From: Escherichia coli | GTDB taxonomy: Bacteria; Pseudomonadota; Gammaproteobacteria; Enterobacterales; Enterobacteriaceae | NCBI RefSeq assembly: GCF_013122565.1 | Contig: NZ_CP053258.1 | Length of the DNA stretch: 64,000 bases | Direction: 5' to 3' (one strand) | Part shown: positions 1 through 64,000 of the stretch, one piece after another | Layout: each line of letters opens with the position of its first letter | How positions within the stretch are numbered: the stretch's first letter is position 1 | Notes under the pieces: model-generated | Databases searched by the model: none | Seen by the model: the letters and a program-made list of their open reading frames with translations, nothing else | Told to the model about the DNA's origin: nothing | Program-made: the position numbers and the translations under genes

Positions 1-199
1 GCAGCAATTGATTAATCAGGTCAACGAATACATAAACAGTAAGCAATGGCCTGGTAAAGCGGCGATTGGTCGCCTGAAAGGTGAGGAACTGGCGCAATAT
101 AATTTGTGGCTGGATTATCTGGACACACTGGAACTGGTCGATACTTCCGGTGCGCCAGATATTGAATGGCCTACGCCTCCGGCAGTTCAGGCCAGATGA
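1..199 (+). CDS. Tail fiber assembly protein, alternate copy, C-terminal fragment (5' end truncated by window edge; frame starts at position 2)
   Basis: Translation ...LAQYNLWLDYLDTLELVDTSGAPDIEWPTPPAVQAR matches conserved Tfa C-terminus; converges on and overlaps the minus-strand tfa at 171-764. Confidence 0.55.
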   Translation, partial: QQLINQVNEYINSKQWPGKAAIGRLKGEELAQYNLWLDYLDTLELVDTSGAPDIEWPTPPAVQAR

Positions 200-764
200 C
201 ATCCGGCGCAGTGCTGGTATCTGTTACCGTCACCGCGTCAATATAATCCAGCACGGCGTTAAGTCGGGTTGTTTCTGCCTGCGTCAGCTTCCGCCCGGCC
301 TGTAATTTCAGTTGAATCAGACTGATGGAAGCCATTGCAGCATCGATCAGCGACTGGCGCTGTGCTTCTGCCGCGTCTACTGCGGCACTATGCTGTGCCT
401 CAGTATCTGTCACCCATTTCTCACCATCCCATTTATCGTATGGCGTTAACGGTGAAAGCGTGACATAACCGTCTTTGATGGCACCGATATAATCCACTGT
501 AACAGCTGCGCCATTTTCTGTTGAGTAAACAGTCTCATTGCGATGGTCTTCTTCATGGCTCCATCCCTTACCCGTAAATACTGCCACTCTTCCCGGAATG
601 TATTCGCCCGGGTCAATACCAGTGGAACAGGCGGGCATACTTACGCCAGTATTAATATATTCATCAGACCAGCCAGTATATTCATACGTAACTGCCTCAT
701 AATAAAAACAACGCATATTACCAGGTACTGTAGCCAGCCCATTTTCATCAAAAACAGGTTTCAT
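171..764 (-). CDS. Tail fiber assembly protein (P2 gpG-like)
   Basis: 197 aa; conserved Tfa C-terminus ...VLDYIDAVTVTDTSTAPDVIWPELPEA; directly downstream of tail fiber gene with start/stop overlap. Confidence 0.85.
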   Translation of the reverse strand: MKPVFDENGLATVPGNMRCFYYEAVTYEYTGWSDEYINTGVSMPACSTGIDPGEYIPGRVAVFTGKGWSHEEDHRNETVYSTENGAAVTVDYIGAIKDGYVTLSPLTPYDKWDGEKWVTDTEAQHSAAVDAAEAQRQSLIDAAMASISLIQLKLQAGRKLTQAETTRLNAVLDYIDAVTVTDTSTAPDVIWPELPEA

Positions 765-2278
765 TATGCAGCCCTCACAATATAATTAAAGGCGATGTTA
801 CGTGGACGGTTTTCATTAGCTGTTGGCACGACACGAGAGGCGTCGAATCCAAGGTCATCGGTTTTGCCTATAGCAGTTGTGTTATTCGCCATTGTCGCTG
901 ATCGTGTTCCTGCATCGTAAAAAGCCCCTCTGATTGCATCAAAAGACATGCCGATCCCGCCATCTGCGAATCCCTCAATATTTCTTATTGCATCCCCCTG
1001 TGAAGATAATAATTGTCGCCCGGCATCCACTCCACGTCCGTCATCCCAGCCACGAATAAATTCACCGCGTAAATCAGGCAATTTATTTGTCGGATAAACC
1101 TTTGCCAGTTCCGGGTATTCTTCAGCAGAAAAAGCCGCACCATTGCATTTTAGCCAGCCTGTTGGCGGAGTGGCGGAAGGCCACGGGACAGGCACACCAA
1201 CGGGTAATGCCGAACCTTCTCCCAAACCAAGGTATGCGAGAAGACCAGCCACATCCTTTCCACTCAAATTGGTAAGCGTATTGTCCAGCGGTTGTTTACC
1301 TGCCAGCGCATTAAGCATTGTCGTGGCAAAGTTCGGATCATTCCCCAGTGCCGCCGCCAGTTCGTTCAGTGTATCCAGTGCCGCGGGTGCAGAACCCACC
1401 ATTGCTGCAATCGCTGATTTCACAAAAGCCGTAGTGGCAATCTGTGTATTGTTGACCGACTGCGCCGCCGTGGGGGCTGTTGGCGTTCCGGTGAGTGCCG
1501 GACTCGATAGCGGCGCTTTCAGTGCCAGCGCATTGTTAATGGTGGTACTGAATTTCGGATCATTGTTAATGGCTACAGCTATTTCTTTCAGCGTGTCCAG
1601 CGTGGCTGGCGCACCATTAATAAGAGCCGTCAGTGCCGCCTGAACAAACTCGGTGGTCGCAACCTGCGTGGTGTTATTCCCCGCCGCTGGCGTTGGCGCT
1701 TTGGGTGTCCCGGTAAACGTAGGACTTTCTTTCTGTGCATACTGTGAATGCGGGTCCGGTGCGGCAAGATGTTTTGCCATCTGATCATCTGCGTACACCT
1801 TCAGCTCCAGTACCTTATCATCCACATACTTGCGGGTTGCCAGCACTACGGCAGGGTCGATTTTCAGGGTGATATTGTCCGTGCTGCTGGTAATCAACAC
1901 CATACGCACGGTCTGGGTACGCCCGCTGCCTTCAGCCAGTTGCGGCTTATAACTTTCCGGGCAGTTGCCCACGGCAATCAATGCCCCGGACTCATCAAAC
2001 AGGCCCACTTCACGTATCCACCAACCGCCCTCGTTTTCAGGGATCACCTGTTCAGCAATAATCTGGCTGCTGTTCTGCGGGTCGATATAGAGCATATTCA
2101 GCGCAGCCCGGCGTTTCTCATTTACCAATGCTGTCTGCTTTGCGTCCGGCGTTGGCAATGTTCCACCGCCATCGCCGACCGCCATATGGGTAATTTTTAA
2201 AGGCACACCGAGCGCGGCGGCGCTGGCAAGGTTCGCCGCGCCAATATCCGTCAGCAGGGTATAAAATTTTGTGCTCAT
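764..2278 (-). CDS. Tail fiber protein (P2 gpH-like N-terminus, Mu S/P1 S-like C-terminal receptor-binding part)
   Basis: 504 aa; N-terminal MSTKFYTLL...MAVGDGGG and repeat block ...LNELAAALGNDPNFATTMLNALAGKQP typical of P2 H; ATGA overlap with upstream gpI. Confidence 0.9.
   Translation of the reverse strand: MSTKFYTLLTDIGAANLASAAALGVPLKITHMAVGDGGGTLPTPDAKQTALVNEKRRAALNMLYIDPQNSSQIIAEQVIPENEGGWWIREVGLFDESGALIAVGNCPESYKPQLAEGSGRTQTVRMVLITSSTDNITLKIDPAVVLATRKYVDDKVLELKVYADDQMAKHLAAPDPHSQYAQKESPTFTGTPKAPTPAAGNNTTQVATTEFVQAALTALINGAPATLDTLKEIAVAINNDPKFSTTINNALALKAPLSSPALTGTPTAPTAAQSVNNTQIATTAFVKSAIAAMVGSAPAALDTLNELAAALGNDPNFATTMLNALAGKQPLDNTLTNLSGKDVAGLLAYLGLGEGSALPVGVPVPWPSATPPTGWLKCNGAAFSAEEYPELAKVYPTNKLPDLRGEFIRGWDDGRGVDAGRQLLSSQGDAIRNIEGFADGGIGMSFDAIRGAFYDAGTRSATMANNTTAIGKTDDLGFDASRVVPTANENRPRNIAFNYIVRAA
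1217..1242. other. Candidate Din-family invertase crossover site (cix/gix/hix-like) inside tail fiber gene
   Basis: TTCTCCCAAACCAAGGTATGCGAGAA; left half matches the recalled consensus TTCTCnnAAACC with central AA, right half degenerate; lies at the constant/variable boundary of H. Confidence 0.3.
1289..1723. repeat. Internal tandem duplication (two units of about 216 bp, about 72 aa each) inside the tail fiber gene
   Basis: Protein units PTFTGTPKAPTPAAGNNTTQVATTEFVQAALTALINGAPATLDTLKEIAVAINNDPKFSTTINNALALKAPL and PALTGTPTAPTAAQSVNNTQIATTAFVKSAIAAMVGSAPAALDTLNELAAALGNDPNFATTMLNALAGKQPL; coordinates approximate. Confidence 0.7.
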
Positions 2279-2880
2279 GGATTCACTCTCATTGTGTCAA
2301 TAACATGGACCGCCCCACCTTCATGCGCGGTGCCGCCGGAAATAATTGTTTCGTTGATATACGGATAGATCGTGATTTCTTCGCCAAGATAGCTGGCGGC
2401 TCCCACCCAATGCGGGCCGCTGGTCTGCAGGTTGATGGACATGCCGATCATGTGACGGCTACATGGTTTGGCATCGCTTATCAGTCGCTCAAGTTCCAGA
2501 TAGGTATCTTCAGTGATGCCCTGGTCCTGCACGCCGATATCCAGACGAAACGTGCCCGGTGCCTCTCCGGTCTGCCACCACTCAATAATGCGGATCAGAA
2601 AACCGAACGGCTCCACCACCCGCCGCACGGCACTGGTGGTCCCTTTATGCTGATGAATATAAAAAGCATCCTTCACCACCTGGCGCTTGACGCTTTCTGT
2701 CCAGCCCTCGTCCCAGCGATCCACAGAGAACGCCCAGGCGAGATAAGGCAGGAAACTGATCGGACAGGTTGCCGGATTCCACAAGTCACGCAGCGGCACC
2801 TGCAGATCAGAAATCCCGCTACAGGTCTGCGCCAGTCGGCGCTCCAGTGAAGTTGAACCCGGTGGCAGCAGACTATTCAT
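2275..2880 (-). CDS. Baseplate/tail protein (P2 gpI-like)
   Basis: 201 aa; position and overlap pattern in J-I-H-G block. Confidence 0.8.
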   Translation of the reverse strand: MNSLLPPGSTSLERRLAQTCSGISDLQVPLRDLWNPATCPISFLPYLAWAFSVDRWDEGWTESVKRQVVKDAFYIHQHKGTTSAVRRVVEPFGFLIRIIEWWQTGEAPGTFRLDIGVQDQGITEDTYLELERLISDAKPCSRHMIGMSINLQTSGPHWVGAASYLGEEITIYPYINETIISGGTAHEGGAVHVIDTMRVNP

Positions 2881-3781
2881 CCGTTCCTCCGTTGGTCACG
2901 CTCCACTGCGTACATGATGCCGCCTGCGTTTTGTTCAGAACCACATCCGCCAGCGGAGAAGCCAGTTCCACACGTTGAACACCTTCAACATGCAGCGCGG
3001 CAAAAATAGCACTACGGCGAATATCCCGACCGAGCCGCGTCTGACTGGCGATGTACCTCTGCAGGCTGACTTTTGCCGCTGCCATTACCGGCTCTGCTTC
3101 CGGTCCCGGATAAAGAAAAATGGTGGCTTCCACACGGTACGGGATGATTTCTGCGCTGCGAACCGTCAGACGGTCAGCCACCGGGCGGACGTTCTCACTG
3201 TTCAGGGCTTTCTCCACCACGTCCAGTAAGTCTTTTTCTGCAGTTCCGTCGCCTTCGCGACTCAGGACAGTCAGCACCACCTCTGCAGGTGCCGGACTGG
3301 TTGCACTGGCATCCGCCACCCGACCGTCGGCGCTTCGGGCATGAAATTCATAAGCTGCAGTTGGCCCCGCAACTGAAAGTCCTTCAAAGGCTGCAGGCAC
3401 ACGCAGGCGTAACGCTTCATCACTTTCCATCACAGCCGCAACAGGCGGTACAGCGTCATCATCAGCAGGTGTCACCGTCAGGCGTTTCACGTTGTAGTTG
3501 GCAGCAATTTGGTCAAGGTCTCCGCCCATCGCGTAAGCCACCATCACCGCCTGCGCGGCTTCGTTAATGCGCTGGCGCAGAAGCAATTCACGGTAAGCGT
3601 TCTCCTGCAACAATTTGGTGACGGGTTCAGATTCAAGCTCCAGCGTACGCATCACTGCTTCCTGCTCATCTTTCGGATGAAGCGCCACAAATTCGGCCTT
3701 GCGTTCGGAAAGCAGCGTCTCAAAGTCCGGCACATCCACAATCTGCGGCGCAGGTAACTGCGAAAGGTCAATCACTGCCAT
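2873..3781 (-). CDS. Baseplate assembly protein (P2 gpJ-like)
   Basis: Start trimmed to MAVIDLSQLPAP... giving 302 aa as in P2 J; synteny. Confidence 0.85.
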   Translation of the reverse strand: MAVIDLSQLPAPQIVDVPDFETLLSERKAEFVALHPKDEQEAVMRTLELESEPVTKLLQENAYRELLLRQRINEAAQAVMVAYAMGGDLDQIAANYNVKRLTVTPADDDAVPPVAAVMESDEALRLRVPAAFEGLSVAGPTAAYEFHARSADGRVADASATSPAPAEVVLTVLSREGDGTAEKDLLDVVEKALNSENVRPVADRLTVRSAEIIPYRVEATIFLYPGPEAEPVMAAAKVSLQRYIASQTRLGRDIRRSAIFAALHVEGVQRVELASPLADVVLNKTQAASCTQWSVTNGGTDE

Positions 3782-4127
3782 TCTCTGCTCCTGTTGATAC
3801 GGAAAGGGAAACAGGCACACCGTTATTCCGCCGCCCGGTCAGCTCCACCACCATTGAACCGTCAAAATTGCTGTTGATGGTGATGGAATCCAGCGTCATC
3901 CTTGGCTCCCAGCGACTCAGCGCCACATACACTGCCGACATGACCTGCAGGTGTAATGCCGGATTTTGTGGCTGGTCTATCAGTGCCGACAGCAGGGAAC
4001 CATATTCCCGACGGGCAATGCGGCTACCCTGCGGCGTCAGCAAAATGTCCCGCACCGACTGGCGCAGATGGTCCGTGTCTGTAATAGTTTTTCCGTTGTT
4101 CTGACTCATGCCGATATACAGCGTCAT
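3768..4127 (-). CDS. Baseplate protein (P2 gpW-like)
   Basis: 119 aa; ...DILLTPQGSRIARREYGSLLSALIDQPQ... resembles gpW; ATGA overlap with V. Confidence 0.8.
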   Translation of the reverse strand: MTLYIGMSQNNGKTITDTDHLRQSVRDILLTPQGSRIARREYGSLLSALIDQPQNPALHLQVMSAVYVALSRWEPRMTLDSITINSNFDGSMVVELTGRRNNGVPVSLSVSTGAENGSD

Positions 4128-4702
4128 ACCGGGCCTCCGGTTGTATCGCCGCCTTTCAGGACGCCAGTATGCTGATGCGCATCAACCACGATCCCGTTAG
4201 AACTCATCGCTCCGCCGCCCTGGGTAACGCCACCATTGATCACAACTTCGCTGTTAATGCGCGTGCGGTCAGCCTCCAGTACAAACTCACTGGTTTTCAG
4301 GGTGATATTGTCAGCGGCCTCAATGACCATGGATTTGATGCCCCTGACATACCAGCGCCCGGTGGCGGGTTCGTATTCAAACCAGCCACCGTCTGGGTAC
4401 TCAACCACGTTGCCGTCCTCAGAGTCTGAAGGTGGTGGAAACTGATTTGAGTAGACAGCAGGCAGGGCAAACGCGGTTTCCAGATTGCCACCCAGGCTGA
4501 ACAGCACAACCTGCTCGCCCACAGACGGTTTCCACCAGGTGCGCGATTTGCCCGCGCGCAGTGTCAGCCAGTTAATCCAGTTGGTTTCGAGGTCGCCCGT
4601 TTTCACCCGACACAGCCAGTTTTCCCGGTCCACTTCGGTGACTACACCTGTGCGAATCAGATTGGTGATAAGGCGCATGATTTCGGTTAGTTGTGCATTC
4701 AT
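4124..4702 (-). CDS. Baseplate spike/assembly protein (P2 gpV-like)
   Basis: 192 aa; MNAQLTEIMRLITNLIRTGVV... aligns with P2 V N-terminus. Confidence 0.85.
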   Translation of the reverse strand: MNAQLTEIMRLITNLIRTGVVTEVDRENWLCRVKTGDLETNWINWLTLRAGKSRTWWKPSVGEQVVLFSLGGNLETAFALPAVYSNQFPPPSDSEDGNVVEYPDGGWFEYEPATGRWYVRGIKSMVIEAADNITLKTSEFVLEADRTRINSEVVINGGVTQGGGAMSSNGIVVDAHQHTGVLKGGDTTGGPV

Positions 4703-4750
4703 GTCGACGATATTTGCACAAACATATATTGTGGGACATTGAGTCAGAAA

Positions 4751-4768
4751 TGTATGACTTACTACACA
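4751..4768. promoter_or_regulatory. TGT-N12-ACA dyad (P2-type late promoter activator element) upstream of V
   Basis: tgtatgacttactacaca; P2 late promoters carry a TGT-N12-ACA dyad bound by Ogr-type activators. Confidence 0.3.
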
Positions 4769-4795
4769 ATGTTTATCCGCGCAAAGGAGTTACAG

Positions 4796-5701
4796 ATGAC
4801 ACAAATCGGTATCTATGGATATTGCTTCACGAAAGAATTTACTTTTAAAGGAGGGACACTGATACCTCGTTACAAATCCTTTAAGGAACTAAAAGAGAAT
4901 AAATGCGATGGAAGCGAATATGTATTAAGTGGATTTTTCTCTCCCGCACATGCTTCTGAAAACACCGTCACTCAAATAATTTATGATCTTTCAGCTGTTT
5001 TAAGTTTCATTGAACAAAAAAATGTAATCATATCAAACTTCCTAGAGGAACATGAAACACCTGAAAAGTTAGATAATAATTTCCCACTAAAATTGAAGTC
5101 AAAAAGAAAGTCATCACTAGGAATAATTGTTGAAGATTACTTCTCTGAAAAGAGTCGCTCAGCGTTCATTGAGCTTGCGATGGATAAACTTCATAGAAAT
5201 ATTAATTCTCATCAAAACCCTTTTAGAACTGCGTTCTATAAGTCTATATTTTCTTTTAGGGAAAGAATGGACTATGTAGATGTTAAATACTTCCTTAATT
5301 TCTCAGCATTAGAATCCCTGTGCAGATATATCGATAACGAGTCGACATCTAGTTATACACCACAAATAATTACAAAGGTTTTAAAAGATTATGGTTTTAA
5401 TGTATCTAAAGAAGGCAACCCTGTACCACAAAGAAACGTGATTCACTATTGCACGCTTCGAAACTCTCTATTCCACAATGGAAATTATATTGGATACATT
5501 AAGAAAGATGATCCAAGCAGTATCATTAAATTAAGTGATTATTATTCAAATCTAAATTTACTTTTACCTTTAGTATTAATGAAATATATAGGATTCGATG
5601 ATGGATTAATTAACTGGGACTCATGGATAGACTATGAACCATTTCTCGCCCTCAGGCCTAAAAACTTAACTCCATCGAATGGTAAACAATCAATTAGATA
5701 G
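4796..5701 (+). CDS. AT-rich cargo gene: hypothetical protein with Rx4H motif (HEPN-like, abortive-infection-like candidate)
   Basis: About 301 aa from MTQIGIYGYCF with AGGAG RBS upstream; low GC relative to flanks; antisense to the S-V tail operon; motif RNSLFH. Confidence 0.7.
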   Translation: MTQIGIYGYCFTKEFTFKGGTLIPRYKSFKELKENKCDGSEYVLSGFFSPAHASENTVTQIIYDLSAVLSFIEQKNVIISNFLEEHETPEKLDNNFPLKLKSKRKSSLGIIVEDYFSEKSRSAFIELAMDKLHRNINSHQNPFRTAFYKSIFSFRERMDYVDVKYFLNFSALESLCRYIDNESTSSYTPQIITKVLKDYGFNVSKEGNPVPQRNVIHYCTLRNSLFHNGNYIGYIKKDDPSSIIKLSDYYSNLNLLLPLVLMKYIGFDDGLINWDSWIDYEPFLALRPKNLTPSNGKQSIR

Positions 5702-6136
5702 CCAGCGCAATAATACATCGTGGGTTAAGGATTCTACGTCATCATTAATACCTAACAAACGACGCTCTGCGTAACGGACCTCCGGTCCTTTGCGACTAAC
5801 GCGATCACGCAGGCCGTAATGGTGAACACGGGCAATACGCTGCACCTTGCCTTCAAACTGTACGCTGGCAGAGTCGGCGCTGGCGGCAGTTTTCAGGTAT
5901 TTTGTGGTGCGCAGCTTTGCAAACATCTGACGTTTGATGCGCCCCTTCTTGCTACGTGCTGTTACCCTGCGCGGTTCATAACTGCTGCCATCTGGATTGC
6001 GCTGCATCCTGATATTCTGCTGCTGTGTCCGGCGCAGTTCCTGCGCCAGCTGGCGCATCATGCGGCTTCTCGTGGCTGGTTCCAGATTCGCCAGCAAGGC
6101 ACTCAGCCAGTCGTCCACCTTCTGCAGTTCAGCCAC
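5690..6136 (-). CDS. Tail completion protein (P2 gpS-like)
   Basis: 148 aa; synteny R-S-V. Confidence 0.85.
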   Translation of the reverse strand: MAELQKVDDWLSALLANLEPATRSRMMRQLAQELRRTQQQNIRMQRNPDGSSYEPRRVTARSKKGRIKRQMFAKLRTTKYLKTAASADSASVQFEGKVQRIARVHHYGLRDRVSRKGPEVRYAERRLLGINDDVESLTHDVLLRWLSN

Positions 6137-6581
6137 GTTTCACCGTCCACATTTCTTCAGGTGCATCAGGTTCCGCTACAGCTTCAACGCTCGACACACT
6201 GCCGTCAGTGCTGACCAGCACACGCTCCGTCAGTTGCAGGTTCAGGCTGATATCACAGACATCGTTGCGCAGAATATCCACCTCAAAGGTGAATAGCTTT
6301 TCCCGTAACGCCAGGTTATTGATAGCATCGGGCTGGTTATCCCTCAGCCACAGCAAAACCGGGGCCATCAGCAGATTCTGGTCGCCGCTGAAATCCTCAA
6401 TCACCACGTTCAGGGTGTAACGGTACTCCCATGACATGGAGCTGGCCCCCGTGGCAACCAGCGAACCGTTATCCACAAACAGATGCAGTTTGTCCGGGTT
6501 ATTGCGGACATAAGGCACCGCTTTATTGAGGGCGTGGCGCAGGGATTGTGGTTTGTTCACTGTTTCGCTCCTGACACGCAA
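6129..6581 (-). CDS. Tail completion protein (P2 gpR-like)
   Basis: 150 aa; synteny. Confidence 0.85.
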   Translation of the reverse strand: MRVRSETVNKPQSLRHALNKAVPYVRNNPDKLHLFVDNGSLVATGASSMSWEYRYTLNVVIEDFSGDQNLLMAPVLLWLRDNQPDAINNLALREKLFTFEVDILRNDVCDISLNLQLTERVLVSTDGSVSSVEAVAEPDAPEEMWTVKRG

Positions 6582-6813
6582 TAATCATGTCCACTTTGTC
6601 TGCACAGACCGCCCAGGCGGCCTCCGTTTCATCCAGCAACGCGTTCAGATTACCGTTAGTGCGCGGCGTTGCCTGATCCAGCCGACACGGCGTCACTCGC
6701 GGACAACCACTGACGGTAAGCTGCACCTCCGGTGAGTGTCGGACGTTCCCGCAGCCGGATAATGTCAGCAGGCAAAGGAGTATCAGCCCAGCGGCGTAAA
6801 TCCTCGTTCTCAC
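6523..6813 (-). CDS. Outer-membrane spanin lipoprotein (P2 LysC / Rz1-like), overlapping lysB and R out of frame
   Basis: 96 aa; lipobox LTLSGC in MRTRIYAAGLILLCLLTLSGCG; Pro-rich. Confidence 0.7.
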   Translation of the reverse strand: MRTRIYAAGLILLCLLTLSGCGNVRHSPEVQLTVSGCPRVTPCRLDQATPRTNGNLNALLDETEAAWAVCADKVDMIIACQERNSEQTTIPAPRPQ

Positions 6814-7084
6814 GTTTCAGTTCCTCAATCCGATGTTGTCGTTGTCTCAGCAGTGCACTGGTCTGTTCTGCTTCGGCGTAGAGCCGCGCCTGCTCCCGGT
6901 TGTTGGTTTCAGCCAGAATGGACAGACTGATCAGCTGGCTATTTTTCTTCGTTAGTTCGTGCGCTTTACTTTTCAGCGCCGCGCGCTGCGTTTCGATGGT
7001 ATGGCTGGCGCTGTTAAGCCGCCACGACTGCCAGCCCAGCGCAACGAGTGCCAGCGCCGCCACTACCGCCAGCGCACGTGTCAT
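6656..7084 (-). CDS. Inner-membrane spanin (P2 LysB / Rz-like)
   Basis: 142 aa; N-terminal TM segment then coiled-coil rich in R/E/Q. Confidence 0.8.
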   Translation of the reverse strand: MTRALAVVAALALVALGWQSWRLNSASHTIETQRAALKSKAHELTKKNSQLISLSILAETNNREQARLYAEAEQTSALLRQRQHRIEELKRENEDLRRWADTPLPADIIRLRERPTLTGGAAYRQWLSASDAVSAGSGNAAH

Positions 7085-7596
7085 AGTCCAGCTCCTTTAA
7101 GGCACCAGGCCATCTCCCGCGCACGGCGGTTATCCAGCCCCTGATTAAACACACCTTTTACATACACCCAGCGCGGCAACTGTCGGCACGCATCCGCCCA
7201 GCGCCGCTGATTGAGCAATTTCACCAGCGTGGAACTACAGGCATTGCCCGTCCCCACGTTGAAGGCAAACGACACCGTAGCGTCATACACCTTCTGCGGT
7301 GGCTGTTGCTTCACACACCTTTCCAGCGCCCGCTCCACACGCAGCACGTTGGAGATCAGCCCTTCTGCTGCCTGTCGCTCCGTGATTGTTTTGCCGGGAA
7401 TGACGCCCGATGTATTACCAATGCCGTCGGTCCAGACACCCGCGCTGCACTGATACGGCTGCAGACGACAGCCTTCGTAATCGGCGATCAGTTTCAGTCC
7501 CTCCACGGAGGTGTGAAGCTGCTGAAAACCCGGCAGCGTGGCAGCAATAGCCAGCACAGCCCCGACAAGGCAGCGTTTAACGATTGATGGATTCAT
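7081..7596 (-). CDS. SAR-type endolysin (T4-lysozyme/GH24-like, resembles phage 21 R)
   Basis: 171 aa; N-terminal hydrophobic CLVGAVLAIAATL then EGLKLIADYEGCRL...WTDGIGNT catalytic region. Confidence 0.85.
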   Translation of the reverse strand: MNPSIVKRCLVGAVLAIAATLPGFQQLHTSVEGLKLIADYEGCRLQPYQCSAGVWTDGIGNTSGVIPGKTITERQAAEGLISNVLRVERALERCVKQQPPQKVYDATVSFAFNVGTGNACSSTLVKLLNQRRWADACRQLPRWVYVKGVFNQGLDNRRAREMAWCLKGAGL

Positions 7597-7792
7597 AGTC
7601 CTCCCGCGAGATCTGCCCGTCGCGCAGAAGCTGGTAGGCTTTGTGTTTGTAGTACCAGTTGATAGCCAGCATCAGCACACCGATCATCAGGCCGCCCAGC
7701 GTTGAGGCATCCTTGATGGACAAATCACCCAGCCAGGCCAGCACAACGGCGATGCAATACGTGATAAAGGCGCTGATTCGCTCAAGCGTCAT
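7577..7792 (-). CDS. Holin (small two-TM, pinholin-like)
   Basis: 71 aa with two hydrophobic segments and charged C-terminus; immediately upstream of endolysin. Confidence 0.65.
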   Translation of the reverse strand: MTLERISAFITYCIAVVLAWLGDLSIKDASTLGGLMIGVLMLAINWYYKHKAYQLLRDGQISREDYESINR

Positions 7793-7795
7793 AAT

Positions 7796-7999
7796 TCAGT
7801 CCCATAGCTGGACGGTCTGCACGGTGGTGGTGGTCGGAATGTCCGGCAGCTCCACCTGCAGCCCGTGAGGTAAAAAGGGGCCAAATTCGGCAAGCCCCGG
7901 ATTTGCCTTCAGTACCTGCTCCGTGACACCCTGCGTGCGCCCGTAATGACGCCAGCAAAGCGCGTCCACCGTGTCATACTGATGCGCACGCACTTTCAT
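7796..7999 (-). CDS. Tail protein X (P2 gpX-like)
   Basis: 67 aa, same length and position as P2 X. Confidence 0.7.
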   Translation of the reverse strand: MKVRAHQYDTVDALCWRHYGRTQGVTEQVLKANPGLAEFGPFLPHGLQVELPDIPTTTTVQTVQLWD

Positions 8000-8526
8000 C
8001 AGATAAGCTCCACTGTGCAGTGCGGCGCATCCTGTACCCGGCAGATGGCCCAGCGGGCGTCACGCCACAAATCACCGCTGGCTTCTGCCAGTTCCTCGCC
8101 CCGCTTCACACCGGATGCCGTGGCGTCATAGTCCTGGTAACGTTCGTTGAGCATGGCGCGAGCCCAGCAGTAAACCGCGTTGAAATAGTGCTGAATTCGC
8201 TCGCTTTTCCCGTCCAGCTGTTCCGCCGGAACCTCTGCCAGCGAGGCATATCCCAGCATCTGCTGGCGTCTGCGAAACTCATACAGCTCTGCGTTGACCT
8301 CCGAAATTGCCGACAGCGCAACCTGCTTTAAACGCGGCTGCGTCACCGTGCCGTCAGTGCGCATCACACTGCGAAACTCCGACAGGTCCACATCAGGCCA
8401 GAACGGCGTATTTCTGATGATTTCCGCCTGTTCCGGTGCCTGTTCTGGCGCAACAAACTTCATGCTGCTTTCTCCTGAAATAGAGGGCGGTGGACGGGGT
8501 TTTGATGTGGCAGTGCCTTTCGCCAC
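7999..8526 (-). CDS. Capsid completion protein (P2 gpL-like)
   Basis: 175 aa; C-terminal ...DLWRDARWAICRVQDAPHCTVELI resembles gpL. Confidence 0.8.
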   Translation of the reverse strand: MAKGTATSKPRPPPSISGESSMKFVAPEQAPEQAEIIRNTPFWPDVDLSEFRSVMRTDGTVTQPRLKQVALSAISEVNAELYEFRRRQQMLGYASLAEVPAEQLDGKSERIQHYFNAVYCWARAMLNERYQDYDATASGVKRGEELAEASGDLWRDARWAICRVQDAPHCTVELI

Positions 8527-8558
8527 CCCGTGCCGCCCGTGCGCGGGGGCACGTTCTG

Positions 8559-9209
8559 TCAGCGGCTGTCATTGCGCAGTCTGCGCTCCAGCTGCTGTTT
8601 GTCTTTTTTCACGCCACAGCGGGGATCGAGCTGTAACGCATGGTTGAGATGATTAAGGGCGGAAGCCGGATTGCTTTCACTCAGGACAGCGCCAATCGCT
8701 TTATGCAGACGCGCCCGTGACTGGTCCGGCATATCCAGACCGTCTGTCAGCTCCAGCGTCTGCAGCAACAGATCGGCATCAAAGCCGGTGGCGGCAAGCA
8801 TTGCGCTCTGCGCGGCGTCTGCCATTTCCTCTGCCAGCACGGTCTGCACGTTGCGGTTACCCAGCGGCATCACCCAGCCATGACGCAGGGCATGACGCCC
8901 GATCTCCAGCGCCCCGGCATAATCTCCGGCATCAATACGCCACAGCATCACGTACATCAGCACGTCATCCTGTTGAGCGCCTCCGGCAGCCAGGACACCC
9001 TCTGCCCAGGCGGCGTACTTCGGCAGCAGCTCCACCTTGATTTCCGCTTTTTTGACCGTGGACTGAACGCCCTTGAGACGGCGGCGGTCTTCCGCCAGTT
9101 GCAGCAGCATCAGGTCATAGCCCGATGCGTGGCGAACACTGCCGCCCTCGCGGGCGGCCTGTTCAGCCTGAACGCGCAGGCGATGCTGCCGTGCGGGACT
9201 CAGGCTCAT
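8559..9209 (-). CDS. Terminase small (endonuclease) subunit (P2 gpM-like)
   Basis: 216 aa; synteny between N and L. Confidence 0.8.
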   Translation of the reverse strand: MSLSPARQHRLRVQAEQAAREGGSVRHASGYDLMLLQLAEDRRRLKGVQSTVKKAEIKVELLPKYAAWAEGVLAAGGAQQDDVLMYVMLWRIDAGDYAGALEIGRHALRHGWVMPLGNRNVQTVLAEEMADAAQSAMLAATGFDADLLLQTLELTDGLDMPDQSRARLHKAIGAVLSESNPASALNHLNHALQLDPRCGVKKDKQQLERRLRNDSR

Positions 9210-9212
9210 GGA

Positions 9213-10271
9213 TTACGCTCCGGTTTCGGCTGCGGCGGCGCTGAAATCACCAATCTGGATATTTTCCACCAGTGCGGCGCAGCGGTAGTCCTCAACCACA
9301 TAGGCTTCGTTAACGGATTCAAAGTTTTCAATCCGGTCACGTTTCGGGTTGTCGATAACTGAACGGCGGCGGGTGTCTTCCTGCCAGTAGATGGACAGGT
9401 TATCCAGACGGGTGATCAGCAGCGCATTCGGCGGGAAGAACGGCGCACGCACGGCCTGCAGGCCACCCATGCGTTTCTGACTGATGATCATATCGGCAGC
9501 CAGTTTTTCACTGTTTTCCTGCTCTTTGTTGACCAGCGGGAAATACTTGTCAGACAGCAGTTCACGACCGCAAATCACCACCAGATCGTCATCGTCCTGG
9601 TAGACCACGTCGATAAGCTCATTGACGGCATCCATCACCACGGCGTCCAGGTTGGCATATTCGCCACCTTTCCCGACTTTCACTGCGCCCGGTGTGGTTT
9701 CACCGCCCGTGGTGGTGCTGCCCATGACGTGATCCGGTGCATCCTCACGGATTTTCTGCAGCCAGCCTTTATTCACATCCTGCAGTAGCGGGTTTTCGCT
9801 ACGGTTGGAGGTTTTCGCACGCTTCACGCCGTTAAAGCCGATCATGATGCGGTCCAGTGCCTGACGTTTCACGATGGCGTCACGGATACGCACCTGAAAA
9901 TCCTGAAACTTCGCCCACAGGTCCAGCTTCGCGTAGGTCAGCACCGTGTCAAAGTTGGTCTGCTCGCATTTATATTCCACATCGACCATCAGCGTCGGAT
10001 CGACAGGTTCACGCTCTTTCGCGGTGGTATCAGTGGTTCCGGCAATGGTGCTGCCAACTCCCAGCCCCAGCAGCTGACCGGACTGCTCAGTCACTGGCGT
10101 GACGTTAATCAGCGTCAGGAAAGCGGCGGACTGCTGGATCTGGTCTTCCAGCGTCTGCTGCACAGACGGCTCCACGGTGAATTTGCTGGACAGTTCTTCA
10201 ACTGCCACACCGTTCAGACGCGCCAGCTGCTGCAGGTAAGCGTTAAAAGCAAAGCGGGTATTCTTCTTCAT
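9213..10271 (-). CDS. Major capsid protein (P2 gpN-like)
   Basis: 352 aa; synteny O-N-M. Confidence 0.9.
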   Translation of the reverse strand: MKKNTRFAFNAYLQQLARLNGVAVEELSSKFTVEPSVQQTLEDQIQQSAAFLTLINVTPVTEQSGQLLGLGVGSTIAGTTDTTAKEREPVDPTLMVDVEYKCEQTNFDTVLTYAKLDLWAKFQDFQVRIRDAIVKRQALDRIMIGFNGVKRAKTSNRSENPLLQDVNKGWLQKIREDAPDHVMGSTTTGGETTPGAVKVGKGGEYANLDAVVMDAVNELIDVVYQDDDDLVVICGRELLSDKYFPLVNKEQENSEKLAADMIISQKRMGGLQAVRAPFFPPNALLITRLDNLSIYWQEDTRRRSVIDNPKRDRIENFESVNEAYVVEDYRCAALVENIQIGDFSAAAAETGA

Positions 10272-10287
10272 CGGGTTTTGTGCTCCA

Positions 10288-11121
10288 TCAGCAATTGGTC
10301 AGAGTGTCAGCGGGGGCGTTACCGCCTGTTGCACGCTGGCGGTAGTCCTGGCGGCTGTCTTCATGACTTAGCTTGTCCACCAGTTCGTTAAAGGCGGTCA
10401 GCTGTGCCTGCAGGGCAGTCTCCAGCTCAGACAGGCGTTCTTCCTGCTCAGACAGGGATTTTTCGGTGCGTGCGCTCAGGTTCTGCTGCTCAGTGGCGAC
10501 CAGCTCCACGGCCTTATGCACATCAGAGAACCGGGCGTCATCGGACTGCTCTTTTTTGGTAAACAGCGCCGTGACGCGGGCAAACAGGGACGGTTTGTCG
10601 TCTTGGATTTCTTCCAGTTCGATCACCGTTTCCTCTGCAGCGGTAAAGAGATTGGCAGGATTCTGCTTGCGGTTTGCCAGCGGGTTATGGGCTGCACTGG
10701 CGCTGAATGTCAGCATTTCCGTACCCAGACTGGCAGGGTCATCAGTGGCAGCCAGGCCGACCAGGTAGGCTTTGCCCGTATCAGCGAACTTCGGGCTGAC
10801 TTCCATAGAGGTGAATAATTTCTGGCCTTTTTTCACCAGTTCCACCAGGGACTCCGTTGGCTCAACGTCGGCATACAGCGCCATCTTGCCTGCCAGCGGA
10901 CCTTCCGTGATTTCTTCAGCAAACAGCGCCGTCACCTTGCCGTAGCGGTTAAAGGTGCTGTCCGGCAGATAAGACTTGATGTGCTCAAGGTTAATCAGCG
11001 CGGTATACACCGCCGGGTTGTAGCTGGCTGCCATCTGTTCCAGCCATTCACGCTGGATTTCGCGTCCGTCGGTGGTGGCACCTTCCACCCCGATGCGAAA
11101 ACGCTTTGCTTTCACTGTCAT
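10288..11121 (-). CDS. Capsid scaffolding protein (P2 gpO-like)
   Basis: 277 aa; acidic/coiled-coil C-terminal part; divergent from P. Confidence 0.85.
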   Translation of the reverse strand: MTVKAKRFRIGVEGATTDGREIQREWLEQMAASYNPAVYTALINLEHIKSYLPDSTFNRYGKVTALFAEEITEGPLAGKMALYADVEPTESLVELVKKGQKLFTSMEVSPKFADTGKAYLVGLAATDDPASLGTEMLTFSASAAHNPLANRKQNPANLFTAAEETVIELEEIQDDKPSLFARVTALFTKKEQSDDARFSDVHKAVELVATEQQNLSARTEKSLSEQEERLSELETALQAQLTAFNELVDKLSHEDSRQDYRQRATGGNAPADTLTNC

Positions 11122-11199
11122 GAGCCGTGCTCCGTTAGAAAAAACTTACTGGAGCCTTATGGTTGCGGTGATGGGGGCAGTGAAACAATGCGCGGTATT

Positions 11200-11217
11200 T
11201 GTACCGACAACCACACA
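11200..11217. promoter_or_regulatory. TGT-N12-ACA dyad in the divergent O/P late promoter region
   Basis: tgtaccgacaaccacaca, about 80 bp upstream of the O start codon. Confidence 0.35.
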
Positions 11218-11263
11218 AACCGCAGGCGGGGAAAGCCTTCATTCAAGGCTGTAGGTTTGTGCC

Positions 11264-13030
11264 ATGAACACCACACTGACACCCGCAGATCTCGATCCCC
11301 GTCGGCAGGCCATGCTGCTGTACTTTCAGGGATACCGCGTAGCCCGCATTGCTGAAATGCTGGGCGAGAAAGTTGCAACCGTTCACAGCTGGAAAAAACG
11401 CGACAAGTGGGGTGACTATGGGCCGCTGGATCAGATGCAGCTCACCACCGCCGCACGCTACTGCCAGCTCATCATGAAGGAGCACAAAGAAGGGAAAGAT
11501 TTCAAAGAGATTGACCTGCTGGCGCGCCAGTCTGAGCGCCACGCGCGGATCGGCAAGTTTAACAATGGCGGCAACGAATCCGACTTAAACCCTAACGTCG
11601 CCAACCGCAACAAAGGCCCACGCCGTCAGCCGGAAAAGAATGTTTTCACCGATGAGCAGATTGAGAAGCTGGAAGAAATCTTCCATTCCTCCATGTTCAA
11701 CTACCAGCGCCACTGGTGGGAAGCCGGAAAAACCAACCGCATCCGCAACCTGCTGAAGTCACGCCAGATCGGCGCGACCTTTTACTTTGCCCGTGAAGCC
11801 CTGATTGACGCCCTGCTGACCGGACGTAACCAGATTTTCCTTTCCGCCAGCAAGGCACAGGCCCACGTCTTTAAGCAGTACATCATCGACTTCGCCAAAG
11901 AAGTGGAGGTGGAGTTGAAAGGCGATCCGATGGTGCTTCCTAACGGGGCCACGCTTTACTTCCTCGGCACCAATGCCCGCACGGCCCAGAGTTATCACGG
12001 CAACCTGTATCTGGATGAATATTTCTGGATACCGAAATTCCAGGAGCTGCGCAAAGTGGCTTCCGGTATGGCTATTCACAAGAAATGGCGACAAACCTAT
12101 TTTTCCACGCCATCCAGCCTGACACACAGTGCTTATCCGTTCTGGTCCGGTGCGCTATTCAACCGTGGGCGCAACAAAGCCGATAAGGTGGACATCGACC
12201 TGTCCCACAGCAATCTGGCCCCCGGCCTGCTGTGCGCAGACGGGCAATACCGCCAGATTGTCACCGTGGAAGATGCAGTGCGCGGCGGATGTAACCTGTT
12301 CGACCTCGATCAGTTACGCATGGAGTACAGCCCGGACGAATACCAGAACCTGCTGATGTGCGAGTTTGTGGACGATCTCGCGTCTGTGTTCCCACTCAGC
12401 GAGCTGCAGGCGTGCATGGTGGACAGCTGGGAAGTCTGGACCGACTTTCATGCACTGGCACTGCGCCCATTTGGCTGGCGCGAAGTGTGGATCGGTTATG
12501 ACCCGGCGAAAGGTACGCAGAACGGCGACAGTGCCGGATGCGTGGTGGTGGCACCGCCAGCCGTGCCGGGCGGCAAGTTCCGCATTCTTGAGCGTTACCA
12601 GTGGCGCGGGATGGACTTTCGCGCCCAGGCTGACGCCATCAAAAAACTGACCGAACAGTACAACGTGACCTATATCGGCATCGACTCAACCGGCGTTGGT
12701 CACGGGGTTTATGAGAACGTGAAAGCGTTCTTTCCTGCCGTCCGGGAGTTTGTCTACAACCCCAACGTTAAAAACGCCCTGGTACTCAAGGCCTACGACA
12801 TTATCAGCCACCGCCGTCTGGAGTTTGACGCCGGGCACACCGACATTGCGCAGTCATTCATGGCAATCCGTCGCGCCACCACCGCCAGTGGCAACCGCCC
12901 GACCTATGAAGCCAGCCGCAGCGAAGAAGCCAGCCACGCCGATCTGGCCTGGGCAACGATGCACGCACTGTTTAACGAACCGCTGCAGGGCGAATCCGCC
13001 AATACCAGCAATATTGTGGAGATTTTTTGA
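11264..13030 (+). CDS. Terminase large (ATPase) subunit (P2 gpP-like)
   Basis: 588 aa; divergent from O as in P2. Confidence 0.9.
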   Translation: MNTTLTPADLDPRRQAMLLYFQGYRVARIAEMLGEKVATVHSWKKRDKWGDYGPLDQMQLTTAARYCQLIMKEHKEGKDFKEIDLLARQSERHARIGKFNNGGNESDLNPNVANRNKGPRRQPEKNVFTDEQIEKLEEIFHSSMFNYQRHWWEAGKTNRIRNLLKSRQIGATFYFAREALIDALLTGRNQIFLSASKAQAHVFKQYIIDFAKEVEVELKGDPMVLPNGATLYFLGTNARTAQSYHGNLYLDEYFWIPKFQELRKVASGMAIHKKWRQTYFSTPSSLTHSAYPFWSGALFNRGRNKADKVDIDLSHSNLAPGLLCADGQYRQIVTVEDAVRGGCNLFDLDQLRMEYSPDEYQNLLMCEFVDDLASVFPLSELQACMVDSWEVWTDFHALALRPFGWREVWIGYDPAKGTQNGDSAGCVVVAPPAVPGGKFRILERYQWRGMDFRAQADAIKKLTEQYNVTYIGIDSTGVGHGVYENVKAFFPAVREFVYNPNVKNALVLKAYDIISHRRLEFDAGHTDIAQSFMAIRRATTASGNRPTYEASRSEEASHADLAWATMHALFNEPLQGESANTSNIVEIF

Positions 13031-14064
13031 TGGGAAAGAGTAAGAAGAACCGAGCTGCGGCGACGAAACAGATCCAGCTTAAAAGTCAAACTACAGCCGA
13101 AGCATTCAGCTTCGGCGATCCCGTTCCTGTTCTGGACCGCCGAGAATTACTGGACTATGTGGAATGCGTACAGATGGACCGTTGGTATGAGCCGCCCGTC
13201 AGCTTTGACGGACTGGCGCGCACCTTCCGCGCTGCAGTGCATCACAGTTCCCCGATTGCAGTAAAGTGCAACATTCTGACCAGTACCTACATCCCTCACC
13301 CGCTGCTCAGCCAGCAGGCTTTTTCACGTTTTGTGCAGGACTATCTGGTATTTGGTAACGCCTACCTGGAGAAACGCACGAACCGATTCGGTGAAGTTAT
13401 CGCCCTTGAGCCTGTGCTGGCAAAATACACCCGACGCGGGTTAGACCTGGATACCTACTGGTTTGTGCAATACGGCATGACTACACAGCCGTATCAGTTC
13501 ACGAAAGGCAGCATTTTTCACCTGATGGAACCGGATATCAACCAAGAGATCTACGGCCTGCCCGGTTATCTTTCTGCCATTCCGTCAGCCCTGCTCAACG
13601 AGTCCGCCACGCTGTTCCGCCGCAAGTATTACATTAACGGCAGCCACGCAGGCTTCATCATGTACATGACCGACGCCGCGCAGAACCAGGAGGATGTAAA
13701 CAACCTCCGTAACGCGATGAAAAGCGCCAAAGGACCAGGCAACTTCCGTAACCTGTTTATGTACTCGCCGAACGGCAAAAAGGACGGGCTTCAGATCATC
13801 CCATTGTCTGAAGTCGCGGCAAAGGATGAGTTTCTGAATATCAAAAATGTTAGTCGCGATGACATGATGGCGGCACACCGCGTGCCGCCGCAAATGATGG
13901 GGATTATGCCTAATAATGTTGGGGGGTTTGGGGATGTGGAGAAAGCGAGTATGGTATTTGTGAGGAATGAATTAATTCCTCTACAAAGGCGTTTAGAAGA
14001 GCTTAATTTGTGGCTAGAAGAGGAAGCCATAAAATTCAAACCATACAATTTATCAGATAATTAG
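13027..14064 (+). CDS. Portal protein (P2 gpQ-like)
   Basis: 345 aa; ATGA overlap with P. Confidence 0.9.
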   Translation: MMGKSKKNRAAATKQIQLKSQTTAEAFSFGDPVPVLDRRELLDYVECVQMDRWYEPPVSFDGLARTFRAAVHHSSPIAVKCNILTSTYIPHPLLSQQAFSRFVQDYLVFGNAYLEKRTNRFGEVIALEPVLAKYTRRGLDLDTYWFVQYGMTTQPYQFTKGSIFHLMEPDINQEIYGLPGYLSAIPSALLNESATLFRRKYYINGSHAGFIMYMTDAAQNQEDVNNLRNAMKSAKGPGNFRNLFMYSPNGKKDGLQIIPLSEVAAKDEFLNIKNVSRDDMMAAHRVPPQMMGIMPNNVGGFGDVEKASMVFVRNELIPLQRRLEELNLWLEEEAIKFKPYNLSDN

Positions 14065-14070
14065 AATCAT

Positions 14071-14108
14071 GGCCCTAGTATATTATCATTTTCACTAGGG
14101 CTTTCTTT
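14071..14108. terminator. Hairpin between convergent portal and RT genes (bidirectional terminator candidate)
   Basis: ggccctagt ... actaggg stem followed by ctttctttc. Confidence 0.4.
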
Positions 14109-15869
14109 CTATATGCTGCATATTTTTTTATAATGTTCAAAAACATCTTTAAAAGTGTTGAGTATTATTTCAAAACCACTAAAATCAACTTTTCGTTTTT
14201 TATCCCTAACTACTTTCACAGAGAAAACATGTTTCCCATATTCAGTTTTTGAGTCCCCATCGTTCTTTTTGTTAAATTTTTTACCACCAAGAATAGTTGA
14301 TAATACATCATGAGTAAAAAGATCTTCCATCGCAGTCTGCTCACCAGTAGCACTTAAAGGCGTTAGAATGATATAGAGATTTTTAAAGACATGGATAAAT
14401 CTCATTTTTCTCATTTTATTGGTATCATCGGGGCAGCTCTTAACATTATTTTTAAGGAAATTCAAAATCTCATTAGAACCAGAATCGTTGTCCAATACCA
14501 TGATAACCGGGTGCTTAGGAATGCTTCCATAGTAGCTTGAATATTCATCCATATATCTTTCGATGAATTTTTTAAGATCTGCGCTACCTCCAGACATATT
14601 AATAAAATAACTTGACTTCTCATCAGATTTAAAAATATTCAAGTTGATATCATTTCCTTTACCGTCTGTGCTTTTCTTGAGCAACTCAGGAAATTTGGCA
14701 GAAAGTGAACGAATAGCTGATTTTAAATATACTCGATCAGTTTTGCCTTCTGTCAAGATTGTCGGGGAAGCATGTCCATGAAAAAACTTGTAGTAAATAA
14801 ATTTACTATATGCCTTCTCTCGTACATTCAGCTTTAACCTGTAGTTTTTTAATGTAATATGAATAGGCGCATATTTTTCAGGCTGTTTACTTATTTTATC
14901 TTGTATGTTATTAAATTTATCAATCTGGTCAATAAACCCAAATCTTCCCTCTAGTTTTTCGATACTCCCCACGACTAGCTTACCATCTTCATCAGGTAGC
15001 TTATATTCTCCCTTACTATAAAGTGAATGAGCTAATGCTCTTGTTTTATTCGAATATTTCCTATCAACGTTAACAAATCTATTTATAGTAAGTCCCGTAA
15101 CTTCTTGTCTCGTGGATTTGTACGAGATCCTTGTTTTAGCATCATTAATATCAAAACCAGCACGTTTTATTTCACTGACAAGAATGCTCCCCAAGACAAC
15201 CCCCTCAGGAAGAGATATTGCCAAATCGGTAGGAAATTCTTTTTTATTAGTTGAAAACGTGATGTCATCGGCATAACGACTATATGAACAACCTAAACTC
15301 TTTGCTAATTTAGCTAATCTAATATCCATAATGCTACAAATTAAGTTTGTTATCACTGGAGAACACGGGCTACCCTGAGGCAAACTTCCCTTATAGCATG
15401 CGGCTTTAGCTAAAGTAGTGGCGACAATCGGATTTAATAAGAAATCCCTATTGGATAGGAAGTACCCTCTCACTCGCCCAAAATTAAAGCTTTTGAAAAA
15501 ATCCTTAAGATCAATATTGAGTATTATATTTTTCCCACGATGTCTGAAAGCATTGGAAATTATTGACTTATTTCTTTCAAAACCAAAGGAGTAATTGTTT
15601 TTAATTTTTTTAATTTTGAAAGTTTCATCTCTACACTCCATTAAAAGATCGGCTATTCGTCTTTGGAGATCTTTCAAACTATCTTCTGGCGCAGAAATCA
15701 ATCTGACTCCCTTACCTTTTTTTGGAATAGAGAAATCTTTATACTGATTATCAGTACCAATTCTGTAAAGAATATTCGTTAAAAACACCAACTTAACATC
15801 TAGCAATTTTGCCAAGTCAGCACGAGATGCTGCGACTTTCAAAAGTAGTAATTTAGAAGTTGCGACCAT
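14109..15869 (-). CDS. ret: Retron reverse transcriptase with C-terminal TOPRIM domain (RT-TOPRIM fusion; consistent with retron-Ec67 / Retron-Eco2 RT)
   Basis: 586 aa; RT motifs [23 protein letters not shown] (res 199-202); TOPRIM-like TEGKTD (373-378) and VLDNDSG (458-464); strongly AT-rich. Confidence 0.9.
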
Positions 15870-15904
15870 AATTATATTTTATCGTAGAAGTTAGTAAGAG
15901 AGGA

Positions 15905-16040
15905 AGAACGCATGTAGGCACTCCTTCGCACAGCACAACGGCCCTATAGCGACGAAACAAGGATGTCAGGGATGCGATTCCACCTGCCATTAAAATCACT
16001 GGTTGTGATACACAACCAACAAATCTGCCTACATGCGCAT
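15905..16040 (-). ncRNA. msr-msd: Retron msr-msd-like non-coding RNA locus flanked by a1/a2 inverted repeats
   Basis: 12-bp inverted repeat cgcatgtaggca at 15909-15920 and 16026-16037 with about 105 bp between them; internal hairpin ggttgtg-tat-cacaacc; a2 lies 40 nt upstream of the RT start. Confidence 0.5.
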
Positions 16041-16108
16041 AAATGAAACTACCATTTCAACGTCTTCATTTCCAGTAATATATTTCAAATATCTACACTG
16101 AGCGCGCG

Positions 16109-16127
16109 CTCGTATCCCCGCCACGCC
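16109..16127 (-). other. Candidate cos cohesive-end site
   Basis: Minus-strand GGCGTGGCGGGGATACGAG; first 13 nt match the 186/P2 cohesive end as I recall it (GGCGTGGCGGGGA...). Confidence 0.4.
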
Positions 16128-16171
16128 TGCCCGCTTTATGTAGTGGTTTTCATGCAGGTGCATGATCTACG

Positions 16172-16196
16172 CAAAAGCCCGCCAGTTCTGGCGGGC
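16172..16196 (-). terminator. Rho-independent terminator ending the A/tum early transcript
   Basis: Stem gcccgccag/tggcgggc with T-tract on the minus strand. Confidence 0.55.
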
Positions 16197-16469
16197 CTTA
16201 GCAAAAACGATCCTCAAACGATCATGCAATCTCATGCAGCATAGACATGCACAGACGAGTAAAGCGAATCGGACCTTACGCAAGGTGAACTCCTCAGCGG
16301 GCATAATCAGTATGTCGGAAGATCTCTAAAAATAAATAATTCGGTTAACAGGTATGCTTACAAAAGCATATATTTGATTAAAAATCATGTAAGGGGGAGG
16401 ATCTCAAACTGAATCGCCACGGGTTTTACAAATTTCGATAGTCTCTCTAACGTTTCGGCTGAGGTCAAA

Positions 16470-16895
16470 ATGAAAAGCTTTTACGTATTAATTTTAATTC
16501 TGGTTGCAAGCTTTGTTAGCGTCCCAGTTCAGGCGGTAACAGCTAAAAACTATGAGAAAGGAACTAAAGCTCAACAGAAATCAATATCTTACCTTTCATG
16601 TGCATTCTATGGCAGTAGCACACAATTAGATCCTAGCTACACGGAGCAAGTACCTACAGCCGATATCAAGATATTACAGAAAGCAGCTTACCACGCTTAC
16701 AACGATGCGCTCTCATACTTTGGCTATGAGGAACCAGATCACGAACAACGCATAATTGATTATGCTGAATTTGTGGCGTCGCAAGAAGCTGTGTTATGGG
16801 ATAAGCCGGGAATGAATGGAAAGCAGGTAACACTAATTGCTCGTTCTCTCTACAATGAGAGTAACTGTAACTTGTTACTGGACTCAATTAAGTAG
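16470..16895 (+). CDS. AT-rich cargo gene: small secreted protein of unknown function
   Basis: 141 aa; signal peptide MKSFYVLILILVASFVSVPVQA; GAGG RBS; low GC. Confidence 0.7.
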   Translation: MKSFYVLILILVASFVSVPVQAVTAKNYEKGTKAQQKSISYLSCAFYGSSTQLDPSYTEQVPTADIKILQKAAYHAYNDALSYFGYEEPDHEQRIIDYAEFVASQEAVLWDKPGMNGKQVTLIARSLYNESNCNLLLDSIK

Positions 16896-17054
16896 GAAAA
16901 AGATGGTATTTTGCCCGTAGTTTCAACCTTAATCTCCGAACCTGTCGCAGAACGGGCGTTCACTCATCAAATAAACGCCACACCTAACGCCTCACTGTAC
17001 TCGTTGTTCAACCTTGCTGACGCCAGAACCAAGTTCAGACGCCAGCAACTTTTC

Positions 17055-17288
17055 TTAATGCAGCCAGCTGTCGTCTTCCCACACCTTCTGCATAATCTTC
17101 ATCACTTGTTTTCTTTCTTCGTCCAGTTGCAGTCCGGTCAGTTCCACACCGTTAGAGCTACCTTTGCGGATGCGAATTACCGTTTTGGGATACAGGGGGC
17201 GCAGATTGCGGTAAAGCTCGGATTCAAGGGCGTCCAGGGTAGACTGGCTAATCTTCTGCTCTTTATCGATCATTATTTCAATGCGCAT
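17055..17288 (-). CDS. DinI-family protein (Tum antirepressor C-terminal-domain-like)
   Basis: Start trimmed to MRIEIMIDKEQ... (GAGGTG RBS); pattern MRIE...LDALESEL...WEDDSW resembles DinI. Confidence 0.7.
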   Translation of the reverse strand: MRIEIMIDKEQKISQSTLDALESELYRNLRPLYPKTVIRIRKGSSNGVELTGLQLDEERKQVMKIMQKVWEDDSWLH

Positions 17289-17298
17289 AAAGGTCACC

Positions 17299-17487
17299 TC
17301 AGCTGATGACATCCATTGAGCGGTTGTATTCGTGGGTTCTGATTTTTGCCATGAGTTCATCAGTCAATTCAGAAACCCACTGCAGAGCCAGCCCCTTCTC
17401 TTCATCACTACACTCACTAGCCGCTACAAGCTTAAGAAAAAAATCAATGCGCTGGAGCTTCAAAGACTCCAAAAAATAGTCCTGCAT
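17299..17487 (-). CDS. Small protein upstream of DinI-like ORF (possible N-terminal part of a Tum-like antirepressor)
   Basis: 62 aa; directly downstream of a LexA box; separated from the DinI ORF by a frame change. Confidence 0.5.
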   Translation of the reverse strand: MQDYFLESLKLQRIDFFLKLVAASECSDEEKGLALQWVSELTDELMAKIRTHEYNRSMDVIS

Positions 17488-17529
17488 CTTTCCTCCTATG
17501 ACACCAAAGCAATACTGTATATATAACCA

Positions 17530-17545
17530 CTGTTTATATTTACAG
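17530..17545. promoter_or_regulatory. LexA box (SOS operator)
   Basis: CTGTttatatttACAG fits CTGT-N8-ACAG with AT-rich spacer; a second half-site tactgtatatata lies just upstream. Confidence 0.6.
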
Positions 17546-17639
17546 TATATAATAATCTTACTGATGTAAAACGTTTTTTTACGTTCATCAGCCTGAAATG
17601 CCTGGTATTATTAAGAGCACGAATTGTTAACCCGCGTAA

Positions 17640-20054
17640 TTAATACAGGTTCCGCCACTTATCATCTTCCTGCAAACGCTGGTTCCGATAGAAGATACGC
17701 AGGCCTGCTCCTGACGGAATACTGCCGCCGCGAAGGAGTAAATCGACCTCTTTCTCGCTGCCATCAAATCCTCTGGACTTCAGTTCATAGACGAGCTGCT
17801 GTCGCTGATGGTCTGTAATTCGCTGTTTGTAGTCTTTACGCCGTTTCGGTTTCACCAGGCGTAACCTTGCAGCCAGTTCCCGGCGCTCTTTTTTGCTCAT
17901 ACTGTGCAGGTATTCGTGCAACTCCTTGTCATCCATGCGGGTAATGTCCGTTCTGGTATCCCCATCAGCTGATTTGTCTTTCCCTTGTTGGTTCAAATTT
18001 TCAGCAAGGGGACAGTTATTGCCACGAGTCCAAGGGGCGCAAGCGCCCTGGTCGGCTACCGCCTCCTGAACGTCAACGGCTTTACGAACCATTTTCCACT
18101 TCACTGCATGAGTGCAGATCTTGCCCTCTGCAATGGGTGACCAGATGCCATAAATACGAATGCCGTGATCGCCATAGGCGGTCGGCTCTTCGTTAATTTC
18201 ATAAGCAGTTCTGATGAGGTGATATTTGCGGGGAACCAGTACGCCGCCCTGCTTCATGATGTAAGTGGCAAAACAACCAGCATCAGCAGCAGCCAGGATT
18301 GCATCAAGGCGCGGGTTATCCAGTACCGGCGCACCTGCTTTTTTGTCCCCCTGTTGCCTTGCCGCCTGACCAGCCAACAATCGCAGTTCACGGTAAGCCT
18401 GACGCCCCGGAATGCCAAAGAAGCGGAATTGCTGAACACGATGCAAAGACGCCCAGGCATTCACGTATTCAGCGTTATCACGCAGAGATTTACCCGTTTC
18501 CTTGCTGATCTCGCCAGCCAGACCACGCCCGTCAATGTTCTTACTGATGTATTTCGCGATGTAGCTTGTTGGCGTACCTTTGCGCGGGTTTATCAGCTCA
18601 GACTTAAAGCGTGGTCCCGTGTTATTACCCAGCTCCTCGCGGTCTTCACGAATGGCAAACTTACGCAACAAAGCAGTAATGGCTCGGCGATCTTTTTTGC
18701 GCATAAAACACAACAGGTGCCAGTGCACTGTACCGTCATGATGCGGCTCAGCCACCCGCACGCCATACCAGCGCAATCCGGCTTTGTGCATCGCTTTACG
18801 AAATGCAGCAAACATGCCGACCAGATAATCACTGCTTTGTCTTACCGTCGCGTTTGTCCAGGTCGGGTTTGGTCTGCCGTTATTTAGCGTGGAATGGAAA
18901 CGTGACGGACAGGTGATGGTGTAGAAAACGGCGCAGTCACCGCGCATTTCCGCGATAAGCTCCAGACCTTTAACACAGGCCATCATCTCATTGCGGCGAT
19001 GCGCAGGGTTGCTGCTGCTGGCGTTTACCACGTCTTCCATATCCAGCGTGTCGCCGTCTTCGTTCACCAGTTCATGAGAACGAAAAAACTCCAGCGACTT
19101 ACGGCGCTGCTCACGTTTATGCATCACGGCTTCATAGCTGACATAGGGAGATGCTTTTTTGCTGACCAGGCAGACAGCGCGCAACTGCTCTTCCCGCCAT
19201 TCGCAACGCATCTTCCATAATTTCCGATACCACCAGTCGGCGCACAACATACGCGCCAGCGAACCCGGAATGAGTTCATAGGGCACGGGTTTACGGCGGT
19301 TTCTTTTCCGGCGGAGTTGCTCAAACGCAGGTGGGATGACATCCAGTCGCAGGGTTTCTGCTGCCACCCTTTCCCATGTCTTGCGGATTTCTTCTGGCTT
19401 AACGTCATCGGTGGCATACAAATCGCCACAAGCTGCATCAAGGCACATGCTCATATGCGCAGCTACCAGGGTGGACAGGCGTTTCACCTGATCCTGACTC
19501 ATTTCAGGCAGGATCAGCAGGCCGTCCAGCCCTTCCTGGCTCGCCATAAAGCGAAAAGCAGTGGATAGCTGACTGTCGCGTACATGCTCCAGCCGTTCCA
19601 GACATGGCTTAATCGTCTCACGCAAATAGCGGGAATAAGCCTTTGGCCTGCCCAGGCTGCTGAAGTATTCAATACGTTGCATCAGCGGCTTGCTGATATG
19701 GGAAGGCTGGGCGTTAACGTCCGCCAGAATGACCATGTCTGGATTAAAACGCTGCTGCTCATGCGCCAGCTTTGCCCGGCTAATGAGCTTATCCTGCTCT
19801 ATTTCGCGTTGGACAGGATCACGGGATTCATTAAAGAAATAACGCTCCCAGACCTGATCACTCAGAGCCTCGCGGCGCAGTTGTTCCTGCTCGTTATCGG
19901 CAGCGTACAGAGTGATCAGGTTTGAAAGCGCAGAAACCGGCGCAACTTCCGCCGGGTCCAGATAAGGGTTAATGGCCTTTTTCGGGCTGTTCCATGAGAA
20001 TGCTGCGGCGACCTCGTTAAAGCCGCTGCAGTTGTTCATATCATCATGGCTCAT
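17640..20054 (-). CDS. Replication initiation protein (P2 gpA-like rolling-circle nickase)
   Basis: 804 aa; position downstream of early genes; stop/start overlap with the methylase gene. Confidence 0.9.
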
Positions 20055-20908
20055 GCACGCACTCCGTACATGGCAGAACTATCCACGCCACGCGAAGGAT
20101 CAAATCCCACCCAGCAGCGCGCCCCGGAAACAGCAATGATTTCTGTTGCAGATTTACTCTCGCCAGCCGACACGCCGATGCTGCGTTTTGCCTTGATGTA
20201 GTGGTGAGTGAAATTGCGATACAGCGAACGAATCAGGGATGTGTCACTGTTAGAAACAATGACCGGATGTCCTTCAGATGCTCGATGTTCAAGAACGGAT
20301 GCCAGGTGATACTGGTCATCTTCAGTGAAACCATCAGTGTGATAGCCGGAAAACGTACCGTCATACGGCGGATCGCAATACACCACATCCCCCGCCTTCA
20401 ACATCGCCAGCGTTTCATCAAAGCTGGCGCAGATAAACGTTGCCCGCTGGGCTTTTTCTGCAAATGCGCGAATTTCTTTTTCAGGGAAATACGGATTTTT
20501 ATAATTACCGTAGGGAATGTTGAAATGCCCGCTCTTGTTATAGCGACATAAACCACGGTAACCGTGACGATTGAGATACAGGAAATATACCGCTTTCATG
20601 AAATCAGTAATTTCAGTGGAGTAATTAAACTCCTGCCTTATGTTGTAATAAGCCACCTCCCTGTTTGCGATCTCAAATAAAACTCTGGCGCGAGATATAA
20701 ACGATTCACAATCAGCGGCAACCTTTTTATAGAGGTTGATTAAATCAAGATTAATATCCGCAACCAGATAGCTTGGATAATCCGTCTCCATCATCACAGC
20801 ACAGGAACCCGCGAAAGGTTCAACCAGTCGCGGGCCAGCAGGAAGGTGTTTTTTCAGTTCGGACATAATTGCGGTTTTATTTCCCGCCCATTTCAGGATG
20901 GTGCTCAT
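20051..20908 (-). CDS. DNA adenine methyltransferase (Dam family, orphan)
   Basis: Start trimmed to [11 protein letters not shown]; motif I-like FAGSCAV and motif IV DPPY (VYCDPPYDG). Confidence 0.85.
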
Positions 20909-21132
20909 ACAGCACCTCCGTTGTAATGTTTGCCTTTCAGCTCTGCGATTTCCTGACAGGTAATGCAAAGCTGCACTCCCGGAATGGCGCGGCGTCGTGC
21001 TGGCGGAATTGGCGCTTCACATTCAATGCAAAGTACGCGTGACACGCCCGGTGATTTGGCACGGGCTGCACGGATATGGCGCTGGCGTTCTTCTTCAACG
21101 CGCTGCTGTACGAGATCCATTGCATCAGCCAT
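20905..21132 (-). CDS. DksA/TraR-family C4 zinc-finger protein
   Basis: 75 aa; CIECEAPIPPARRRAIPGVQLCITCQ (CxxC-N17-CxxC). Confidence 0.75.
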   Translation of the reverse strand: MADAMDLVQQRVEEERQRHIRAARAKSPGVSRVLCIECEAPIPPARRRAIPGVQLCITCQEIAELKGKHYNGGAV

Positions 21133-21371
21133 TAGTGGATCTCCTGCGCTTCGTTCTGGATTGCTTCAGCAGTGACACGCAGCAGTTCTGCCGCTTCGAC
21201 GTGGTTTAGCTGGCGGGATGTGATATGACACGCCAGGCTATCAAGGCGAGCTGCCATTGCTTCAGCCCTTGCCCGGCGCTCTTCCAGACGAGCCTCTGTC
21301 AGTAAAATATTAAGCCCTGCGTCATCCGGTCCGGTTTTAGTCGTGAGGGTTTCAATATTACGCATAATCAA
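21132..21371 (-). CDS. Hypothetical phage early protein
   Basis: 79 aa ORF in early operon, start/stop overlap with the downstream gene. Confidence 0.5.
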   Translation of the reverse strand: MIMRNIETLTTKTGPDDAGLNILLTEARLEERRARAEAMAARLDSLACHITSRQLNHVEAAELLRVTAEAIQNEAQEIH

Positions 21372-21432
21372 TTCTCCTGAATTTAGATAAAGGAATGCCC
21401 GGCGGGTTTACGCCATGAATTTCATTAGTTGG

Positions 21433-21774
21433 TTAATTCGGCATGGTTAGCCGTCTGGGAAATAAGCTCACCACTGCACGAAAATGATTCATTGCTTTAA
21501 TCAGCTCCCGCTTTTCGTCAGTGGTCAGCTCATTAATGCTGATGCTATGACGTTCAGCTGGAATTTTTGCCATAAAGAATATAGCAGCTAGTGCCCGTTT
21601 ATTTTGTTCATTATTGATATCCCGTGGATCACGCATATCTTTAATAAACCGCTCAAGCTCTGACTCAATATTCAGGCCAAAAACTTTCGCCCTTAATTCC
21701 GCTATGTGATTAAGTCCATTCAGGCGTTCACCGGGGCTTAATGGAACAGTCGCCGCAGCGCCATTAATTGCCAT
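21433..21774 (-). CDS. Hypothetical phage early protein
   Basis: 113 aa ORF in early operon. Confidence 0.5.
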   Translation of the reverse strand: MAINGAAATVPLSPGERLNGLNHIAELRAKVFGLNIESELERFIKDMRDPRDINNEQNKRALAAIFFMAKIPAERHSISINELTTDEKRELIKAMNHFRAVVSLFPRRLTMPN

Positions 21775-21796
21775 AATTCATATCCCCAAAACGCAA

Positions 21797-22021
21797 CTAT
21801 CGTTCTTTGTTCTTACGGTAACGTTCAAGAGGAGATACATTTTTTCGTATCGTCTCTTTAACCTGCTCTCCCCGTAAAAACGTCCCATCCTTTAACGCGA
21901 AAAAGTAACTGCCATCGCCCGACAATGACGGATAGCAACAGAGCAAATCATCTTCAGGTACTGAATAACTCTCCCCTCTGTAACGAAACTGATAAACCAC
22001 TTCACTTTCTGCCGCATACAT
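21797..22021 (-). CDS. Hypothetical phage early protein (overlaps next ORF in another frame; one of the two may be spurious)
   Basis: 74 aa ORF. Confidence 0.3.
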   Translation of the reverse strand: MYAAESEVVYQFRYRGESYSVPEDDLLCCYPSLSGDGSYFFALKDGTFLRGEQVKETIRKNVSPLERYRKNKER

Positions 22022-22188
22022 TTGGACTTTCTCCGTTTCCTCATGGTCAATTCAGACAGCAATTCATCTTGTGAATGACATGGATGCCAGCGTTTTCCAT
22101 CCTCACCCGTGATCCAGCCGTGACCGTAGTGCATTGCCGGGCTTTGTTTTACCAGCAGCGATGCAAATGATGGTTCTTTCGTCAGCAT
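21892..22188 (-). CDS. Hypothetical phage early protein (fil/dhr position of phage 186)
   Basis: ORF trimmed to MLTKEPSF start; immediately downstream of cII-like gene. Confidence 0.4.
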   Translation of the reverse strand: MLTKEPSFASLLVKQSPAMHYGHGWITGEDGKRWHPCHSQDELLSELTMRKRRKSKCMRQKVKWFISFVTEGRVIQYLKMICSVAIRHCRAMAVTFSR

Positions 22189-22195
22189 AAGCACC

Positions 22196-22705
22196 TCACA
22201 GCAAACCGAATGAAGCACCGAGGCCAGTCACGGTATCAACTGCACTCGCCATCGCAGGGTTAGCCTGTAAACGGGCCTGCAATGAAACAGCAGCCAACGC
22301 CATCAGTCGTGTTACAGAGTTAATGCTGCTGATAGCATCACGACGACCTGCACTGGTTTTTACATCGCCAGATACCGCACCTGCAGCAACACGCCCGATC
22401 TCTGCGGTTGCACTCATGACGTAATGTGGCAGTTTCTCTTTTGCCACCTCATTAATCGGTACGCATGGCAGGCAGTGAATCTGAGCCAGAAAACCATCTA
22501 CCAGCGTTGAATCTTCAGTCAGATCGGTAAGCAGCCAGATTTCTGGTGCGGTTAATAAATGAGGTTGAGCCGGGTTCAGCTTGTTCCGCAGAATCTGCAC
22601 ATTCATGCCAGCACGTTCTGCCAGTTGCACCAGGTTGTGGCGCAGCGCGAATGCACGACAGGCTTCATCAAAATGTGGATGTTTGGAAACTTGGTAATCA
22701 AACAT
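22196..22705 (-). CDS. cII: CII-like transcriptional activator (phage 186 CII family)
   Basis: Start trimmed to [24 protein letters not shown]...; resembles 186 CII as recalled. Confidence 0.7.
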
Positions 22706-22737
22706 GGTCGACACCTCTGATGTATCCCAAAATGGAA

Positions 22738-22959
22738 CTAGTTGAATACAACATTGCAATCAGTAAGTGCATCAACGGTAAGAGCAGCAAGGTTGATCAT
22801 TACTTTTTCTCTTTTCTTGTCTTTACGAAGACGATGCCGAGGAATGCGACCATCCGCCAACATATCGTTGATTGTGTCGATTGAAAGACCAGTAAGTTCG
22901 CTATAACGCTCGATTGTGACGTGTGGCGTATTCAGAGTTATTGAAATGTTAGGGGTCAT
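22738..22959 (-). CDS. apl: Apl/Cox-like excisionase and lytic-switch regulator (HTH)
   Basis: Start trimmed to [33 protein letters not shown]...; divergent from cI-like gene. Confidence 0.6.
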
Positions 22960-23008
22960 GATGCAACATCTCCTATTGGCTTGTGGTGAGCCTGTAGTAA
23001 TCGCGACA

Positions 23009-23024
23009 AGTACCCAATTGGGTA
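23009..23024. promoter_or_regulatory. Perfect 16-bp palindrome in the apl/cI switch region (operator candidate)
   Basis: gtacccaattgggtac; a related half-site agtacccaag recurs at about 23079-23088. Confidence 0.4.
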
Positions 23025-23054
23025 CAAAACTGATACTAGGATCGCAAAAGAGAT

Positions 23055-23651
23055 ATGTCAACATCAAAGTACCCAAGTGAGATCAAAATAAATCCCAATA
23101 AAGGTGGTAAGGCTGCGATTGAGCGATTAGTCGAAGCCTATGGCTTTACGACACGACAGGCTTTAGCTGATCACTTGGAAGTATCAAAAAGCACACTAGC
23201 GAACAGGTATTTGCGGGATACATTTCCTGCTGACTGGATAATCCAATGTGCTCTTGAAACAGGAACCTCCCTCAAATGGTTAACTACCGGACAAGGCCTT
23301 AAGCAAAGCTCGCTGACAGCAGCTACAGAAGAGCTTGTTAAGTTTCGCCTTGCCGCAGGCAAAATGATTGAAGACGGTTCATATGTCTTCGATTCATCAT
23401 TTCTTCCTGCAAACCTTTCATCACCAATTGTTATTCAGGATGGACTCGTCACATACATTTGTGATCAAAAATTTTCTGAAGTACTTGATGGAAACTGGTT
23501 AATCAATATCGACGGAACCTATTCCATTCGAAAAATCACAAGGCTTCCTAAAGGAATGATTAAAATTACAACAGCAGAGAATAGCTTTGAATGTGCATTT
23601 TCTGATATTGAAGTGGTTGCTTGTATAAGAAGTACAATAGTCTCGAATTAA
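23055..23651 (+). CDS. cI: CI-like immunity repressor (186 CI type)
   Basis: 198 aa; position between switch region and int; N-terminal HTH-like segment. Confidence 0.7.
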   Translation: MSTSKYPSEIKINPNKGGKAAIERLVEAYGFTTRQALADHLEVSKSTLANRYLRDTFPADWIIQCALETGTSLKWLTTGQGLKQSSLTAATEELVKFRLAAGKMIEDGSYVFDSSFLPANLSSPIVIQDGLVTYICDQKFSEVLDGNWLINIDGTYSIRKITRLPKGMIKITTAENSFECAFSDIEVVACIRSTIVSN

Positions 23652-23671
23652 TATAGTAAAAGGATTTTAAA

Positions 23672-25348
23672 ATGAATTCATTTGCCATCGTTATACTCTT
23701 ATTAGCATTTCTCGCCCCTGTTCTAGCTGTAATATTATTTAAACAAAGTAAAAAACACAAAGCGGCTATAGATAACCTGACAGCTAACAACATAGCCCTT
23801 TCTAACCAACTGATTGAAAATCAAGAAAAACTAGCACAGACCGTACGAGAATTATCAGATCTTGAAGGGCGAGCAGCACCATTGTGGCAATACGAAGAAT
23901 TGCACAGCGCAGTAATGGATGCAGAGAATAAGATAAAAAATGCGGACTCAATAGCCAAGCAAAAAATAGATGAAGCCCAAATTAAGGCGGCTAAAACAGT
24001 AAACGAAGCAAATTATCAAGCTCAGATAACAATAAGCAACGCTAATAGCGAAGCTATAGCAATCACCAAAGACGCTCGCGATGCACGCCTGAAAGCCAAA
24101 GAACGTCTTGATAATGCTAATAATAAAGCAAATGAGCTAATCTCAAATGCTAATGACAATGCAGTAAAAATTATTTCTGATGCAGAAGAAAGAGCAAAGG
24201 AGATTGCTGGTTCAGCATATGAAGCTAAAGAGTTTGCAGAAAAATATGAAGCAGTTGCAAAATCAATGAAAAATAAAATTGAAGGTTATGGTGATGAATG
24301 GATCATCCCTAACCGTAGTGTACTTGATGAGCTGGCAGAAAATTATGAATTTACAGATGCAGGCAAGGAATTACAAAAAGCCAGAGAGTTAACCAAATCA
24401 TTAATAAAAACTAATAAAGCTGCTTCGTGTGATTATGTTGAGCAAAACAGGCGTAATACTGCCATAAACTTTGTTTTGGATGCCTTCAATGGAAGAGTTG
24501 ACAGTATTTTATCAAAAGTCAAACACAACAATTTTGGAAAACTTTCCCAAGAAATAAAAGATGCATTTCAACTAGTAAATTACAATGGCTCTGCCTTTAG
24601 GTCCGCAAAAATAAGTGACATCTATCTTCAGGCAAGACTCAACGAGCTAAAATGGGGTGTAGCAGTTAATGAAATTATGCTCGAAGAAAAAGAAGAGCAA
24701 AGAAGGATTAAAGAACAGCTTCGTGAAGAGGAAAGAGCTCGTAGAGAATATGAAAAAGCGATAAAAGAAGCTGAAAAAGAAGAAAAAGCTATTCAGCAAG
24801 CTATAAATAAAGCAACGAAAGAACTTATGCTTGCAAATGAAGAACAACGCTTAGCTTTAGAGCAAAAAATAGCTGAACTACAGTTAAAATATGAAGAAGC
24901 TGAAGCTAAAAATCAACGAGCTATTTCTATGGCTCAACAAACCAGATCAGGCCACGTCTATATCATTAGTAATATTGGTTCATTTGGCGAAGATGTATAT
25001 AAAATTGGAATGACACGCCGCCTTGAACCACTTGATCGTGTTCGTGAACTCGGAGATGCTAGTGTTCCTTTTTCGTTCGATGTTCATGCGATGATTTATA
25101 GTGATGATGCACCATCATTAGAAAACCATCTGCATAAAGTTTTCAACGAAAAGCAGGTCAATAAAATTAACTCACGAAAAGAGTTTTTTAACGTAAATTT
25201 AAAAGAAATCAAATCAGTTATTGAAGACATGAACATCAACGCCCACTGGACAATGTTTGCAGAGGCGAAAGAATATAGAGAGTCTCTAGCTATTGAGCAG
25301 GAGCGCAAAGCAGCCACTTCCGCCAACGATGAACTACATGTTGCTTAG
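23672..25348 (+). CDS. AT-rich cargo gene: membrane-anchored coiled-coil protein with C-terminal T5orf172 (GIY-YIG-like) domain; DUF4041-type architecture; defense candidate
   Basis: 558 aa; N-terminal TM helix, long K/E/A-rich coiled coils, C-terminal GHVYIISNIGSFGEDVYKIGMTRRLEPLDRVRELGDASVPFSFDV; co-directional with cI and int. Confidence 0.85.
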   Translation: MNSFAIVILLLAFLAPVLAVILFKQSKKHKAAIDNLTANNIALSNQLIENQEKLAQTVRELSDLEGRAAPLWQYEELHSAVMDAENKIKNADSIAKQKIDEAQIKAAKTVNEANYQAQITISNANSEAIAITKDARDARLKAKERLDNANNKANELISNANDNAVKIISDAEERAKEIAGSAYEAKEFAEKYEAVAKSMKNKIEGYGDEWIIPNRSVLDELAENYEFTDAGKELQKARELTKSLIKTNKAASCDYVEQNRRNTAINFVLDAFNGRVDSILSKVKHNNFGKLSQEIKDAFQLVNYNGSAFRSAKISDIYLQARLNELKWGVAVNEIMLEEKEEQRRIKEQLREEERARREYEKAIKEAEKEEKAIQQAINKATKELMLANEEQRLALEQKIAELQLKYEEAEAKNQRAISMAQQTRSGHVYIISNIGSFGEDVYKIGMTRRLEPLDRVRELGDASVPFSFDVHAMIYSDDAPSLENHLHKVFNEKQVNKINSRKEFFNVNLKEIKSVIEDMNINAHWTMFAEAKEYRESLAIEQERKAATSANDELHVA

Positions 25349-25406
25349 CAATGTATGTTTCATAGTAATCACACATTGATTACTGGTTACATATACAGTT
25401 AAATTT

Positions 25407-25430
25407 AGCCCTCTGATATGAGGGCTTTTT
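25407..25430 (+). terminator. Rho-independent terminator after the cargo gene, abutting the int start codon
   Basis: agccctc-tgatatg-gagggct followed by TTTTT; a second hairpin agtaatca/tgattact at 25364-25384. Confidence 0.6.
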
Positions 25431-26486
25431 ATGGCAGTACGAAAACTAACCACAGGGAAATGGCTTTGCGAATGTTACCCCGCCGGACGTAGCGGACGCC
25501 GTGTGCGTAAACAATTCGCCACCAAAGGCGAAGCACTGGCCTTCGAGCGATACACCATGGGGGAAATAGAAGCAAAGCCCTGGCTGGGCGAATCAGTGGA
25601 TCGTCGGACACTGAAAGATATGGTTGAGCTATGGTTCAAATTACATGGCAAATCTCTTACTGCCGGACAGCATGTCTACAACAAGCTGCTGTTGATGGTT
25701 GACGCCTTGGGAAATCCCCTTGCAACTGATCTCACCTCAAAAATGTTTGCTCACTATCGCGATAAACGCCTTACTGGTGAAATCTACTTCAGTGAAAAAT
25801 GGAAGAAAGGAGCAAGCCCAGTTACTGTTAACCTGGAGCAAAGCCATCTAAGCAGCGTTTTCAGAGAACTTTCCCGCCTGGGTGAATGGACACTTCCAAA
25901 CCCATTAGAGAAGATGCGCAAATTCACTATCGCAGAAAAGGAAATGGCATGGCTTACACATGAGCAGATTATCGAATTACTGTCTGACTGCAAACGTCAG
26001 AACCCAATTCTGGCACTGGTGGTAAAAATATGTCTAAGTACAGGCGCACGTTGGCGAGAAGCAATCAATCTTACCCGCTCACAGGTCACCAAGTACCGAA
26101 TCACCTTTGTGAGAACGAAGGGGAAGAAAAACAGAAGCATCCCTATCAGTAAAGAGCTTTATGAAGAGATCATGGCGCTCGATGGGTTCAATTTCTTCAC
26201 AGACTGCTATTTTCAATTTTTATCCGTGATGGAAAAAACGTCTATCGTTCTCCCTCGCGGTCAACTGACACACGTTCTGCGCCATACGTTTGCGGCGCAC
26301 TTCATGATGTCGGGTGGAAACATCTTGGCCTTACAAAAAATTCTCGGACACCACGATATAAAAATGACTATGCGTTATGCGCATCTGGCACCGGATCATT
26401 TGGAAACGGCGCTCCGTTTCAATCCACTGGCAACGTTACCAAATGGCGACAAAGTGGCGGCAGCGGTTGGCATTACCCCGCAATAA
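25431..26486 (+). CDS. int: Tyrosine site-specific integrase (P2/186-like)
   Basis: 351 aa; C-terminal catalytic region ...LRHTFAAHFMMSGGNILALQKILGHHDIKMTMRYAHL (R, H-x-x-R, Y). Confidence 0.9.
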   Translation: MAVRKLTTGKWLCECYPAGRSGRRVRKQFATKGEALAFERYTMGEIEAKPWLGESVDRRTLKDMVELWFKLHGKSLTAGQHVYNKLLLMVDALGNPLATDLTSKMFAHYRDKRLTGEIYFSEKWKKGASPVTVNLEQSHLSSVFRELSRLGEWTLPNPLEKMRKFTIAEKEMAWLTHEQIIELLSDCKRQNPILALVVKICLSTGARWREAINLTRSQVTKYRITFVRTKGKKNRSIPISKELYEEIMALDGFNFFTDCYFQFLSVMEKTSIVLPRGQLTHVLRHTFAAHFMMSGGNILALQKILGHHDIKMTMRYAHLAPDHLETALRFNPLATLPNGDKVAAAVGITPQ

Positions 26487-26542
26487 CCACCACTGACCAC
26501 CACATTAAGTTATTGTTTTTTATCTAACTTATTGTTTTTATT

Positions 26543-26570
26543 AACCCATTTAGATAAGTGGGTTTTTTGT
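26543..26570 (+). terminator. Hairpin plus T-tract in the prophage-host junction (terminator; att region candidate)
   Basis: aaccca-tttagataag-tgggtt followed by TTTTTT; preceded by imperfect direct repeats ttattgttttt. Confidence 0.5.
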
Positions 26571-26587
26571 TGCCTAAAATTTATCTA

Positions 26588-27124
26588 CTACCCTGCAACC
26601 CTCTCAACCATCCTCAAAATCTCCTCGCGCGATAGCGGCTTACGGTCGGTGACAAAATGCAGCGTCATCCCCTCAATAAACGCATCAAGCGCGCGGGCGG
26701 TTCCGGGTTCAAACCATTGTTCGAGCGTTTGCTGACTGCGCTGCATCCAGTTTTGCATTACCGTTTTTAATAGCGGTTTTCGGCTAGCCAGCGCGTAGAG
26801 CTGGTACATCAGCTCCATGTTATCCGGCGTTGCCACCTGTGAGCTGTAGATCATATCGGTGATAGCCTGGCATGCGCCTTGAGCATCACGAACATCGCTA
26901 AAAAATGCCTGATATTGCCGGGACATGATCTCAGTAAAACTGCTGAACGCCTCCAGCAACAACTCATCAATTCCTGAAAAATAGTAGGTCATCGATCCCA
27001 ACGGTACCCCGGCAAGGGTAGCAATTTTGCGGTGCGTAACAGCATGTATTCCGTAAAGTTTCACCGCCTCCAGCGTGGCCTGGATAATTTTTTCTCGCCG
27101 TTGCGGATCGTTAGCGCGACGCAT
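26588..27124 (-). CDS. rcdA: TetR-family transcriptional regulator RcdA (YbjK)
   Basis: Trimmed to [21 protein letters not shown]... (178 aa); synteny with ybjJ. Confidence 0.9.
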
Positions 27125-27207
27125 GTCATTTCCTCTCTCTGCAATTGTGTACAAATGTACACAACCTTGCTAATGTTGTCTTCCCTCTTCTTATTTTGAC
27201 GTGATCT

Positions 27208-28416
27208 ATGACCGTAAATTCTTCACGTAATGCATTGAAACGCCGAACCTGGGCGCTGTTTATGTTCTTCTTTTTGCCAGGCCTGTTAATGGCGTCCTGG
27301 GCAACCCGTACGCCTGCTATCCGCGATATTCTCTCTGTCTCGATCGCTGAAATGGGCGGTGTTCTCTTTGGTCTGTCGATCGGTTCGATGAGCGGTATTC
27401 TCTGCTCGGCGTGGTTAGTGAAACGCTTTGGGACACGTAATGTCATCCTGGTCACGATGTCCTGCGCATTGATCGGGATGATGATATTAAGTCTGGCACT
27501 CTGGCTGACATCGCCCCTGCTCTTCGCGGTTGGTCTCGGTGTCTTTGGGGCAAGTTTTGGTTCTGCGGAAGTGGCGATAAACGTTGAAGGTGCCGCCGTT
27601 GAGCGAGAAATGAATAAAACGGTTTTGCCGATGATGCACGGTTTTTATAGCCTGGGCACGCTGGCAGGCGCTGGTGTCGGGATGGCACTGACGGCCTTTG
27701 GCGTTCCGGCAACGGTGCACATTTTATTGGCGGCGCTGGTGGGCATCGCGCCTATTTATATCGCCATTCAGGCAATCCCTGACGGTACGGGCAAAAATGC
27801 TGCCGATGGCACCCAGCATGGCGAAAAAGGCGTACCTTTTTATCGCGATATCCAGTTGCTGTTGATTGGTGTTGTAGTGCTGGCGATGGCCTTTGCCGAA
27901 GGTTCTGCCAACGACTGGTTACCCTTATTAATGGTTGACGGTCACGGTTTTAGCCCTACTTCCGGCTCGCTGATTTATGCCGGTTTTACCCTGGGGATGA
28001 CCGTTGGACGCTTCACCGGCGGTTGGTTCATCGACCGTTACAGTCGCGTTGCCGTGGTTCGTGCCAGTGCACTAATGGGGGCGTTGGGTATTGGGCTGAT
28101 TATTTTTGTCGATAGCGCCTGGGTCGCTGGGGTGTCTGTTGTACTCTGGGGACTGGGTGCCTCGCTGGGCTTCCCGCTGACCATTTCTGCCGCCAGCGAT
28201 ACCGGCCCCGATGCACCAACCCGCGTCAGTGTGGTAGCAACGACCGGTTATCTGGCTTTCCTCGTCGGGCCGCCGCTGCTGGGCTATCTCGGCGAACATT
28301 ATGGATTACGTAGTGCAATGCTGGTTGTACTGGCGCTGGTTATTCTCGCGGCTATTGTCGCGAAAGCCGTCGCCAAACCCGATACCAAAACGCAAACGGC
28401 GATGGAGAATAGTTGA
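27208..28416 (+). CDS. ybjJ: MFS transporter YbjJ
   Basis: 402 aa polytopic membrane protein; K-12 synteny. Confidence 0.9.
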
Positions 28417-29231
28417 TGAGCATTAAATTAATTGCGGTAGACATGGATGGTACTTTCTTAAGCGATCAAAAAACCTATAACCGTGAGCGGTTTATGGCTC
28501 AGTATCAGCAAATGAAAGCACAAGGCATTCGCTTTGTGGTCGCCAGCGGGAATCAATATTATCAGTTGATCTCTTTCTTCCCTGAAATTGCTAATGAAAT
28601 TGCCTTTGTGGCTGAAAACGGCGGCTGGGTAGTGAGCGAAGGCAAAGATGTTTTTAATGGCGAGCTGTCGAAGGATGCGTTTGCTACTGTCGTGGAACAT
28701 TTGCTGACGCGCCCGGAAGTGGAAATTATTGCCTGCGGAAAAAATAGCGCCTATACACTCAAAAAATATGACGATGCCATGAAAACGGTGGCGGAAATGT
28801 ATTATCACCGTCTGGAATACGTCGATAACTTTGACAACTTAGAAGATATCTTCTTTAAGTTTGGCCTGAATCTTTCCGATGAACTGATTCCACAAATACA
28901 AAAAGCATTACATGAGGCCATCGGCGATATTATGGTGCCGGTCCACACCGGCAACGGCAGCATCGATCTGATTATCCCCGGCGTACATAAAGCCAATGGC
29001 CTTCGCCAACTGCAGAAATTATGGGGAATAGACGACAGCGAAGTAGTGGTCTTTGGCGATGGCGGTAACGATATTGAGATGCTGCGTCAGGCAGGCTTTA
29101 GTTTTGCTATGGAAAATGCCGGCAGCGCGGTCGTCGCAGCTGCAAAATACCGGGCAGGCTCCAATAACCGTGAAGGCGTACTGGATGTGATCGATAAAGT
29201 GCTTAAACACGAAGCGCCATTTAACCAATAA
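28416..29231 (+). CDS. ybjI: HAD-family (Cof-like) phosphatase YbjI
   Basis: [15 protein letters not shown]... (DxDGT motif); ATGA overlap with ybjJ. Confidence 0.9.
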   Translation: MSIKLIAVDMDGTFLSDQKTYNRERFMAQYQQMKAQGIRFVVASGNQYYQLISFFPEIANEIAFVAENGGWVVSEGKDVFNGELSKDAFATVVEHLLTRPEVEIIACGKNSAYTLKKYDDAMKTVAEMYYHRLEYVDNFDNLEDIFFKFGLNLSDELIPQIQKALHEAIGDIMVPVHTGNGSIDLIIPGVHKANGLRQLQKLWGIDDSEVVVFGDGGNDIEMLRQAGFSFAMENAGSAVVAAAKYRAGSNNREGVLDVIDKVLKHEAPFNQ

Positions 29232-29315
29232 AACGGCAGCACGCCCGGCAACACAATACCAGAATGAAGGTTGCATAATTCGCGGAAATTAACCCGCTGC
29301 ATTATTTCAGGCGAA

Positions 29316-29600
29316 ATGTTTATGAAAAATTGTCTACTGTTGGGCGCGCTTTTAATGGGCTTTACTGGTGTGGCGATGGCGCAAAGTGTCACCGTCGATG
29401 TGCCGAGTGGATACAAAGTGGTTGTGGTTCCTGATTCAGTCAGCGTTCCACAAGCGGTCAGCGTCGCGACTGTGCCGCAAACCGTCTATGTGGCTCCTGC
29501 GCCAGCTCCGGCTTACCGCCCGCATCCTTATGTTCGCCATCTTGCCAGCGTAGGTGAAGGGATGGTTATCGAACACCAGATTGACGACCATCACCATTAA
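29316..29600 (+). CDS. ybjH: Small secreted protein YbjH
   Basis: MFMKNCLLLGALLMGFTGVAMA signal peptide; 94 aa. Confidence 0.8.
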   Translation: MFMKNCLLLGALLMGFTGVAMAQSVTVDVPSGYKVVVVPDSVSVPQAVSVATVPQTVYVAPAPAPAYRPHPYVRHLASVGEGMVIEHQIDDHHH

Positions 29601-29606
29601 TTCGAG

Positions 29607-29642
29607 AATGCCTGATCGCACAAAGCAATCAGGCATTTTTTT
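29607..29642. terminator. Bidirectional rho-independent terminator between ybjH and mdfA
   Basis: aatgcctgat ... atcaggcatt stem flanked by T-tract. Confidence 0.7.
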
Positions 29643-30873
29643 ACCCTTCGTGAGAATTTCCCATCTGTTTATCTTTTAAAAAGATAACCATCAGCGACAG
29701 CCACAAAATTCCGTTGACAAGGTTGAAGAGATTAAACAGTCCGTTGCCCCCGTTCAGCCAGGCATGTTTGCTGATTTCAATACCGACGGTAAAGATCAGC
29801 ATTTGCAGCATTCCCATCGCCGCAGAAACCGTACCTTTACTCATATCGCTGGCAAACAGGGTTAATCGCACCAGTCCCGCATTCGCCAGACCAATACCGA
29901 AAGCATAAATACTTAACCCGGCGGTCATCCATAAATACGCGTGCGATGAGATAACCGTTGCCGCAGCAGCGACCAACAGACCAATCATAATCGGCCAGCC
30001 GCCCATAATAATCAGCGAACGTACGGTGCGGCGCGAGGTCAGACGCGCTAACAGCAAGTTACCCGCAATTAACGCCCCGAAAATAGGCACTTGCAGCAAA
30101 CCATATTCATAGCTGCTCAACTGCTCGCCGGTAATGATGATAATCGGCGACTGGGCGATCCACGCCAGCAACGGCAGGCTAACGAATCCCAGCGCCAGCG
30201 CCCCCGCCACAAAGCGACCGTTCTTCAGCACCAGCTTATAATCACGACCGAGTTCTTTCAGCGACAGTTTCTCGCCTATACGCGTGGCGGTTTCAGGCAT
30301 GGCTCGTTGCAGACCGAAAAAGGAGATCGCTGCCAATGCGGCAAACAAGACAAACATCCCCTCCCAGGGCAGCACATGGATCCACGCCGCGCCCACCAGC
30401 GGACCAAGTAGCGGAGCAATCAGCGCCACGTTCGCCATCAGCGCGGTGATCTTGATACAAACCGCCTCTTCGAAGGATTCCTGAATTGCGGCGTATCCCA
30501 CAGCGCCAATGAAACAGAGGCTTATGCCCTGCAAGAAGCGCAACAGGGTGAATTGTTCAATGTTTTGCGCCAATAATATTGCCAGACAGGTGACAATAAA
30601 CCACACCACACCCGCCAGCATCACCGGCCGGCGACCAATACGATCCGACAGCGGCCCCAGGAGCCATTGTAAAAACATCCCGCCCGCCAGATACGCGGTC
30701 ATCGAAGTAGGAACCCAATCAATGCCCGCCTGATATTGTTCCACCACGGCCAACATACCGGGTTGAATCATATCGTTGCCGATATAGGTTGAAAATTCGT
30801 AAAGCACCAGACAGAGAGGGAAAAGTAACGCCTGACGTCCAAGCCTGGCACCGGAAGCTAATTTATTTTGCAT
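29641..30873 (-). CDS. mdfA: Multidrug efflux MFS transporter MdfA (Cmr)
   Basis: Trimmed to [14 protein letters not shown]... (410 aa). Confidence 0.95.
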
Positions 30874-31157
30874 GCAATTTCTTCGCCAATAATAATCGCG
30901 CAAAGTTTAATAAAAGCGCAGCTAACGAGAAAGCGAATTTTGTAGCTGAAACCGCGGTTAAGCACATTCTTACATTATTGCGAGTATAGCTACGCTTTCT
31001 TTAAGTTTTATTTAACCTATGCCCGTTACAATCACCCACCGTAAACAGGCCGCTTGAGGGAAATAAGACGATGCCGCTTTACCCAGTTTAACCTGCACTT
31101 TATTCTCAACGACTTGCCTGTATTGGCTCCCTTTTAATCACTTTGCGTCGGGAAGTT

Positions 31158-31754
31158 ATGCTGGAAAATTTGAATCTCTCTCTATTCTCTCTTATTAACG
31201 CGACGCCAGACTCGGCTCCGTGGATGATCTCGTTGGCGATTTTTATTGCTAAAGATTTGATTACCGTGGTGCCGCTGCTGGCCGCGGTACTTTGGTTGTG
31301 GGGGCTTACAGCACAACGGCAACTGGTGATAAAAATCGCTATCGCGCTGGCGGTCAGCCTGTTTGTGTCCTGGACGATGGGACATCTTTTTCCGCACGAC
31401 CGACCGTTTGTCGAAAATATCGGCTATAACTTCCTGCATCATGCGGCGGATGACTCATTCCCGAGCGATCACGGTACGGTGATTTTCACCTTTGCACTGG
31501 CATTTTTATGCTGGCATCGCCTGTGGTCCGGCTCACTTTTAATGGTGCTGGCCGTCGTCATTGCCTGGTCGCGCGTTTATCTTGGCGTCCACTGGCCGCT
31601 GGATATGCTCGGTGGATTGCTGGCAGGTATGATTGGCTGCCTTAGCGCCCAGATTATCTGGCAAGCGATAGGGCATAAACTCTATCAACGTCTGCAATCG
31701 TGGTATCGCTTCTGTTTTGCATTACCGATCCGCAAAGGCTGGGTGCGTGACTGA
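31158..31754 (+). CDS. ybjG: Undecaprenyl-diphosphate phosphatase YbjG (PAP2 family)
   Basis: Trimmed to MLENLNLSLFSLINATPDSAPW... (198 aa). Confidence 0.9.
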   Translation: MLENLNLSLFSLINATPDSAPWMISLAIFIAKDLITVVPLLAAVLWLWGLTAQRQLVIKIAIALAVSLFVSWTMGHLFPHDRPFVENIGYNFLHHAADDSFPSDHGTVIFTFALAFLCWHRLWSGSLLMVLAVVIAWSRVYLGVHWPLDMLGGLLAGMIGCLSAQIIWQAIGHKLYQRLQSWYRFCFALPIRKGWVRD

Positions 31755-31811
31755 TCTCTGCTAAAAAGTGTAGTATTGAGCGGCTCGCTTCAATAACTAT
31801 TCAGAGGGATT

Positions 31812-32570
31812 ATGGAAACACGTCGCGAAGAGCGTATCGGGCAGCTGCTGCAAGAATTAAAACGCAGCGATAAGTTACATCTTAAAGACGCCGCCGCCCT
31901 GCTTGGGGTTTCGGAGATGACGATTCGTCGCGATCTGAACAACCACAGTGCGCCCGTCGTTTTGCTCGGCGGCTATATTGTTCTGGAACCGCGCAGTGCC
32001 AGCCATTACCTGTTAAGCGATCAAAAATCCCGCCTGGTGGAAGAAAAACGCCGGGCGGCAAAACTGGCTGCGACACTGGTAGAACCCGATCAGACCCTCT
32101 TTTTTGACTGTGGCACCACCACGCCGTGGATTATTGAAGCGATTGATAATGAAATCCCTTTTACCGCCGTTTGTTATTCGCTAAATACCTTTCTGGCGCT
32201 GAAAGAGAAACCCCATTGCCGCGCATTTCTGTGCGGTGGTGAATTTCACGCCAGCAACGCCATTTTCAAACCCATCGATTTTCAGCAAACGCTGAATAAT
32301 TTTTGCCCGGATATCGCTTTTTATTCTGCGGCGGGCGTGCATGTCAGTAAAGGCGCTACCTGTTTTAATCTTGAAGAGTTGCCGGTAAAACACTGGGCCA
32401 TGTCGATGGCGCAAAAGCATGTGCTGGTTGTCGACCACAGTAAATTTGGCAAGGTGCGTCCGGCGCGCATGGGTGACCTGAAACGCTTTGATATTGTGGT
32501 GAGTGATTGTTGCCCGGAAGATGAGTATGTGAAGTACGCGCAGACGCAGCGTATTAAGTTGATGTATTAA
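31812..32570 (+). CDS. deoR: DeoR deoxyribose operon repressor
   Basis: METRREERIGQLLQELKRSDKLHLKDAAALLGVSEMTIRRDLN...; 252 aa. Confidence 0.95.
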   Translation: METRREERIGQLLQELKRSDKLHLKDAAALLGVSEMTIRRDLNNHSAPVVLLGGYIVLEPRSASHYLLSDQKSRLVEEKRRAAKLAATLVEPDQTLFFDCGTTTPWIIEAIDNEIPFTAVCYSLNTFLALKEKPHCRAFLCGGEFHASNAIFKPIDFQQTLNNFCPDIAFYSAAGVHVSKGATCFNLEELPVKHWAMSMAQKHVLVVDHSKFGKVRPARMGDLKRFDIVVSDCCPEDEYVKYAQTQRIKLMY

Positions 32571-32616
32571 TGAAGTATAACCGGATGACGTTTCGCGCCA
32601 TCCGGTTATCACAAAA

Positions 32617-33819
32617 TTAAGAGAACCAGCTGCCGAACCACTGATGGAATTTCATCATCACGAAATCCCACATCCGACCAAAGAATCCGCCCTCTTCCAC
32701 ATTTTCCATCACGATCAGCGGACGCTGCTCAATGGATTTACCGTTAAGCTGGAAATCAATGGTGCCGACAACCTGACCTTTTTTCAGCGGTGCGGTAAGC
32801 TGCGGTTCCGTTAACGTGTAGCTCGCCTTCAGGTTTTTCAGCTGCCCACGCGGTATGGTCACTGAGCCCGCTTCGCCTGCCCCGAGATTCACTTCGCTCT
32901 TATCACCAAACCAGACGCGCTGAGTCACAAAGGTGGCATCAGGTTTAATTGGCGTCACGGTTTCAAAGAAGCGGAAACCCCAGGTCAATAATTTCTCAGA
33001 CTCATTAAAACGGATACGGTCAGTTTTCGCCCCCAGCACTACGGAGATTAAACGCATATCACCCTGGGTAGCCGAAGCAACCAGATTATATCCCGCGCCT
33101 GCCGTGGTTCCTGTCTTCATGCCATCAACATTCAGATTGCTGCTCCACAGCAGACGGTTACGGTTAGGCTGACGAATTTTGTTGAAGGTGAACTCTTTCT
33201 CTTTATGAATGGCGTACTCTTCCGGCACATCGTGGATCAATGCTTTACCCAGCAATGCCATATCGCGCGCGGTACTGAACTGCCCCGGCGCATCCAGACC
33301 GTGCACCGTCTGGAAGGTAGTGTTGGTCAGACCCAGTTTTTTGGCATAACCATTCATCAAACCAATAAATGACTCCTGGCTCCCGGCAACGTAATCGGCC
33401 AGCGCAATACAGGCGTCATTACCGGACTGGATAATCACACCTTTGTTCAAGTCTGCCACCGAAACCTGATCGCCCGGTTTGAGGAACATTACCGATGAAC
33501 CACGCAGTGCCGGATTTCCCGTCGCCCAGGCATCTTTACCGACCGTCACCATATCGGTGAGTTTAATCTTATCGGCCTTAAGCGCCTGCCCAACCACATA
33601 GCTGGTCATGATTTTAGTCAGGCTTGCGGGATCCAGTTTCTCATCCGCATTGCCTTCTGCCAGCACTTTACCGCTGGCGTAATCCATTAAAATCCATGCA
33701 CGCGCATCCACGCTCGGCGCTTCAACGGTTTGTTCCGCCGCGAATGCCGTTGGGGCAAAAAGGAATAAAAATGCAGAACCCGCTGCAAGACCACGAAGGA
33801 GAGAGGAGTATTGCGTCAT
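32617..33819 (-). CDS. dacC: D-alanyl-D-alanine carboxypeptidase DacC (PBP6)
   Basis: Trimmed to [20 protein letters not shown]... (400 aa); SxxK motif context. Confidence 0.95.
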
Positions 33820-34064
33820 AAATGCCACCCGAGTATCCATTCAAAAAAATACGTTATATCGCCGTATGATAAGTTCGGTGATTAATAACGCACACACAAA
33901 CTTAAAGAAACCGTAAGTTGGTAAAGTTTTTAAAGTTTATGCAATATCCTGCCGCTTCGCTGCTTCTGGTGTCATTTTTTTGCCAGCTGTTGCTTAAAAG
34001 TTAACTTTACTTCACCATCGGAGTCCTGTTCAGCCTGTGGCTGCCTGTCGGAAAAGGGGGGAGT

Positions 34065-34691
34065 ATGATTACGCTGTGGGGTCGGAATAATTCAACTAAC
34101 GTAAAAAAAGTATTGCTGACGCTCGAAGAACTGGAACTACCTTATGAGCAAATTCTCGCGGGCCGTGAGTTTGGGATAAATCACGATGCTGATTTTCTGG
34201 CGATGAACCCTAACGGGCTGGTGCCGTTGTTACGTGACGACGAAAGTGATCTCATTCTTTGGGAATCAAACGCCATTGTCCGCTATCTGGCGGCACAGTA
34301 CGGGCAAAAACGTCTGTGGATCGACTCACCGGCACGTCGTGCGGAAGCGGAAAAATGGATGGACTGGGCAAACCAGACACTCAGTAATGCTCATCGCGGG
34401 ATCCTGATGGGATTAGTCAGAACACCACCCGAAGAGCGCGATCAGGCCGCCATTGATGCCAGTTGCAAAGAGTGCGACGCCCTGTTTGCCCTGCTCGATG
34501 CGGAACTGGCAAAAGTAAAATGGTTCTCTGGCGACGAGTTTGGTGTGGGCGATATCGCTATCGCACCGTTCATCTACAATTTGTTTAACGTTGGCCTGAC
34601 CTGGACACCGCGTCCAAATCTGCAACGCTGGTATCAGCAACTCACTGAACGCCCCGCAGTGCGCAAAGTGGTGATGATTCCCGTTAGCTAA
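34065..34691 (+). CDS. gstB: Glutathione S-transferase GstB (YliJ)
   Basis: 208 aa; K-12 synteny. Confidence 0.9.
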
Positions 34692-35803
34692 TTGCGTGGG
34701 CTAACTTTAAGTAATTCCCCAATGGACTCGTCGGTGAGAACGTATAAATAACCGTCGGGTCCAGTGCGAACATCACGAATTCGCTGCCCTCTGTCCGTTA
34801 AAATACGGCCATCTTCTGTCACTTTGTCGCCGTTGACGCTCATCACAATGACATCTTTATCTTTCAGCGCGCCAATAAATAATTTTTGCTGCCACTGGGG
34901 GAATTTATCGCTGTTATAGAAGGCCATGCCGCTCACGGCGGGCGAATCTTTCCAGTAAAAAACAGGTTGCTCGGTCCCGGCGACGATCTCCCCTTTCGCT
35001 TCCGGTATCTTAAAGCCTGAATAGTTGATTCCCCAGGTTGCCAGCGGCCAGCCGTAGTTTTTGCCTTTTTGCGGGATATTAATTTCATCACCTCCGCGCG
35101 GGCCATGTTCATTCAGCCACAGTGCATTACTCCACGGATTCATCGCCATTCCTTGCGGATTACGAATGCCATAAGACCAGATCTCGGCGCGCGCACCGGA
35201 TTCCTTTATAAAAGGATTATCATCCGGGATTTCGCCCTGGTCGGTCAGTCGCACCAGTTTGCCCTGTAATTTATCCAGATCCTGCGCCGTCGGGCGCTGA
35301 TTGTTTTCGCCCAGAGCAATAAAAAGATAACCTTTACCGTCGAATACCAGCCGCCCGCCAAAATGGTTGCCGGTAGACAGTTTTGGCATCTGGCGAAAGA
35401 CGGTGCGAAAGTCGGTCACTTTTGAGAGATCATCACTTAAGCGGCCATAACCCACAGCAGTTCCGGCTTTGCCATCATCACCAACTTCGGAATAACTTAA
35501 CCAGATGCGGCGAGACTGAGCAAAATCAGGCGCTAAAACCACGTCCAGCAGGCCGCCCTGCCCGTGCGCCCAAACGTCCGGAACTCCGGAAAGCGGCGCA
35601 GATAATCCTTTTCCTGCTTGCCAGTGACGCAACTCGCCGCCGCGCAGAGTGATTAACATACCGTGATTGTCGGGTAAAAAGGCCAGCGCCCAGGGATGGT
35701 CGAGTTTGTCTTGCAGTACTTCGACATTTACCGTTGCAGGAGCCGCCCAGAGAGCGGAAGAAAGACAAATAAGGGGCACAAGGAAAAAGGATTGTCGATG
35801 CAT
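34688..35803 (-). CDS. yliI: PQQ-dependent aldose sugar dehydrogenase YliI
   Basis: 371 aa with signal peptide; synteny. Confidence 0.9.
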
Positions 35804-35913
35804 AACGCCTCCGGATTGACTCTGGCTTAAAGCGTAGTCAGTGGAGGAGATAACAAATTCATTTTTACAAAAACTTAAACATGAAGGGGGAGACGCTTTC
35901 TCCCCCTTAGTTT

Positions 35914-36297
35914 TCAGGCCTTCTCAAGCATGGCGTGCTTCTGCAGGCTCTGGATACTCAGCGTTAAGCTCATCAGACAATTTTCAAGCTTATCGGCGTT
36001 GACGGTAATAACAGTCGGGCAATCATGGTGCCCACTCATCAAACATACTGCGGCTGTCGCTAATGCTTCTTCAGCATGATGAAGAGCACTCCACTCTTCC
36101 TGATCCAGATGAAGATTCAACCGCAGCGATTTATCGTGCAGTTCGCGATTCAGTTTAAAAAAGTTATCTCGTAGATGATTGCTTTCGCTGACGGACATGT
36201 ATCCTTTTGCCTTCCTCAGTTGCACGTATGCGGCGAGGTCAACGCGTGCGTCGATCAACCGGTTCAGCAGATCGATTCGCTGTCTGTCAACGAACAT
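35914..36297 (-). CDS. bssR: Biofilm regulator BssR (YliH)
   Basis: Trimmed to MFVDRQRIDLLNRLIDARVDLAAY... (127 aa). Confidence 0.9.
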   Translation of the reverse strand: MFVDRQRIDLLNRLIDARVDLAAYVQLRKAKGYMSVSESNHLRDNFFKLNRELHDKSLRLNLHLDQEEWSALHHAEEALATAAVCLMSGHHDCPTVITVNADKLENCLMSLTLSIQSLQKHAMLEKA

Positions 36298-36509
36298 ACT
36301 TCGATCCTCCTCTTTCCAGCCTTGTTGCAATTAAATAGTATGGCTATTTTTTGAGCAAAATGCTGTCCAGGATCAATTCTTCACGCCGAATTAACAAAAT
36401 TTACATTTCCTTCGCCTCCGCCAGCGAATGAGATTGCGATACAAATTTTATCCAGAACTCTGTAGAATCCCTGCCCTGACCTTTCCTGTAACTGAATATT
36501 TTTTAAGCT

Positions 36510-37835
36510 ATGAGCAAAGTAACTCCCCAGCCGAAAATCGGCTTTGTTTCCCTTGGCTGTCCGAAAAACCTTGTCGATTCAGAGCGTATTCTCACCGAAC
36601 TCCGCACTGAAGGTTATGACGTGGTACCGAGCTATGACGATGCGGACATGGTGATCGTCAACACCTGCGGCTTTATTGACAGCGCGGTACAAGAATCACT
36701 GGAAGCCATTGGTGAAGCGTTGAATGAAAACGGCAAGGTAATTGTGACCGGGTGTCTGGGGGCAAAAGAAGATCAGATCCGCGAAGTCCACCCGAAAGTG
36801 CTGGAAATCACCGGGCCTCATAGCTATGAGCAGGTTCTGGAGCACGTTCATCACTACGTGCCAAAACCGAAACACAACCCGTTCCTGAGCCTGGTGCCAG
36901 AACAAGGTGTCAAACTGACGCCGCGTCATTATGCTTATCTGAAAATTTCTGAAGGCTGTAATCACCGCTGCACCTTCTGCATTATTCCGTCTATGCGCGG
37001 CGATCTGGTGAGCCGTCCGATTGGCGAAGTGTTAAGTGAAGCGAAACGTCTGGTAGATGCTGGCGTTAAAGAGATTCTGGTGATCTCGCAGGATACTTCC
37101 GCCTATGGCGTTGATGTTAAACATCGTACTGGCTTCCACAACGGCGAGCCGGTAAAAACCAGCATGGTCAGCCTGTGCGAACAGTTATCGAAACTGGGGA
37201 TCTGGACACGTCTGCACTACGTTTACCCTTATCCGCATGTGGACGACGTCATCCCACTGATGGCAGAAGGCAAAATCCTGCCGTATCTGGACATTCCGTT
37301 GCAGCACGCCAGCCCGCGCATTCTCAAACTGATGAAGCGTCCGGGTTCTGTAGATCGCCAACTGGCGCGCATCAAACAGTGGCGCGAAATCTGCCCGGAA
37401 CTGACCCTACGCTCAACCTTTATTGTCGGCTTCCCTGGCGAGACAGAAGAAGATTTCCAGATGCTACTCGACTTCCTGAAAGAAGCGCGTCTGGATCGCG
37501 TTGGCTGCTTTAAATACAGCCCGGTTGAAGGTGCAGACGCCAATGCCCTGCCTGACCAGGTTCCGGAAGAAGTGAAAGAAGAACGCTGGAACCGTTTCAT
37601 GCAGCTGCAGCAGCAGATTTCCGCCGAGCGCCTGCAAGAGAAAGTGGGCCGTGAAATTCTGGTGATTATCGACGAAGTGGACGAAGAAGGCGCTATTGGT
37701 CGCAGCATGGCAGATGCACCGGAAATCGACGGCGCGGTTTATCTCAATGGTGAAACCAACGTTAAGCCGGGTGATATCCTGCGTGTGAAAGTCGAGCACG
37801 CCGATGAGTACGATTTGTGGGGTAGCCGGGTTTAA
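36510..37835 (+). CDS. rimO: Ribosomal protein S12 methylthiotransferase RimO (radical SAM)
   Basis: 441 aa; CxxxCxxC in ...[14 protein letters not shown]... Confidence 0.95.
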
Positions 37836-38019
37836 TTAATCTAAAGGCAGATCTAACAAGGATATTGTTCTTCGATCTGCCTCTACTACCCTTCCCGATG
37901 TCCTACCCTTACGCACAAAATCCCCTGACGCATAAATCGAGAAAAATGAATCGTACTCGAGGCAACTCTCACTTTTTCACACCAAATTAAAGTTTTGATC
38001 GCAATTACTTGAAATAAGC

Positions 38020-38045
38020 GTAATGGTTACTATAGTAAACATTAC
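38020..38045. promoter_or_regulatory. Imperfect palindrome overlapping a -10-like TATAGT upstream of the toxin-antitoxin pair (autoregulatory operator candidate)
   Basis: gtaatggttactatagtaaacattac. Confidence 0.4.
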
Positions 38046-38060
38046 CACAAGGATGGATGT

Positions 38061-38447
38061 ATGGGTGTGTATAAGGCAAGGCGATTCAGCCAAAGCACGA
38101 AAAAACTTGGTATTCACGATAAAGTTCTCATGGCTGCCGCTGAAGAAGTGATGCAAGGCATATGGGAGGCTGATTTAGGTAGCGGTGTCATCAAAAAACG
38201 GTTACCCCTCCAACAAGGAAAGAGTGGTGGAGCCAGAACAATTATCTTTTTTAAATCAGCAAATCATGTGTTTTTTTATGATGGTTGGTCCAAGAGTGGT
38301 CTAAGCAGTAAAGGAACCAAAGAAATCGAAGATGATGAACTGGCAGCCTACAAAAAAATGGCAAATGCATTTCTGGCCTTTAGCAATAAGCAAATAGAGG
38401 ATTTGATCGAAACTGGCTTCTTGATTGAGGTGAAAAATGAGCGATAA
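38061..38447 (+). CDS. Type II toxin, RelE/ParE superfamily (HigB-2-like), toxin-first arrangement
   Basis: 128 aa; ...GKSGGARTIIFFKSANHVFFYDGWSKS... pattern typical of this toxin family. Confidence 0.65.
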   Translation: MGVYKARRFSQSTKKLGIHDKVLMAAAEEVMQGIWEADLGSGVIKKRLPLQQGKSGGARTIIFFKSANHVFFYDGWSKSGLSSKGTKEIEDDELAAYKKMANAFLAFSNKQIEDLIETGFLIEVKNER

Positions 38448-38766
38448 ATTACAAATGATGCTGGAAGATGCAAAGGAACTGAATGCATTGGGCCTGATGT
38501 CTGATAGTGAGGTTGATGCCATTGCCGTCATGGTCAAAGCCCGTGAAGTCAGCGCCCGTATAGCCAAAGTCAAATCAATGACGGGTGAAGAGATCAAAGC
38601 CATCCGCACCCGATACGGCATGTCACAATCCGTGCTGGCACATACAATGGGAATGTCAAAAGAAAGTGTCTCGAAATGGGAACGTAATGAAATAAAACCG
38701 AGCGGCCCGGCACTACGTATTTTGAATACATTGGCAATAAAAGGGCCGGAAGTTTTTGCAAAGTAA
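38437..38766 (+). CDS. HTH (Xre/NadS-like) antitoxin
   Basis: 109 aa; C-terminal HTH ...YGMSQSVLAHTMGMSKESVSKWERNE...; 11-bp overlap with toxin gene. Confidence 0.65.
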   Translation: MSDKLQMMLEDAKELNALGLMSDSEVDAIAVMVKAREVSARIAKVKSMTGEEIKAIRTRYGMSQSVLAHTMGMSKESVSKWERNEIKPSGPALRILNTLAIKGPEVFAK

Positions 38767-38835
38767 AATGTTTGCAAATGATTTACCACATTCATTAGTA
38801 CCCCTTGATTCAGGGGTACTAACACTATTCTAATT

Positions 38836-40164
38836 CTACTGCCAGCTAATCTGCGCCCTGCCGTTTTTCTTACTCTTATACAGCCGCTCATCTGCCAGCA
38901 TTTTCAAGCGTTCGACGGTAGTACATTCATTTGAATGCGCTATACCGATACTGGTGCTTAAATTAATGCTTCCCACCTGGAAATGAACAATTTCTTTTAG
39001 AATCGATAGCAACTCTTCCAGCGTTCCACCCGTATAAATCACCGCAAATTCGTCACCGCCGAAGCGGTAGACTTTACCTTTATCTACGGGGATCTGTGAT
39101 TTAAGGATTTTCACCACTTTCATCAACACTTCATCGCCCAGCAAATGACCGAAGGTGTCGTTAATGTTTTTGAATTTATCGACGTCAAACAGGCACAAAT
39201 ATCCGCCTTTTTCCGGCAGGGCTTTTAAATCTTCGTCAAAGGATTTTCTGCCCATTGCTTTGGTCAGGTCGTCCAGGAACGCTGAGTTATACAGACTGTA
39301 GAGTTTTTTGACATCGGCAGCCGAAAAGAAAAGCCCGCCATCCAGTACACGTTCAAAATGGTTATTAATGATGGCTTCTTTCTCCACAATACCACGATTA
39401 ATCACTCTGCGTACCATATAGAGGCAACTGGTACCCGATATCACTGCCACCAATGCGGCAAAGAAAATAATCAATGTACAGACCCGCAAATAAACATCTT
39501 TTTTATACGCAAATACGTACAATCCTGTCGGCAAATAGGCGAAGTGCTCCATCGCTTCCGAAACGGTGAAGATGGCGTTTTTAGCATTATATTCATCACC
39601 GGTCACCGGTTTACCGTTCTTAAACAGAGAGAACATCAGGTTTTCGCTATCCATCGCCAGCGATTTTGACAGTAAAGAAAAACGCTCCAGACCAAGCAAA
39701 AATATCAGACTACGATTGTGAGTTACCGGATAGAGGTAATAGACGAAGGTTTTACCGTCAAAAGAGATAAACCCTGTATTTTTGACATGTCGATACTTCA
39801 CAACCTGCATAATATCTGCACAATAATTTTTCTCGAACTCCTTTACCTGAATACATTCGTCACTGGAAATCAGATAAGGACCGACATCGTACAAATAAGA
39901 GGGTGAAACCGAGTCGGCGTAAGCTGTGCGTAAGCCAACCAACAGCTGTTCCTCCGTGGGATTTAGCGTGTTGATAAGATCAATTGCCACGCTACGCCGA
40001 TATTCAGCAATATTTGCCACCGCAAAAGCAGTATCAATAACGGACTGTTTCAGGCTATACACCCGTTCCTTTACCATTTGAGTGTAGATCCCGCAGGCAA
40101 CTGCTGAAATCATGATAAAAATCAGCAGACTGACTGTAAGTACGAACTTATTGATTCTGGACAT
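38836..40164 (-). CDS. dgcI: Diguanylate cyclase DgcI (YliF)
   Basis: 442 aa; GGDEF motif in ...[12 protein letters not shown]... Confidence 0.9.
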
Positions 40165-40171
40165 ACGTAAA

Positions 40172-42520
40172 CTACTCTTTTACTAATTTTCCACTTTTAT
40201 CCCAGGCGGAGAATGGCATGGGTTTCTGGTACAGATACCCCTGAGCCTGAACACATCCTAATTTGATTAATTCGCGCGCAACGTCTTCGCTCTCTACGCC
40301 TTCCGCAATCACCGGGATCCGGTTATAGCGTGCCAGGTCGAAAATAATGCGCACAATTTTTCCCGCAGTACCGAAAATATCGCCGGTAAATTGCGAGTCC
40401 ACCTTTATGCTGTCTGGATTAATTTCATAAAAACGTTTCAGGTTTGACAAACCGGTGCCAAAGTCATCAATCGATATCCGTACCCCTTGTTTACGCAGTT
40501 GTTCAATATTGAGATAAAAATGTTCATTAATTCGCTCGATCACGGTTTCAGTGATCTCAACACAGAGGCTGTTCGCCTTCAGGCCATTTTCTTTCATGAT
40601 GGTGGTAAAACGCTCATGAAAGTGCGGTTCGTTTAACTGCCAGGGCGAAACATTAATATGCAGTAAGAAATCATCCTTCAGCGATGCACGCTGACTAAAA
40701 TGTCTGAATTCACCCATTGCCGTTTTAATAATCTGATAACCCAGCTCATTGATAAACCCGATATCTTCAGCAATGGTAATGAACTTCAGCGGTGAAATGA
40801 TCCCCCGCTCCGCAGACACCCAACGGCACAACGCCTCCGCGCCCAGAATGGCGCGGGTGTTAATATCAACGATCGGTTGATAGACGAGGAATAGTTCGCC
40901 AATTTCCATTGCATGGCGAATATTACGCGCAATCCAGATATTCTCTTCTATTTCGTTGAGTTTCGCGTCATCACAGAAAATAAACTCGGAGAACATATGG
41001 TCACGGATACTGGAAATCGCCAGTTTCAGTTTTTCTGCGTAACTCCAGGCGTTTTCCCCCTGCAAAGGTTCACAAATGGCAGACTTATGGATGCGCAGAT
41101 TGCGGTAGCCAAAGCTGCTGTCAAAATCGTTTACCATCGCTATTTTACGGGTAAATGTCTGTACATTTTCCCGACACAGAAGTAAATAGAGATCGGCATT
41201 GAATGTCACGATATCGCAGCATTGTGCATATTTCTCGGCAATTCGCTGACACAATTTCCTGACGATTTTATTACGTTCATCAACACCAAACACCGCTTCC
41301 ACGGCTTCCAGACCACACAGTTTGATGATCCCCACAGCCAGATACTGATTATTGTTGGACTCAATAATCGCCATATTTTTAATAAAACCACTTTCCTGAT
41401 CGTAAGAGATCAGTGAGAGCAATTTATTTGACCGTTCAATTTCGGCATCTTTCATTTCCGCGATCGAATTTTTGATGCTGATAATCTCTTTCGCATCGCC
41501 TTCGCGAATTTTCAGAGCCTCGATCTGATCCGTTGAGTCAGGCAAAAACGCCAGCGTATTAACCAGCTCTGTCATTTCAGAAAATTGCCGACGGAACACA
41601 CGAGTGGTCATTAAATAAACCACCAGCAATACGATAATAATGAACGCAAACGGCAGATAAAAAAGTTTATCTGAGGCGTTCAATAAATTACCACCCGGAT
41701 AATAAAAATAGATTTCGAATAATGCGTTGTTTGGCACCGCTGATGTTTTTTCGATATATTTAGTATCGACAGAATCAATAATATTATAATTACCTTCGCT
41801 ATTATAAATAATCAGTTTTTCACGAGCGAGTTGATTCTTGGCAATGATCTCATGGCCTTGTTTCAAAAATAGAACTTCATCATTAGCGCTGATTTGATCA
41901 AGATACTCGTTCAGATATCGCCAGTTTAAATCGACATGAATTTTATCCACCGCTAACAAATCGTGATCTTTGCCGTTGATGCGTAGCGTAAAAGAGATAC
42001 ATTTTTTACCCGGACGATCAAAGCAATTGTAGGCCGGATTCCAGCTGTTGTTAGAGTCATCTGAAGCCACCGACCACGGTCGTTTCGATGGGTTAAAATC
42101 GGCAAAAATAACCCGCCCTGACTCGTCGACAAGCGGTCCATTTACTTGTTCCTGATGATAAACAACGATTTTATCGTTCGCCCTCCGCGAAAAGAGATAA
42201 TATTTATTATCATCAAGTACCAGTCCCACCGAGTCTAAAAATGGCATCATTTCCATTTTCAGGATCACAGCGCGTTGAATCTCCTCTGTATTTTTTAATA
42301 AATACAGTGAGTCCTTTAATGTCAGGGCCGAACGTTCAATATCTTTAAAGAAATAGCCAACGTTTTTCTGAATAAGTTCAAAGCGGCTATCGGCACGTTT
42401 TACCGCGCGTTCCGATACCAGTTGATAGTTAATGATGAAAAAAAGGCCAATAAATGACAGTGCTGCCAATAAAAATAAAATTATCAGCCTTATCTTTATC
42501 TTTTCGTATAAACTCAGCAT
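40172..42520 (-). CDS. pdeI: c-di-GMP phosphodiesterase PdeI (YliE), EAL domain
   Basis: Trimmed to [18 protein letters not shown]... (782 aa); EAL motif present. Confidence 0.9.
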
Positions 42521-42697
42521 GTTAATACATTTAACAAAATAACTGTCTGAACGCTGTGCCGCTGCAAAAACAGTCCCTTGCTGCGGCTTTTTAACCAAAT
42601 TACCCGATTCTACAAAATCAGCAGAAAGTTACAACACTTGCTTAGGGCAATAATTTCCTGTGAGGTGATTACTCTTTCAAGCAATATTCAAACGTAA

Positions 42698-43609
42698 CTA
42701 TCCTTTAATTTTCGGATCCAGCGCATCGCGTAAACCATCGCCCAACAAATTGAACGCCAGTACAGTCAGAAAAATAGCCAGGGCCGGAAAAACAGCGACA
42801 TGCGGCGCGATAACCATATCCGCTCGAGCCTCATTGAGCATTGCTCCCCACTCTGGTGTCGGCGGCTGCGCACCGAGGCCGAGAAATGACAGGCTGGCGG
42901 CAGAGATAATCGAGGTACCAATCCGCATGGTGAAAAACACCACGATAGAAGAGACGGTCCCAGGCAGGATATGACGCAACAAAATGGTCATATCGCTGGC
43001 ACCAATACTGCGTGCTGACTCAATAAAGGTTTGCTGTTTCAACACCAGCGTGTTGCCGCGCACCAGGCGGGCAAACGCGGGGATGGAAAAAATGGCGACT
43101 GCAATAATCACGTTAGCAATGCCGCTTCCCAACACCGCAACAACAGCGATCGCCAGTAAAATACCCGGGAAGGCAAACAGCACATCGCAAATGCGCATGA
43201 TCAGCCGATCCCACCAGCCTTCATAATATCCAGCCAGCAAACCCAGCAACGTCCCTATCGCCGCACCGATAAACACGGCAAACACGCCCGCCGCCAGCGA
43301 GATTTGCGCACCAACCAGGACACGGCTGAAAATGTCACGCCCCAGTGAATCGACGCCAAACCAGTGCTGCAAAGAAGGTCCGTTATTCAGATTGTCATAA
43401 TCAAAATAATTTTCGGCGTCATAGGGAGCGATCCAGCGTGCAAAAATGGCCACCACAATCAATAAAATAACGAATAATGCGGCGGTCATCGCCATATGCT
43501 GACGGCGAAATCGTCGCCAGAATTCATGCCACGGTGTACGTACCTGGTCAGGTTTGACCAGTGGCATGGCGTTTAACACCGCCTGACGTCGCCAGTTAAA
43601 TAGTCGCAT
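42698..43609 (-). CDS. gsiD: Glutathione ABC transporter permease GsiD
   Basis: 303 aa permease; synteny gsiABCD. Confidence 0.9.
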
Positions 43610-43611
43610 CC

Positions 43612-44532
43612 TTACTTGTACCTGATAGCCGGGTTAATGGCGGCGTAAAGCACATCCACCACTAAGTTGATAAGAATAAATTCCAGCGAGAAAAGCAGAA
43701 TTTCCGCCTGAATCACCGGGTAATCGCGCATTTCTACGGAGTCAACGAGTAAGCGTCCAAGTCCGGGCCAGTTGAAAACTTTCTCCACCACGATGGAACC
43801 ACCGAGCAAAAAGCCAAACTGTAAGCCCATCATGGTCACTACCGGGATCATCGCGTTGCGTAGCCCGTGTTTGAGGACAACCCAGGTTTCGCTCACCCCT
43901 TTCGCCCTCGCGGTACGCATATAATCTTCGCTTAAAACGTCGACAAACGACGCGCGGGTAAAGCGCGCCATCACGGCGGCCACTGCCGCGCCGAGCGTCA
44001 GGGAGGGTAAAATGTAGTGCTGCCAACTGTCTGCTCCCACGGTCGGCAGCCAGCCCAGTTCAACAGAGAATACCTGAATTAAAAGCATCCCCAGAGCAAA
44101 TGCCGGAAACGAGATCCCCGACACCGCAATGGTCATACTCAATCGATCCGGCCAACGGTTACGCCAGACGGCGGCGATAATTCCCGCCGCCATACCAAAT
44201 ATCACCGCCCAGACCATACTGGTTATGGTCAGCCACAGCGTTGGCATAAAGCGGCTGGCAATCTCATCGGCAACCGGACGACGCGACACCATCGACAGGC
44301 CAAAATCCCCCTGCACAGCATTGCTGATATAGTGCCAGAACTGGTGATACAGCGGCTGATCCAACCCCAGCTGCTGACGCACCAGTTCTATAACCTGCGC
44401 ATCAGCTTCGGGCCCGGCAATCAATCGCGCCGGATCGCCGGGCAGCATATGGACAAATAAAAACACCAGCACCGAGACGATAAACAGCGTCGGAATCAAC
44501 CCCAGCAAGCGTTTGATAACGTAATTAAGCAT
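43612..44532 (-). CDS. gsiC: Glutathione ABC transporter permease GsiC
   Basis: 306 aa permease. Confidence 0.9.
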
Positions 44533-44549
44533 TCCACTCCCTGCGTTGC

Positions 44550-46088
44550 TTATTGCAAATCCGCGTCTTCAAAGCTGAAGCCGGTGTCTGGCATGATCCA
44601 AAAACCGGTCAGGTTTTTACTGTGTGCCGACACCAGTTTTTCTACCACCAGCGGGATCCATGGCGATTCTTGCCAGATGATATCCTGCGCCGCCTTATAT
44701 AAGCGGGTCTTTTCCGCCGGATCATTAGTTTTCAGTGCCTGAGACAGGAAGTCATCCACCTGTTTATTGCTGTAAAACGCGGTATTAAACAGCGTCGGTG
44801 GCCAGTTTTGCGAGGCAAACAGCGGCGATAGTGCCCAGTCAGCTTCGCCGGTTGAAGCCGACCAGCCAGTGTAGAACATCCGCACGCCGCTCTCTTTTTG
44901 CCCTTTACCTTCAACTTCTGCCGCCCGCTGTCCGGCATCCATCGCAGTCACCTGGGCTTTAATCCCGACCTGCGCTAACTGCTGCTGGGTAAATTGCAGC
45001 ACTTTCTGCGCGGTGCTGTGGTTATGTGACGACCACAGCGTGGTACTGAAACCGTTGGGATATCCCGCCTCTTTCAGTAATTCGCGCGCTTTCACTGGAT
45101 CGTAAGGCCACGGTTTATAACTTTGCGCGTAGGCGATACTCGGCGGTACCACACCAGTAGCTGGCGTTGCATAGCCCGCGAAGGCCACTTTCACCAGCGC
45201 CGGGCGGTTAATGGCGTAATTCAGCGCCTCACGGACCTTCGGGTTATCGAACGGCTTTTGCGTCACGTTCATACTGATATAACGCTGCATAATTGACGGA
45301 CTGGCCATCAACTCTATATTTTTGTTTTTTTCCAGCAGTGCGGCCTGCTCGTAAGGAATGGGGAAAGCAAACTGCGCTTCACCGGTTTGCAGCATTGCCG
45401 CGCGGGTGTTGTTATCCGCCACCGGACGCCAGGTTATGCTGTCCAGTTTGGGCAATCCTGGCTGCCAGTAACCCGCGAATTTTTTCACCTTCACAAAATC
45501 GGTCTGATTCCAGGTATCCAGTTCATACGGTCCGGTTCCCACCGGATGAAAACCAATCTCCTTGCCATATTTTTCCAGCGCTGCCGGTGAAATCATCGCG
45601 GTCGCCGGATGGGCAAGAATATTAATAAACGCTGAGAACGGCTGTTTGAGGGTAATCTTTACCGTTGTCGGATCGATCGCTTCCGTTTTGGCAATATTCT
45701 TATACAGGTTGTAGCGTTTAAGATGATTCGCCGGATCGCTGGCCCGGTCCAGATTCGCTTTCACCGCCGCTGCGTTGAAATCGGTGCCATCCTGGAATTT
45801 AATGCCTTCCCGCAATTTCACGGTGTATGTAAGGCCGTCATCGGAAACGGTATAACTCTCCGCCAGCACGTTTTTCAGTTTCATCTCTTTATCCAGACCA
45901 AACAGCCCCTGGTAAAACGATTTCGCTACGGCCTGAGATAACGTGTCATTTGCGTCATACGGATCGAGCGTGGTGAAGTTCGATCCTACCGCTACCACCA
46001 CATCTTTGGCAGCGAATGCACAAGATGCCATCAACGCTGTCGCAATGCCCAGCGCCACTAACCCACTACGGTGTACAGCTCTTGCCAT
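44550..46088 (-). CDS. gsiB: Glutathione-binding periplasmic protein GsiB
   Basis: Trimmed to [26 protein letters not shown]... (512 aa). Confidence 0.9.
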
Positions 46089-46107
46089 TTTATTCTCCGC
46101 CTGAATG

Positions 46108-47979
46108 TTATCTACGCATGAATGCGTATTCTGATTGTGGTTGTGCGACGTAATGCCCCGGCCCGACGCATTGCAACGAGACGGCTGCCACCTCTTCGCC
46201 ACGCAGATGAATATTGCTGGGAAGATCGTCCGACAGCAGTACACGCTGCGGTCGTTGTCGGGACGGTTCAGCGACCGGAACTGCCGCCAGTAATTTACGC
46301 GTATAAGGATGCTGCGGGTTTTCGAAGACCGCGCGCCGTGGACCAATTTCAACAATTTGCCCGAGATACATCACCGCCACACGATGACTAATCCGCTCTA
46401 CCACAGCCATATCGTGGGAGATAAACAGATACGCAATGCCGAAATCACGCTGGAGATCGAGCAACAAGTTGATAATCTGCCCGCGAATAGAAACATCCAG
46501 CGCCGAAACGGCTTCGTCGGCAATGATCACTTTTGGATTCAATGCCAACGCGCGAGCAATGCAGATGCGCTGGCGCTGACCGCCGGAAAACTCATGCGGG
46601 TAACGCCAGGCATGTTCAGGTAACAGGCCCACGCGCTCCAGCAACCACGCAACGCGTGCAGCCGCGTCTTTACCTGGCAATAAACCGTGTACACGCAGCG
46701 GTTCGATAATCGAATCACCGATGGTCTGACGTGGGTCCAGCGAAGCGTAAGGGTCCTGAAAAATAAACTGAATATCCCGGCGCAATGCCTGAAGTTTGCC
46801 GGGTGACAAGGTATCGATTCGCTGACCGTTAAAGATAATTTCGCCGCCCTGCGATTCGACCAGGCGCAGCAACGCCCGCCCGGTAGTGGATTTACCGCTG
46901 CCAGACTCGCCCACCAGCGATAGCGTTTCGCCAGGCCAGAGATCAAAACTGACTTTCTCAACGGCATGCACTTCCCGCGTTACGCGATTCAACAAACCGC
47001 TGCGCAAAGAGAAACGGGTGACCAGATTACGCACCCGTAAAACAGGTTCGCCATCCACCACCGTTTTCTGCTCGATGGGGGGTCCCTGTTTCGCTGGATG
47101 TTCAAGCGATATCAACGGGAAACGTCGGGGATAATCTAACCCTTTCATCGCACCAAGTTGCGGAACAGCAGCTAACAGCGCACGGGTGTGAGGATGTTGC
47201 GGCGCATGAAAAATCTGTTCGACGGTACCCGTTTCCACCGCCTCGCCCTGATACATCACCAGTACCCGATCGGCAATCTCTGCCACCACGCCCATATCGT
47301 GCGTGATAAAGATAACGCCCATCGACATCTCTTTTTGCAATACTTTGATTAATTGCAGGATCTGCGCCTGAATAGTGACATCCAGCGCGGTGGTTGGCTC
47401 ATCGGCAATCAGCACCGCCGGGCGGCATGACAGCGCCATCGCAATCATCACTCGCTGGCGCATCCCGCCAGAGAGTTGATGCGGATAACGTGAAAGGATG
47501 GTTTGTGCCTCCGGAATGCGTACCTGATCCAGCATCCGCTTCGCCTCGACCATCGCTTCTTCACGACTGGCGTTTTGATGCAGACGAATTGATTCGGCAA
47601 TCTGTTCACCCACAGTAAATACCGGGTTCAGCGATGTCATCGGCTCCTGAAATATCATCGCCATATCCGCACCGCGCACATGGCGCATTTGTGCAGCGCT
47701 CTGCTCGCTAAGTTCAATCACTTCGCGACTGCGCCGCCGCAACAGCATTTGATCGCACTGCACTAAACCGCCCGCCTGTTCCAACAGGCGCATCAATGCC
47801 AGCGCAGTCACTGACTTACCGGAGCCGGATTCGCCAACAATTGCCAGCGTCTCACCGCGTTGCAGGCTAAAAGAGAGATTGCGGACCGCAGCTATTTTCT
47901 GCTGGTCCTGCATAAAGGCAATATTCAGATTTTCAACCGCCAGCACATCACCGGCATCAAGTTCATCACTGTGTGGCAA
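46108..47979 (-). CDS. gsiA: Glutathione ABC transporter ATPase GsiA (two ABC domains); apparent TTG start
   Basis: 623 aa if initiated at TTG 47977-47979 preceding [11 protein letters not shown]...; duplicated Walker A GESGSGKS. Confidence 0.85.
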
Positions 47980-48931
47980 CGGTGTCCCCTTTTTCACGGT
48001 AGATACCGGTGGTTGGCGTATCGCCTGCGTAGCCCCAGGCGCGATACATTCCTTCGGTGTTAAACGGTAGCGCGACATTCCCTTCATGGTCGATAGCGAT
48101 TAAGCCACCGTTACCGCCAAGCGCAGGGAGTTTTTCCATTACTACCCGCTCGCAGGCTTCCGCGAGACTTAATCCGCCGTAATCCATTAACGCGGCGATG
48201 TCATATGCCGCCAGCGAGCGGATGAAGACTTCGCCCGTGCCGGTACAAGAAACCGCCACACTGGCATTATTGGCGTAGCATCCGGCACCCACTAAGGGGC
48301 TATCGCCAACTCGTCCGGGTAATTTATTGGTCATTCCGCCCGTGGACGTGGCTGCCGCCAGATTGCCGTCTAAATCCAACGCCACGGCCCCCACGGTGCC
48401 CATTTTCTGTTTTTCATCCAGTGGCGCACCGCTATGGTCGAGGACTGTTGCCCCTTCCTCGCGCGCTGCCAGTAGTTGTTCATAACGCAAAGGCGTGGAG
48501 AAAATCTCCGGTGAGACGCGCTCCATGCCATGAGCAAACGCAAAATTTTCTGCCCCTTCGCCAATCATCATCACGTGCGCGCTTTGCTCCATCACCAGCC
48601 GGGCGGCAAGAACCGGATTACGCAGATGACTAACGCCCGCCACCGCACCGGCTTTCAGGGTGTTACCATCCATCACACAGGCGTCCAGTTCATGGGTTTC
48701 ATCACGCGTAAAGACAGCGCCAATTCCGGCGTTAAACAGTGGACACTCTTCCAGCAGACGCACCGCTTCCGTCACCACATCCAGTGCACTTTCGCCCGCT
48801 TCCAGCATTTTCTGCCCGGTTTCAACAATGGCAGACAATGCCTCGATGTAGCGTAATTCCTGTTGCAGACTCATCTGTGCGCGGCTAATTGCACCTGCGC
48901 CGCCATGAATTGCAATGACTGCTTTGCCCAT
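47966..48931 (-). CDS. iaaA: Isoaspartyl peptidase / L-asparaginase IaaA
   Basis: 321 aa; [19 protein letters not shown]... Confidence 0.95.
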
Positions 48932-49134
48932 AGTATTCGTCCATTAAGGGTGGCTCGCCACTTTTGTTATAAATATCAGAATTTTTATTAATTACTCATT
49001 CAATTTTTGAATATAGAAAGATGGATATGGCATGTAAAGGCAGGAGCCAGCGCTACGCCCGAGGTGGAATACAGTCCGTGGCATTTTTCTGACATAATAG
49101 GCAAATTCGATTTTCCCTCCGCAGGAGTGTTTTC

Positions 49135-50370
49135 ATGGAATTTACCACCGGATTGATGTCGCTCGACACCGCGCTTAATGAGATGCTTTCTCGCGTCACC
49201 CCACTGACCGCCCAGGAAACGCTGCCACTGGTACAGTGTTTTGGACGTATTCTGGCGAGCGATGTCGTTTCGCCACTGGATGTCCCGGGTTTTGATAACT
49301 CCGCTATGGACGGCTACGCGGTGCGTTTAGCCGATATTGCCTCCGGGCAACCGCTGCCCGTTGCCGGTAAATCCTTTGCCGGTCAGCCGTACCATGGTGA
49401 ATGGCCTGCGGGTACCTGCATTCGTATTATGACCGGTGCGCCGGTGCCGGAAGGCTGCGAAGCGGTGGTGATGCAGGAGCAGACTGAACAAACGGACAAT
49501 GGCGTGCGTTTTACTGCTGAAGTGCGTAGCGGGCAAAATATTCGCCGTCGCGGTGAAGATATCTCTGCAGGTGCGGTTGTTTTCCCGGCGGGAACTCGCC
49601 TGACTACCGCAGAGCTGCCAGTAATTGCTTCACTGGGGATTGCCGAAGTTCCGGTGATTCGTAAAGTGCGTGTAGCGCTTTTTTCTACCGGTGATGAACT
49701 CCAGTTGCCCGGTCAGCCGCTGGGCGACGGCCAAATCTACGATACCAACCGTCTCGCCGTACACCTGATGTTAGAACAGTTGGGATGCGAGGTAATCAAC
49801 TTAGGGATTATCCGCGACGATCCACATGCCCTGCGCGCCGCATTTATTGAAGCCGACAGCCAGGCGGATGTGGTGATCAGTTCCGGCGGTGTTTCAGTGG
49901 GTGAAGCGGATTACACCAAAACGATTCTTGAAGAGCTGGGGGAGATCGCCTTCTGGAAGCTGGCGATTAAACCAGGTAAACCGTTCGCGTTCGGTAAACT
50001 CAGCAATAGCTGGTTCTGCGGCCTGCCGGGCAACCCGGTTTCAGCGACGCTGACCTTCTATCAACTGGTACAGCCTTTGCTGGCAAAACTAAGCGGTAAC
50101 ACCGCCAGCGGCCTGCCCGCGCGCCAGCGCGTACGCACAGCGTCCCGCCTGAAAAAAACGCCAGGTCGCCTTGATTTCCAGCGCGGCGTGCTGCAACGCA
50201 ACGCCGATGGAGAACTGGAAGTGACGACCACCGGACATCAGGGTTCACATATATTTAGCTCCTTTAGCCTCGGCAACTGCTTTATCGTGCTGGAACGCGA
50301 TCGCGGCAATGTGGAAGTGGGCGAATGGGTGGAAGTAGAACCGTTTAACGCATTGTTCGGAGGCCGGTAA
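49135..50370 (+). CDS. moeA: Molybdopterin molybdenumtransferase MoeA
   Basis: 411 aa; synteny with moeB. Confidence 0.95.
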
Positions 50371-51119
50371 TGGCGGAACTCAGCGATCAGGAGATGCTGC
50401 GCTATAACCGGCAAATCATTCTGCGCGGTTTTGATTTTGACGGTCAGGAGGCGCTAAAAGATTCTCGTGTGCTGGTAGTCGGCCTCGGTGGACTCGGCTG
50501 CGCAGCCTCGCAGTATCTGGCAAGCGCCGGTGTCGGCAACCTGACGCTGCTCGACTTCGACACGGTTTCGCTCTCGAATCTGCAACGCCAGACGCTGCAC
50601 AGTGATGCTACGGTCGGGCAACCGAAGGTGGAATCCGCCCGTGACGCCCTGACGCGGATCAACCCACATATCGCGATTACGCCAGTCAATGCACTGCTGG
50701 ATGACGCAGAACTTGCAGCATTGATTGCTGAACACGATCTTGTGCTCGACTGTACGGATAACGTTGCGGTACGTAATCAACTGAACGCAGGCTGTTTTGC
50801 CGCGAAGGTGCCGCTGGTTTCCGGCGCGGCAATTCGTATGGAAGGGCAAATCACGGTCTTCACTTATCAGGACGGCGAGCCTTGCTATCGCTGCCTTAGC
50901 CGTTTGTTTGGCGAGAACGCGTTAACCTGCGTAGAAGCAGGCGTGATGGCACCGTTGATCGGCGTAATTGGTTCGTTGCAGGCAATGGAAGCGATCAAAC
51001 TGCTGGCAGGTTATGGTAAACCGGCCAGCGGGAAAATCGTCATGTACGATGCGATGACCTGTCAGTTTCGTGAAATGAAACTGATGCGCAATCCGGGGTG
51101 TGAGGTGTGCGGGCAGTAA
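50370..51119 (+). CDS. moeB: Molybdopterin-synthase adenylyltransferase MoeB
   Basis: 249 aa; GLGGLGC nucleotide-binding motif and C-terminal CxxC. Confidence 0.95.
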   Translation: MAELSDQEMLRYNRQIILRGFDFDGQEALKDSRVLVVGLGGLGCAASQYLASAGVGNLTLLDFDTVSLSNLQRQTLHSDATVGQPKVESARDALTRINPHIAITPVNALLDDAELAALIAEHDLVLDCTDNVAVRNQLNAGCFAAKVPLVSGAAIRMEGQITVFTYQDGEPCYRCLSRLFGENALTCVEAGVMAPLIGVIGSLQAMEAIKLLAGYGKPASGKIVMYDAMTCQFREMKLMRNPGCEVCGQ

Positions 51120-51206
51120 TTGCCACCTCCAGGCCTGATAAGACGTGGCAGGCATCGGTGCACTCCGCCACGTCATCAGCAATTTATGAGGATGCAGAAC
51201 GTCCGG

Positions 51207-51869
51207 TTAAATCGACGTTCTGCCAAACGCTCCCTGCCAGTCCTGCTCAAACTTCGCCACAGCGGCATCAACCGCCGGATAGCTAATCATATGTTGTGCC
51301 ACATCCAGTGGCAGAGTAATTGATTCACATCCTGCCAGTAAGCAGTCCAGCGCCTGACGCGGGGTTTTGAAACTCGCGGCTAACACTTTCGCCCGCGGCG
51401 CATGCATTTTCAATAACTGGTGTAAGTCGGTCACAGTCTGAATACCGCTACCGCCCTGAGCATCAATACGATTAACGTAAGGCGCAACATATTCCGCACC
51501 TGCCAGCGCCGACAGCAGCCCTTGTGCTGCGCCATATACCGCGGTTCCCAGCGTCGGAATCCCTTCCGCTTTTAACATCTTAATCGCTGCCAGCCCCTCG
51601 GTGGTAACCGGAACTTTCACCACGATATCCGCAATAATAGAACGCAATTTACGTGCGTCATTCACCATCCCTTCAGCAGTGGTAGCCATTACCTGGGCAA
51701 ACAGACGCCCCTGACCGCCCATCGCTTCATGAAGTTGCGGAAGCACAACCTCCAGCGGTTTTTTACCCGCGGCGATAATGCTTGGGTTAGTGGTCACACC
51801 CGCCAGCGGAAAAATACGTGACAGCGCCTTCACCGCAACAACGTCTGAAGTATCCAGATACAGTTCCAT
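51207..51869 (-). CDS. fsaA: Fructose-6-phosphate aldolase 1
   Basis: Trimmed to [31 protein letters not shown]... (220 aa). Confidence 0.95.
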
Positions 51870-51999
51870 AAACATCCTCAAAATGTACTTTTTGTCTGAA
51901 TGTAGACTATCACGGGAAAACTCTCTGAACAGTTGACGCACATCAATCTAACTTTCATTCGAAAGTATTTTAATGTTTGAACGAAACAGAGAGGCAACT

Positions 52000-52899
52000 A
52001 TGATTTTCAATATTCAGCGCTACTCGACCCATGATGGCCCCGGTATCCGCACGGTCGTATTTCTTAAAGGCTGTTCGCTGGGCTGCCGATGGTGTCAGAA
52101 CCCGGAAAGCCGCGCCCGAACGCAGGATCTGCTGTATGACGCACGACTGTGTCTGGAAGGCTGCGAGCTGTGCGCTAAGGCCGCGCCGGAAGTGATTGAG
52201 CGCGCACTGAATGGCTTGCTTATTCATCGGGAAAAGTTAACCCCGGAGCATCTGACGGCGTTAACCGACTGCTGCCCGACACAGGCGTTAACCGTGTGTG
52301 GGGAAGTGAAAAGCGTTGAGGAGATCATGGCGACCGTTCTGCGCGATAAACCGTTTTACGATCGCAGCGGCGGCGGCTTAACGCTTTCTGGCGGTGAACC
52401 GTTTATGCAGCCGGAAATGGCGACGGCGCTACTGCAAGCCTGCCACGAGGCCGGCATTCATACTGCGGTAGAAACCTGTCTGCATGTGCCGTGGAAATAT
52501 ATCGCCCCTTCTCTGCCCTATATCGATCTGTTTCTTGCCGATTTAAAACACGTCGCCGACGCGCCGTTTAAACAGTGGACCGACGGTAACGCCGCCAGGG
52601 TGCTGGATAATCTGAAAAAACTCGCTGCGGCGGGGAAAAAAATCATCATCCGCGTACCGCTGATTCAGGGCTTTAATGCCGACGAAACCGCTGTAAAAGC
52701 CATTACCGATTTTGCCGCCGACGAGCTGCACGTTGGCGAAATCCATTTCCTGCCCTACCACACGCTGGGCATCAACAAATATCACTTACTTAATCTGCCC
52801 TATGACGCCCCGGAAAAACCGCTTGATGCGCCAGAACTGCTCGACTTTGCCCAGCAGTATGCCTGCCAGAAAGGGTTAACCGCGACCTTACGAGGATAA
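52000..52899 (+). CDS. pflE: Glycyl-radical enzyme activating enzyme PflE (YbiY)
   Basis: Trimmed to [36 protein letters not shown] (radical SAM CxxxCxxC). Confidence 0.9.
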
Positions 52900-52904
52900 C
52901 AACC

Positions 52905-55337
52905 ATGACCACACTGAAACTGGACACGCTCAGCGACCGCATTAAAGCGCACAAAAATGCGCTGGTGCATATTGTGAAACCGCCGGTTTGTACCGAGCGC
53001 GCGCAGCACTATACCGAGATGTATCAACAACATCTCGATAAGCCGATCCCGGTACGTCGCGCGCTGGCGCTGGCACATCACCTGGCGAATCGCACCATCT
53101 GGATCAAGCACGATGAGTTGATCATCGGCAACCAGGCAAGCGAGGTTCGCGCCGCGCCGATCTTCCCGGAATATACCGTCTCGTGGATCGAAAAAGAGAT
53201 TGATGATCTGGCAGATCGTCCCGGTGCTGGTTTTGCGGTGAGCGAAGAGAACAAACGCGTTCTGCATGAAGTGTGCCCGTGGTGGCGCGGTCAGACCGTA
53301 CAGGATCGCTGCTACGGCATGTTTACCGATGAGCAAAAAGGTCTGCTGGCGACCGGAATCATTAAAGCGGAAGGCAATATGACCTCCGGCGATGCGCACC
53401 TGGCGGTGAATTTCCCGCTGCTGCTGGAAAAAGGTCTTGATGGTCTGCGCGAGAAAGTAGCGGAACGTCGCTCGCGCATCAATCTGACGGTGCTGGAAGA
53501 TTTGCACGGCGAACAATTCCTGAAAGCGATTGATATCGTGCTGGTGGCAGTCAGTGAACACATTGAACGTTTCGCTGCCCTGGCGCGTGAAATGGCCGCG
53601 ACCGAAACTCGCGAAAACCGTCGCGATGAACTGCTGGCGATAGCAGAAAACTGCGATCTTATCGCCCACCAGCCGCCGCGGACTTTCTGGCAGGCGCTGC
53701 AACTGTGTTACTTCATCCAGTTGATTTTGCAGATCGAATCCAACGGTCACTCGGTATCGTTTGGTCGTATGGACCAGTATCTGTACCCGTATTATCGTCG
53801 CGACGTTGAACTCAACCAGACGCTGGATCGCGAACACGCCATCGAGATGCTGCATAGCTGCTGGCTGAAACTGCTGGAAGTGAACAAGATCCGCTCCGGC
53901 TCGCACTCAAAAGCCTCTGCGGGTAGTCCGCTGTATCAGAACGTCACCATTGGCGGGCAAAATCTGGTTGATGGTCAACCAATGGACGCGGTGAATCCAC
54001 TCTCTTACGCGATCCTCGAATCCTGCGGTCGCCTGCGTTCCACTCAGCCTAACCTCAGCGTGCGTTACCACGCGGGAATGAGCAACGATTTCCTCGACGC
54101 CTGCGTACAGGTGATCCGCTGCGGCTTCGGGATGCCGGCGTTCAACAACGACGAAATCGTCATCCCGGAATTTATTAAACTCGGTATTGAACCGCAGGAC
54201 GCTTACGACTATGCAGCAATTGGCTGTATAGAAACCGCCGTCGGTGGCAAATGGGGCTATCGCTGTACCGGCATGAGCTTTATCAACTTCGCCCGTGTGA
54301 TGCTGGCGGCGCTGGAAGGTGGTCGAGACGCCACCAGCGGCAAAGTGTTCCTGCCACAAGAAAAAGCGTTGTCAGCGGGTAACTTTAACAATTTCGATGA
54401 AGTAATGGACGCGTGGGATACGCAAATCCGTTACTACACCCGCAAATCAATCGAAATCGAATATGTCGTCGACACCATGCTGGAAGAGAACGTGCACGAT
54501 ATTCTCTGCTCGGCGCTGGTGGATGACTGTATTGAGCGAGCAAAAAGTATCAAGCAAGGCGGCGCGAAATATGACTGGGTTTCTGGCCTGCAGGTCGGCA
54601 TTGCCAACCTCGGCAACAGCCTGGCTGCAGTGAAGAAACTGGTGTTTGAACAGGGCGCGATTGGTCAGCAACAGCTGGCTGCCGCACTGGCGGATGACTT
54701 CGACGGCCTGACGCACGAGCAGCTGCGTCAGCGGCTGATTAACGGTGCGCCGAAGTACGGCAACGACGATGATACTGTCGATACGCTGCTGGCTCGCGCT
54801 TATCAGACCTATATCGACGAACTGAAGCAGTACCATAACCCGCGCTACGGACGTGGTCCGGTTGGCGGCAACTATTACGCGGGTACGTCGTCTATCTCCG
54901 CTAACGTACCGTTTGGCGCGCAAACTATGGCAACGCCAGACGGACGTAAAGCCCACACCCCGCTGGCAGAAGGCGCAAGCCCGGCCTCCGGTACTGACCA
55001 TCTTGGCCCTACTGCGGTCATTGGCTCGGTGGGTAAACTGCCTACGGCAGCGATCCTCGGCGGCGTGTTGCTCAACCAGAAACTGAATCCGGCAACGCTG
55101 GAGAACGAATCTGACAAGCAGAAACTGATGATCCTGCTGCGTACCTTCTTTGAAGTGCATAAAGGCTGGCATATTCAGTACAACATCGTTTCCCGCGAAA
55201 CGCTGCTGGAAGCGAAAAAACATCCGGATCAGTACCGCGATCTGGTAGTGCGCGTCGCGGGCTATTCCGCCTTCTTCACCGCGCTCTCTCCAGACGCACA
55301 GGACGATATCATCGCCCGTACCGAACATATGCTGTAA
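52905..55337 (+). CDS. pflF: Glycyl-radical enzyme (pyruvate formate-lyase-like) PflF (YbiW)
   Basis: 810 aa; C-terminal glycyl radical motif region ...RVAGYSAFF... Confidence 0.9.
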   Translation: MTTLKLDTLSDRIKAHKNALVHIVKPPVCTERAQHYTEMYQQHLDKPIPVRRALALAHHLANRTIWIKHDELIIGNQASEVRAAPIFPEYTVSWIEKEIDDLADRPGAGFAVSEENKRVLHEVCPWWRGQTVQDRCYGMFTDEQKGLLATGIIKAEGNMTSGDAHLAVNFPLLLEKGLDGLREKVAERRSRINLTVLEDLHGEQFLKAIDIVLVAVSEHIERFAALAREMAATETRENRRDELLAIAENCDLIAHQPPRTFWQALQLCYFIQLILQIESNGHSVSFGRMDQYLYPYYRRDVELNQTLDREHAIEMLHSCWLKLLEVNKIRSGSHSKASAGSPLYQNVTIGGQNLVDGQPMDAVNPLSYAILESCGRLRSTQPNLSVRYHAGMSNDFLDACVQVIRCGFGMPAFNNDEIVIPEFIKLGIEPQDAYDYAAIGCIETAVGGKWGYRCTGMSFINFARVMLAALEGGRDATSGKVFLPQEKALSAGNFNNFDEVMDAWDTQIRYYTRKSIEIEYVVDTMLEENVHDILCSALVDDCIERAKSIKQGGAKYDWVSGLQVGIANLGNSLAAVKKLVFEQGAIGQQQLAAALADDFDGLTHEQLRQRLINGAPKYGNDDDTVDTLLARAYQTYIDELKQYHNPRYGRGPVGGNYYAGTSSISANVPFGAQTMATPDGRKAHTPLAEGASPASGTDHLGPTAVIGSVGKLPTAAILGGVLLNQKLNPATLENESDKQKLMILLRTFFEVHKGWHIQYNIVSRETLLEAKKHPDQYRDLVVRVAGYSAFFTALSPDAQDDIIARTEHML

Positions 55338-55476
55338 TCTCCTCAGCCCGGTAACGGTTGTTGCCGGGCGAAAATACTCATCCCATCGATATTATTTTAA
55401 TCCGAAATAAATTTGTGCTCCGCGTCCCATTGTCATTACACTGTGGCGGTTTGCATTCATTGTCAGGAGCACATCT

Positions 55477-56292
55477 ATGAGCGTAAAAGTTATCGTCACA
55501 GACATGGACGGTACTTTTCTGAGCGACGCCAAAACGTACAACAATGAGCGTTTTATGGTGCAATATCAGGAACTTAAAAAGCGCGGCATTGAGTTCGTTG
55601 TCGCCAGCGGTAATCAGTATTACCAGCTTATTTCGTTCTTTCCTGAGCTAAAGGATGAGATCTCTTTTGTCGCGGAAAACGGCGCACTGGTTTACGAAAA
55701 TGGCATGCAGTTGTTCCACGGCGAATTAACCCGACATGAATCGCGGATTGTTATTGGCGAGTTGCTGAAAGACAAGCAACTCAATTTTGTCGCCTGCGGT
55801 TTGCAAAGCGCGTATGTCAGCGAAAATGCCCCCGAAGCATTCGTCGCACTGATGGCAAAACACTACCATCGCCTGAAACCTGTAAAAGATTATCAGGAGA
55901 TTGACGACGTACTGTTCAAGTTTTCGCTCAACCTGCCGGATGAACAAATCCCGTTAGTGATCGACAAACTGCACGTAGCGCTCGATGGCATTATGAAACC
56001 CGTCACCAGTGGTTTTGGCTTTATCGACCTGATTATTCCCGGTCTACATAAAGCGAATGGTATTACGCGGTTGCTGAAACGCTGGGATCTGTCACCGCAA
56101 AATGTGGTAGCGGTTGGCGACAGCGGTAACGATGCGGAGATGCTGAAAATGGCGCGTTATTCCTTTGCGATGGGCAATGCTGCGGAAAACATTAAACAAA
56201 TCGCCCGTTACGCTACCGATGATAATAATCATGAAGGCGCGCTGAATGTGATTCAGGCGGTGCTGGATAATAAAGCGCCGTTTACTCTTTAA
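55477..56292 (+). CDS. ybiV: HAD-family sugar phosphatase YbiV (SupH)
   Basis: 271 aa; [15 protein letters not shown] (DxDGT). Confidence 0.9.
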
Positions 56293-56333
56293 TAATTGCC
56301 GATTCATTTTATTGAGAAAGTGCGCGTCGTCAT

Positions 56334-56431
56334 GCCGGATGCGGCGTGACCGCCTTATCCAGCCTACAAAATCATGCAAATTCAACATATTGCGATACGC
56401 TGCCAGGTCTGATAAGCGTAGCGCATCAGGC
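56334..56431. repeat. REP/BIME element (two REP units in opposite orientation) plus adjacent hairpin at 56456-56482
   Basis: gccggatgcggcgtgaccgccttatccagcctac and ggtctgataagcgtagcgcatcaggc match the E. coli REP consensus. Confidence 0.8.
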
Positions 56432-56491
56432 AATTTTGCATTTGTCATCAGTCTCAGTAGCCCTGACATTATCAGGGCTACTGGTAATAAC

Positions 56492-58084
56492 TTACTCGAT
56501 CCCTTTACTACGCAGGTAATCTTCGTAATTACCGCTAAAGTCGATCACGCGTTCCGGGGTGATTTCCAGAATACGGGTCGCCAGGGAGCTTACAAACTCA
56601 CGGTCGTGAGAAACAAAGATCAGCGTGCCCTGATACAGTTCCAGTGCCATGTTCAGCGACTCGATGGATTCCATATCCAGATGGTTGGTCGGTTCGTCCA
56701 TGATCAGAATGTTTGGCTTCTGCATCATTAACTTACCAAACAGCATCCGCCCTTTTTCCCCACCGGAAAGCACTTTAGCTGGCTTTTTGATGTCGTCCTG
56801 GCTGAACAGCAAACGACCGAGAATGCTGCGTACCGCCTGCTCGTCATCGCCTTCCTGCTTCCACTGACTCATCCATTCGAACACGGTCAGATCATTTTCG
56901 AACTCATATTCGTGGTCCTGAGCGTAGTAACCAATGCGCGCATTTTCAGACCATTTTACGGTGCCGCTCTCCGGTTGCAGATCGCCCACCAGCGTTTTCA
57001 GCAGCGTTGATTTACCGACGCCGTTGGTACCCAGTACCGCCAGTTTTTCACCGACTTCCAGCAGCAGGTTGAGATTTTTAAACAGCGGACCGTTATCAAA
57101 CCCTTTGGTCAGACCTTCCACTTCCAGCGCGTTACGGAACAGTTTCTTATCCTGTTCAAAACGGATGAACGGGTTCTGACGGCTGGAGGCTTTCACCTCT
57201 TCCAGTTTGATTTTATCAATCTGGCGCGCGCGCGAAGTTGCCTGGCGAGATTTCGAGGCGTTGGCGCTAAAGCGGCTAACGAAAGATTGCAGCTCAGCAA
57301 TCTGCGCTTTCTTCTTGGCGTTATCAGCCAGCAGACGTTCACGCGCCTGGGTCGCCGCCGTCATGTACTCATCGTAGTTGCCCGGATAAACGCGCAGCTC
57401 ACCGTAATCCAGATCCGCCATGTGGGTACAAACCATGTTAAGGAAGTGACGGTCGTGCGAGATGATGATCATGGTGCTGTCACGCTCGTTCAGCACCTGT
57501 TCCAGCCAGCGAATGGTGTCGATGTCGAGGTTGTTGGTCGGTTCGTCGAGCAGGAGAATGTCTGGATCAGCAAACAGCGCCTGCGCCAGCAGCACACGAA
57601 GCTTCCAGCCAGGAGCAACTTCACTCATCGGGCCGAAGTGCTGTTCCACTGGAATTCCCACGCCAAGCAACAGTTCACCGGCGCGAGCTTCCGCAGAGTA
57701 ACCGTCCATTTCGCCGTATTTCACTTCCAGATCGGCCACTTTATAGCCGTCTTCTTCACTCATTTCCGGCAAAGCATAGATGCGGTCACGCTCCTGCTTC
57801 ACTTCCCACAACTCTTTATGCCCCATGATCACCGTATCCAGCACAGTGAACTCTTCAAAGGCAAACTGATCCTGACGCAGCTTACCAATGCGCTCGTTGG
57901 GATCGAGGGAAACGTTACCCAACGTCGGCTCTAAGTCGCCGCCGAGGATCTTCATAAAGGTGGATTTACCACTACCGTTCGCGCCAATCAGGCCGTAACG
58001 GTTGCCGCCGCCAAATTTGACGGAAATGTTTTCAAACAACGGCTTACTGCCGAACTGCATGGTGACGTTACTGGAAACTAACAC
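56492..58084 (-). CDS. ybiT: ABC-F family ATPase YbiT
   Basis: 530 aa; two ABC domains ([20 protein letters not shown]). Confidence 0.95.
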
Positions 58085-58302
58085 AGGCGTATCCTGAAAA
58101 GAGATATGACAAACCGCGCATTATGCCATAAGTCTGAAAGAAGATCCTGCTCCTCGCTTAAGGTCTACACTCAAGCCAAAGGCAAAAAATGTGATTTCGT
58201 ACACATCTGATTTCACTGTGAGCTGGAATGAACTTATAATGCGCTTCCAATACTCTAATATTCTCAACCCAATGGCCTGCCAGGCACAAAATCTCGCTTA
58301 AC

Positions 58303-59223
58303 ATGAATATGAAATTGAAAACATTATTCGCAGCGGCCTTCGCTGTTGTCGGCTTTTGCAGTACCGCCTCTGCGGTAACTTATCCTCTGCCAACCGACGG
58401 GAGTCGCCTGGTTGGTCAGAATCAGGTGATCACCATTCCTGAAGGTAACACTCAGCCGCTGGAGTATTTTGCCGCCGAGTACCAGATGGGGCTTTCCAAT
58501 ATGATGGAAGCGAACCCGGGTGTGGATACCTTCCTGCCGAAAGGCGGTACTGTACTGAACATTCCACAGCAGCTGATCCTGCCGGATACCGTTCATGAAG
58601 GCATCGTCATTAACAGTGCAGAGATGCGTCTGTATTACTATCCGAAAGGGACCAACACCGTTATCGTGCTGCCGATCGGCATTGGTCAGTTAGGCAAAGA
58701 CACGCCTATCAACTGGACCACCAAAGTTGAGCGTAAAAAAGCAGGCCCGACCTGGACGCCGACCGCCAAAATGCACGCAGAGTACCGCGCTGCGGGCGAA
58801 CCGCTTCCGGCTGTCGTTCCGGCAGGTCCGGATAACCCGATGGGTCTGTATGCACTCTATATCGGTCGCCTGTACGCTATCCATGGCACCAACGCCAACT
58901 TCGGTATCGGCCTGCGTGTAAGTCATGGTTGTGTGCGTCTGCGTAACGAAGACATCAAATTCCTGTTCGAGAAAGTACCGGTTGGTACCCGCGTACAGTT
59001 TATTGATGAGCCGGTAAAAGCGACCACCGAGCCAGACGGCAGCCGTTATATTGAAGTCCATAACCCGCTGTCTACCACCGAAGCCCAGTTTGAAGGTCAG
59101 GAAATTGTGCCAATTACCCTGACGAAGAGCGTGCAGACAGTGACCGGTCAGCCAGATGTTGACCAGGTTGTTCTTGATGAAGCGATCAAAAATCGTTCCG
59201 GGATGCCGGTTCGTCTGAATTAA
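58303..59223 (+). CDS. ldtB: L,D-transpeptidase LdtB (YbiS)
   Basis: 306 aa; signal peptide; YkuD active site HGCVRL. Confidence 0.95.
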
Positions 59224-59280
59224 TCTTCAAAACGTAAAACAAAGGCGGACTCATAATCCGCCTTTTTTATTTGCCAGACC

Positions 59281-60399
59281 TTACCAGGCCGGGAGCATAA
59301 CCAACAAAACATATCCCACCAGCGCCGCCCACAACAGCATCGGTATTGAATAGAGATGGAAACGCCACCAGATGCGGCGATCGTTCGCCATACGTAGCGC
59401 AATCAAATTTGCCAGCGATCCGGGTAATAACCCAAAGCCACCTACGTTTACCGCCCATGCCAGTAATAAAGACGGCGGCACATAGTTCAGCAACAATATG
59501 GTACTCGGCACGTTACTGATCACCTGCGATAAACCGATTGCCGTTAACCATAACCCGGGTTCAGATAAATGACTCACGTTAACCAACACGCCTTGCAACG
59601 CTGGAAGCTGGGTCAGTAAATGGACGTCGATAAACATCGCCATAAACACCAGCAGCAACGTCCAGTCCACACTCAACACCACGCGACGTGCCAGCAGCGC
59701 AAAGCCCGCCGCCACAATCACCAGTCCCCACAGCTCTTGTTTGAACTCCAGCGCCGTCAGAAAAACGATATACAGCCCCAGACAACTCCACACCAGCCGC
59801 GGTTTCCACTCCGGCGTTTGCACCCCAGTATGGTATTGCAGCGCCTTTCCAGGGAAACAACACCAGCACAACAGCATGAGTGTCAGCATCATTGCGCCAG
59901 CCAGCGGTGCCATTTGGGCAATAAATCCGGCAAACGAAAGACCAGAACGTCCCCAGATAAGAATATTTTGCGGGTTGCCAATTGGCGTCAGTAGCGAACC
60001 AGCGTTGACTGCCAGCGCCTCAAAAATAATCAGCCGATTAACCGGGATCTCACACAGTCTTTTTAGCGTGATAGTCAGCGGAACAACAATAAACAGCGCG
60101 ACATCGTTGGTCAGAAAGGTAGAAAGCAGCGCCGCCGCCAGCACCATAAACATCGCCAGCCGACGCTCTGTAGCAAAGCGGCGCACCATTTTGCGCCCCA
60201 GCACATCAAAATAACCGCTTAACTCCACACCTTTGGTCAGCAGCATCAGGCCGCTTAATGTGATGATGGTGTGCCAGTCGATAGCAGCAGGCCAGGATTT
60301 CGGTGCAAAGGGCACGAAAAAGCTTAATCCGATACCAACAAGAATTAATAACTGAAAAAAACGATCGCCTTGCAGCGTGCGTAAAAAAGGCAGGCTCAT
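59281..60399 (-). CDS. ybiR: Inner membrane transporter YbiR
   Basis: 372 aa polytopic membrane protein; synteny. Confidence 0.9.
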
Positions 60400-60863
60400 T
60401 TGGCACCGTGTTTCTGGGTAAACAAACGAAAAGCGTCGAGCGTCTCTTCACTAACATGGTGCTCCATGCCTTCCGCGTCGCGACGGGCGATTTCCGGACT
60501 GACGCCCAACACCAACAAGAAATTTTCGACTATCTGATGTCGCTCGCGGCTTTCCTGCGCCAGCTTCTCTCCTTCTGCCGTTAAAAACACGCCACGCCAG
60601 GGGATCATTTCAATCAGCCCCATGGTTGCCAGCCGCTTAAGCATTTTAGCCACCGTCGGTTGCGAAACTCCCAAACGAGCAGCCATGTCTACCTGACGAG
60701 CTTCCCCCACTTCCCTGATCAAGTCAGAAATCAGCTCAACGTAATCATCAATAAGCTCGCGCCGATGCGCCTCTCTGACCTGGCGGAACCCTTCAACGTG
60801 CTCTTCCACGTTCACTAACTGCGTCACTTTTTTTGCTGTTGGCGTACCTGCGCGACGACTCAT
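60396..60863 (-). CDS. mntR: Manganese-responsive repressor MntR
   Basis: 155 aa; [29 protein letters not shown]... Confidence 0.95.
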
Positions 60864-61048
60864 TGTGCTTCCTCATTATGGTGACGCATACATAGCGTTC
60901 TCATTTCGTGCGCACATTGTAAACCAGAGTTGCGAAGGTACAAAAAATTAACGTTTTAGCAATAGCTATATAATATAGCCTGTGCTATATCTGTATGTAA
61001 TGCAATCATCCCTCAAGGATCGACGGGATTAGCAAGTCAGGAGGTCTT

Positions 61049-61177
61049 ATGAATGAGTTCAAGAGGTGTATGCGCGTGTTTAGTCATTCTCCCTTTAAAG
61101 TACGGTTAATGCTGCTCTCTATGTTGTGCGATATGGTCAACAACAAACCGCAGCAAGATAAACCTTCAGATAAATAG
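61049..61177 (+). CDS. mntS: Small protein MntS (rybA locus)
   Basis: 42 aa MNEFKRCMRVFSHSPFKVRLMLLSMLCDMVNNKPQQDKPSDK; GGAGG RBS. Confidence 0.85.
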   Translation: MNEFKRCMRVFSHSPFKVRLMLLSMLCDMVNNKPQQDKPSDK

Positions 61178-61448
61178 CGGCGTCGCGGTACGCCGCTTCA
61201 CTCCTGCTTTTATGCAGGCATAACGCGTTTTGGTCTGAAAAACCCCACTTTTTGTCGGATTTGCAATCCCCTTCGCAAAAGATTTGTTCGTCAGTAGTTG
61301 ACCTGAACGGCGGCTCGCTCTATCTTCTTGCAGCCCTGCGTATATTGCGGCTCGCGGATGCGGACCCCTTTCCCCTCTTCACGCACTCTTGCAGGTATTG
61401 ACCCTTGACGCCAGGGTAAGCACATGGCGTTTGTTACGATAGTGGCAT

Positions 61449-63032
61449 ATGAATTTAACCCTCAAAGAATCGCTTGTTACCCGTAGCCGGGTATTTAGCC
61501 CGTGGACTGCGTTCTACTTTTTACAGTCGCTATTAATTAACCTCGGCTTAGGTTACCCCTTCAGTTTGCTCTACACCGCTGCATTTACGGCTATTTTGCT
61601 TTTGCTATGGCGAACATTGCCTCGCGTACAAAAAGTTCTGGTCGGTGTCAGTTCGCTGGTGGCGGCTTGTTATTTCCCTTTTGCTCAGGCCTACGGCGCG
61701 CCTAATTTCAATACATTGCTGGCATTGCACTCCACCAATATGGAAGAGTCGACCGAAATCCTGACGATTTTTCCGTGGTACAGCTACCTGGTCGGCTTAT
61801 TTATTTTTGCGCTCGGCGTAATAGCAATCAGGCGAAAAAAAGAGAATGAAAAAGCGCGCTGGAATACCTTCGACAGCCTGTGTCTGGTATTCAGTGTGGC
61901 GACATTTTTTGTTGCTCCCGTGCAAAACCTGGCCTGGGGTGGCGTATTTAAACTGAAAGATACTGGCTATCCGGTATTTCGTTTTGCTAAGGATGTCATC
62001 GTCAATAATAACGAGGTGATTGAAGAGCAAGAACGGATGGCAAAACTTTCCGGAATGAAAGATACCTGGACGGTCACTGCCGTTAAGCCGAAGTATCAGA
62101 CCTATGTGGTGGTGATCGGTGAAAGCGCGCGTCGCGATGCCCTCGGTGCCTTTGGCGGTCACTGGGACAATACCCCGTTTGCCAGCAGCGTTAACGGTTT
62201 GATATTTGCTGACTACATTGCCGCCAGTGGCTCCACGCAGAAATCGCTTGGCTTAACGCTCAATCGCGTAGTCGATGGCAAACCACAGTTTCAGGATAAC
62301 TTTGTCACCCTGGCAAATCGCGCGGGCTTCCAGACCTGGTGGTTTTCCAACCAGGGTCAAATCGGCGAATACGATACCGCTATCGCCAGCATCGCCAAAC
62401 GAGCAGATGAAGTGTACTTCCTGAAAGAAGGTAATTTTGAAGCAGATAAAAACACGAAAGACGAAGCGTTACTGGATATGACCGCTCAAGTGCTGGCGCA
62501 AGAGCACTCGCAACCGCAGCTGATTGTTCTGCATCTGATGGGCTCGCATCCGCAGGCCTGCGACCGGACACAAGGAAAATACGAAACCTTTGTGCAATCG
62601 AAAGAAACGTCGTGCTATCTCTATACTATGACGCAAACGGACGATTTACTGCGCAAGCTGTACGATCAGTTACGCAACAGCGGCAGCAGCTTCTCGATGG
62701 TTTACTTTTCTGACCACGGTCTGGCCTTTAAAGAGCGCGGCAAAGACGTGCAATACCTTGCCCATGATGATAAATATCAGCAAAATTTCCAGGTGCCTTT
62801 TATGGTCATTTCCAGCGACGATAAAGCGCATCGTGTGATTAAAGCCCGCCGCTCAGCCAATGACTTCTTAGGCTTTTTCTCCCAGTGGACGGGAATTAAA
62901 GCGAAGGAAATTAACATCAAATACCCGTTTATATCTGAGAAGAAAGCCGGGCCGATATACATCACCAACTTCCAGTTACAGAAGGTGGATTACAACCATC
63001 TCGGAACCGATATTTTCGACCCGAAGCCTTAA
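61449..63032 (+). CDS. opgE: Phosphoethanolamine transferase OpgE (YbiP)
   Basis: 527 aa; N-terminal membrane helices then sulfatase-like domain. Confidence 0.9.
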   Translation: MNLTLKESLVTRSRVFSPWTAFYFLQSLLINLGLGYPFSLLYTAAFTAILLLLWRTLPRVQKVLVGVSSLVAACYFPFAQAYGAPNFNTLLALHSTNMEESTEILTIFPWYSYLVGLFIFALGVIAIRRKKENEKARWNTFDSLCLVFSVATFFVAPVQNLAWGGVFKLKDTGYPVFRFAKDVIVNNNEVIEEQERMAKLSGMKDTWTVTAVKPKYQTYVVVIGESARRDALGAFGGHWDNTPFASSVNGLIFADYIAASGSTQKSLGLTLNRVVDGKPQFQDNFVTLANRAGFQTWWFSNQGQIGEYDTAIASIAKRADEVYFLKEGNFEADKNTKDEALLDMTAQVLAQEHSQPQLIVLHLMGSHPQACDRTQGKYETFVQSKETSCYLYTMTQTDDLLRKLYDQLRNSGSSFSMVYFSDHGLAFKERGKDVQYLAHDDKYQQNFQVPFMVISSDDKAHRVIKARRSANDFLGFFSQWTGIKAKEINIKYPFISEKKAGPIYITNFQLQKVDYNHLGTDIFDPKP

Positions 63033-63066
63033 AAACAAAAATCCGCCCCGAGAGGCGGATTTTTTA
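63032..63066. terminator. Bidirectional rho-independent terminator between opgE and ompX
   Basis: aaaaacaaaa-atccgcc-ccgaga-ggcggat-ttttt. Confidence 0.75.
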
Positions 63067-63080
63067 TATCACCAAAGTGA

Positions 63081-63596
63081 TTAGAAGCGGTAACCAACAC
63101 CGGCAATCCAGGTGCCTACGTCAACGCTACGAATACGGCTCTGCTCGTAAGAGAAGTCCAGAGCAACGTTTTCCATCGGGTTGAACTGCAGACCAGCACC
63201 GTAGGAGAAACCGTAGTCGCTGGTGTCGTGTTTGTAGGTCGGGTATTCAGTGGTCTGGAATTTACCATAACCCACACCCACTACACCGTAGATGCTTGCC
63301 CAGTCGTTAATGCGGTAAGCCGGACCAGCAGTGATGCCGTAGTACTGGTTTTTGTTGTAGTCACCAGAGCTTGCAGTACGGCTTTTCTCGGTGTAAGTGA
63401 AAGAACCGATCACACCCAGCGGGCTGTTGTCTTCTTCATAGCGGTATTTCAGGTTGAAACCGCCCATTTTGTTCATTTGGCCCTGAGCGTCGCTCTGTGC
63501 GTAACCGCCAGTTACGGTAGAAGTCGCAGCTACGGAAGTACCTGCGGTGAAAGCCAGAACTGCGGCCAGTGCTGAAAGACATGCAATTTTTTTCAT
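63081..63596 (-). CDS. ompX: Outer membrane protein X
   Basis: Trimmed to MKKIACLSALAAVLAFTAGTSVA...; C-terminal ...AGVGYRF. Confidence 0.95.
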   Translation of the reverse strand: MKKIACLSALAAVLAFTAGTSVAATSTVTGGYAQSDAQGQMNKMGGFNLKYRYEEDNSPLGVIGSFTYTEKSRTASSGDYNKNQYYGITAGPAYRINDWASIYGVVGVGYGKFQTTEYPTYKHDTSDYGFSYGAGLQFNPMENVALDFSYEQSRIRSVDVGTWIAGVGYRF

Positions 63597-63948
63597 AACC
63601 ACCTCAAATGTGATTCAAATAAGTCCTAAGTTTTAAATATATCAAAAATTAATGGGAAACTCTTCGCGATTTGTGATGTCTAACGGGCCATTTCATGTAA
63701 CAGAACGTTTCCATACACCGCTATCCATCTAAATTTAAATCACTTTTTCAGAGAACTGCGTAAGTATTACGCATGTTTTCCCTGTCATTCATCCAGATTA
63801 TTCCTAATCACAAGACTAATGATTCCATCAATCCTGGCGCATTTTAGTCAAAACGGGGGAAAATTTTTTCAACAAATGCTCAACCAGCATTGGGTATATC
63901 CAGTACACTCCACGCTTTACTTAAGTCTAGATATTTGTGGGAGAAAGG

Positions 63949-64000
63949 ATGCCTGGTTCATTACGTAAAATGCCGGTCTGGTTACCAATAGTCATATTGC
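63949..64000 (+). CDS. rhtA: Threonine/homoserine exporter RhtA, N-terminal fragment (3' end beyond window)
   Basis: MPGSLRKMPVWLPIVIL...; GGAAAGG RBS; divergent from ompX. Confidence 0.8.
   Translation, partial: MPGSLRKMPVWLPIVIL

Follow-up and report, generated by a model that had tools for sequence, protein, structure and literature searches.

Solitary DNA adenine methyltransferases (Dam) are encoded by a range of phages. Among these enzymes, T4 Dam, P1/P7 Dam, and the Dams of SEN4, SW3, and ESSI-2 are all D12-class orphans. The P1 enzyme is proven to function in pac cleavage. Several P2-like genera carry Dam in the early operon 5′ of replication gene A; it is directly adjacent to gene A in ESSI-2, and SEN4 and SW3 have a C5-cytosine methylase between the two.

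The small TraR-like proteins are a second family of relevance. [quoted passage not shown] In the same work, P2 Orf82 bound RNAP at the DksA site and inhibited rrnB P1 with an IC50 of 250 nM, Orf73 needed residues D3 and D6, and Orf82, which does not have A8, was active but weaker, with loss of A8 suggested as the cause.

A Dam open reading frame (ORF) was reported in the 34-kb Ec67 element by Hsu et al. (1990, PNAS 87:9454), who, in the account given in PMC7826664, treated the reverse transcriptase (RT) and Dam as components of a single element. Dodd & Egan (1996), as described in citing papers, showed that the retron had replaced DNA in a 186-related prophage. A full-text literature search on the Eco67 Dam or P2-like orphan Dam found no specific report; one paper on Salmonella Dam and prophage reintegration (PMC12455584) was set aside as concerning ST64B and the host Dam.

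The locus analyzed here lies in a 64,000-nucleotide stretch of Escherichia coli DNA (contig NZ_CP053258.1), called the window below, which holds a 186-like (Peduoviridae) prophage carrying a retron Ec67-type element. A TraR/DksA-type zinc-finger gene and a Dam gene sit directly upstream of gene A. They are ordinary, already described accessory genes of a P2/186-type E. coli prophage. The pair is probably best read as two standard accessory genes of the pR operon: a GATC-specific Dam that protects phage DNA, held in a variable slot and part of the phage backbone, and a TraR-like RNAP factor.

Layout of the early operon

The operon and the genes that frame it are laid out as follows.

17640..20054 (−), replication gene A, a rolling-circle initiator/nickase of 804 aa (PF05840, E = 8e-128)
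18012..18039 (−), predicted ori/nick region within gene A (A offset 2016–2043), placed with blastn from the ori contexts of P2 and 186, by similarity only
20051..20908 (−), solitary Dam-family N6-adenine DNA methyltransferase of 285 aa, predicted target GATC (PF02086, TIGR00571, and alignment to E. coli Dam, EcoDam)
20905..21132 (−), TraR/DksA-family C4 zinc-finger protein of 75 aa (PF01258, TIGR02419, phrog_54)
21132..21371 (−), DUF2732 gene, homolog of P2 orf80 and 186 CP80 (PF10809, E = 3e-29; synteny with P2 and 186)
21433..21774 (−), DUF5347 early gene (PF17282, E = 3.7e-33)
21797..22021 (−), small early gene (phrog_4312), with a DUF2724 or Fil-like annotation at the same place in relatives
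22196..22705 (−), cII-like regulator of 169 aa (PF06892, E = 3e-42)
22738..22959 (−), apl/cox-like gene of 73 aa that opens the early operon, with a 222-bp homolog annotated in relatives; the same as "ORFA in retron EC67"
23033..23061 (−), predicted pR-like early lytic promoter, TTGACA-17-TAGTAT, a consensus match only, at the same position as 186 pR
23055..23651 (+), divergent cI-like repressor gene, facing the pR-like promoter

The order apl-cII-fil-DUF5347-DUF2732-zinc finger-slot-A matches that of phage 186, and comparison with the annotated P2 and 186 records and with Klebsiella and E. coli relatives identifies a P2/186-type early operon divergent from the repressor gene. The initial annotation had placed the methylase and zinc-finger genes in the early operon next to gene A, and both the location and the adjacency hold. 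Gene A itself has an HUH-type motif and the AKYISKN sequence conserved with the A proteins of P2 and 186. The zinc-finger gene directly follows the DUF2732 gene here and in 186, whereas P2 has orf81 between them.

Stop and start codons overlap at three successive junctions, with TAATG between the DUF2732 and zinc-finger genes and ATGA both between the zinc-finger gene and Dam and between Dam and gene A. The initial annotation had described the genes as translationally coupled; the overlaps at the two Dam junctions are there in the sequence, and coupling itself would be consistent with them. The 186 record states that translation of A appears to need translation through the end of the preceding gene. 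A counterpart of the 186 terminator tM1 was not found in the 5′ end of gene A, and the minus strand from 21400 to 20900 contains no internal promoter able to express Dam in a lysogen.

Between the zinc-finger gene and gene A, P2-like phages have a variable cargo slot that often holds DNA-modification enzymes. Relatives also have C5-cytosine methylases, PAPS-reductase-type genes, and further methylases at this point. The Dam ORF in the slot starts with the ATG at 20908–20906 (−), with GGAGGTG 4 nt 5′ of it, and the TTG at 20968 proposed by the ORF lister is not the true start. An antisense ORF over Dam (20201–20551) was also rejected, as stop codons interrupt it in 76 of 77 relatives. No restriction enzyme was found within the prophage portion of the window, where all neighbors and all large ORFs are identified phage genes (the left end of the prophage lies beyond the window).

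The zinc-finger and Dam proteins

The zinc-finger protein scores above the cut-offs of both PF01258 (E = 3.1e-11, 43.5 bits against 24.9) and the TraR family model TIGR02419 (66.2 bits against 59.7), and it falls below that for the F-plasmid TraR ortholog, NF010268 (40.3 bits against 108). It is 68% identical to the 186 protein, 46% to P2 Orf82, and 39% to F TraR, and it matches TraR–RNAP complexes in the PDB (5w1s, 6n57). Alignment shows invariant D3, D6, C35, C38, C56, and C59, the four cysteines being the zinc-binding residues. The protein resembles P2 Orf82, 186 CP81, lambda Orf73, and F-plasmid TraR in length, in having a C4 zinc finger, and in the N-terminal D3/D6, and it is the positional homolog of P2 Orf82 and 186 CP81. 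It is predicted to bind the RNAP secondary channel in the manner of TraR. By analogy with P2 Orf82 and lambda Orf73, it may mimic DksA with ppGpp, turning rRNA promoters down and amino-acid promoters up during lytic growth.

In the N-terminal DxxDxA tip motif, which in the TraR subfamily extends to the RNAP active site, D3 and D6 are present and position 8 is Val in place of Ala. Given the proposed effect of A8 loss in P2 Orf82, this Val is a point against the TraR-like reading.

Dam matches the Pfam D12 N6-adenine methyltransferase family (PF02086) over the whole profile (positions 1–253 of 253; E = 1.9e-75, 254 bits, cut-off 22) and the Dam family model TIGR00571 at 322 bits (cut-off 114.85). 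It is 47.5% identical to E. coli Dam over 255 aligned residues (E = 1e-73), and with EcoDam structures available (PDB 2G1P, 4GOL, and others), its fold can be taken as settled by identity to solved structures. The fold family, the catalytic residues, and most of the GATC-contact residues are common to the two enzymes. The window Dam differs from EcoDam by N120R, G39C, a 5-residue deletion after DPPY, and a different C-terminal tail, and also in its control, which is by the phage operon here and chromosomal for EcoDam. The score against the housekeeping dam equivalog, NF008152, is 287.9 bits and below the cut-off of 441; the window Dam is thus, as judged by profile scores, a member of the family and not an ortholog of chromosomal dam. 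Identity to the other phage solitary Dams named above is 22–50%. PADLOC gives "orphan methyltransferase" (oMTase) as its best model.

The alignment of eight diverse Dams has 57 invariant columns, which include all catalytic residues. Catalytic motif IV, DPPY, is D179-P180-P181-Y182, and in the AdoMet-binding motif I, E30-P31-F32-A-G34 is invariant at its named residues, as is the acidic D51 closing strand 2. Motif I (FxGxG) has Cys here in place of its second Gly, at a position that varies among phage Dams. Positions kept from EcoDam are K9, W10, the AdoMet-binding D54, Y119, L122, R124, P134, Y138, DPPY, and R249. Six of the seven EcoDam residues that contact GATC (K9, Y119, N120, L122, R124, P134, Y138; roles from PMC4417163) are identical in the window Dam, the exception being N120, which is Arg. 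This conservation supports GATC specificity, short of proof. EcoDam N120 hydrogen-bonds a base (PMC4417163), and an altered flank or site preference is possible because of N120R together with the Gly-to-Cys change in motif I. The initial annotation had called the two genes an orphan DPPY-motif adenine methylase and a TraR/DksA zinc-finger ORF, with conservation of the methylase motifs left to alignment, and the profile scores and invariant residues agree with it on each point.

That Dam is a decayed, inactive gene or a miscalled frame is extremely improbable. Such a reading could draw on the two changed EcoDam positions and on the host Dam, which makes the phage gene dispensable. The full-length profile match and the invariant catalytic residues argue against it, as do its membership in a 90%-identity cluster of 4038 proteins and the GATC footprint described below. 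Across 38 relatives, variation at codon positions 1, 2, and 3 is 0.048, 0.032, and 0.134; the concentration of changes at third positions is typical of purifying selection, and the reading frame is real.

GATC content and possible roles of phage methylation

In P2-like lineages, the observed-to-expected ratio (O/E) of GATC is 0.22–0.48 without Dam and 0.56–1.06 with it, compared to 0.82 in the host flank. The median is 0.80 in 76 Dam-carrying loci of the window type; among Dam-less loci, it is 0.25 in 80 of the P2 type and 0.33 in 80 of the 186 type. The median number of GATC sites in gene A follows suit, at 8, 0, and 2, respectively. Six further Dam-carrying genera span 0.56–1.06, and the Dam-less PSP3 and P88 stand at 0.22 and 0.48. 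The groups do not overlap (exact Mann-Whitney p = 0.006 at the lineage level, with few independent lineages and kinship ignored), and the Dam-carrying ESSI-2 (0.56) and the Dam-less P88 (0.48) come close together. Among the 16 four-base palindromes, GATC is the only one that differs between groups.

GATC is counterselected in enterobacteriophages through the action of MutH on unmethylated DNA (McClelland 1984; Deschavanne & Radman 1991, as cited in PMC5014478). The contrast between groups fits an active phage Dam that methylates replicating DNA and lifts this known selection. As a correlation, it also allows for reverse causality, in which GATC-rich phages might need Dam. The statistics support the hypothesis of protective methylation maintenance and are neutral on a timing role. 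The functions suggested in the initial annotation, anti-restriction and the timing of replication or packaging, are still hypothetical.

The phage Dam is formally redundant because an E. coli host already has Dam. In the protective reading, the phage enzyme would be an active solitary SAM-dependent GATC N6-adenine methyltransferase that is transcribed only upon infection or induction, with its translation tied to that of replication protein A. Dam would therefore be present just when rolling-circle replication outruns the limited host Dam. It would maintain full methylation of progeny DNA, so that GATC avoidance would no longer be needed.

Phage orphan methylases are classically read as anti-restriction functions. 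Here Dam would premethylate progeny against GATC cutters of the MboI/DpnII/Sau3AI type in the next host, with no role for MutH. The other methylases and PAPS-reductase-type genes of the slot resemble an anti-restriction toolkit, and restriction pressure would equally yield GATC depletion in Dam-less relatives. However, Escherichia, Klebsiella, and Salmonella, the known hosts, all have a Dam of their own, and phage DNA is therefore already at least partly protected; moreover, the published cause of GATC avoidance, as relayed in PMC5014478, is a MutH-dependent drop in yield when phage DNA is unmethylated. GATC under-representation as a sign of restriction avoidance was rejected for this prophage because O/E is 0.82 in prophage and host flank alike. 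Purely anti-restriction methylation is rather unlikely, and the two kinds of protection are mutually compatible and inseparable by sequence.

A regulatory or timing role, in which methylated GATC sites near cos, ori, or promoters time packaging, replication, or transcription as at P1 pac, turns on the sites themselves.

16109..16127 (−), cos cohesive-end sequence (GGCGTGGCGGGG...), a motif match whose 5′ 12-mer is the same as in the P2/186-type cos of relatives
16164..16223 (−), three GATC sites at −96, −85, and −40 from cos

The sites take the form of two GATCGTTT repeats with an 11-bp spacing (the GATC pair at window 16209 and 16220), followed by a rho-independent terminator hairpin and then by the third GATC, so that the sites flank the hairpin. 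Of 75 Dam-carrying relatives, 71 have two or more GATC sites in the 150 bp preceding cos, and most carry the −96/−85 pair; Dam-less clades have 0–1 in the same interval save for 4 of 150 loci. Two further sites lie 80–130 bp from the predicted ori. Against a timing role, the relatives are closely related and the conserved pair thus counts as one evolutionary observation, and P2 and 186 package and replicate without a phage Dam and with 0–1 GATC near cos. Gene A holds 9 GATC sites, and clustering at the predicted ori was rejected, as the density there is ordinary for this phage. We know of no protein that reads the cos-proximal or ori sites, which also counts against timing, and of no role of the pac-cleavage type for the window Dam. 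A timing function is accordingly considered improbable.

One specific form of the idea is that, in Dam-carrying P2-like phages, the conserved pair of GATCGTTT repeats, one helical turn apart, 85–96 bp upstream of cos and next to the terminator, works as a switch that depends on Dam. The pair would be read when methylated or hemimethylated, coupling replication status to cos cleavage and packaging or to transcriptional read-through across cos. This is an improbable proposal. If it were true, read-through across cos would here enter the retron msr-msd-RT unit. More broadly, the repeated gains of Dam in Peduoviridae would then be a natural experiment showing that a phage with its own methylase is released from GATC avoidance.

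Retron Ec67 and the wider meaning

The retron in the window is of the Ec67 type (type I-C, RT-Toprim), with an RT of 586 aa, and lies 4 kb from Dam. At the DNA level, the RT region is only ~88% identical to the Ec67-family retrons of complete E. coli genomes. Scanning the full window against Rfam at gathering thresholds gave no match, retron noncoding RNA included. The window Dam is 96% identical to the database protein "retron EC67 DNA adenine methylase," the comparison that the initial annotation had proposed, and the Dam of the Ec67/Eco2 element is likewise 285 aa long. The Ec67/Eco2 prophage is also of the same type, with the retron between cos and the portal gene and a host flank of mdfA/ybjJ/dacC/deoR.

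This raises the question of whether Dam belongs to the retron and controls it, for example, through three GATC sites 130–190 bp upstream of msr, sites that Hsu et al. reportedly noted upstream of msr-msd-RT. The proximity of the two and their treatment as a single element in 1990 speak for such a link. The zinc finger–Dam module is carried by 1240 of 5426 complete E. coli genomes, however, and only 13 of the 1240 have the RT adjacent; Dam is therefore phage backbone and not retron cargo. Klebsiella and Salmonella phages carry the module with other cargo, the GATC sites are a conserved cos-proximal backbone feature also in relatives without a retron, and the replacement event attributed to Dodd & Egan points the same way. 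Retron control by Dam is largely refuted by the distribution of the module and is very unlikely. The statement in the initial annotation that the Ec67 element encodes a Dam was correct; the gene belongs to the prophage backbone instead of the retron.

Both genes are routinely annotated and occur in roughly one in four complete E. coli genomes; with Dam described since 1990 and the Orf82-type TraR homolog since 2022, the finding itself carries little weight. It does clarify that the "retron Ec67 Dam" belongs to the backbone of the host prophage and is not retron cargo. It also brings out that GATC is three- to five-fold depleted in Dam-less P2-like phages and near the host level in Dam-carrying ones. 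This comparative signal supports the old account of GATC avoidance through MutH and undermethylation, and 186 or P2 set against this phage offers a tractable pair for testing it.

The early operon and its cargo position

About 1-26500 of the window is a 186-like (Peduoviridae) prophage, with P2-type tail, lysis, head, terminase and portal genes at 171-14064; the flank is E. coli chromosome with mdfA, ybjJ, dacC and deoR. The early region follows the order of 186, with apl, cII, a fil-like gene, DUF5347, DUF2732, a zinc-finger gene and, beyond a slot, replication gene A. A consensus-like predicted pR promoter (23061-23033) lies opposite the divergent cI-like gene, after which comes the integrase gene. 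Between the cI-like repressor and integrase genes is a 558-aa gene (23672-25348, plus strand) that matches the PD-Lambda-1 anti-phage defence model (E = 3e-120) and is a second defence cargo of this prophage. The observed/expected (O/E) frequency of CTAG is 0.77 in the prophage (1-26500) and 0.08 in the host flank (26501-64000), a compositional sign of a prophage not ameliorated to the CTAG avoidance of its host. The gene run that ends in A is as follows.

21132-21371, minus strand: DUF2732 gene
20905-21132, minus strand: zinc-finger gene, 75 aa; PF01258 (DksA/TraR zinc finger), E = 3.1e-11 (Pfam); TIGR02419, 66.2 bits (NCBIfam, phage/plasmid TraR family)
20051-20908, minus strand: methylase (Dam) gene, 285 aa; PF02086 (D12 N6-adenine methyltransferase), E = 1.9e-75 (Pfam); TIGR00571, 322 bits (NCBIfam, Dam family)
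17640-20054, minus strand: replication gene A, 804 aa; PF05840, E = 8e-128 (Pfam)

Stop and start codons overlap along all four genes (TAATG at DUF2732/zinc finger, ATGA at zinc finger/Dam and at Dam/A), and the Shine-Dalgarno sequence of every downstream start lies within the preceding gene. That of the methylase, GGAGGTG, is 4 nt 5' of the ATG at 20908, and the TTG at 20968 chosen by the ORF lister is therefore rejected as the start. According to the 186 record, translation of A apparently needs translation through the end of the gene preceding it, and the overlap of Dam and A would be consistent with the same coupling.

The initial annotation described a DPPY-motif N6-adenine methylase and a TraR/DksA-type zinc finger beside gene A, and the Pfam, NCBIfam and junction reads agree with it; its descriptive details are all correct. 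These include the lack of an adjacent restriction enzyme: no restriction endonuclease was found beside the methylase or elsewhere in the window's prophage DNA, and the best PADLOC model for the methylase is "orphan methyltransferase".

The slot before A differs among relatives. Where the window prophage has Dam, 186 has a DnaQ-like exonuclease, a DUF5405 gene and a PAPS-reductase gene, and P2 has only the DUF5405 gene. Among 80 IMG/VR relatives of the window gene A, 76 have Dam in the slot, usually abutting both neighbours, and two have the zinc-finger gene without Dam. Some also carry a PAPS reductase, a C5-cytosine methylase, a DUF3850/ASCH gene or a 263-aa gene with no Pfam match (L046 4788-5798, L075 5091-6299, L080 4998-6149, L026 5516-5818, L050 3356-4147). 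Other P2-like genera likewise have an early-operon Dam on the upstream side of A: in ESSI-2 it is directly adjacent, and in SEN4 and SW3 a C5-cytosine methylase lies between Dam and A. These contents make the slot a variable cargo site, often with DNA-modification enzymes. The Salmonella P2-like SEN4 (L249 26561-32049) and SW3 (L250 3392-9238) have three methylase genes around A, the third being a "DNA methylase" downstream.

The methylase and zinc-finger proteins

The methylase is 47.5% identical over 255 residues to chromosomal E. coli Dam (EcoDam), whose structure is solved (E = 1e-73). It conserves the catalytic DPPY (residues 179-182), the N-terminal KWxGxK motif, and the AdoMet pocket E-P-F-x-G with the acidic D51. 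Six of the seven EcoDam GATC-contact residues, whose roles are described in PMC4417163, are kept (K9, Y119, L122, R124, P134 and Y138); the departures are Arg at N120 and Cys at the second glycine of motif I. When EcoDam and the Dams of six further P2-like phages (40-68% identical) are aligned with it, 57 columns are invariant and cover all of these positions except the two departures, so the motif loss that would have counted against the initial annotation is not seen. Across the 38 relatives with ungapped, full-length matches to the gene, substitutions fall mostly at third codon positions (0.048, 0.032 and 0.134 at positions 1, 2 and 3), and a 116-codon antisense ORF within the gene is interrupted by stops in 76 of 77 relatives. 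The DPPY codons themselves, GAT CCG CCG TAT (window 20363-20374), include one GATC site.

Identity of the zinc-finger protein is 68% with its positional counterpart in 186, 46% with P2 Orf82 and 39% with F-plasmid TraR, the TraR N-terminus used here agreeing with the residue numbering of PMC9239242. The alignment shows no change at D3, D6 or any of the four cysteines, and the zinc-finger protein matches the TraR chains of solved TraR–RNA polymerase complexes. Position 8 of DxxDxA is Val and not Ala, as in P2 Orf82, the weaker protein. Purified P2 Orf82 binds at the DksA site of RNA polymerase and represses rrnB P1 with an IC50 of 250 nM; Orf82 also makes good the defect of a dksA mutant, and its lambda homologue needs D3 and D6 (PMC9239242). 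By analogy with Orf82, the zinc-finger protein would most likely reprogram host transcription during lytic growth.

Relation to the Ec67 retron

The initial annotation linked the methylase to a Dam encoded by the Ec67 retron element. Hsu, Inouye and Inouye (1990), as quoted in PMC7826664, did report a Dam ORF within the 34-kb element. The exact window methylase is WP_171459588.1, and its 90%-identity cluster (4038 members) includes one protein named "retron EC67 DNA adenine methylase", to which it is 96% identical. An Ec67/Eco2-type retron is also inserted in the window, with cos on one side and the portal gene on the other.

14109-15869, minus strand: retron RT-Toprim, type I-C, 586 aa; PADLOC RT-Toprim_I-C, E = 6e-213
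about 15909-16030, minus strand: retron msr-msd, flanked by inverted repeats CGCATGTAGGCA / TGCCTACATGCG, with a CAGA branch context

The branch context is that given for Ec67 in the review PMC6868368. No Rfam family matched the window retron, and at the DNA level it shares only about 88% identity with Ec67-family retrons of complete E. coli genomes. Of 5426 complete E. coli genomes, 1240 have the zinc finger–Dam module (nucleotide identity of at least 90%), but the reverse transcriptase adjoins it in only 13 of these, and Dam as a retron gene is rejected. The module also occurs in Klebsiella and Salmonella phages with other cargo. Dam thus belongs to the prophage and not to the retron, in agreement with Dodd and Egan (1996), who, as described in citing papers, found that the retron replaced DNA of a 186-related prophage. 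With this correction, the interpretation in the initial annotation is supported. The Dam/zinc-finger pair has been described before and is very common.

GATC sites and Dam carriage

Two GATC sites lie 80-130 bp from the predicted origin (about 18012-18039, located by comparison with P2 and 186), which is unremarkable for this phage. Upstream of cos (16127-16109) are three, at -96, -85 and -40; in 16164-16223, two GATCGTTT repeats 11 bp apart are followed by a rho-independent terminator hairpin and the third GATC. At least two GATC sites lie within 150 bp upstream of cos in 71 of 75 Dam-carrying relatives, the -96/-85 pair being the commonest arrangement, against 0-1 in the Dam-less P2 and 186 clades (save 4 of 150 loci). 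These sites are phage backbone and not retron, and in this one closely related clade they suggest a possible regulatory role. The 1990 abstract of Hsu et al. reportedly mentions "three GATC in the RT promoter region", which we take to be probably this trio. Nearby are a 141-aa protein gene (16470-16895, plus strand; signal-peptide-like N-terminus, phrog_7437) between cos and a DinI/Tum-like gene (17055-17360, minus strand), and a small phrog_698 gene (17299-17487, minus strand).

Table. GATC O/E, with the Markov expectation GAT x ATC / AT.
Window prophage: 0.82
Window host flank: 0.82
76 window-type-clade loci with Dam: median 0.80 (range 0.67-0.97)
Six further genera with Dam: 0.56-1.06
P2 right 9 kb, Dam-less: 0.33
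186 right 9.6 kb, Dam-less: 0.20
80 P2-type loci, Dam-less: median 0.25
80 186-type loci, Dam-less: median 0.33
PSP3, Dam-less: 0.22
P88, Dam-less: 0.48

P2-like lineages without Dam are three- to five-fold depleted in GATC, whereas those with Dam are near the host level (loci L004-L243 and L244-L253). The seven Dam-carrying and four Dam-less lineages do not overlap (exact Mann-Whitney p = 0.006, ignoring kinship among few independent lineages), and GATC alone among the 16 four-base palindromes differs between the groups. Within gene A, the median GATC count is 8 in the window-type clade, 2 in the 186 type and 0 in the P2 type. McClelland (1984) and Deschavanne and Radman (1991), as cited in PMC5014478, put GATC counterselection in enterobacteriophages down to the action of MutH on phage DNA lacking methylation, and the contrast is the pattern expected from those accounts. 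MboI/DpnII-type restriction would give the same footprint. Given the contrast and the published counterselection, upkeep of methylation by the phage Dam is the best-supported mechanism, with a causal direction that we infer: Dam would be produced together with the replication protein and so may keep the fast-replicating phage DNA methylated. The contrast between Dam carriage and GATC depletion in P2-like phages, the sole modestly new result here, bears out a long-standing hypothesis and does not raise a new one.

What the first reader, a model, noticed from the sequence alone, without database searches (positions are those of the whole stretch)
23009..23024. Perfect 16-bp palindrome in the apl/cI switch region
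gtacccaattgggtac sits between the divergently oriented apl-like and cI-like genes, with a related half-site repeated inside the 5' end of cI. It is a candidate operator for the repressor or Apl-type regulator.
Basis: seen in the sequence. Interest (0 to 1): 0.3.

Follow-up and report, generated by a model that had tools for sequence, protein, structure and literature searches.

The report
Repressor operator at a prophage switch
The palindrome is most likely the main binding site where a phage-186-type CI repressor shuts off the early lytic promoter of a P2/186-like prophage, which makes it an ordinary, uncharacterised member of a well-known kind of genetic switch.

Summary
The palindrome GTACCCAATTGGGTAC is real but lies at 23010-23025, one base right of the stated span. 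Perfection alone is not significant: about 1.2 perfect 16-mers are expected per 64 kb and two are seen. Position and repetition are what matter. It sits in the 95-bp gap between a Cox/Apl-like gene (minus strand) and a 186-type cI gene (plus strand). It lies just downstream of a near-consensus, conserved promoter (TTGACA-17-TAGTAT) that faces the apl-like gene. A second copy, GTACCCAAGTGAGATC, lies 59 bp away inside cI codons 5-10. Exact GTACCCAA occurs three times in the window, all here. In about 90 related loci the motif (consensus GTmCCCAAwTGGGrAC) occurs only with one CI recognition helix (66/66 against 0/23). It persists when the CI C-terminal domain is swapped, and is replaced by other repeats in phages that carry the identical Apl-like protein. 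It shares its CCCAATTG core with the central CI operator of phage 186 pR. Best reading: a CI operator (O1), acting with O2 to repress the pR-like promoter. It is not an Apl site. The perfect symmetry is specific to one sublineage. Binding is untested. This is a new member of a known kind and of low interest.

The parts
23010..23025 (.). O1: perfect 16-bp palindrome GTACCCAATTGGGTAC, the proposed primary CI operator. It covers about +1/+2 to +16/+17 of the predicted pR-like promoter and about +35 to +50 of the inferred pL-like transcript.
   Evidence: Searches give sequence and position. Searches give the family consensus GTmCCCAAwTGGGrAC, in which the variable positions 3 and 14 are dyad mates. 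One search shows co-occurrence with the CI recognition helix VSKSTLANRY, 66/66 against 0/23. Searches show the shared CCCAATTG core with the central 186 pR operator.
23069..23084 (.). O2: second, half-palindromic copy GTACCCAAGTGAGATC inside cI codons 5-10, at about -43 to -58 of the predicted pR-like promoter, 59 bp centre-to-centre from O1.
   Evidence: direct repeat D1, 22 nt, 82%, exact AAGTACCCAA. (only other hit with 2 or fewer mismatches near the switch). (third-codon positions of codons 1-10 are nearly invariant, pi 0.03 against 0.45 elsewhere in the N-terminal domain).
23091..23098 (+). Possible third, half-site-only element AATCCCAA, about 22 bp from the O2 centre (low confidence).
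   Evidence: Synonymous sites stay frozen through cI codon 17, position 23105. The CCCAA core is seen in the sequence. This is inference only.
23033..23061 (-). Predicted early lytic promoter (pR-like): -35 TTGACA at 23061-23056 (overlapping the cI ATG), a 17-bp spacer, and -10 TAGTAT at 23038-23033. The inferred start is at 23025-23026.
   Evidence: 10/12 consensus match and the only hit in 22600-23400, though the scan's hit count is no higher than in shuffles. The -35 is conserved in every cI type on this scaffold, and a -10-like hexamer is kept at the same place.
22941..22969 (+). Inferred lysogenic promoter (pL-like): -35 TTGAAA at 22941-22946, a 17-bp spacer, and -10 CAACAT at 22964-22969. 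The start would be near 22976, face-to-face with the pR-like promoter about 50 bp away.
   Evidence: The geometry relative to the apl start codon matches the annotated 186 pL (TTGCGA-17-CATGAT, read). It is a weak consensus match, missed by the scan. Inferred by homology.
23055..23651 (+). cI-like repressor gene (198 aa), the proposed binder of O1 and O2.
   Evidence: Pfam Phage_CI_repr 8e-32 plus Phage_CI_C 3e-27. 32% identity to 186 CI. PDB 2FJR 186 CI at E 5e-27.
22738..22959 (-). Cox/Apl-like gene (73 aa), the first gene of the early operon that the operator is proposed to control.
   Evidence: PHROG 575 'Cox-like excisionase and repressor' at 1e-31. Only weak N-terminal similarity to 186 Apl. 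Followed by a cII-like gene, Pfam Phage_CP76.
22960..23105 (.). 146-bp block of nucleotide-level constraint (the switch): the intergenic region plus the first 17 cI codons.
   Evidence: Diversity is 0.06-0.16 here, against 0.40 (apl third positions) and 0.49 (cI codons 18-85 third positions), in 30 lineages.

Best explanation
The palindrome is the promoter-proximal operator (O1) of the prophage's 186-type CI immunity repressor. A CI dimer, through its N-terminal helix-turn-helix domains, binds the two GTACCCAA half-sites. Because O1 covers the start site of the early lytic promoter (pR-like, TTGACA-17-TAGTAT on the minus strand), bound CI blocks transcription of the apl-like/cII/replication operon. 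A second site, O2, has one perfect half-site and lies 59 bp away, upstream of the -35 and inside the first codons of cI. O2 probably binds a second dimer of the same CI oligomer, so that the core promoter is clamped or wrapped between them, by analogy with the 186 CI wheel. By silencing pR, CI would also relieve interference on the convergent, weak pL-like promoter that drives cI itself. Shown here: sequence, position, repetition, conservation pattern, strict co-occurrence with one CI DNA-binding domain, and similarity to the 186 operator. Inferred: both promoters and their start sites, actual binding, oligomeric wrapping, and the effect on pL.
For: (1) The gene context is a 186-type switch: CI with both Pfam domains, a Cox/Apl-like gene, CII, and an integrase. 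(2) O1 directly abuts a 10/12 consensus promoter pointing at the apl-like gene. The -35 is kept in every immunity type on this scaffold, and a -10-like hexamer is kept at the same place. (3) Exact GTACCCAA occurs 3 times in 64 kb, all within 75 bp flanking that promoter. (4) On a shared apl-side scaffold, the O1 motif is present in 66/66 loci whose CI has recognition helix VSKSTLANRY or a single-substitution variant. It is present in 0/23 loci with ISQSTMANRY or VSKSTMANRY, which instead carry their own repeated elements at the same two positions: TCACATTTCG twice, or GTTCACA..TGGGTAC twice. (5) The motif stays with the CI N-terminal domain (75-100% identity) even where the C-terminal domain has been exchanged (27-44% identity, still Pfam Phage_CI_C). 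(6) Homology with heteroimmune Klebsiella phages stops at window 23007, three bases before the palindrome. (7) The variable positions within O1 (3 and 14, plus the centre) are symmetric about the dyad axis. (8) The central of the three annotated CI sites at 186 pR is TCTCCCAATTGAGAGA, which shares CCCAATTG. (9) Synonymous sites over O2 are frozen.
Against: There is no binding or transcription data of any kind. The promoter is a consensus match, and the scan's hit count is no higher than in shuffles. The whole 146-bp switch is equally conserved, so conservation does not single out O1. The loci are phylogenetically related, so the 66/66 against 0/23 association is not made of independent events. 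The geometry differs from 186: two recognisable sites 59 bp apart (about 5.6 helical turns, not in phase) instead of three sites two turns apart, with O1 at the start site rather than in the -35/-10 spacer. No distal FL/FR-like or pB-like copies of the motif were found. Most relatives carry an imperfect dyad (5-7 of 8 symmetric pairs), so perfect symmetry is not required.
Confidence: 0.8

Rival explanations
1. The palindrome is an operator for the Cox/Apl-like protein, the lytic-side regulator and excisionase, which would bind between the convergent promoters as 186 Apl does.
For: In 186 the Apl sites fill the interval between the pR -10 and the pL -10. O1 lies inside the equivalent 63-bp interval here (22970-23032). 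The first gene of the early operon is a Cox-like excisionase/repressor.
Against: The identical protein WP_000188448.1 is encoded next to window-type O1 (L005) and next to quite different sequences at that position (L007, L009, L010), so the protein does not depend on the palindrome. 186 Apl is monomeric and binds 6-bp direct repeats 10-11 bp apart (PMC7498355), not a dyad. The weak hit in the end of int near the attachment site (26435, 2 mismatches) is within chance expectation, about 2.4 per window (plus my arithmetic).
Confidence: 0.05
2. The palindrome acts at the RNA level. It would form a 6-bp stem with a 4-nt loop at the very 5' end of the early (pR-like) transcript and stabilise it, or it would form a structure in the cI leader.
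For: If transcription starts at 23025-23026, the RNA begins with GUACCCAAUUGGGUAC, which folds at -8.2 kcal/mol. The commonest family variant also folds fully on the minus strand through a G-U pair, at -7.5.
Against: About 14 of the 38 distinct family segments lose the position 3/14 pair on the minus strand. Where folded, such variants kept only a 3-bp stem or an interrupted stem, at about -3.5 kcal/mol. There is no U-tract and no terminator-like hit. RNA structure does not explain the second copy upstream of the promoter, where the early transcript never reads, or the co-variation with the CI DNA-binding domain. A hairpin would be a by-product of any palindromic operator.
Confidence: 0.07
3. 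It is a chance palindrome with no function of its own, lying in a conserved regulatory region.
For: One to two perfect 16-bp palindromes are expected in any 64 kb. The perfect form is confined to one sublineage. O1 is no more conserved than its flanks.
Against: The repeated exact half-site is found nowhere else in the window. The pattern of variation is symmetric. Strict linkage to CI type, the same-position repeats in two other immunity types, and the shared core with a proven 186 operator are all hard to explain by chance.
Confidence: 0.05

Closest known systems
Central CI operator of the three at coliphage 186 pR (GenBank NC_001317 feature 23011-23067; locus of vir mutations)
   Same: It is an inverted repeat of 16-18 bp with the same inner core (186 TCTCCCAATTGAGAGA against GTACCCAATTGGGTAC; CCCAATTG is identical). 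It lies at the early lytic promoter of a convergent pR/pL switch, next to the start of a homologous cI gene (32% identity overall, about 47% in the N-terminal domain). Additional sites accompany it at the same promoter.
   Different: The outer three bases of each half-site differ (TCT against GTA). The 186 site lies in the -35/-10 spacer, while this one lies at +1 to +17. 186 has three sites two helical turns apart spanning 56 bp (PMC3675496), while here there are two recognisable sites 59 bp apart, one of them inside the cI coding sequence, and the pR -35 overlaps the cI start codon. Binding is proven for 186 and untested here.
186 CI sites at FL, FR and pB (ATTCAC-N5-GTGAAT, 17 bp)
   Same: These sites belong to the same repressor family. 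One relative (L074/L077) has operators that join a GTTCAC half to a GGGTAC half (GTTCACATCTGGGTAC), which links the two half-site types.
   Different: No distal copy of the window's motif was found at FL-, FR- or pB-equivalent positions. The element at the apl/cII junction (TCCCAAAATGGAAC) is conserved regardless of cI type.
P2 / WPhi C repressor operators
   Same: They have the same overall logic: a face-to-face Pe/Pc switch in a P2-like phage, with operators over the early promoter.
   Different: P2-type C proteins are about 100 aa, unrelated in sequence, and recognise direct repeats (PMC1904263, PMC1904268). Here the element is a dyad and the repressor is 186-type.
Lambda OR/OL operators
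   Same: They are roughly 17-bp dyad operators bound by dimers of a two-domain repressor, with several sites and cooperativity.
   Different: Lambda promoters are back-to-back, three adjacent operators are shared by CI and Cro, and the repressor family is unrelated.

Membership tests
186-type CI operator at the early lytic promoter | The adjacent gene encodes a 186-type CI (N-terminal Phage_CI_repr HTH plus C-terminal Phage_CI_C oligomerisation domain). | tested here: met
   Pfam hits at 8e-32 and 3e-27. PDB 2FJR (186 CI) at 5e-27.
186-type CI operator at the early lytic promoter | The site has inverted-repeat (dyad) architecture of about 16-17 bp. | tested here: met
   It is a perfect 16-bp palindrome. 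The family consensus is a dyad with symmetric variable positions.
186-type CI operator at the early lytic promoter | The site overlaps the early promoter that faces a weaker lysogenic promoter. | tested here: inconclusive
   A consensus promoter TTGACA-17-TAGTAT ends 7 bp from O1. The pL-like promoter is inferred from identical geometry to the annotated 186 pL.
186-type CI operator at the early lytic promoter | The site has sequence similarity to proven 186 operators. | tested here: met
   9 of 16 positions match, including the contiguous CCCAATTG of the central pR operator. The outer bases differ.
186-type CI operator at the early lytic promoter | Three operators are spaced two helical turns apart. 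| tested here: not met
   Only two clear sites exist, 59 bp apart, with a possible half-site 22 bp beyond O2.
186-type CI operator at the early lytic promoter | Distal assisting sites (FL/FR) and a site at the late-activator promoter (pB) are present. | tested here: not met
   No O1-like site beyond chance was found elsewhere in the window or in the complete relative KP12, including upstream of ogr. Sites of a different sequence class cannot be excluded.
186-type CI operator at the early lytic promoter | Operator sequence co-varies with repressor DNA-binding specificity (immunity specificity). | tested here: met
   66/66 against 0/23 co-occurrence with the recognition helix on a common scaffold. 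The motif is retained across C-terminal-domain swaps. The homology break with heteroimmune phages falls at 23007.
186-type CI operator at the early lytic promoter | CI binds the site specifically and represses the promoter. | not testable with these tools
   This needs EMSA or footprinting and reporter assays.
Apl/Cox (recombination directionality factor) operator | Short (about 6 bp) direct repeats spaced 10-11 bp apart, three or more adjacent. | tested here: not met
   The element is one dyad, and the only repeat is 59 bp away. Apl architecture is taken from PMC7498355.
Apl/Cox (recombination directionality factor) operator | The site sequence follows the identity of the Apl/Cox protein. | tested here: not met
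   The same protein accession WP_000188448.1 occurs with and without the palindrome.
Intrinsic terminator / structured RNA | A G+C-rich hairpin followed by a U-tract, or a stem kept by compensatory changes. | tested here: not met
   No terminator-like site was found in 22600-23400. The position 3/14 pair is lost in roughly a third of the variants.

The most novel reading that the evidence does not exclude
In this widespread enterobacterial immunity type, the CI DNA-binding domain, the early promoter and its two operators form one frozen 146-bp-plus-NTD cassette that recombines independently of the CI C-terminal domain. One operator and the pR -35 are embedded in the repressor's own first codons. 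Prophages would then be homoimmune at the DNA level but could differ in oligomerisation or antirepressor sensitivity. Repression would use a two-site clamp 59 bp apart around the core promoter, a geometry different from the three-operator, two-turn array on the 186 CI wheel.
Probability: 0.3. Interest if true: 0.4.

Novelty: new member of a known kind. Interest (0 to 1): 0.22.

Why it matters
If confirmed, it defines the operator and immunity specificity of a P2/186-like prophage type found in at least 164 of 5426 complete E. coli genomes and in Klebsiella. No characterised phage shares this CI DNA-binding domain. It would give a second, naturally diverged example against which to test the 186 CI 'wheel' model, because the site number, spacing and promoter position all differ. 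It would also help predict superinfection immunity among these prophages, which carry defence cargo such as the PD-Lambda-1/SNIPE gene just downstream of cI. It does not change any general principle.

Tried and rejected
(1) I tested whether palindrome perfection is significant in itself. It is not: 2 are seen and 1.2 expected. (2) I scanned the window and the complete relative KP12 for further O1-like dyads (FL-, FR- or pB-like). Only chance-level hits appeared, at 26435 and 38668 with 2 mismatches, against about 2.4 expected. (3) The candidate FR-like element TATCCCAAAATGGAAC at 22723 was rejected as a type-specific CI site, because it is conserved in all cI types. It is kept as a passing observation. 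(4) The Apl-operator reading was rejected on co-variation and on site architecture. (5) The terminator or RNA-hairpin reading found no U-tract and the stem is not maintained. (6) I tried repositioning the promoter so that O1 would fall in the -35/-10 spacer as in 186, but no acceptable hexamers exist (reading). (7) I looked for intermediate sites with 186-like 21-bp phasing between O1 and O2 and found none recognisable. An imperfect dyad ATCGCAAAAGAGAT at 23041-23054 lies midway, but it is partly shared with other cI types, so it remains unresolved. (8) The primary 186 operator papers (Dodd & Egan 1996 and 2002; Shearwin 2002) are not held, so I relied on the GenBank feature table and PMC3675496. 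(9) 186-like phages with Rha-type lytic regulators (Cartapus, SopEPhi, ST15-OXA48phi14.1) and PsP3 have switch regions that cannot be aligned, with other dyads, and were uninformative. (10) A fixed-offset comparison with vB_EcoM-813R9 works only for 18-29 kb because of indels elsewhere, so it was not used.

Full report
OBSERVATION. GTACCCAATTGGGTAC occurs once in the window, at 23010-23025, one base to the right of the stated span. It is a perfect 16-bp palindrome. The window contains two perfect 16-bp palindromes (6042 and 23010). First-order Markov randomisations of the window give 1.16 +/- 1.1, and 67% have at least one. Perfect symmetry is therefore not evidence of anything in itself.

The setting is what stands out. 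The palindrome lies in a 95-bp intergenic gap. The 10-mer AAGTACCCAA is repeated exactly 59 bp to the right, giving a second site GTACCCAAGTGAGATC at 23069-23084. The exact 8-mer GTACCCAA occurs only three times on both strands of the 64 kb, all within these 75 bp.

CONTEXT. The region is the lysis-lysogeny switch of a P2/186-like prophage.
- The ORF at 23055-23651 (plus strand, 198 aa) has both Pfam domains of the 186 repressor: Phage_CI_repr at 8e-32 and Phage_CI_C at 3e-27. It is 32% identical to 186 CI and matches the solved 186 CI structure 2FJR at 5e-27.
- On the minus strand, 22738-22959 encodes a 73-aa protein of PHROG 575, 'Cox-like excisionase and repressor' (1e-31). It has only faint N-terminal similarity to 186 Apl.
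- Next on the minus strand come a CII-family gene (Pfam Phage_CP76), then replication genes.
- Downstream of cI lie a PD-Lambda-1/SNIPE-type defence gene and the integrase.

PROMOTERS (predicted, not shown). The only sigma-70-like match in 22600-23400 is on the minus strand: -35 TTGACA at 23061-23056, a 17-bp spacer, and -10 TAGTAT at 23038-23033, a 10/12 match. The scan finds no more hits than in shuffled sequence, so this match carries little weight alone. However, it points at the apl-like gene. Its -35 (which overlaps the cI ATG) is conserved in every related immunity type on this scaffold, and a -10-like hexamer is kept at the same place. The expected start is 23025-23026. That places O1 at about +1/+2 to +16/+17 and O2 at about -43 to -58.

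For the lysogenic promoter I relied on the annotated 186 record. 186 pL is TTGCGA-17-CATGAT, with the -10 beginning 4 nt beyond the apl start codon. The window has TTGAAA (22941-22946)-17-CAACAT (22964-22969) in exactly the same register relative to its apl-like start codon. The two promoters would then be face-to-face with start sites about 50 bp apart. The figure is 62 bp in 186, and 40-60 bp is typical of P2-like phages (PMC7498355).

COMPARATIVE EVIDENCE. The region is 99.7% identical in Escherichia phage vB_EcoM-813R9 and 95% identical in Klebsiella phage KP12. In about twenty heteroimmune Klebsiella phages the homology (about 94%) covers only the cII/apl side and stops at window 23007, three bases before the palindrome. 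Of 5426 complete E. coli genomes, 396 match part of the region and 164 match most of it. A scan of IMG/VR with the CI protein gave 80 loci spanning 100% to 47% identity.

Across these loci the O1 position reads GTmCCCAAwTGGGrAC. The commonest form is GTCCCCAAATGGGAAC. The perfect palindrome occurs only in the window's own sublineage, and the other variants keep 5-7 of the 8 symmetric pairs. The positions that vary (3 and 14, plus the central pair) are symmetric about the dyad axis.

Three further results tie the element to the repressor's DNA-binding domain.
(i) Among loci that share the apl-side scaffold, the O1 motif is present in 66 of 66 whose CI recognition helix is VSKSTLANRY or a one-residue variant. 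It is present in 0 of 23 with ISQSTMANRY or VSKSTMANRY. These loci are related, so these are not independent events.
(ii) The motif stays with the N-terminal domain (75-100% identity) even where the C-terminal domain has been replaced by a 27-44% identical one that is still Pfam Phage_CI_C.
(iii) The other immunity types carry their own repeated elements at the same two positions flanking the promoter. The CFT073/4LV2017 type has TCACATTTCG twice, 49 bp apart. L074/L077 has GTTCACATCTGGGTAC and GTTCACAGATGGGTAC. The latter joins a 186-like GTTCAC half to the window's GGGTAC half.

CONSTRAINT. In 30 lineages with distinct N-terminal-domain coding sequences, third-codon diversity is 0.40 in the apl-like gene and 0.49 in cI codons 18-85. 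It is only 0.06 in cI codons 1-17 and 0.10-0.16 across the intergenic region. The whole 146-bp stretch 22960-23105 therefore behaves as regulatory DNA. This includes the cI codons that contain the pR -35 and O2. It also means O1 is no better conserved than its neighbours, so conservation alone does not single it out. Recombination of this block cannot be excluded as a contributor.

COMPARISON WITH 186. The 186 record annotates three CI sites at pR (23011-23067), plus FL, FR and two sites at pB. The central pR site is TCTCCCAATTGAGAGA. It shares the contiguous core CCCAATTG with O1 and differs in the outer three bases of each half. FL, FR and pB are ATTCAC-N5-GTGAAT.

The differences from 186 are real. 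The 186 operators are two helical turns apart and span 56 bp (PMC3675496), and the central one lies in the -35/-10 spacer. Here there are two recognisable sites 59 bp apart (about 5.6 turns), one at the start site and one upstream of the -35 inside cI. No O1-like copies occur at FL-, FR- or pB-equivalent places in the window or in the complete relative KP12. The window ends inside the tail genes, so its own ogr region is not available.

RIVALS.
- Apl/Cox operator: the identical protein WP_000188448.1 sits next to the palindrome-type sequence in one genome and next to unrelated sequence at that position in others. 186 Apl binds 6-bp direct repeats 10-11 bp apart as a monomer. This reading is rejected.
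- RNA hairpin: the early transcript would begin with a -8.2 kcal/mol hairpin, and the commonest variant still folds on that strand through a G-U pair. However, about a third of the variants lose the position 3/14 pair, there is no U-tract, and the reading does not explain O2 or the link to CI type. At most this is a by-product.
- Chance: this is excluded by the clustering, the symmetry of variation and the co-occurrence.

MECHANISM (committed). CI dimers bind O1, and more weakly O2. O1 occludes the start site of the early promoter. The two sites are probably held by one CI oligomer so that the core promoter is wrapped between them, as proposed for the 186 14-mer wheel. Silencing pR would relieve interference on the convergent pL-like promoter that expresses cI, the downstream defence gene and int. 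Binding, start sites, cooperativity and the pL effect are all inferred.

VERDICT. This is a sound observation with a one-base coordinate slip. The 'CI operator' reading is well supported by comparison (confidence about 0.8), and the 'Apl operator' reading is not. It is a new, uncharacterised member of the 186-type switch family with a somewhat different operator layout, and it is of low general interest.

Noticed in passing
window 23672-25348 (+): The gene directly after cI encodes a 558-aa DUF4041 + T5orf172/MUG113 protein. It matches PADLOC PD-Lambda-1 (3e-120) and is annotated in RefSeq as 'SNIPE associated'. SNIPE is described in bioRxiv 10.1101/2025.11.03.685801 as a membrane-bound nuclease that cleaves phage DNA at injection. 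The gene sits in the lysogenic operon between cI and int. A 14-bp palindrome AAATGAATTCATTT (23670-23683) spans its start codon.
   Followed up: partly
window 22725-22738; KP12 (L093) 30545-30640; 4LV2017 (L095) 3030-3120: TCCCAAAATGGAAC lies at the apl-stop/cII-start junction, where FR lies in 186. It is conserved in all cI types. It resembles two repeats 42 bp apart upstream of ogr in relatives (TTCGAAATGGAAT and TTTCAAAATGGAAT). This parallels 186, where FR and pB share one CI site class. It could be a second, type-independent CI site class, or a site for another conserved regulator. Untested.
   Followed up: partly
window 23055-23105: Synonymous sites of the first 17 cI codons are almost invariant (pi 0.06 against 0.49 in codons 18-85), and this extends 21 bp beyond O2. 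AATCCCAA at 23091-23098, 22 bp from the O2 centre, could be a third half-site.
   Followed up: partly
L055-L073 against the window cI (23055-23651): Many relatives keep the CI N-terminal domain (75-92% identity) and the operators but carry a C-terminal domain only 27-44% identical, still Pfam Phage_CI_C. This looks like domain shuffling, and it might alter oligomerisation or antirepressor sensitivity without changing DNA specificity.
   Followed up: partly
L010 (CFT073 prophage) 1049-1908; L003; L051; L075: The heteroimmune CFT073/4LV2017-type CI is about 310 aa and contains two Phage_CI_repr HTH domains in tandem before the C-terminal domain. L051 and L075 also encode tandem N-terminal domains. 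In L051 a GTCCCCAATTGGGAAC dyad lies inside the coding sequence between the two domains.
   Followed up: no
4LV2017 (L095) about 3045-3062: Upstream of ogr, 4LV2017 has CTTCACAATGGAGAAC, close to its own promoter-proximal element CTTCACAAAACGGAGAAT. KP12 (window-type cI) has CTTCGTAATAGAGAAC at the same place. This suggests a type-specific CI site at the late-activator promoter in that immunity type but not in the window's type.
   Followed up: no
window 23041-23044 and 23081-23084; 20051-20968: GATC sites lie in the spacer of the predicted pR-like promoter and in the right half of O2. The prophage encodes its own Dam-like adenine methylase. A possible methylation influence on the switch was not examined.
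   Followed up: no
window 6042-6057: This is the only other perfect 16-bp palindrome in the window, inside the late-gene region. It was not examined and is consistent with chance expectation.
   Followed up: no
window 23004: The window has C (atcgCgac) where nearly all relatives, including the 99.7%-identical phage 813R9, have T. This is a private substitution six bases left of the palindrome, in the interval where Cox/Apl-type sites would be expected.
   Followed up: no

Follow-up and report, generated by a model that had tools for sequence, protein, structure and literature searches.

A predicted SNIPE-family (PD-lambda-1) nuclease gene carried as cargo between cI and int of a 186-like prophage of Escherichia coli

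The window analysed here, a stretch of 64,000 nucleotides of Escherichia coli DNA (contig NZ_CP053258.1), contains a 186-like (Peduoviridae) prophage adjoining rcdA, in which an open reading frame of 558 aa with an ATG start lies between a 186-type cI repressor gene and a tyrosine integrase gene (Table 1). The three genes occupy one strand in the order cI, 558-aa gene, int, with 20 nt between the first two and 82 nt between the last two. GC content is 36.9% in the 558-aa gene, lower than in cI (40.0%), in int (47.5%) or in the window as a whole (49.9%). At this base composition stop codons are expected at about 6.8% of random codons, and arithmetic from that rate puts the chance of a 558-codon open stretch at about 1e-17; the protein (WP_163435690) has thousands of homologues, and its RefSeq name is ‘SNIPE associated domain-containing protein’. 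A first-pass annotation, made from the sequence alone, had described an AT-rich gene with exactly these coordinates, placed between repressor and integrase genes and co-oriented with both, and the composition, the PHROG 4 and PHROG 1 matches of the neighbours and the RefSeq name of the repressor gene all agree with that description.

Table 1. Features of the cI–int interval and of the 558-aa protein, in window coordinates.
Feature	Coordinates	Strand	Basis
Candidate lysogenic promoter pL, weak, TTGAAA-17-CAACAT	22941..22969	+	Relaxed scan, 8/12 matches
Strong sigma-70-like promoter, leftward, TTGACA-17-TAGTAT	23033..23061	-	Consensus scan, 10/12 matches
cI-type repressor gene, 198 aa	23055..23651	+	PHROG 4 ‘transcriptional repressor’ 5e-29; RefSeq ‘phage repressor protein CI’
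cI stop codon, TAA	23649-23651	+	
Shine-Dalgarno AAGGA, 7 nt 5′ of ATG	23660..23664	+	Direct sequence reading
558-aa ORF, stop codon included	23672..25348	+	ORF listing
Single TM helix, predicted, aa 4-23 (FAIVILLLAFLAPVLAVILF)	23681..23740	+	Kyte-Doolittle
Long helical stalk, aa 24-204, Ala/Asn/Lys/Glu-rich, variable ‘adapter’ region	23741..24283	+	AlphaFold2
Globular helical domain, aa 205-330, with DUF4041/‘SNIPE’	24284..24661	+	Pfam, AlphaFold2
DUF4041 (PF13250), aa 267-322	24470-24637	+	Pfam, E 3.1e-12, model positions 2-56/56
Lys/Glu-rich helical hairpin linker, aa 331-422	24662..24937	+	AlphaFold2
GIY-YIG-type nuclease domain (T5orf172/MUG113), aa 427-520	24950..25231	+	Pfam
Codon of catalytic Glu E484, GAA	25121-25123	+	
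GC-rich hairpin then TTTTT, directly 5′ of int ATG	25407..25426	+	Terminator-like site in scan
Tyrosine integrase gene, 351 aa	25431..26486	+	PHROG 1 integrase 3e-75; NCBIfam tyrosine recombinase matches

The predicted protein is built as a membrane helix followed by a long stalk, a globular domain, a helical linker and a C-terminal nuclease domain. A Kyte-Doolittle profile with a 19-residue window peaks at 3.16 over the N-terminal helix, the sole hydrophobic segment, which bears out the membrane anchor proposed at first reading. The full-length AlphaFold2 model (pLDDT 83.6) is an elongated TM–stalk–globular–hairpin–nuclease layout, the same as that of SNIPE: aa 2-204 are modelled as one unbroken helix, the globular domain has pLDDT values mostly of 86-96, the linker helices run from aa 316-387 and 390-422, and the nuclease domain takes a GIY-YIG fold, as the first-pass annotation had anticipated that structure prediction might reveal. 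The two Lys/Glu-rich coiled coils of that annotation stand as two long helical stretches (aa 2-204 and 316-422), but the first of them is rich in Ala and Asn as well as Lys and Glu. Pfam assigns T5orf172 to aa 427-520 (8e-17) and MUG113 to aa 443-520 (2e-19), in agreement with the nuclease segment noticed at first reading and, with the DUF4041 match, with a DUF4041–T5orf172 build; the Pfam labels precomputed for homologues read PF13250:SNIPE. A profile search of PDB sequences gave marginal matches only, pairing the N-terminal helix and stalk with ATP synthase subunit b at E about 2e-3; we read these as a likeness of composition or architecture, not as homology.

SNIPE is the present name of PD-lambda-1, which was discovered in 2022 through functional selection (Vassallo et al. 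2022, PMC9519451), in a study that lists 1,141 homologues, and whose mechanism has since been worked out (bioRxiv 10.1101/2025.11.03.685801; Saxton et al., Nature 2026, PMC13190303). The PADLOC PD-Lambda-1 HMMs match the 558-aa protein at E 3e-120 and 1.4e-116, over aa 106-551 and profile positions 33-481 of about 491-496, with the stronger match spanning aa 116-550; the second-best PADLOC model, PDC-S57 (4.5e-20), covers the nuclease only (aa 424-546). As a reference we used the 500-aa ‘PD-lambda-1’ CDS of phage PhiR26_1 (L001:4071-5573), in which nine of the nine residues mutated in the SNIPE paper were found at their stated positions. Against the PD-Lambda-1 profile this reference scores 658 bits (2e-198) and the 558-aa protein 400 bits, and BLASTP aligns the latter to ECOR26 SNIPE with 50% identity over 293 aa (aa 265-555 here; E 7e-77). 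Identity is highest in the nuclease (65%) and falls towards the N-terminus, to 48% in the linker, 20% in the globular domain and 11% in the stalk, where 91 of 179 residues are alignable; in the profile alignment the TM helix and stalk are 10-11% identical. The catalytic Glu of SNIPE, E414, corresponds to E484 and is invariant in 50 of 50 homologues, as are G427, Y430, G446, T448 and N497. With a whole-length PD-Lambda-1 profile match, DUF4041, a GIY-YIG domain retaining its catalytic Glu and a predicted TM anchor, the gene is, on sequence grounds, a SNIPE-family (PD-lambda-1) nuclease gene, an already recognised kind of defence gene, and an anti-phage function for its product is supported by homology. 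The earlier suggestion of a candidate single-gene anti-phage effector is thus upheld, as to family by the search of defence HMMs that it had recommended (the E 3e-120 match) and as to function by homology, while its remark that no characterized mechanism is known is out of date: the SNIPE mechanism has been published and the RefSeq label follows it.

The Shine-Dalgarno sequence of the SNIPE-family gene lies within the short gap that follows the cI stop codon, and terminator prediction gave none in the interval between the two genes. Because of this spacing, the gene's own ribosome-binding site and the lack of a predicted terminator after cI, the operon layout is consistent with expression in the lysogen, cI being presumed to be the first gene of a lysogenic operon that includes the SNIPE-family gene. 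At the standard scan threshold no plus-strand promoter was found upstream of cI or of the SNIPE-family gene, and the relaxed scan gave only the weak pL candidate, so that we rejected a promoter brought in by the cargo itself. The candidate pL points towards the strong leftward promoter, and that promoter towards it; the latter we take, by analogy with coliphage 186, to be the equivalent of pR for the apl/cII lytic operon. Sibling prophages that carry other cargo keep the terminator-like hairpin before int, and homology of the backbone restarts right after the ORF stop codon, the flank upstream of int being conserved; the hairpin is therefore phage backbone and not part of the cargo, and we rejected a terminator imported with it.

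The cI–int interval is a variable-cargo slot of P2/186-like prophages, often occupied by defence genes. In related prophages it holds a 63-aa ORF (BL21, A29 and strain 98233), the Old nuclease (strain VE-V10-F; PADLOC E 9e-235) or a SNIPE homologue, while the int–att slot holds PDC-S21/DUF4917 or a 110-aa ORF. The association with defence genes that the first-pass annotation had proposed looking for is thus seen within the slot itself, for example as Old in VE-V10-F. Prophages of Klebsiella and Salmonella, as well as the phages vB_EcoM-813R9 and KP12, have the cI–gene–int order too. Among 5426 complete E. coli genomes, 164 (about 3%) carry the SNIPE-family gene and 162 carry the same cI allele, and a search for E. 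coli prophages with this cI but an empty site found allele and gene nearly always together. Like Old of phage P2, the gene would by itself provide a nuclease-based defence and belong to the exchangeable cargo of P2/186-like prophages (Rousset et al. 2022, PMC9122126; bioRxiv 10.64898/2026.02.27.708500), although the proteins are unrelated, Old being a cytoplasmic ATPase–Toprim enzyme. It shares its nuclease domain with PDC-S57 and stand-alone T5orf172/GIY-YIG proteins, which lack the TM helix, stalk and DUF4041. With Zorya, Kiwa and HK97 gp15 superinfection exclusion it would share the inner membrane and the genome-entry step as its place of action (as discussed in PMC13190303), but a sequence relationship to these was not detected, and they are multi-gene or non-nuclease systems.

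What is known of SNIPE itself comes from the ECOR26 protein (PMC13190303), a constitutive inner-membrane nuclease that cuts siphovirus DNA during injection. Its TM helix, which by Kyte-Doolittle lies at aa 5-24 and is equivalent to aa 4-23 here, has been shown experimentally to be the inner-membrane anchor, and about two thirds of SNIPE homologues have such a helix among their first 70 residues. Without that helix SNIPE is highly toxic and cuts the host chromosome, and its defence is lost on the E414A substitution and on deletion of DUF4041, a domain that binds DNA and the tape measure protein. The partners of SNIPE are ManYZ and the tape measure protein, and its N-terminal region has been proposed as an adapter for partner and phage specificity. 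Its range comprises siphoviruses only, an induced resident prophage is unaffected, and cells survive, which marks it as a direct defence, unlike PD-lambda-3 when the two were compared in parallel (all PMC13190303). The gene described here resembles that of ECOR26 in being a single, prophage-borne gene that encodes, in the same order, a TM helix, helical stalk, DUF4041, helical linker and C-terminal GIY-YIG/T5orf172 domain. The carriers differ: a 186-like myovirus prophage with the gene in its cI–int slot here, a lambdoid prophage with the gene between ren and rha for SNIPE.

The domain architecture, family membership, catalytic conservation, model fold, operon layout and variable slot described above are results of this analysis, and together with the published SNIPE work they suggest how the protein might act. 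We consider it probable that it is a SNIPE-family direct-defence nuclease which cuts injected phage DNA, and that its gene is prophage cargo within the lysogenic operon of this 186-like element. The steps that follow, from membrane topology and constitutive expression to injection-stage cleavage, tape measure recognition and direct defence, are drawn by analogy with SNIPE. [quoted passage not shown] On infection by a foreign tailed phage, most likely a siphovirus, the DUF4041 region would meet the tape measure conduit and the DNA passing through it into the cell, and the GIY-YIG domain, with E484 as its putative catalytic Glu, would cut that DNA before replication, the cell surviving. The resident myovirus prophage would be spared because DNA already in the cell would not be a target.

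Other readings of a prophage-borne nuclease gene can be weighed against this one. One is that infection frees or activates such a protein, which then degrades host and phage DNA together until the cell dies; in its favour, many prophage-borne nuclease systems work by abortive infection, and SNIPE stripped of its TM helix is itself a toxic enzyme that attacks the chromosome (PMC13190303). We nonetheless hold this to be improbable, as the characterized homologue defends directly with survival of the cell, unlike PD-lambda-3 (PMC13190303), and as the 558-aa protein keeps the SNIPE architecture and catalytic residues. More doubtful still, and in our judgement very improbable, is a selfish homing-type endonuclease gene that persists by cutting alleles lacking it and not by defending its host. 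The gene does lie exactly at a module junction, with backbone homology restarting immediately after its stop codon, and it keeps close company with a single cI allele, which is present in 162 genomes where the gene is present in 164; moreover, one study describes T5orf172 genes as marking recombination boundaries in phages (PMC10448857). However, a homing endonuclease would be a small free-standing nuclease with a DNA-binding domain and no anchor, encoded beside its cognate target site, and the membrane helix, 200-residue stalk and DUF4041 found here are foreign to such enzymes; the family that the protein matches along its whole length is one for which defence has been demonstrated, and unrelated defence genes fill the same slot in sibling prophages. 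A structural or chromosome-segregation role, to which we give almost no credence, is implied by the label ‘chromosome segregation ATPase’ in phage records ON470620 and OM835953 and by weak NCBIfam matches to SMC, DivIVA/Wag31 and V-ATPase subunit E. These matches fall on coiled-coil stretches only and, at 15-23 bits, stay far below the curated cut-offs, which lie at 260-729 bits (the SMC model TIGR02169 gives 15.5 bits against a 729-bit cut-off), and we rejected them as annotations; Pfam finds no ATPase domain in the protein.

A more serious question is whether a protein of the same family is wired differently, its long, divergent stalk guiding the nuclease to an inner-membrane injection route that does not involve ManYZ, or to phages or satellites of a different class. 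The 558-aa protein differs from the 500-aa SNIPE in that BLASTP gives no alignment for its N-terminal 264 aa, its stalk is about 70 aa longer, and the region proposed for ManYZ contact is not conserved; its first 120 or so residues are also the most variable among its close relatives (identity 0.58-0.66, against 0.90-0.98 elsewhere). Three positions at which substitutions in SNIPE strengthened defence against Bas14 likewise differ (SNIPE E223 corresponds to S292 here, N250 to Q320 and W257 to K327). W257R strengthens SNIPE defence against Bas14-18 (PMC13190303), and 38 of 50 homologues have K or R at the position matching W257. As the divergent N-terminal region is the proposed specificity determinant in the SNIPE model (PMC13190303), neither ManYZ association nor activity against lambda should be assumed here, and phage range and membrane partner may differ from those of SNIPE, given an N-terminal half that is unalignable by BLASTP, longer and highly variable. 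Against this, any candidate partner is purely hypothetical, and wild-type SNIPE already has weak ManYZ-independent defence against most siphoviruses (PMC13190303). We regard such different wiring as close to evenly balanced but slightly the less probable outcome; it would refine, and not contradict, the reading as a SNIPE-family direct-defence nuclease. A stronger version, which we think unlikely, holds that the 558-aa form common in Enterobacteriaceae 186-like prophages is a functionally distinct SNIPE subtype with another injection conduit and another spectrum, in which a rigid stalk of about 180 residues and an N-terminal stretch of 120 residues that evolves fast could bring the nuclease to a conduit different from ManYZ. 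If this were true, the subtype would have a defence spectrum unseen for the ECOR26 protein, possibly covering competitors of P2/186-like prophages, whether phages or satellites. In the same vein, the almost invariable pairing of the gene with a single cI allele in several genera hints at an ‘immunity plus exclusion’ module, with repressor and nuclease moving together.

As a further SNIPE relative, of known family and mechanism and with an existing RefSeq label, the protein adds little that is new. It does place a SNIPE-family, presumably entry-stage, nuclease in the likely lysogenic operon of a widespread 186-like lineage found in E. coli, Klebsiella, Salmonella and Citrobacter. One would expect such lysogens to withstand some siphoviruses, a point of relevance to the choice of therapy phages, and the divergent N-terminal half is a naturally occurring variant with which to probe the published idea that this region sets phage specificity.

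The gene between the repressor and integrase genes of this prophage runs for 558 codons without a stop, and by our own arithmetic the chance probability of an equally long stop-free run at such AT-richness is ~1e-17. Its product matches the PD-Lambda-1 model of the PADLOC library along its whole length (E 3e-120). PD-lambda-1 (RCP76574.1, 1503 nt) was recovered from E. coli ECOR26 by functional selection (Vassallo et al. 2022, PMC9519451) and renamed SNIPE by Saxton et al. (bioRxiv 10.1101/2025.11.03.685801; Nature 2026;653:861, PMC13190303). The reference SNIPE was retrieved from phage PhiR26_1 (PV340555), a 500-aa CDS annotated 'PD-lambda-1' in which each of the nine residues substituted in the mechanistic study is found at its exact position (E223, N250, L253, W257, E264, K305, I308, T319, E414). 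Against this reference, BLASTP aligned our protein at 50% identity across aa 265-555 (E 7e-77) and found no alignable stretch N-terminal to residue 265, while in the profile alignment identity fell from 65% for the nuclease to 48% for the linker, 20% for the globular domain and 10-11% for the TM helix and stalk; our protein's stalk is ~70 residues longer than that of the reference. E484 is the counterpart of SNIPE E414, and W257 is replaced by K327. Of 50 homologues, 38 have K or R at the latter position, which agrees with the observation of Saxton et al. that gain-of-function states occur widely in nature.

Protein anatomy (see table) was read from a sole hydrophobic segment (Kyte-Doolittle peak 3.16) at the N-terminus, Pfam matches, and an AlphaFold2 model (mean pLDDT 83.6) built on an alignment of 50 diverse homologues. 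G427, Y430, S433, G436, G439, G446, T448, E459, F469, E484, N497 and F506 are invariant in this alignment and R449 and R450 almost so; these conserved columns form the GIY...YIG...R...E...N pattern of the nuclease. Two phage records label such proteins 'chromosome segregation ATPase', a name that reflects coiled-coil composition only and was rejected.

Coordinates of the gene, its predicted domains, its neighbours and related cargo
Feature	Position	Strand	Evidence or remark
Retron RT fused to Toprim, type I-C (585 aa)	14109..15869	-	PADLOC RT-Toprim_I-C, E 1e-212
141-aa ORF	16470..16895	+	no PADLOC match
131-aa ORF	16911..17306	+	no PADLOC match
Candidate pL (TTGAAA-17-CAACAT)	22941-22969	+ (rightward)	promoter scan; weak; only rightward candidate
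Perfect 16-bp palindrome GTACCCAATTGGGTAC	23010..23025	+	between the two promoters
186 pR-like promoter	23061-23033	- (leftward)	promoter scan; strong
CI-type repressor gene (198-aa allele)	23055..23651	+	upstream neighbour
SNIPE-family gene (558 aa)	23672..25348	+	ORF listing
Hydrophobic segment	aa 4-23
Single unbroken helix	TM segment to aa 204		AlphaFold2
Compact helical domain including DUF4041	aa 205-330		AlphaFold2
DUF4041	aa 267-322		Pfam, 3e-12
Lys/Glu-rich helical hairpin	aa 316-422		AlphaFold2
Alpha/beta domain	aa 427-520		AlphaFold2
T5orf172	aa 427-520		Pfam, 8e-17
MUG113	aa 443-520		Pfam, 2e-19
E484 codon (GAA)	25121-25123
Hairpin AGCCCTC-TGATAT-GAGGGCT, then TTTTT	25407..25426	+	just 5' of the int ATG (25431)
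Tyrosine integrase gene (int)	25431..26486	+	downstream neighbour
ECOR26 SNIPE	L001:4071-5573		lambdoid prophage
Old-family nuclease, VE-V10-F	L003:2737-4506		PADLOC Old, E 9e-235; cI-int slot
PDC-S21/DUF4917 candidate defence gene, strain 98233	L004:5688-6671		int-att slot

The first-pass annotation had described an AT-rich gene flanked by repressor and integrase genes, and both points hold: GC is 36.9% against 49.9% for the window (upstream cI 40.0%, int 47.5%), and the neighbours encode a CI-type repressor and a tyrosine integrase on the same strand. Past cI the opposite strand carries apl/cox-like, cII, fil, B, dam and gpA genes, which identifies the carrier as a 186-like (Peduoviridae) prophage, inserted beside rcdA-ybjJ-ybjI-mdfA. 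Only 20 nt, too few to hold a promoter, separate the cI stop from the ATG, which is preceded at 7 nt by a Shine-Dalgarno AAGGA, and no terminator is predicted between cI and the gene. At this position the gene should be expressed jointly with the repressor in every lysogen. In coliphage 186, pR and pL lie face to face, and here the candidate pL likewise faces the pR-like promoter; the palindrome between them could serve as an operator for the repressor or for Apl. The hairpin before int looks like an intrinsic terminator, holds int's SD-like GAGGG in its 3' arm, and might dampen int expression from the lysogenic transcript, or gate it.

In 186-like prophages at the rcdA site, int is flanked by two small cargo slots. 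In sibling prophages the cI-int slot holds a 63-aa ORF (BL21(DE3), A29, strain 98233) or an Old-family nuclease (VE-V10-F), and the int-att slot a PDC-S21/DUF4917 candidate defence gene or a 110-aa ORF. Homology to the backbone restarts right after our gene's stop codon and the hairpin, its stem differing somewhat in sequence, is kept regardless of cargo, so that the cassette is essentially the ORF with its own ribosome-binding site. Elsewhere in this prophage, the portal-gpA hotspot, also AT-rich (GC 0.35-0.37), carries a retron RT-Toprim gene, with two further ORFs between it and gpA; the prophage therefore has at least two defence cargos.

The gene is present in 164 of 5426 complete E. coli genomes at >=94% nucleotide identity and the same 198-aa cI allele in 162; the two genes thus nearly always accompany each other, in near-perfect linkage. 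The cI-gene-int order recurs in phage vB_EcoM-813R9, Klebsiella phage KP12, and Klebsiella and Salmonella prophages at the orthologous TetR-MFS-HAD locus; in the latter prophages the pair persists while the adjacent portal-gpA hotspot varies (RT, TIR/SEFIR, DNA methylase). Proteins 82-85% identical are annotated in Citrobacter, Salmonella, Klebsiella, Enterobacter and others, and the wider family comprises 3370 cluster representatives (50% identity) at E <= 1e-3, or 1405 at E <= 1e-30. ECOR26 SNIPE occupies a different slot: its prophage is lambdoid, and the gene lies there with ren on one side and a rha-like gene on the other, running opposite to the replication genes. Siphovirus and myovirus prophages alike thus bear members of the family.

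SNIPE defence is direct, and cells outlive infection; lambda DNA is cut while being injected and an induced resident lambda prophage is spared (PMC13190303). Defence is lost with E414A or deletion of DUF4041, which promotes DNA binding, and SNIPE without its TM helix is toxic because the chromosome is then bound and cut (PMC13190303). Most siphoviruses are restricted, with no protection against BASEL myoviruses or podoviruses; DUF4041 substitutions (E223K, W257R, others) raise defence against Bas14-18, and escape mutations fall in the tape measure protein (PMC13190303). [quoted passage not shown]

Because architecture, catalytic residues and fold are all conserved, our protein is most likely a membrane-tethered nuclease by which foreign phage DNA would be cut on entry, as by SNIPE. 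Such a role would fit well with a carrier that is a myovirus prophage, a class outside the characterised SNIPE's targets, with resident DNA that would not be attacked, and with a gene apparently sited for expression with the repressor in lysogens. Abortive infection is a possible mode of action, but the behaviour of the homologue SNIPE runs counter to it, and a homing-endonuclease role for this GIY-YIG-type protein is unlikely because membrane anchor, stalk and DUF4041 are all present. The serious alternative is that the protein shares SNIPE's function with a different specificity: the region presumed to act as its adapter shows no sequence relationship to that of SNIPE, and among 117 close 558-aa relatives the first ~120 aa change fastest (identity to our protein 0.58-0.66 vs 0.90-0.98 across most of the rest). 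The phage specificity of the reference cannot be transferred to it.

The earlier proposal of an anti-phage nuclease thus appears to have been right, given the PD-Lambda-1 match and the SNIPE architecture, catalytic residues and fold. Judged from its sequence, the gene is a real, N-terminally divergent member of an already known family; its role in defence dates from work of 2022, and its mechanism followed in publications of 2025-26. Public annotation already records the membership: RefSeq names the protein 'DUF4041 domain-containing protein', with newer records using 'SNIPE associated domain-containing protein'.

Follow-up and report, generated by a model that had tools for sequence, protein, structure and literature searches.

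Positions 26487-26590 of the window, by which we mean the whole 64-kb stretch of Escherichia coli DNA analysed here, are the integrase-proximal junction between the host chromosome and a 186/P2-like prophage inserted into the last 13 bases of rybB. We are highly confident that this arrangement was produced by a temperate 186/P2-like phage (Peduoviridae, of the retron Ec67 prophage type) that integrated into the rybB 3' end by way of its own tyrosine integrase. An earlier inspection of the letters by themselves (the sequence-only reading) had proposed a prophage-host junction right after int and beside rcdA, and had placed rybB in the K-12 rcdA-ybjL interval; the K-12 locus is indeed ordered ybjL - rybB - rcdA, and the alignment to K-12, the attP of Klebsiella phage KP12 and the related prophages all agree on the junction.

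The boundary can be given to the base by comparison of attB, attP and the junction. Identity between the K-12 empty site and the window begins at 26559 and runs uninterrupted into rcdA: taken in the same direction as the window, the empty site reads ...GGTTGATGGGTTTTTTGTTATCTAAAACTTAT followed by CTACTACCCTGCAAC..., and the window reads ...GATAAGTGGGTTTTTTGTTGCCTAAAATTTAT followed by the same CTACTACCCTGCAAC.... In the excised form of phage KP12, int is directly followed by ogr, and its attP, ordered int - arm - core - arm - ogr, agrees with the window as far as 26584, starting in int, before departing into the ogr arm (GCCGTTTAAAATCATG...). The same attP layout is repeated in one IMG/VR contig (L045). 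This three-way comparison places a core of 26 bp, TGGGTTTTTTGTTGCCTAAAATTTAT, at 26559-26584 on the plus strand, the alignment of the core against the K-12 region that the sequence-only reading had called for. The assignment was made by aligning the K-12 attB, the KP12 attP and both junctions of the E. coli DG341-1 prophage, together with the paired junctions of BL21 and those in IMG/VR; attP and attB have the core in common, and each end of the prophage has a copy of it, as read in DG341-1, BL21 and the Klebsiella phage 4LV2017. If the interval were instead purely phage arm, with the true core and host junction elsewhere, the intact rybB at the other prophage end of the relatives and the lack of a RybB model match in the interval would both be accommodated. 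However, the empty-site identity that starts at 26559 and continues into rcdA, combined with the departure of KP12 from the window exactly after 26584, leaves one copy of the core inside the interval, so that we grant this alternative almost no probability and regard it as already refuted by the three-way alignments. The sequence-only reading had coupled an intact rybB elsewhere with an interval made up of phage arm; the first of these is found in the relatives and the second does not hold, 26559-26584 being a core copy.

Reading toward this junction is the prophage int (25431-26486, plus strand), a 351-aa tyrosine-recombinase integrase whose open reading frame ends at 26486, where the sequence-only reading had put its stop. 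The protein belongs to PHROG phrog_1, integrase (E = 3e-75), carries the Pfam domains Int_N (PF24624, aa 57-165) and Phage_integrase (PF00589), displays catalytic-type motifs in its translation (ARWRE, HVLRHT, GHH and RYAHL) and shares 91% identity (321/351) with its counterpart in the rybB prophage of BL21. Positions 26487-26558 are phage arm and contain a pair of 15-nt direct repeats along with the 5' half of a hairpin. Within the core, the crossover segment TGGGTTTTTTGTT (26559-26571) is the same as the last 13 nt of rybB by the positions of the Rfam RybB model and is unique within the 64-kb window, and the host half-site (26572-26584) belongs to the rybB-rcdA spacer. Host DNA continues unbroken from 26585. 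The host gene rcdA (26588-27124, minus strand, its limits carried over by alignment from the DG341-1 annotation) converges with int and is 99.6% identical to annotated rcdA of E. coli genomes; its stop codon at 26588-26590 lies 3 nt past the core, which bears out the earlier placement of the rcdA 3' end. The same reading had seen no tRNA, and ARAGORN finds no tRNA gene across the whole window. Integration at rybB accounts for the lack of a tRNA here, and prophage annotation gains a boundary to the base, with the core at 26559-26584 and host sequence from 26585.

The position of strand exchange within the core is narrowed by junctions at which the two sides differ. In BL21 the core copy on the rybB side is TGGGTTTTTTGTT-GCCTGAAATTTAT and that on the int side TGGGTTTTTTGTT-ATCTAAAACTTAT, with 4/4 differences to the right of the 13-nt segment. 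Among the IMG/VR contigs, ogr-side cores have G[C/T]CT at core positions 14-17 in 35/35, followed by GAAAT, as in attP, in 34/35 (AAAAT in L032), and on the int side the cores have host alleles in keeping with the type of host flank. In Klebsiella the identity of the two junctions stops after TGGGTTTTTTGTTGCCTG. Taken together, the paired BL21 junctions and the unpaired IMG/VR junctions indicate that exchange falls within the invariant 13 nt TGGGTTTTTTGTT, finer cleavage positions being beyond the resolution of sequence comparison. This segment takes in the final four bases on the 3' side of the rybB terminator stem, then the U tract and GUU.

The sequence-only reading had suggested that the phage targeted or replaced the 3' end of an sRNA gene. 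Targeting is borne out and replacement is not, since full-length RybB is present at the other prophage end in the relatives. In the window itself, no Rfam family reaches the gathering score, the RybB model (RF00110) finds no match in 26400-26700 even at E <= 10, and a 38-nt probe for the 5' part of rybB finds nothing in the window at up to 3 mismatches; the earlier failure to see a convincing rybB in the interval is thus upheld, only its last 13 nt being there. The window starts inside tail-fibre genes, its prophage is collinear with that of DG341-1 at 93-98% identity, and by alignment to DG341-1 the far junction lies ~8-10 kb to the left of position 1, outside the window. In DG341-1 the prophage sits between ybjL and rcdA, and its far junction reads ybjL - full-length rybB - core - ogr arm, with a RybB score of 104.1 bits against 105.3 in K-12 (Rfam) and a predicted energy of the rybB terminator that barely changes (-21.8 vs -22.4 kcal/mol). 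Intact rybB likewise abuts the ogr arm in BL21 and 4LV2017, and it lies immediately upstream in 33/35 IMG/VR contigs that have the core and ogr arm, the remaining 2/35 being one attP and one anomalous contig. The search for rybB at the far junction that the sequence-only reading had recommended therefore recovers the full-length gene in relatives, in which the rybB tip is duplicated and the gene regenerated rather than replaced.

An attP copy of the 3' end of an RNA gene regenerates that gene after integration. Applied to this site, rybB would retain its sequence as far as the crossover and gain an identical phage-borne 13-nt tip, and because that tip is identical the RybB RNA would be unchanged. 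The gene would end up beside the ogr arm at the far end of the prophage, and the int end would then read phage arm - core - original host spacer - rcdA. The opposite outcome, in which integration destroyed or truncated rybB and left a lysogen without functional RybB, draws on the absence of RybB from the window and on the mere 13 nt of the gene retained at the junction. We consider it very improbable, given the full 79-nt gene at the far junction in DG341-1, BL21, 4LV2017 and the 33/35 IMG/VR contigs, the identical tip supplied by the phage, and the nearly equal predicted terminator energies. With the source strain's rybB outside the window, and no match of at least 99% over most of a 24-kb prophage query among complete E. 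coli genomes, we infer from the relatives that the source strain has an intact copy at its far junction, the sRNA gene being preserved and not lost. For annotation, rybB should be sought ~8-10 kb to the left of the window, next to a far core predicted to consist of TGGGTTTTTTGTT and the phage-type half-site GCC(T/G)TTTAAAATCATG.

The hairpin with a T tract that the sequence-only reading had pointed out (26543-26570, plus strand) is present both by folding and by a terminator scan of the plus strand. Its stem-loop, AACCCATTT-agat-AAGTGGGTT at 26543-26564, has nine pairs (3 G-C) and a 4-nt loop and is followed by TTTTTT, six T on the transcribed strand; it folds at -9.4 kcal/mol (z = -2.55, 1/200 shuffles as good). 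The structure straddles the boundary between phage and core: phage-arm sequence, up to 26558, provides the whole 5' arm and 3 nt at the start of the 3' arm, and att core, identical to the 3' end of rybB, provides what remains of the 3' arm together with the T tract. We consider this hairpin the likely terminator of int. Phage-arm bases AACCCAUUU...AAG would pair with UGGGUU of the core, rebuilding a hairpin and U tract that would terminate int transcription whether the phage is free or integrated, and after integration the RybB and int transcripts, at opposite ends of the element, would both finish in a hairpin and U tract.

Alternatively, the hairpin may have no role in termination and be a by-product of an arm that mimics the rybB stem for recognition by Int, or else a product of chance. 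The stem is weak at -9.4 kcal/mol with only 3 G-C pairs, and terminator-like matches are frequent in the surrounding sequence (7 vs 1.9 expected in a 2-kb region). In KP12 the hairpin also folds, at -9.0 kcal/mol; where it differs, the pair is preserved by a change on one side only (A-U to G-U, U-G to U-A), with no compensatory covariation. Set against these points, the hairpin lies ~57 nt past the int stop on the int strand and runs into a six-T tract, there is no other terminator ahead of the convergent rcdA, and E. coli and Klebsiella phages retain the structure at ~90% overall identity. A hairpin without a terminator role is therefore the less probable account, though one that keeps an appreciable share of our belief, and a terminator for int is the reading we prefer.

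Candidate Int-binding sites flank the core. A 20-mer, TGGCGACAaagTGGCGGCAg, lies inside the 3' coding end of int (26444-26463, plus strand) as its only exact copy in the window, and consists of two TGGCGRCA units 11 bp apart. In the KP12 attP it occurs again in the ogr arm, in direct orientation, 19/20 identical and 183 bp apart; it recurs in DG341-1, BL21 and 4LV2017, and it is found in 35/35 IMG/VR contigs with the ogr arm and in 15/15 with the int arm. Both attP arms have the conserved form TGGCGACAAA(G/A/T)TGGCGGCAG. The arm sites of P2 Int are paired direct octamers, and the arm repeats here resemble the P2 arm consensus. The TGGCGRCA pairs in the two arms are probable arm-type sites for the N-terminal domain of Int, and the 20-mer a candidate for one of them. 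Excision would be directed by a Cox/Apl-like protein encoded upstream, a putative excisionase and repressor (22738-22959, minus strand, phrog_575, E = 4e-31) whose limits were taken from the homologous DG341-1 annotation. Inspection of 26487-26558 by eye revealed no clean match to the IHF consensus WATCAANNNNTTR.

Between the arm site at 26444-26463 and the core are two direct repeats of 15 nt, TAAGTTATTGTTTTT at 26506-26520 and TAACTTATTGTTTTT at 26525-26539 (plus strand), 14/15 identical and 19 bp apart. The twofold 'ttattgttttt' remarked on in the sequence-only reading is part of these longer repeats, at 26510-26520 and 26529-26539. They belong to the phage arm and are not the att repeat, and they are conserved both in the attP of excised KP12 and in 4LV2017. 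Their 14-nt motif has no further exact match in the 64-kb window and 6 matches when 2 mismatches are allowed (1.26 expected). The cI/apl intergenic switch region does not contain the motif, and a reading of the repeats as Apl/Cox operators is left without support. An accessory factor may bind there, or the repeats may serve in bending the DNA.

P2-like integration at rybB is already known from both E. coli and Klebsiella, and in E. coli the locus is a well-known integration hotspot. The int-rcdA junction is present in 1125/5426 complete E. coli genomes (~21%), and the empty site in 4227/5426. The P2-like prophages Rybb*W, Rybb*B and Rybb*Cr of E. coli W, B and Crooks have been described with the 'rybB ncRNA' as insertion site (PMC3032704), the same chromosomal site as here. 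The BL21 prophage, in addition to its closely similar Int, shares its gene order and core with the window's prophage; they differ in the host half of the core (GCCTAAAAT here, ATCTAAAAC in BL21) and in cargo, which here is a retron Ec67-family RT-Toprim gene and PD-Lambda-1 between cI and int, and in BL21 a retron annotated as St85 family (Ec86 in the paper). Among the defence hotspots of E. coli, hotspot #29 has Felsduovirus phages inserted in rybB as its sole occupants (Hochhauser et al. 2023, PMC10121019). These carry up to two defence systems each, and the window's prophage carries two; between it and them we see no substantive difference, and what is added here is the anatomy of the site at the level of bases.

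In Klebsiella, the island Kpn38RybB has been placed 'precisely within' the RybB gene (PMC4048246). The Klebsiella rybB prophages (Kpn38RybB, 4LV2017 and KP12) are ~89-91% identical to the window in DNA across the int region, have the same arm repeats, hairpin and crossover segment, and leave rybB intact at the ogr end. However, their host flank past the core differs (GCCTGCGTTTAGC...), so that the repeat common to the two junctions is only ~19 bp. More broadly, the 3' ends of tRNA, tmRNA and sRNA genes serve as integration sites, examples being P2 at cyaR/ryeE and the ryeB hotspot of Salmonella, with the same restoration of the gene from an attP copy of its end (PMC3603311, citing Williams 2002). 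Compared with sites of the tRNA type, the target here is the terminator of a sigma-E-dependent sRNA, and just 13 transcribed nt are duplicated.

As far as the sources cited in PMC7826664 (Hsu 1990; Dodd & Egan 1996) are summarised there, retron Ec67 resides in a 34-kb element, a 186-related prophage, flanked by 26-bp direct repeats. The likeness to the element as so summarised extends to the 26-bp direct repeat, to a Dam methylase gene, which the window's prophage also carries, and to a retron beside cos and the portal gene. The window's prophage is the same kind of element as the retron Ec67 element. It encodes a 586-aa retron Ec67-family reverse transcriptase with a Toprim endonuclease domain (14109-15869, minus strand; PADLOC RT-Toprim_I-C, E = 6e-213; NCBIfam retron_Ec67_fus, 686 bits against a cut-off of 450), whose gene has the portal gene on one side and the early region on the other, the place where retrons have been described in 186-related prophages; Rfam yields no retron msr/msd RNA at the gathering score. 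The second defence gene, PD-Lambda-1 (558 aa, 23672-25348, plus strand; PADLOC E = 3e-120), is defence cargo of the lysogeny module; its homologue in DG341-1 is annotated as a 'SNIPE associated domain-containing protein'. The rest of the element is of P2 type, the collinear P2-family prophage of DG341-1 having capsid, terminase, portal, tail, cI, cII and replication endonuclease genes.

The remaining loose end is a polymorphism of attB that clusters in the half-site of the core. Comparison of empty rybB-rcdA sites for their core alleles (L001 and L006-L011) separates two classes that differ within the host half of the core only. At core positions 14-26 the E. coli empty site is dimorphic, with ATCTAAAAC, as in K-12, and GCCTGAAAT, which is identical to the phage's own half-site; intermediates such as ATCTAAAAT also occur. 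Between K-12 and O157, 4/4 differences over 241 bp fall inside the half-site (core positions 14, 15, 18 and 22). Two allele-specific 63-nt queries gave near-full-length matches in 2333 genomes for ATCTAAAAC and in 2494 for GCCTGAAAT, sets that overlap by ~600 because intermediate alleles match both (2494 + 2333 > 4227), so these counts are to be read as roughly half each. Since an exchange within the 13-nt segment should not transfer half-site bases, canonical exchange fails to explain the dimorphism. Non-canonical conversion at att, from phage to host or from host to phage, might account for it, as might selection on attB by recurrent lysogeny; we offer these as a doubtful conjecture, and think it unlikely that they hold the answer.

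Several further observations concern individual elements. In BL21 (L062) the int open reading frame ends early (LEV*), with ~0.45 kb and a hypothetical gene before the former int 3' end, which bears the arm repeat; several genes of that degraded prophage are truncated, and Rybb*B appears to be defective. One IMG/VR contig (L046, 7900-8080, minus strand) has the core and ogr arm joined not to rybB but to a lambdoid phage lysis region (...GCAAAAAAAATG meeting GGTTTTTTGTTGCC...), and this lysis region continues differently in E. coli AR_0055; the joint may reflect insertion at a secondary site, recombination or a chimeric assembly. Within the tail/baseplate block of the window's prophage, a 336-aa open reading frame on the opposite strand (4691-5701, plus strand) has no PADLOC match and has a hypothetical gene in the same place in DG341-1; it may be a moron gene. 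Finally, the segment at 190-1233, with tail-fibre and tail-fibre-assembly genes, is inverted relative to its counterpart in DG341-1 (L002, 13894-14991), which adjoins a 'recombinase family protein' gene, and this suggests a Cin/Gin-type invertible host-range segment in the opposite state.

Follow-up and report, generated by a model that had tools for sequence, protein, structure and literature searches.

The window analysed here (the whole stretch of Escherichia coli DNA, 64 kb in length) carries two + strand open reading frames in the 1,000-bp interval between rimO and dgcI. They encode a putative toxin and antitoxin, and the gene order around them in E. coli is iaaA-gsiABCD-pdeI-dgcI-[TA]-rimO-bssR-yliI, where [TA] stands for the pair. 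The locus contains the following features:

36510-37835, + strand: rimO, flanking the pair upstream
37841-38836, unstranded: variable segment, about 1 kb in the TA-bearing allele and about 41 unrelated bases in the K-12-type allele
37845-37881, + strand: hairpin 3' of rimO with stem AGGCAGATC / GATCTGCCT and no U-run (inverted repeat I1)
38009-38036, + strand: candidate sigma-70-type promoter, 10 of 12 consensus positions (promoter scan)
38020-38045, unstranded: 26-bp palindrome GTAATGGTTACTA/TAGTAAACATTAC, candidate operator (inverted repeat I7)
38049-38053, + strand: Shine-Dalgarno-like AAGGA, 7 nt 5' of the toxin ATG, read from the sequence
38061-38447, + strand: toxin gene, 128 aa, HigB-2 family, PF06296 (RefSeq WP_000539521.1)
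38437-38766, + strand: antitoxin gene, 109 aa, Xre-type HTH (RefSeq WP_001280945.1)
38795-38822, unstranded: inverted repeat I11, with perfectly matched 11-bp arms and a 6-nt loop, in the gap that separates the antitoxin stop from that of the convergent dgcI
38836-40164, - strand: dgcI, convergent with the pair and flanking it downstream

The toxin gene precedes the antitoxin gene in one operon, and the same order was found in every related locus examined. The two reading frames share 11 nt (ATGAGCGATAA), and this overlap suggests that their translation is coupled. RefSeq annotates the same two coding sequences in genomes of identical sequence, naming WP_000539521.1 a "type II toxin-antitoxin system RelE/ParE family toxin" and WP_001280945.1 a "helix-turn-helix domain-containing protein".

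The toxin matches the Pfam family PF06296 ("RelE") with an E-value of 7.9e-33 and 113.7 bits, its residues 1-124 covering the model from end to end (1-120 of 120). This is the sole significant Pfam family in the toxin scan, and all 71 toxin homologues that were found either carry PF06296 or are fragments. HigB-2 of Vibrio cholerae is a member of the same family (PMC11980606). A pairwise phmmer search of the toxin against PDB sequences returned nothing and missed HigB-2. A profile built from 20 homologues recovered the HigB-2 chains at an E-value of 9.6e-5, and one built from 64 homologues did so at 3.6e-8 (toxin residues 11-97 against HigB-2 residues 12-102). The fold points the same way. In a Foldseek search of the PDB with the AlphaFold2 model of the toxin (pLDDT 87.1, pTM 0.82), ranks 1 to 6 were all HigB2 chains (5jaa, 5ja8, 5ja9), the best of them at an E-value of 4.2e-4, a probability of 1.00 and TM-scores of 0.49/0.59; other RelE-superfamily toxins ranked after them. 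The structural likeness to HigB2 is moderate, with TM-scores of 0.5-0.6 at 13-16% identity. No NCBIfam model and no PADLOC model matched the toxin, and among the PADLOC models the antitoxin gave generic HTH matches only.

The active site of HigB2 was mapped by mutagenesis to Arg51, Arg64, Tyr82 and Lys84, with Lys49 also listed (PMC5416850; PMC10098735). In the 20-homologue profile alignment, HigB-2 residues K49, R51, R64, Y82 and K84 align to K45, R47, R59, W76 and K78 of the toxin, so that four of the five are identical and the fifth is a conservative change from Tyr to Trp. Among the 64 homologues no column other than K45 and R59 is invariant, conservation reaches at least 90% at R47 and K78, and position 76 holds an aromatic residue (W, F or Y) throughout. 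K45, R47, R59, W76 and K78 are thus the predicted active-site residues. Taken together, the sequence profiles and the structural model support the placement of the toxin in the RelE/ParE superfamily as a HigB-2-like protein.

The antitoxin consists of a helical N-terminal segment (residues ~1-45) followed by a C-terminal Xre-type HTH domain (residues ~47-107), and HTH_3 was matched at an E-value of 3e-9 over residues 53-94. In matches to the PDB sequence of HigA-2, residues 47-106 align to HigA-2 38-96, so that the HTH occupies equivalent places in the two proteins. The AlphaFold2 model (pLDDT 90) contains helices at 4-17 and 23-43 and then a five-helix HTH domain, the N-terminus being modelled as confident helices rather than as a disordered stretch. 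Its best fold match is the C-terminal domain of HigA2 (TM 0.80, rmsd 1.4 Å, 28% identity), and the next matches are full-length HigA2 chains from the toxin and operator complexes. The N-terminal segment of about 45 residues carries a conserved ELNALG motif. The part of V. cholerae HigA2 that neutralises the toxin is its N-terminal segment (PMC5416850), and by analogy the N-terminal segment of the E. coli antitoxin would be the part that binds the toxin. The C-terminal half of the antitoxin also matches the C-terminal part of MqsA-family models, more weakly and below their cut-offs (Pfam MqsA_antitoxin, E-value 5e-4); the TIGR03830 score is 47.1 bits, where 61.8 is the cut-off, over profile positions 51-122 only.

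Upstream of the toxin gene, the promoter candidate is made up of a -35 element TTGAAA (38009-38014), a 16-nt spacer and a -10 element TATAGT (38031-38036). Situated between the -35 and across the -10 is the palindrome, whose arms (38020-38032 and 38033-38045) are complementary at 12 of 13 positions with zero spacer. In Markov simulations 0.025 26-bp palindromes of such quality were expected in the 64-kb window, and this was the only one observed. The promoter and the palindrome are also conserved between genera. In five related loci of other Enterobacteriaceae the -10 does not vary and the -35 is mostly retained, and the palindrome core TTACTATAGTAA together with the outer GT...TTAC positions is invariant in six loci of different genera (alignment A3), whereas the DNA farther upstream and downstream of the operon is unalignable between genera. 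The palindrome is therefore put forward as a candidate operator of the TA operon, as read from its sequence and position.

Two further structures border the operon. The hairpin 3' of rimO folds as RNA at -16.2 kcal/mol (z -4.4) and may serve as the end or a stabiliser of the rimO transcript. The inverted repeat between the antitoxin and dgcI stops folds with a z-score of -3.2 on the + strand and -4.5 on the - strand, which makes it a candidate two-way transcript-end hairpin. An Rfam scan of positions 37600-39000 gave no match.

Most of what a preliminary description of this DNA had proposed about the pair was borne out by these results. It had described two overlapping genes (here the reading frames at 38061-38447 and 38437-38766, in agreement with RefSeq), and preceding them an imperfect palindrome overlapping a -10-like element, which corresponds to the 12/13 arms with TATAGT inside. 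It had also assigned the products to a HigB-2-like RelE/ParE-superfamily toxin and an HTH antitoxin. The HMM classification that it suggested as a check gave PF06296 for the toxin and HTH_3 for the antitoxin, and the first assignment is further upheld by the PDB profile and fold matches, the second by the fold match to HigA2.

The closest solved structures for both proteins are those of V. cholerae HigBA-2 (HigB-2, VCA0468, and HigA-2; PDB 5JAA, 5JA8, 5J9I, 8A0X). The two systems share a PF06296 toxin, the toxin-first gene order, an aligned active-site set of Lys, Arg, Arg, aromatic and Lys, and an antitoxin with an extra N-terminal segment in front of a C-terminal Xre HTH. A single inverted repeat lying between the -35 and across the -10, a candidate operator in E. 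coli, is likewise found in both; in V. cholerae the HigA2 HTH dimer binds one inverted repeat that runs from after the -35 over the -10 (PMC11006873). They differ in that identity is only ~13-16% for the toxins and 22-28% for the antitoxins, and in that the E. coli toxin is 18 residues longer than HigB-2, with a two-helix C-terminal region, and has Trp where HigB-2 has Tyr82. The operators also differ (GTAATGGTTACTATAGTAAACATTAC in E. coli, TGTACGC-N5-GCGTACA in V. cholerae). Moreover, the E. coli pair lies in an interval between core genes, unlike V. cholerae HigBA-2, which resides in the superintegron.

A second relative is the ToxP/AntitoxP pair of the Coxiella burnetii plasmid QpH1 (CBUA0028/CBUA0027), a HigBA2-family system that is toxic, inhibits translation, is neutralised by its antitoxin and is autoregulated (PMC10098735). 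Coxiella plasmids appear among the tblastn matches to the E. coli toxin, at a distance of less than 60% identity. ToxP/AntitoxP is plasmid-borne and has a role in plasmid maintenance, while the E. coli pair is chromosomal and is known here from its sequence.

The pair resembles E. coli MqsR/MqsA in that the toxin comes first and the C-terminal HTH of the antitoxin is similar to that of MqsA (fold matches 3GN5 and 3FMY). It differs from this system in that the toxin had no PF15723 match in the Pfam scan; furthermore the antitoxin contains no cysteine and hence lacks the zinc-binding CxxC N-terminal domain of MqsA. With the HigBA systems of plasmid Rts1 and of K-12 (YgjN/YgjM) it shares the inverted gene order, an HTH antitoxin and a RelE-superfamily mRNase toxin, this activity being predicted for the pair described here. 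Rts1-type HigB belongs to PF05015 and K-12 HigB to PF09907 (PMC11980606), and in the Pfam scan the E. coli toxin, unlike these, matched neither family.

A mechanism can be proposed from the example of V. cholerae HigBA2 and of Coxiella ToxP/AntitoxP, for which toxicity and neutralisation were shown experimentally (PMC5416850; PMC10098735). Free toxin would enter the ribosomal A site and cut the mRNA that is being translated. The antitoxin would neutralise it by wrapping its N-terminal segment around it, and an antitoxin dimer, with or without bound toxin, would sit on the palindrome and repress its own operon. If the labile antitoxin were lost or degraded by proteases, the toxin would be freed and growth would stop. 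A literature search found no experiment on the E. coli pair. What it returned was family-level papers and one Prokka-derived gene table of E. coli isolates, which lists "Toxin HigB-2 / Antitoxin HigA-2" (PMC10304320).

The distribution of the pair was then compared across E. coli. Among 5,426 complete genomes, 1,138 contained the interval, and in 1,129 (21%) the pair was located between rimO and dgcI. Carriers include HS and NCTC9066 (both 100% identical to the window), O157:H7 strains including EDL933, O55:H7, and O7:K1 CE10; these carriers represent phylogroups A, E and F. The pair is missing from K-12, BL21(DE3), an O121 strain and a Nissle derivative. In K-12 MG1655 (locus L001) alignment of the region found rimO and dgcI separated by a 46-bp spacer that holds no gene and forms a strong GC-rich hairpin, in line with the statement in the preliminary description that K-12 has no genes there; alignment to K-12 was one of the checks it had put forward. 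Homology to K-12 stops 5 nt past the rimO stop and restarts inside the dgcI stop (CTA here, TTA in K-12), and an 1800-bp query spanning the site is covered by K-12-type genomes over only 45% of its length. No significant similarity was detected between the 46-bp spacer and the 1-kb segment. The two alleles share no sequence from 5 nt past the rimO stop to the dgcI stop. Judged from the alignments, an unrelated 46-bp hairpin spacer takes the place of the segment in K-12, which makes this a replacement and not a simple insertion into a clean empty site.

Divergence within E. coli was measured between the window and strain MS14387. DNA identity is 98.7% for the toxin gene and 98.5% for the antitoxin gene, compared with 98.9% for rimO, 98.9% for yliI, 97.8% for dgcI and 98.0% for pdeI, so that the pair (1.3-1.5% divergence) is on a par with the flanking core genes. 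The codon differences within the pair comprise 10 synonymous and 0 non-synonymous changes. Between rimO and dgcI there is no integrase, transposase or mobility ORF. The sole repeat that spans the boundaries is D17, 9 nt long with 8 of 9 positions matching. The D17 repeat and a MAFFT artefact had suggested a target-site duplication, or a leftover of the dgcI 3' end on the upstream side of the pair, but local alignments did not exceed shuffled controls and the idea was rejected. Some E. coli toxin alleles (P0013) have an in-frame deletion of 24 codons that removes R59 and W76. Separately, a BS-01 locus that appeared decayed and without antitoxin was set aside as an assembly-quality artefact because its sequence is homopolymer-degraded. 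From these comparisons the pair is regarded as an old presence/absence polymorphism rather than an insertion in one strain, and homologous recombination through the conserved flanks probably allows one allele to be exchanged for the other.

Outside E. coli, relatives of the pair with 68-78% identity adjoin gsiD together with rimO or bssR in Kluyvera, in UBA5654 and in metagenome scaffolds. The gene orders at the related loci are:

Enterobacteriaceae MAG UBA5654: yliI-bssR-rimO-X-[TA]-gsiDCBA-iaaA
Metagenome scaffolds L018-L021: dacC-gstB-yliI-bssR-rimO-SUKH-SUKH-HEAT-[TA]-gsiDCBA-iaaA-moeA
Kluyvera sichuanensis: bssR-[TA]-gsiD
Kluyvera georgiana: PTS/mannosidase-[TA]-gsiD

Flanking orthologues in the related loci range from 51% (BssR) to 96% (RimO) amino-acid identity. 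The identity of the pair falls inside this range, which fits a long residence in a variable rimO-gsiD islet of Enterobacteriaceae. Not all of the loci are collinear. A 1.7-kb contig (L017) runs from rimO through a HEAT-repeat gene and a 48-bp piece of the dgcI 3' end (94% identical) to the pair; a look-up of its HEAT-repeat protein led back to this contig only. Relative to E. coli the rimO 3' end is 91% and the toxin 80% identical, and in the window homology to L017 starts at position 37993. Counted from rimO, the dgcI 3' end here comes before the pair and not after it as in E. coli, and by this arrangement at least one rearrangement or independent placement of the pair has occurred. Remnants of HEAT or SUKH genes were sought in the window at 37836-37992, and comparison with L017 and L018 gave nothing significant; one weak, gappy match of the same segment to locus L012 was uninterpretable.

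Close relatives in other named Escherichia species were sought in a single scan of species-representative contigs, which used strict 8-residue patterns and returned 4 loci, none of them from these species. Given the strict patterns and the 4 loci, the scan argues weakly for the absence of the pair from other Escherichia species. A tblastn search with the toxin matched 209 plasmid records from many genera, among which the true plasmid relatives do not exceed 58% identity. Matches to E. coli "plasmids" were discarded, as these records are of megabase scale and hence mislabelled chromosomes. The only phage match to the toxin is 37% identical.

On this evidence the pair is very probably a chromosomal type II HigBA-2 operon and an old resident of the rimO-gsiD islet that is presence/absence polymorphic in E. 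coli. The preliminary description had taken it for a strain-specific insertion in a core interval, and this is the part of it that is not supported, for the pair is carried at the same site by about 21% of complete genomes, has diverged like its flanks, is accompanied by neither mobility genes nor a duplication, and has syntenic relatives. Its absence from K-12 and from 79% of complete genomes also means that the opposite case named there, presence in K-12 and most E. coli, does not hold. A broader version, in which a cassette was acquired horizontally into a core intergenic region, either recently in one strain or in a single event in an ancestral Escherichia, with a Kluyvera-like bacterium or a plasmid as the donor, is unlikely but is the strongest of the competitors. 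In its favour, K-12 and 79% of the genomes are without the pair, and PF06296 pairs are frequent on plasmids of many genera, as the 209 records illustrate. The conserved unit is also compact, extending from the promoter to the antitoxin stop with flanks that do not align between genera; the position of the L017 pair beyond a dgcI 3' remnant implies that the cassette or its neighbours moved; and the one collection scan found no close relative in other Escherichia species. Against acquisition, however, the same site is occupied in 1,129 genomes, including those of HS, O157:H7, O55:H7 and CE10, and the divergence between alleles equals that of rimO, yliI and dgcI. An integrase, a transposase, a flanking direct repeat and remnant homology were all searched for and not found at the site. 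The nearest plasmid relatives are only ~57% identical, whereas the chromosomal relatives at 68-78% lie in a syntenic rimO/bssR-gsiD neighbourhood.

The remaining explanations concern what the operon does. A role mainly in anti-phage abortive infection, instead of stress response or locus stabilisation and with the molecular mechanism unchanged, is improbable. SUKH-type (SMI1/KNR4) and HEAT-repeat genes, which are typical of conflict-system islets, stand beside the pair in other Enterobacteriaceae, but in E. coli no defence genes flank it. Its patchy presence and absence resembles that of defence genes, and toxins of the RelE/ParE superfamily are increasingly tied to defence (PMC11980606), yet the PADLOC models left the toxin unmatched and saw in the antitoxin a generic HTH. 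It is still less likely that the pair has decayed or been domesticated, leaving a remnant in which the toxin is harmless and the HTH protein acts as a transcription factor only, possibly on the biofilm and c-di-GMP genes nearby. Chromosomal TA pairs often decay, the neighbours are bssR, dgcI and pdeI, and the P0013-type deletion of R59 and W76 indicates that the toxin is dispensable in some lineages. In the window, by contrast, neither reading frame is disrupted and none of the predicted catalytic residues is lost, lineages differ by synonymous changes alone in each of the two genes, and conservation of the promoter and candidate operator extends to other genera, the palindrome being the single one of its kind in 64 kb. 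Least probable of all, a long shot, is that the pair is an anciently resident and selectively maintained module, a balanced polymorphism across phylogroups whose repressor or toxin has possibly been co-opted by the host; if this were true, the co-opted function might be, for example, phage defence together with SUKH and HEAT genes, or the regulation of bssR, dgcI and pdeI.

As a chromosomal HigBA-2 operon, the pair is an ordinary, already annotated member of its family; more than 1,000 genomes carry the toxin under the RelE/ParE-family label of the NCBI pipeline. It adds one chromosomal member to the well-studied HigBA-2 family and is of little importance otherwise. What the locus does offer is a fixed site of the core genome where presence and absence of the pair form a clean natural polymorphism, in which K-12 is a natural null strain, so that tests of toxicity, addiction and phage defence would be easy. 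Its synteny in Kluyvera and other Enterobacteriaceae further illustrates that a chromosomal TA pair can persist for a long time at one locus with no visible mobile element.

In K-12 MG1655, the interval between rimO and dgcI that holds the toxin-antitoxin (TA) pair in the window carries a short spacer instead.

K-12 MG1655 locus (L001), 701-746: rimO-dgcI spacer of 46 bp; its GC-rich stem is 13 bp long (-23.5 kcal/mol, z -4.9)

This K-12-type spacer is unrelated to the TA-bearing segment, and the site is not empty. Its hairpin is likely a two-way terminator serving the convergent rimO and dgcI genes. The stop codon of dgcI also differs by allele, being TAG in TA-bearing genomes and TAA in K-12.

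In other Enterobacteriaceae, rimO and the TA pair are separated by two genes of the SMI1/KNR4 (SUKH) family together with a HEAT-repeat gene, all upstream of the pair. These extra genes lie in the following regions:

Metagenome scaffolds L018-L021, 5050-7913
Short contig L017, 164-877
Related locus L012, 6700-7700

The HEAT gene was found at the rimO-dgcI site in none of 5,426 complete E. coli genomes. The rimO-gsiD junction looks like a small variable islet with genes of conflict-system type. Among phage records, the only one with a relative of the toxin was Escherichia phage PhiR12_3 (PV340552.1, 4340-4657; 37% identical, with 86% of the protein covered), where the annotation reads hypothetical proteins.

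L017 comes from an Escherichia-like relative, whose rimO 3' end is 91% identical, and it contains a further feature of the junction.

L017 (Logan contig, SRR26188678), 864-911: 48-bp fragment of the dgcI 3' end, 94% identical, including the stop codon

The fragment is flanked by the HEAT-repeat gene on one side and the TA promoter on the other, which places the dgcI 3' end upstream of the TA pair, whereas in E. coli it is downstream. This arrangement implies either an earlier rearrangement or a truncated dgcI at this locus. The antitoxin gene is incomplete in L017, as the contig stops inside it.

Variation was also found within the toxin gene, which contains two exact copies of a 9-nt direct repeat (AAGAGTGGT) that are 72 nt apart:

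Window 38220-38228: first copy
Window 38292-38300: second copy

A 104-aa toxin variant, P0013, was found on 23 contigs (the largest 396 kb, E. coli by source label). This variant is missing precisely the 24 codons that separate the repeats, which correspond to residues 54-77 and include R59 and W76. P0013 is probably a natural toxin-null allele, produced when the two repeats slipped or recombined.

In E. coli BS-01 (NZ_CP172816.1; L024, 2297-3170), RefSeq annotates a 122-aa toxin without an antitoxin. Homopolymer runs (T, A, C) are abundant at both ends of this locus. Genuine decay was rejected here, since the homopolymer-riddled sequence looks like a low-quality assembly.

In strain 510016 (L002:5337-7000), an IS1A element splits the neighbouring pdeI; the TA interval there is 100% identical to the window. 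The pdeI frame is intact in the window (40172-42598), forming an 808-aa ORF with a TTG start; elsewhere the RefSeq annotation gives 782 aa.

E. coli HS, NCTC9066, 510016 and 2017-03-3CC match window positions 38000-38780 at 100% identity, and O157:H7 does so at 99.7%. On this basis, the window may derive from a strain resembling HS. HS, which carries the pair, belongs to phylogroup A, so presence or absence of the TA pair would vary even within the phylogroup of K-12 itself.
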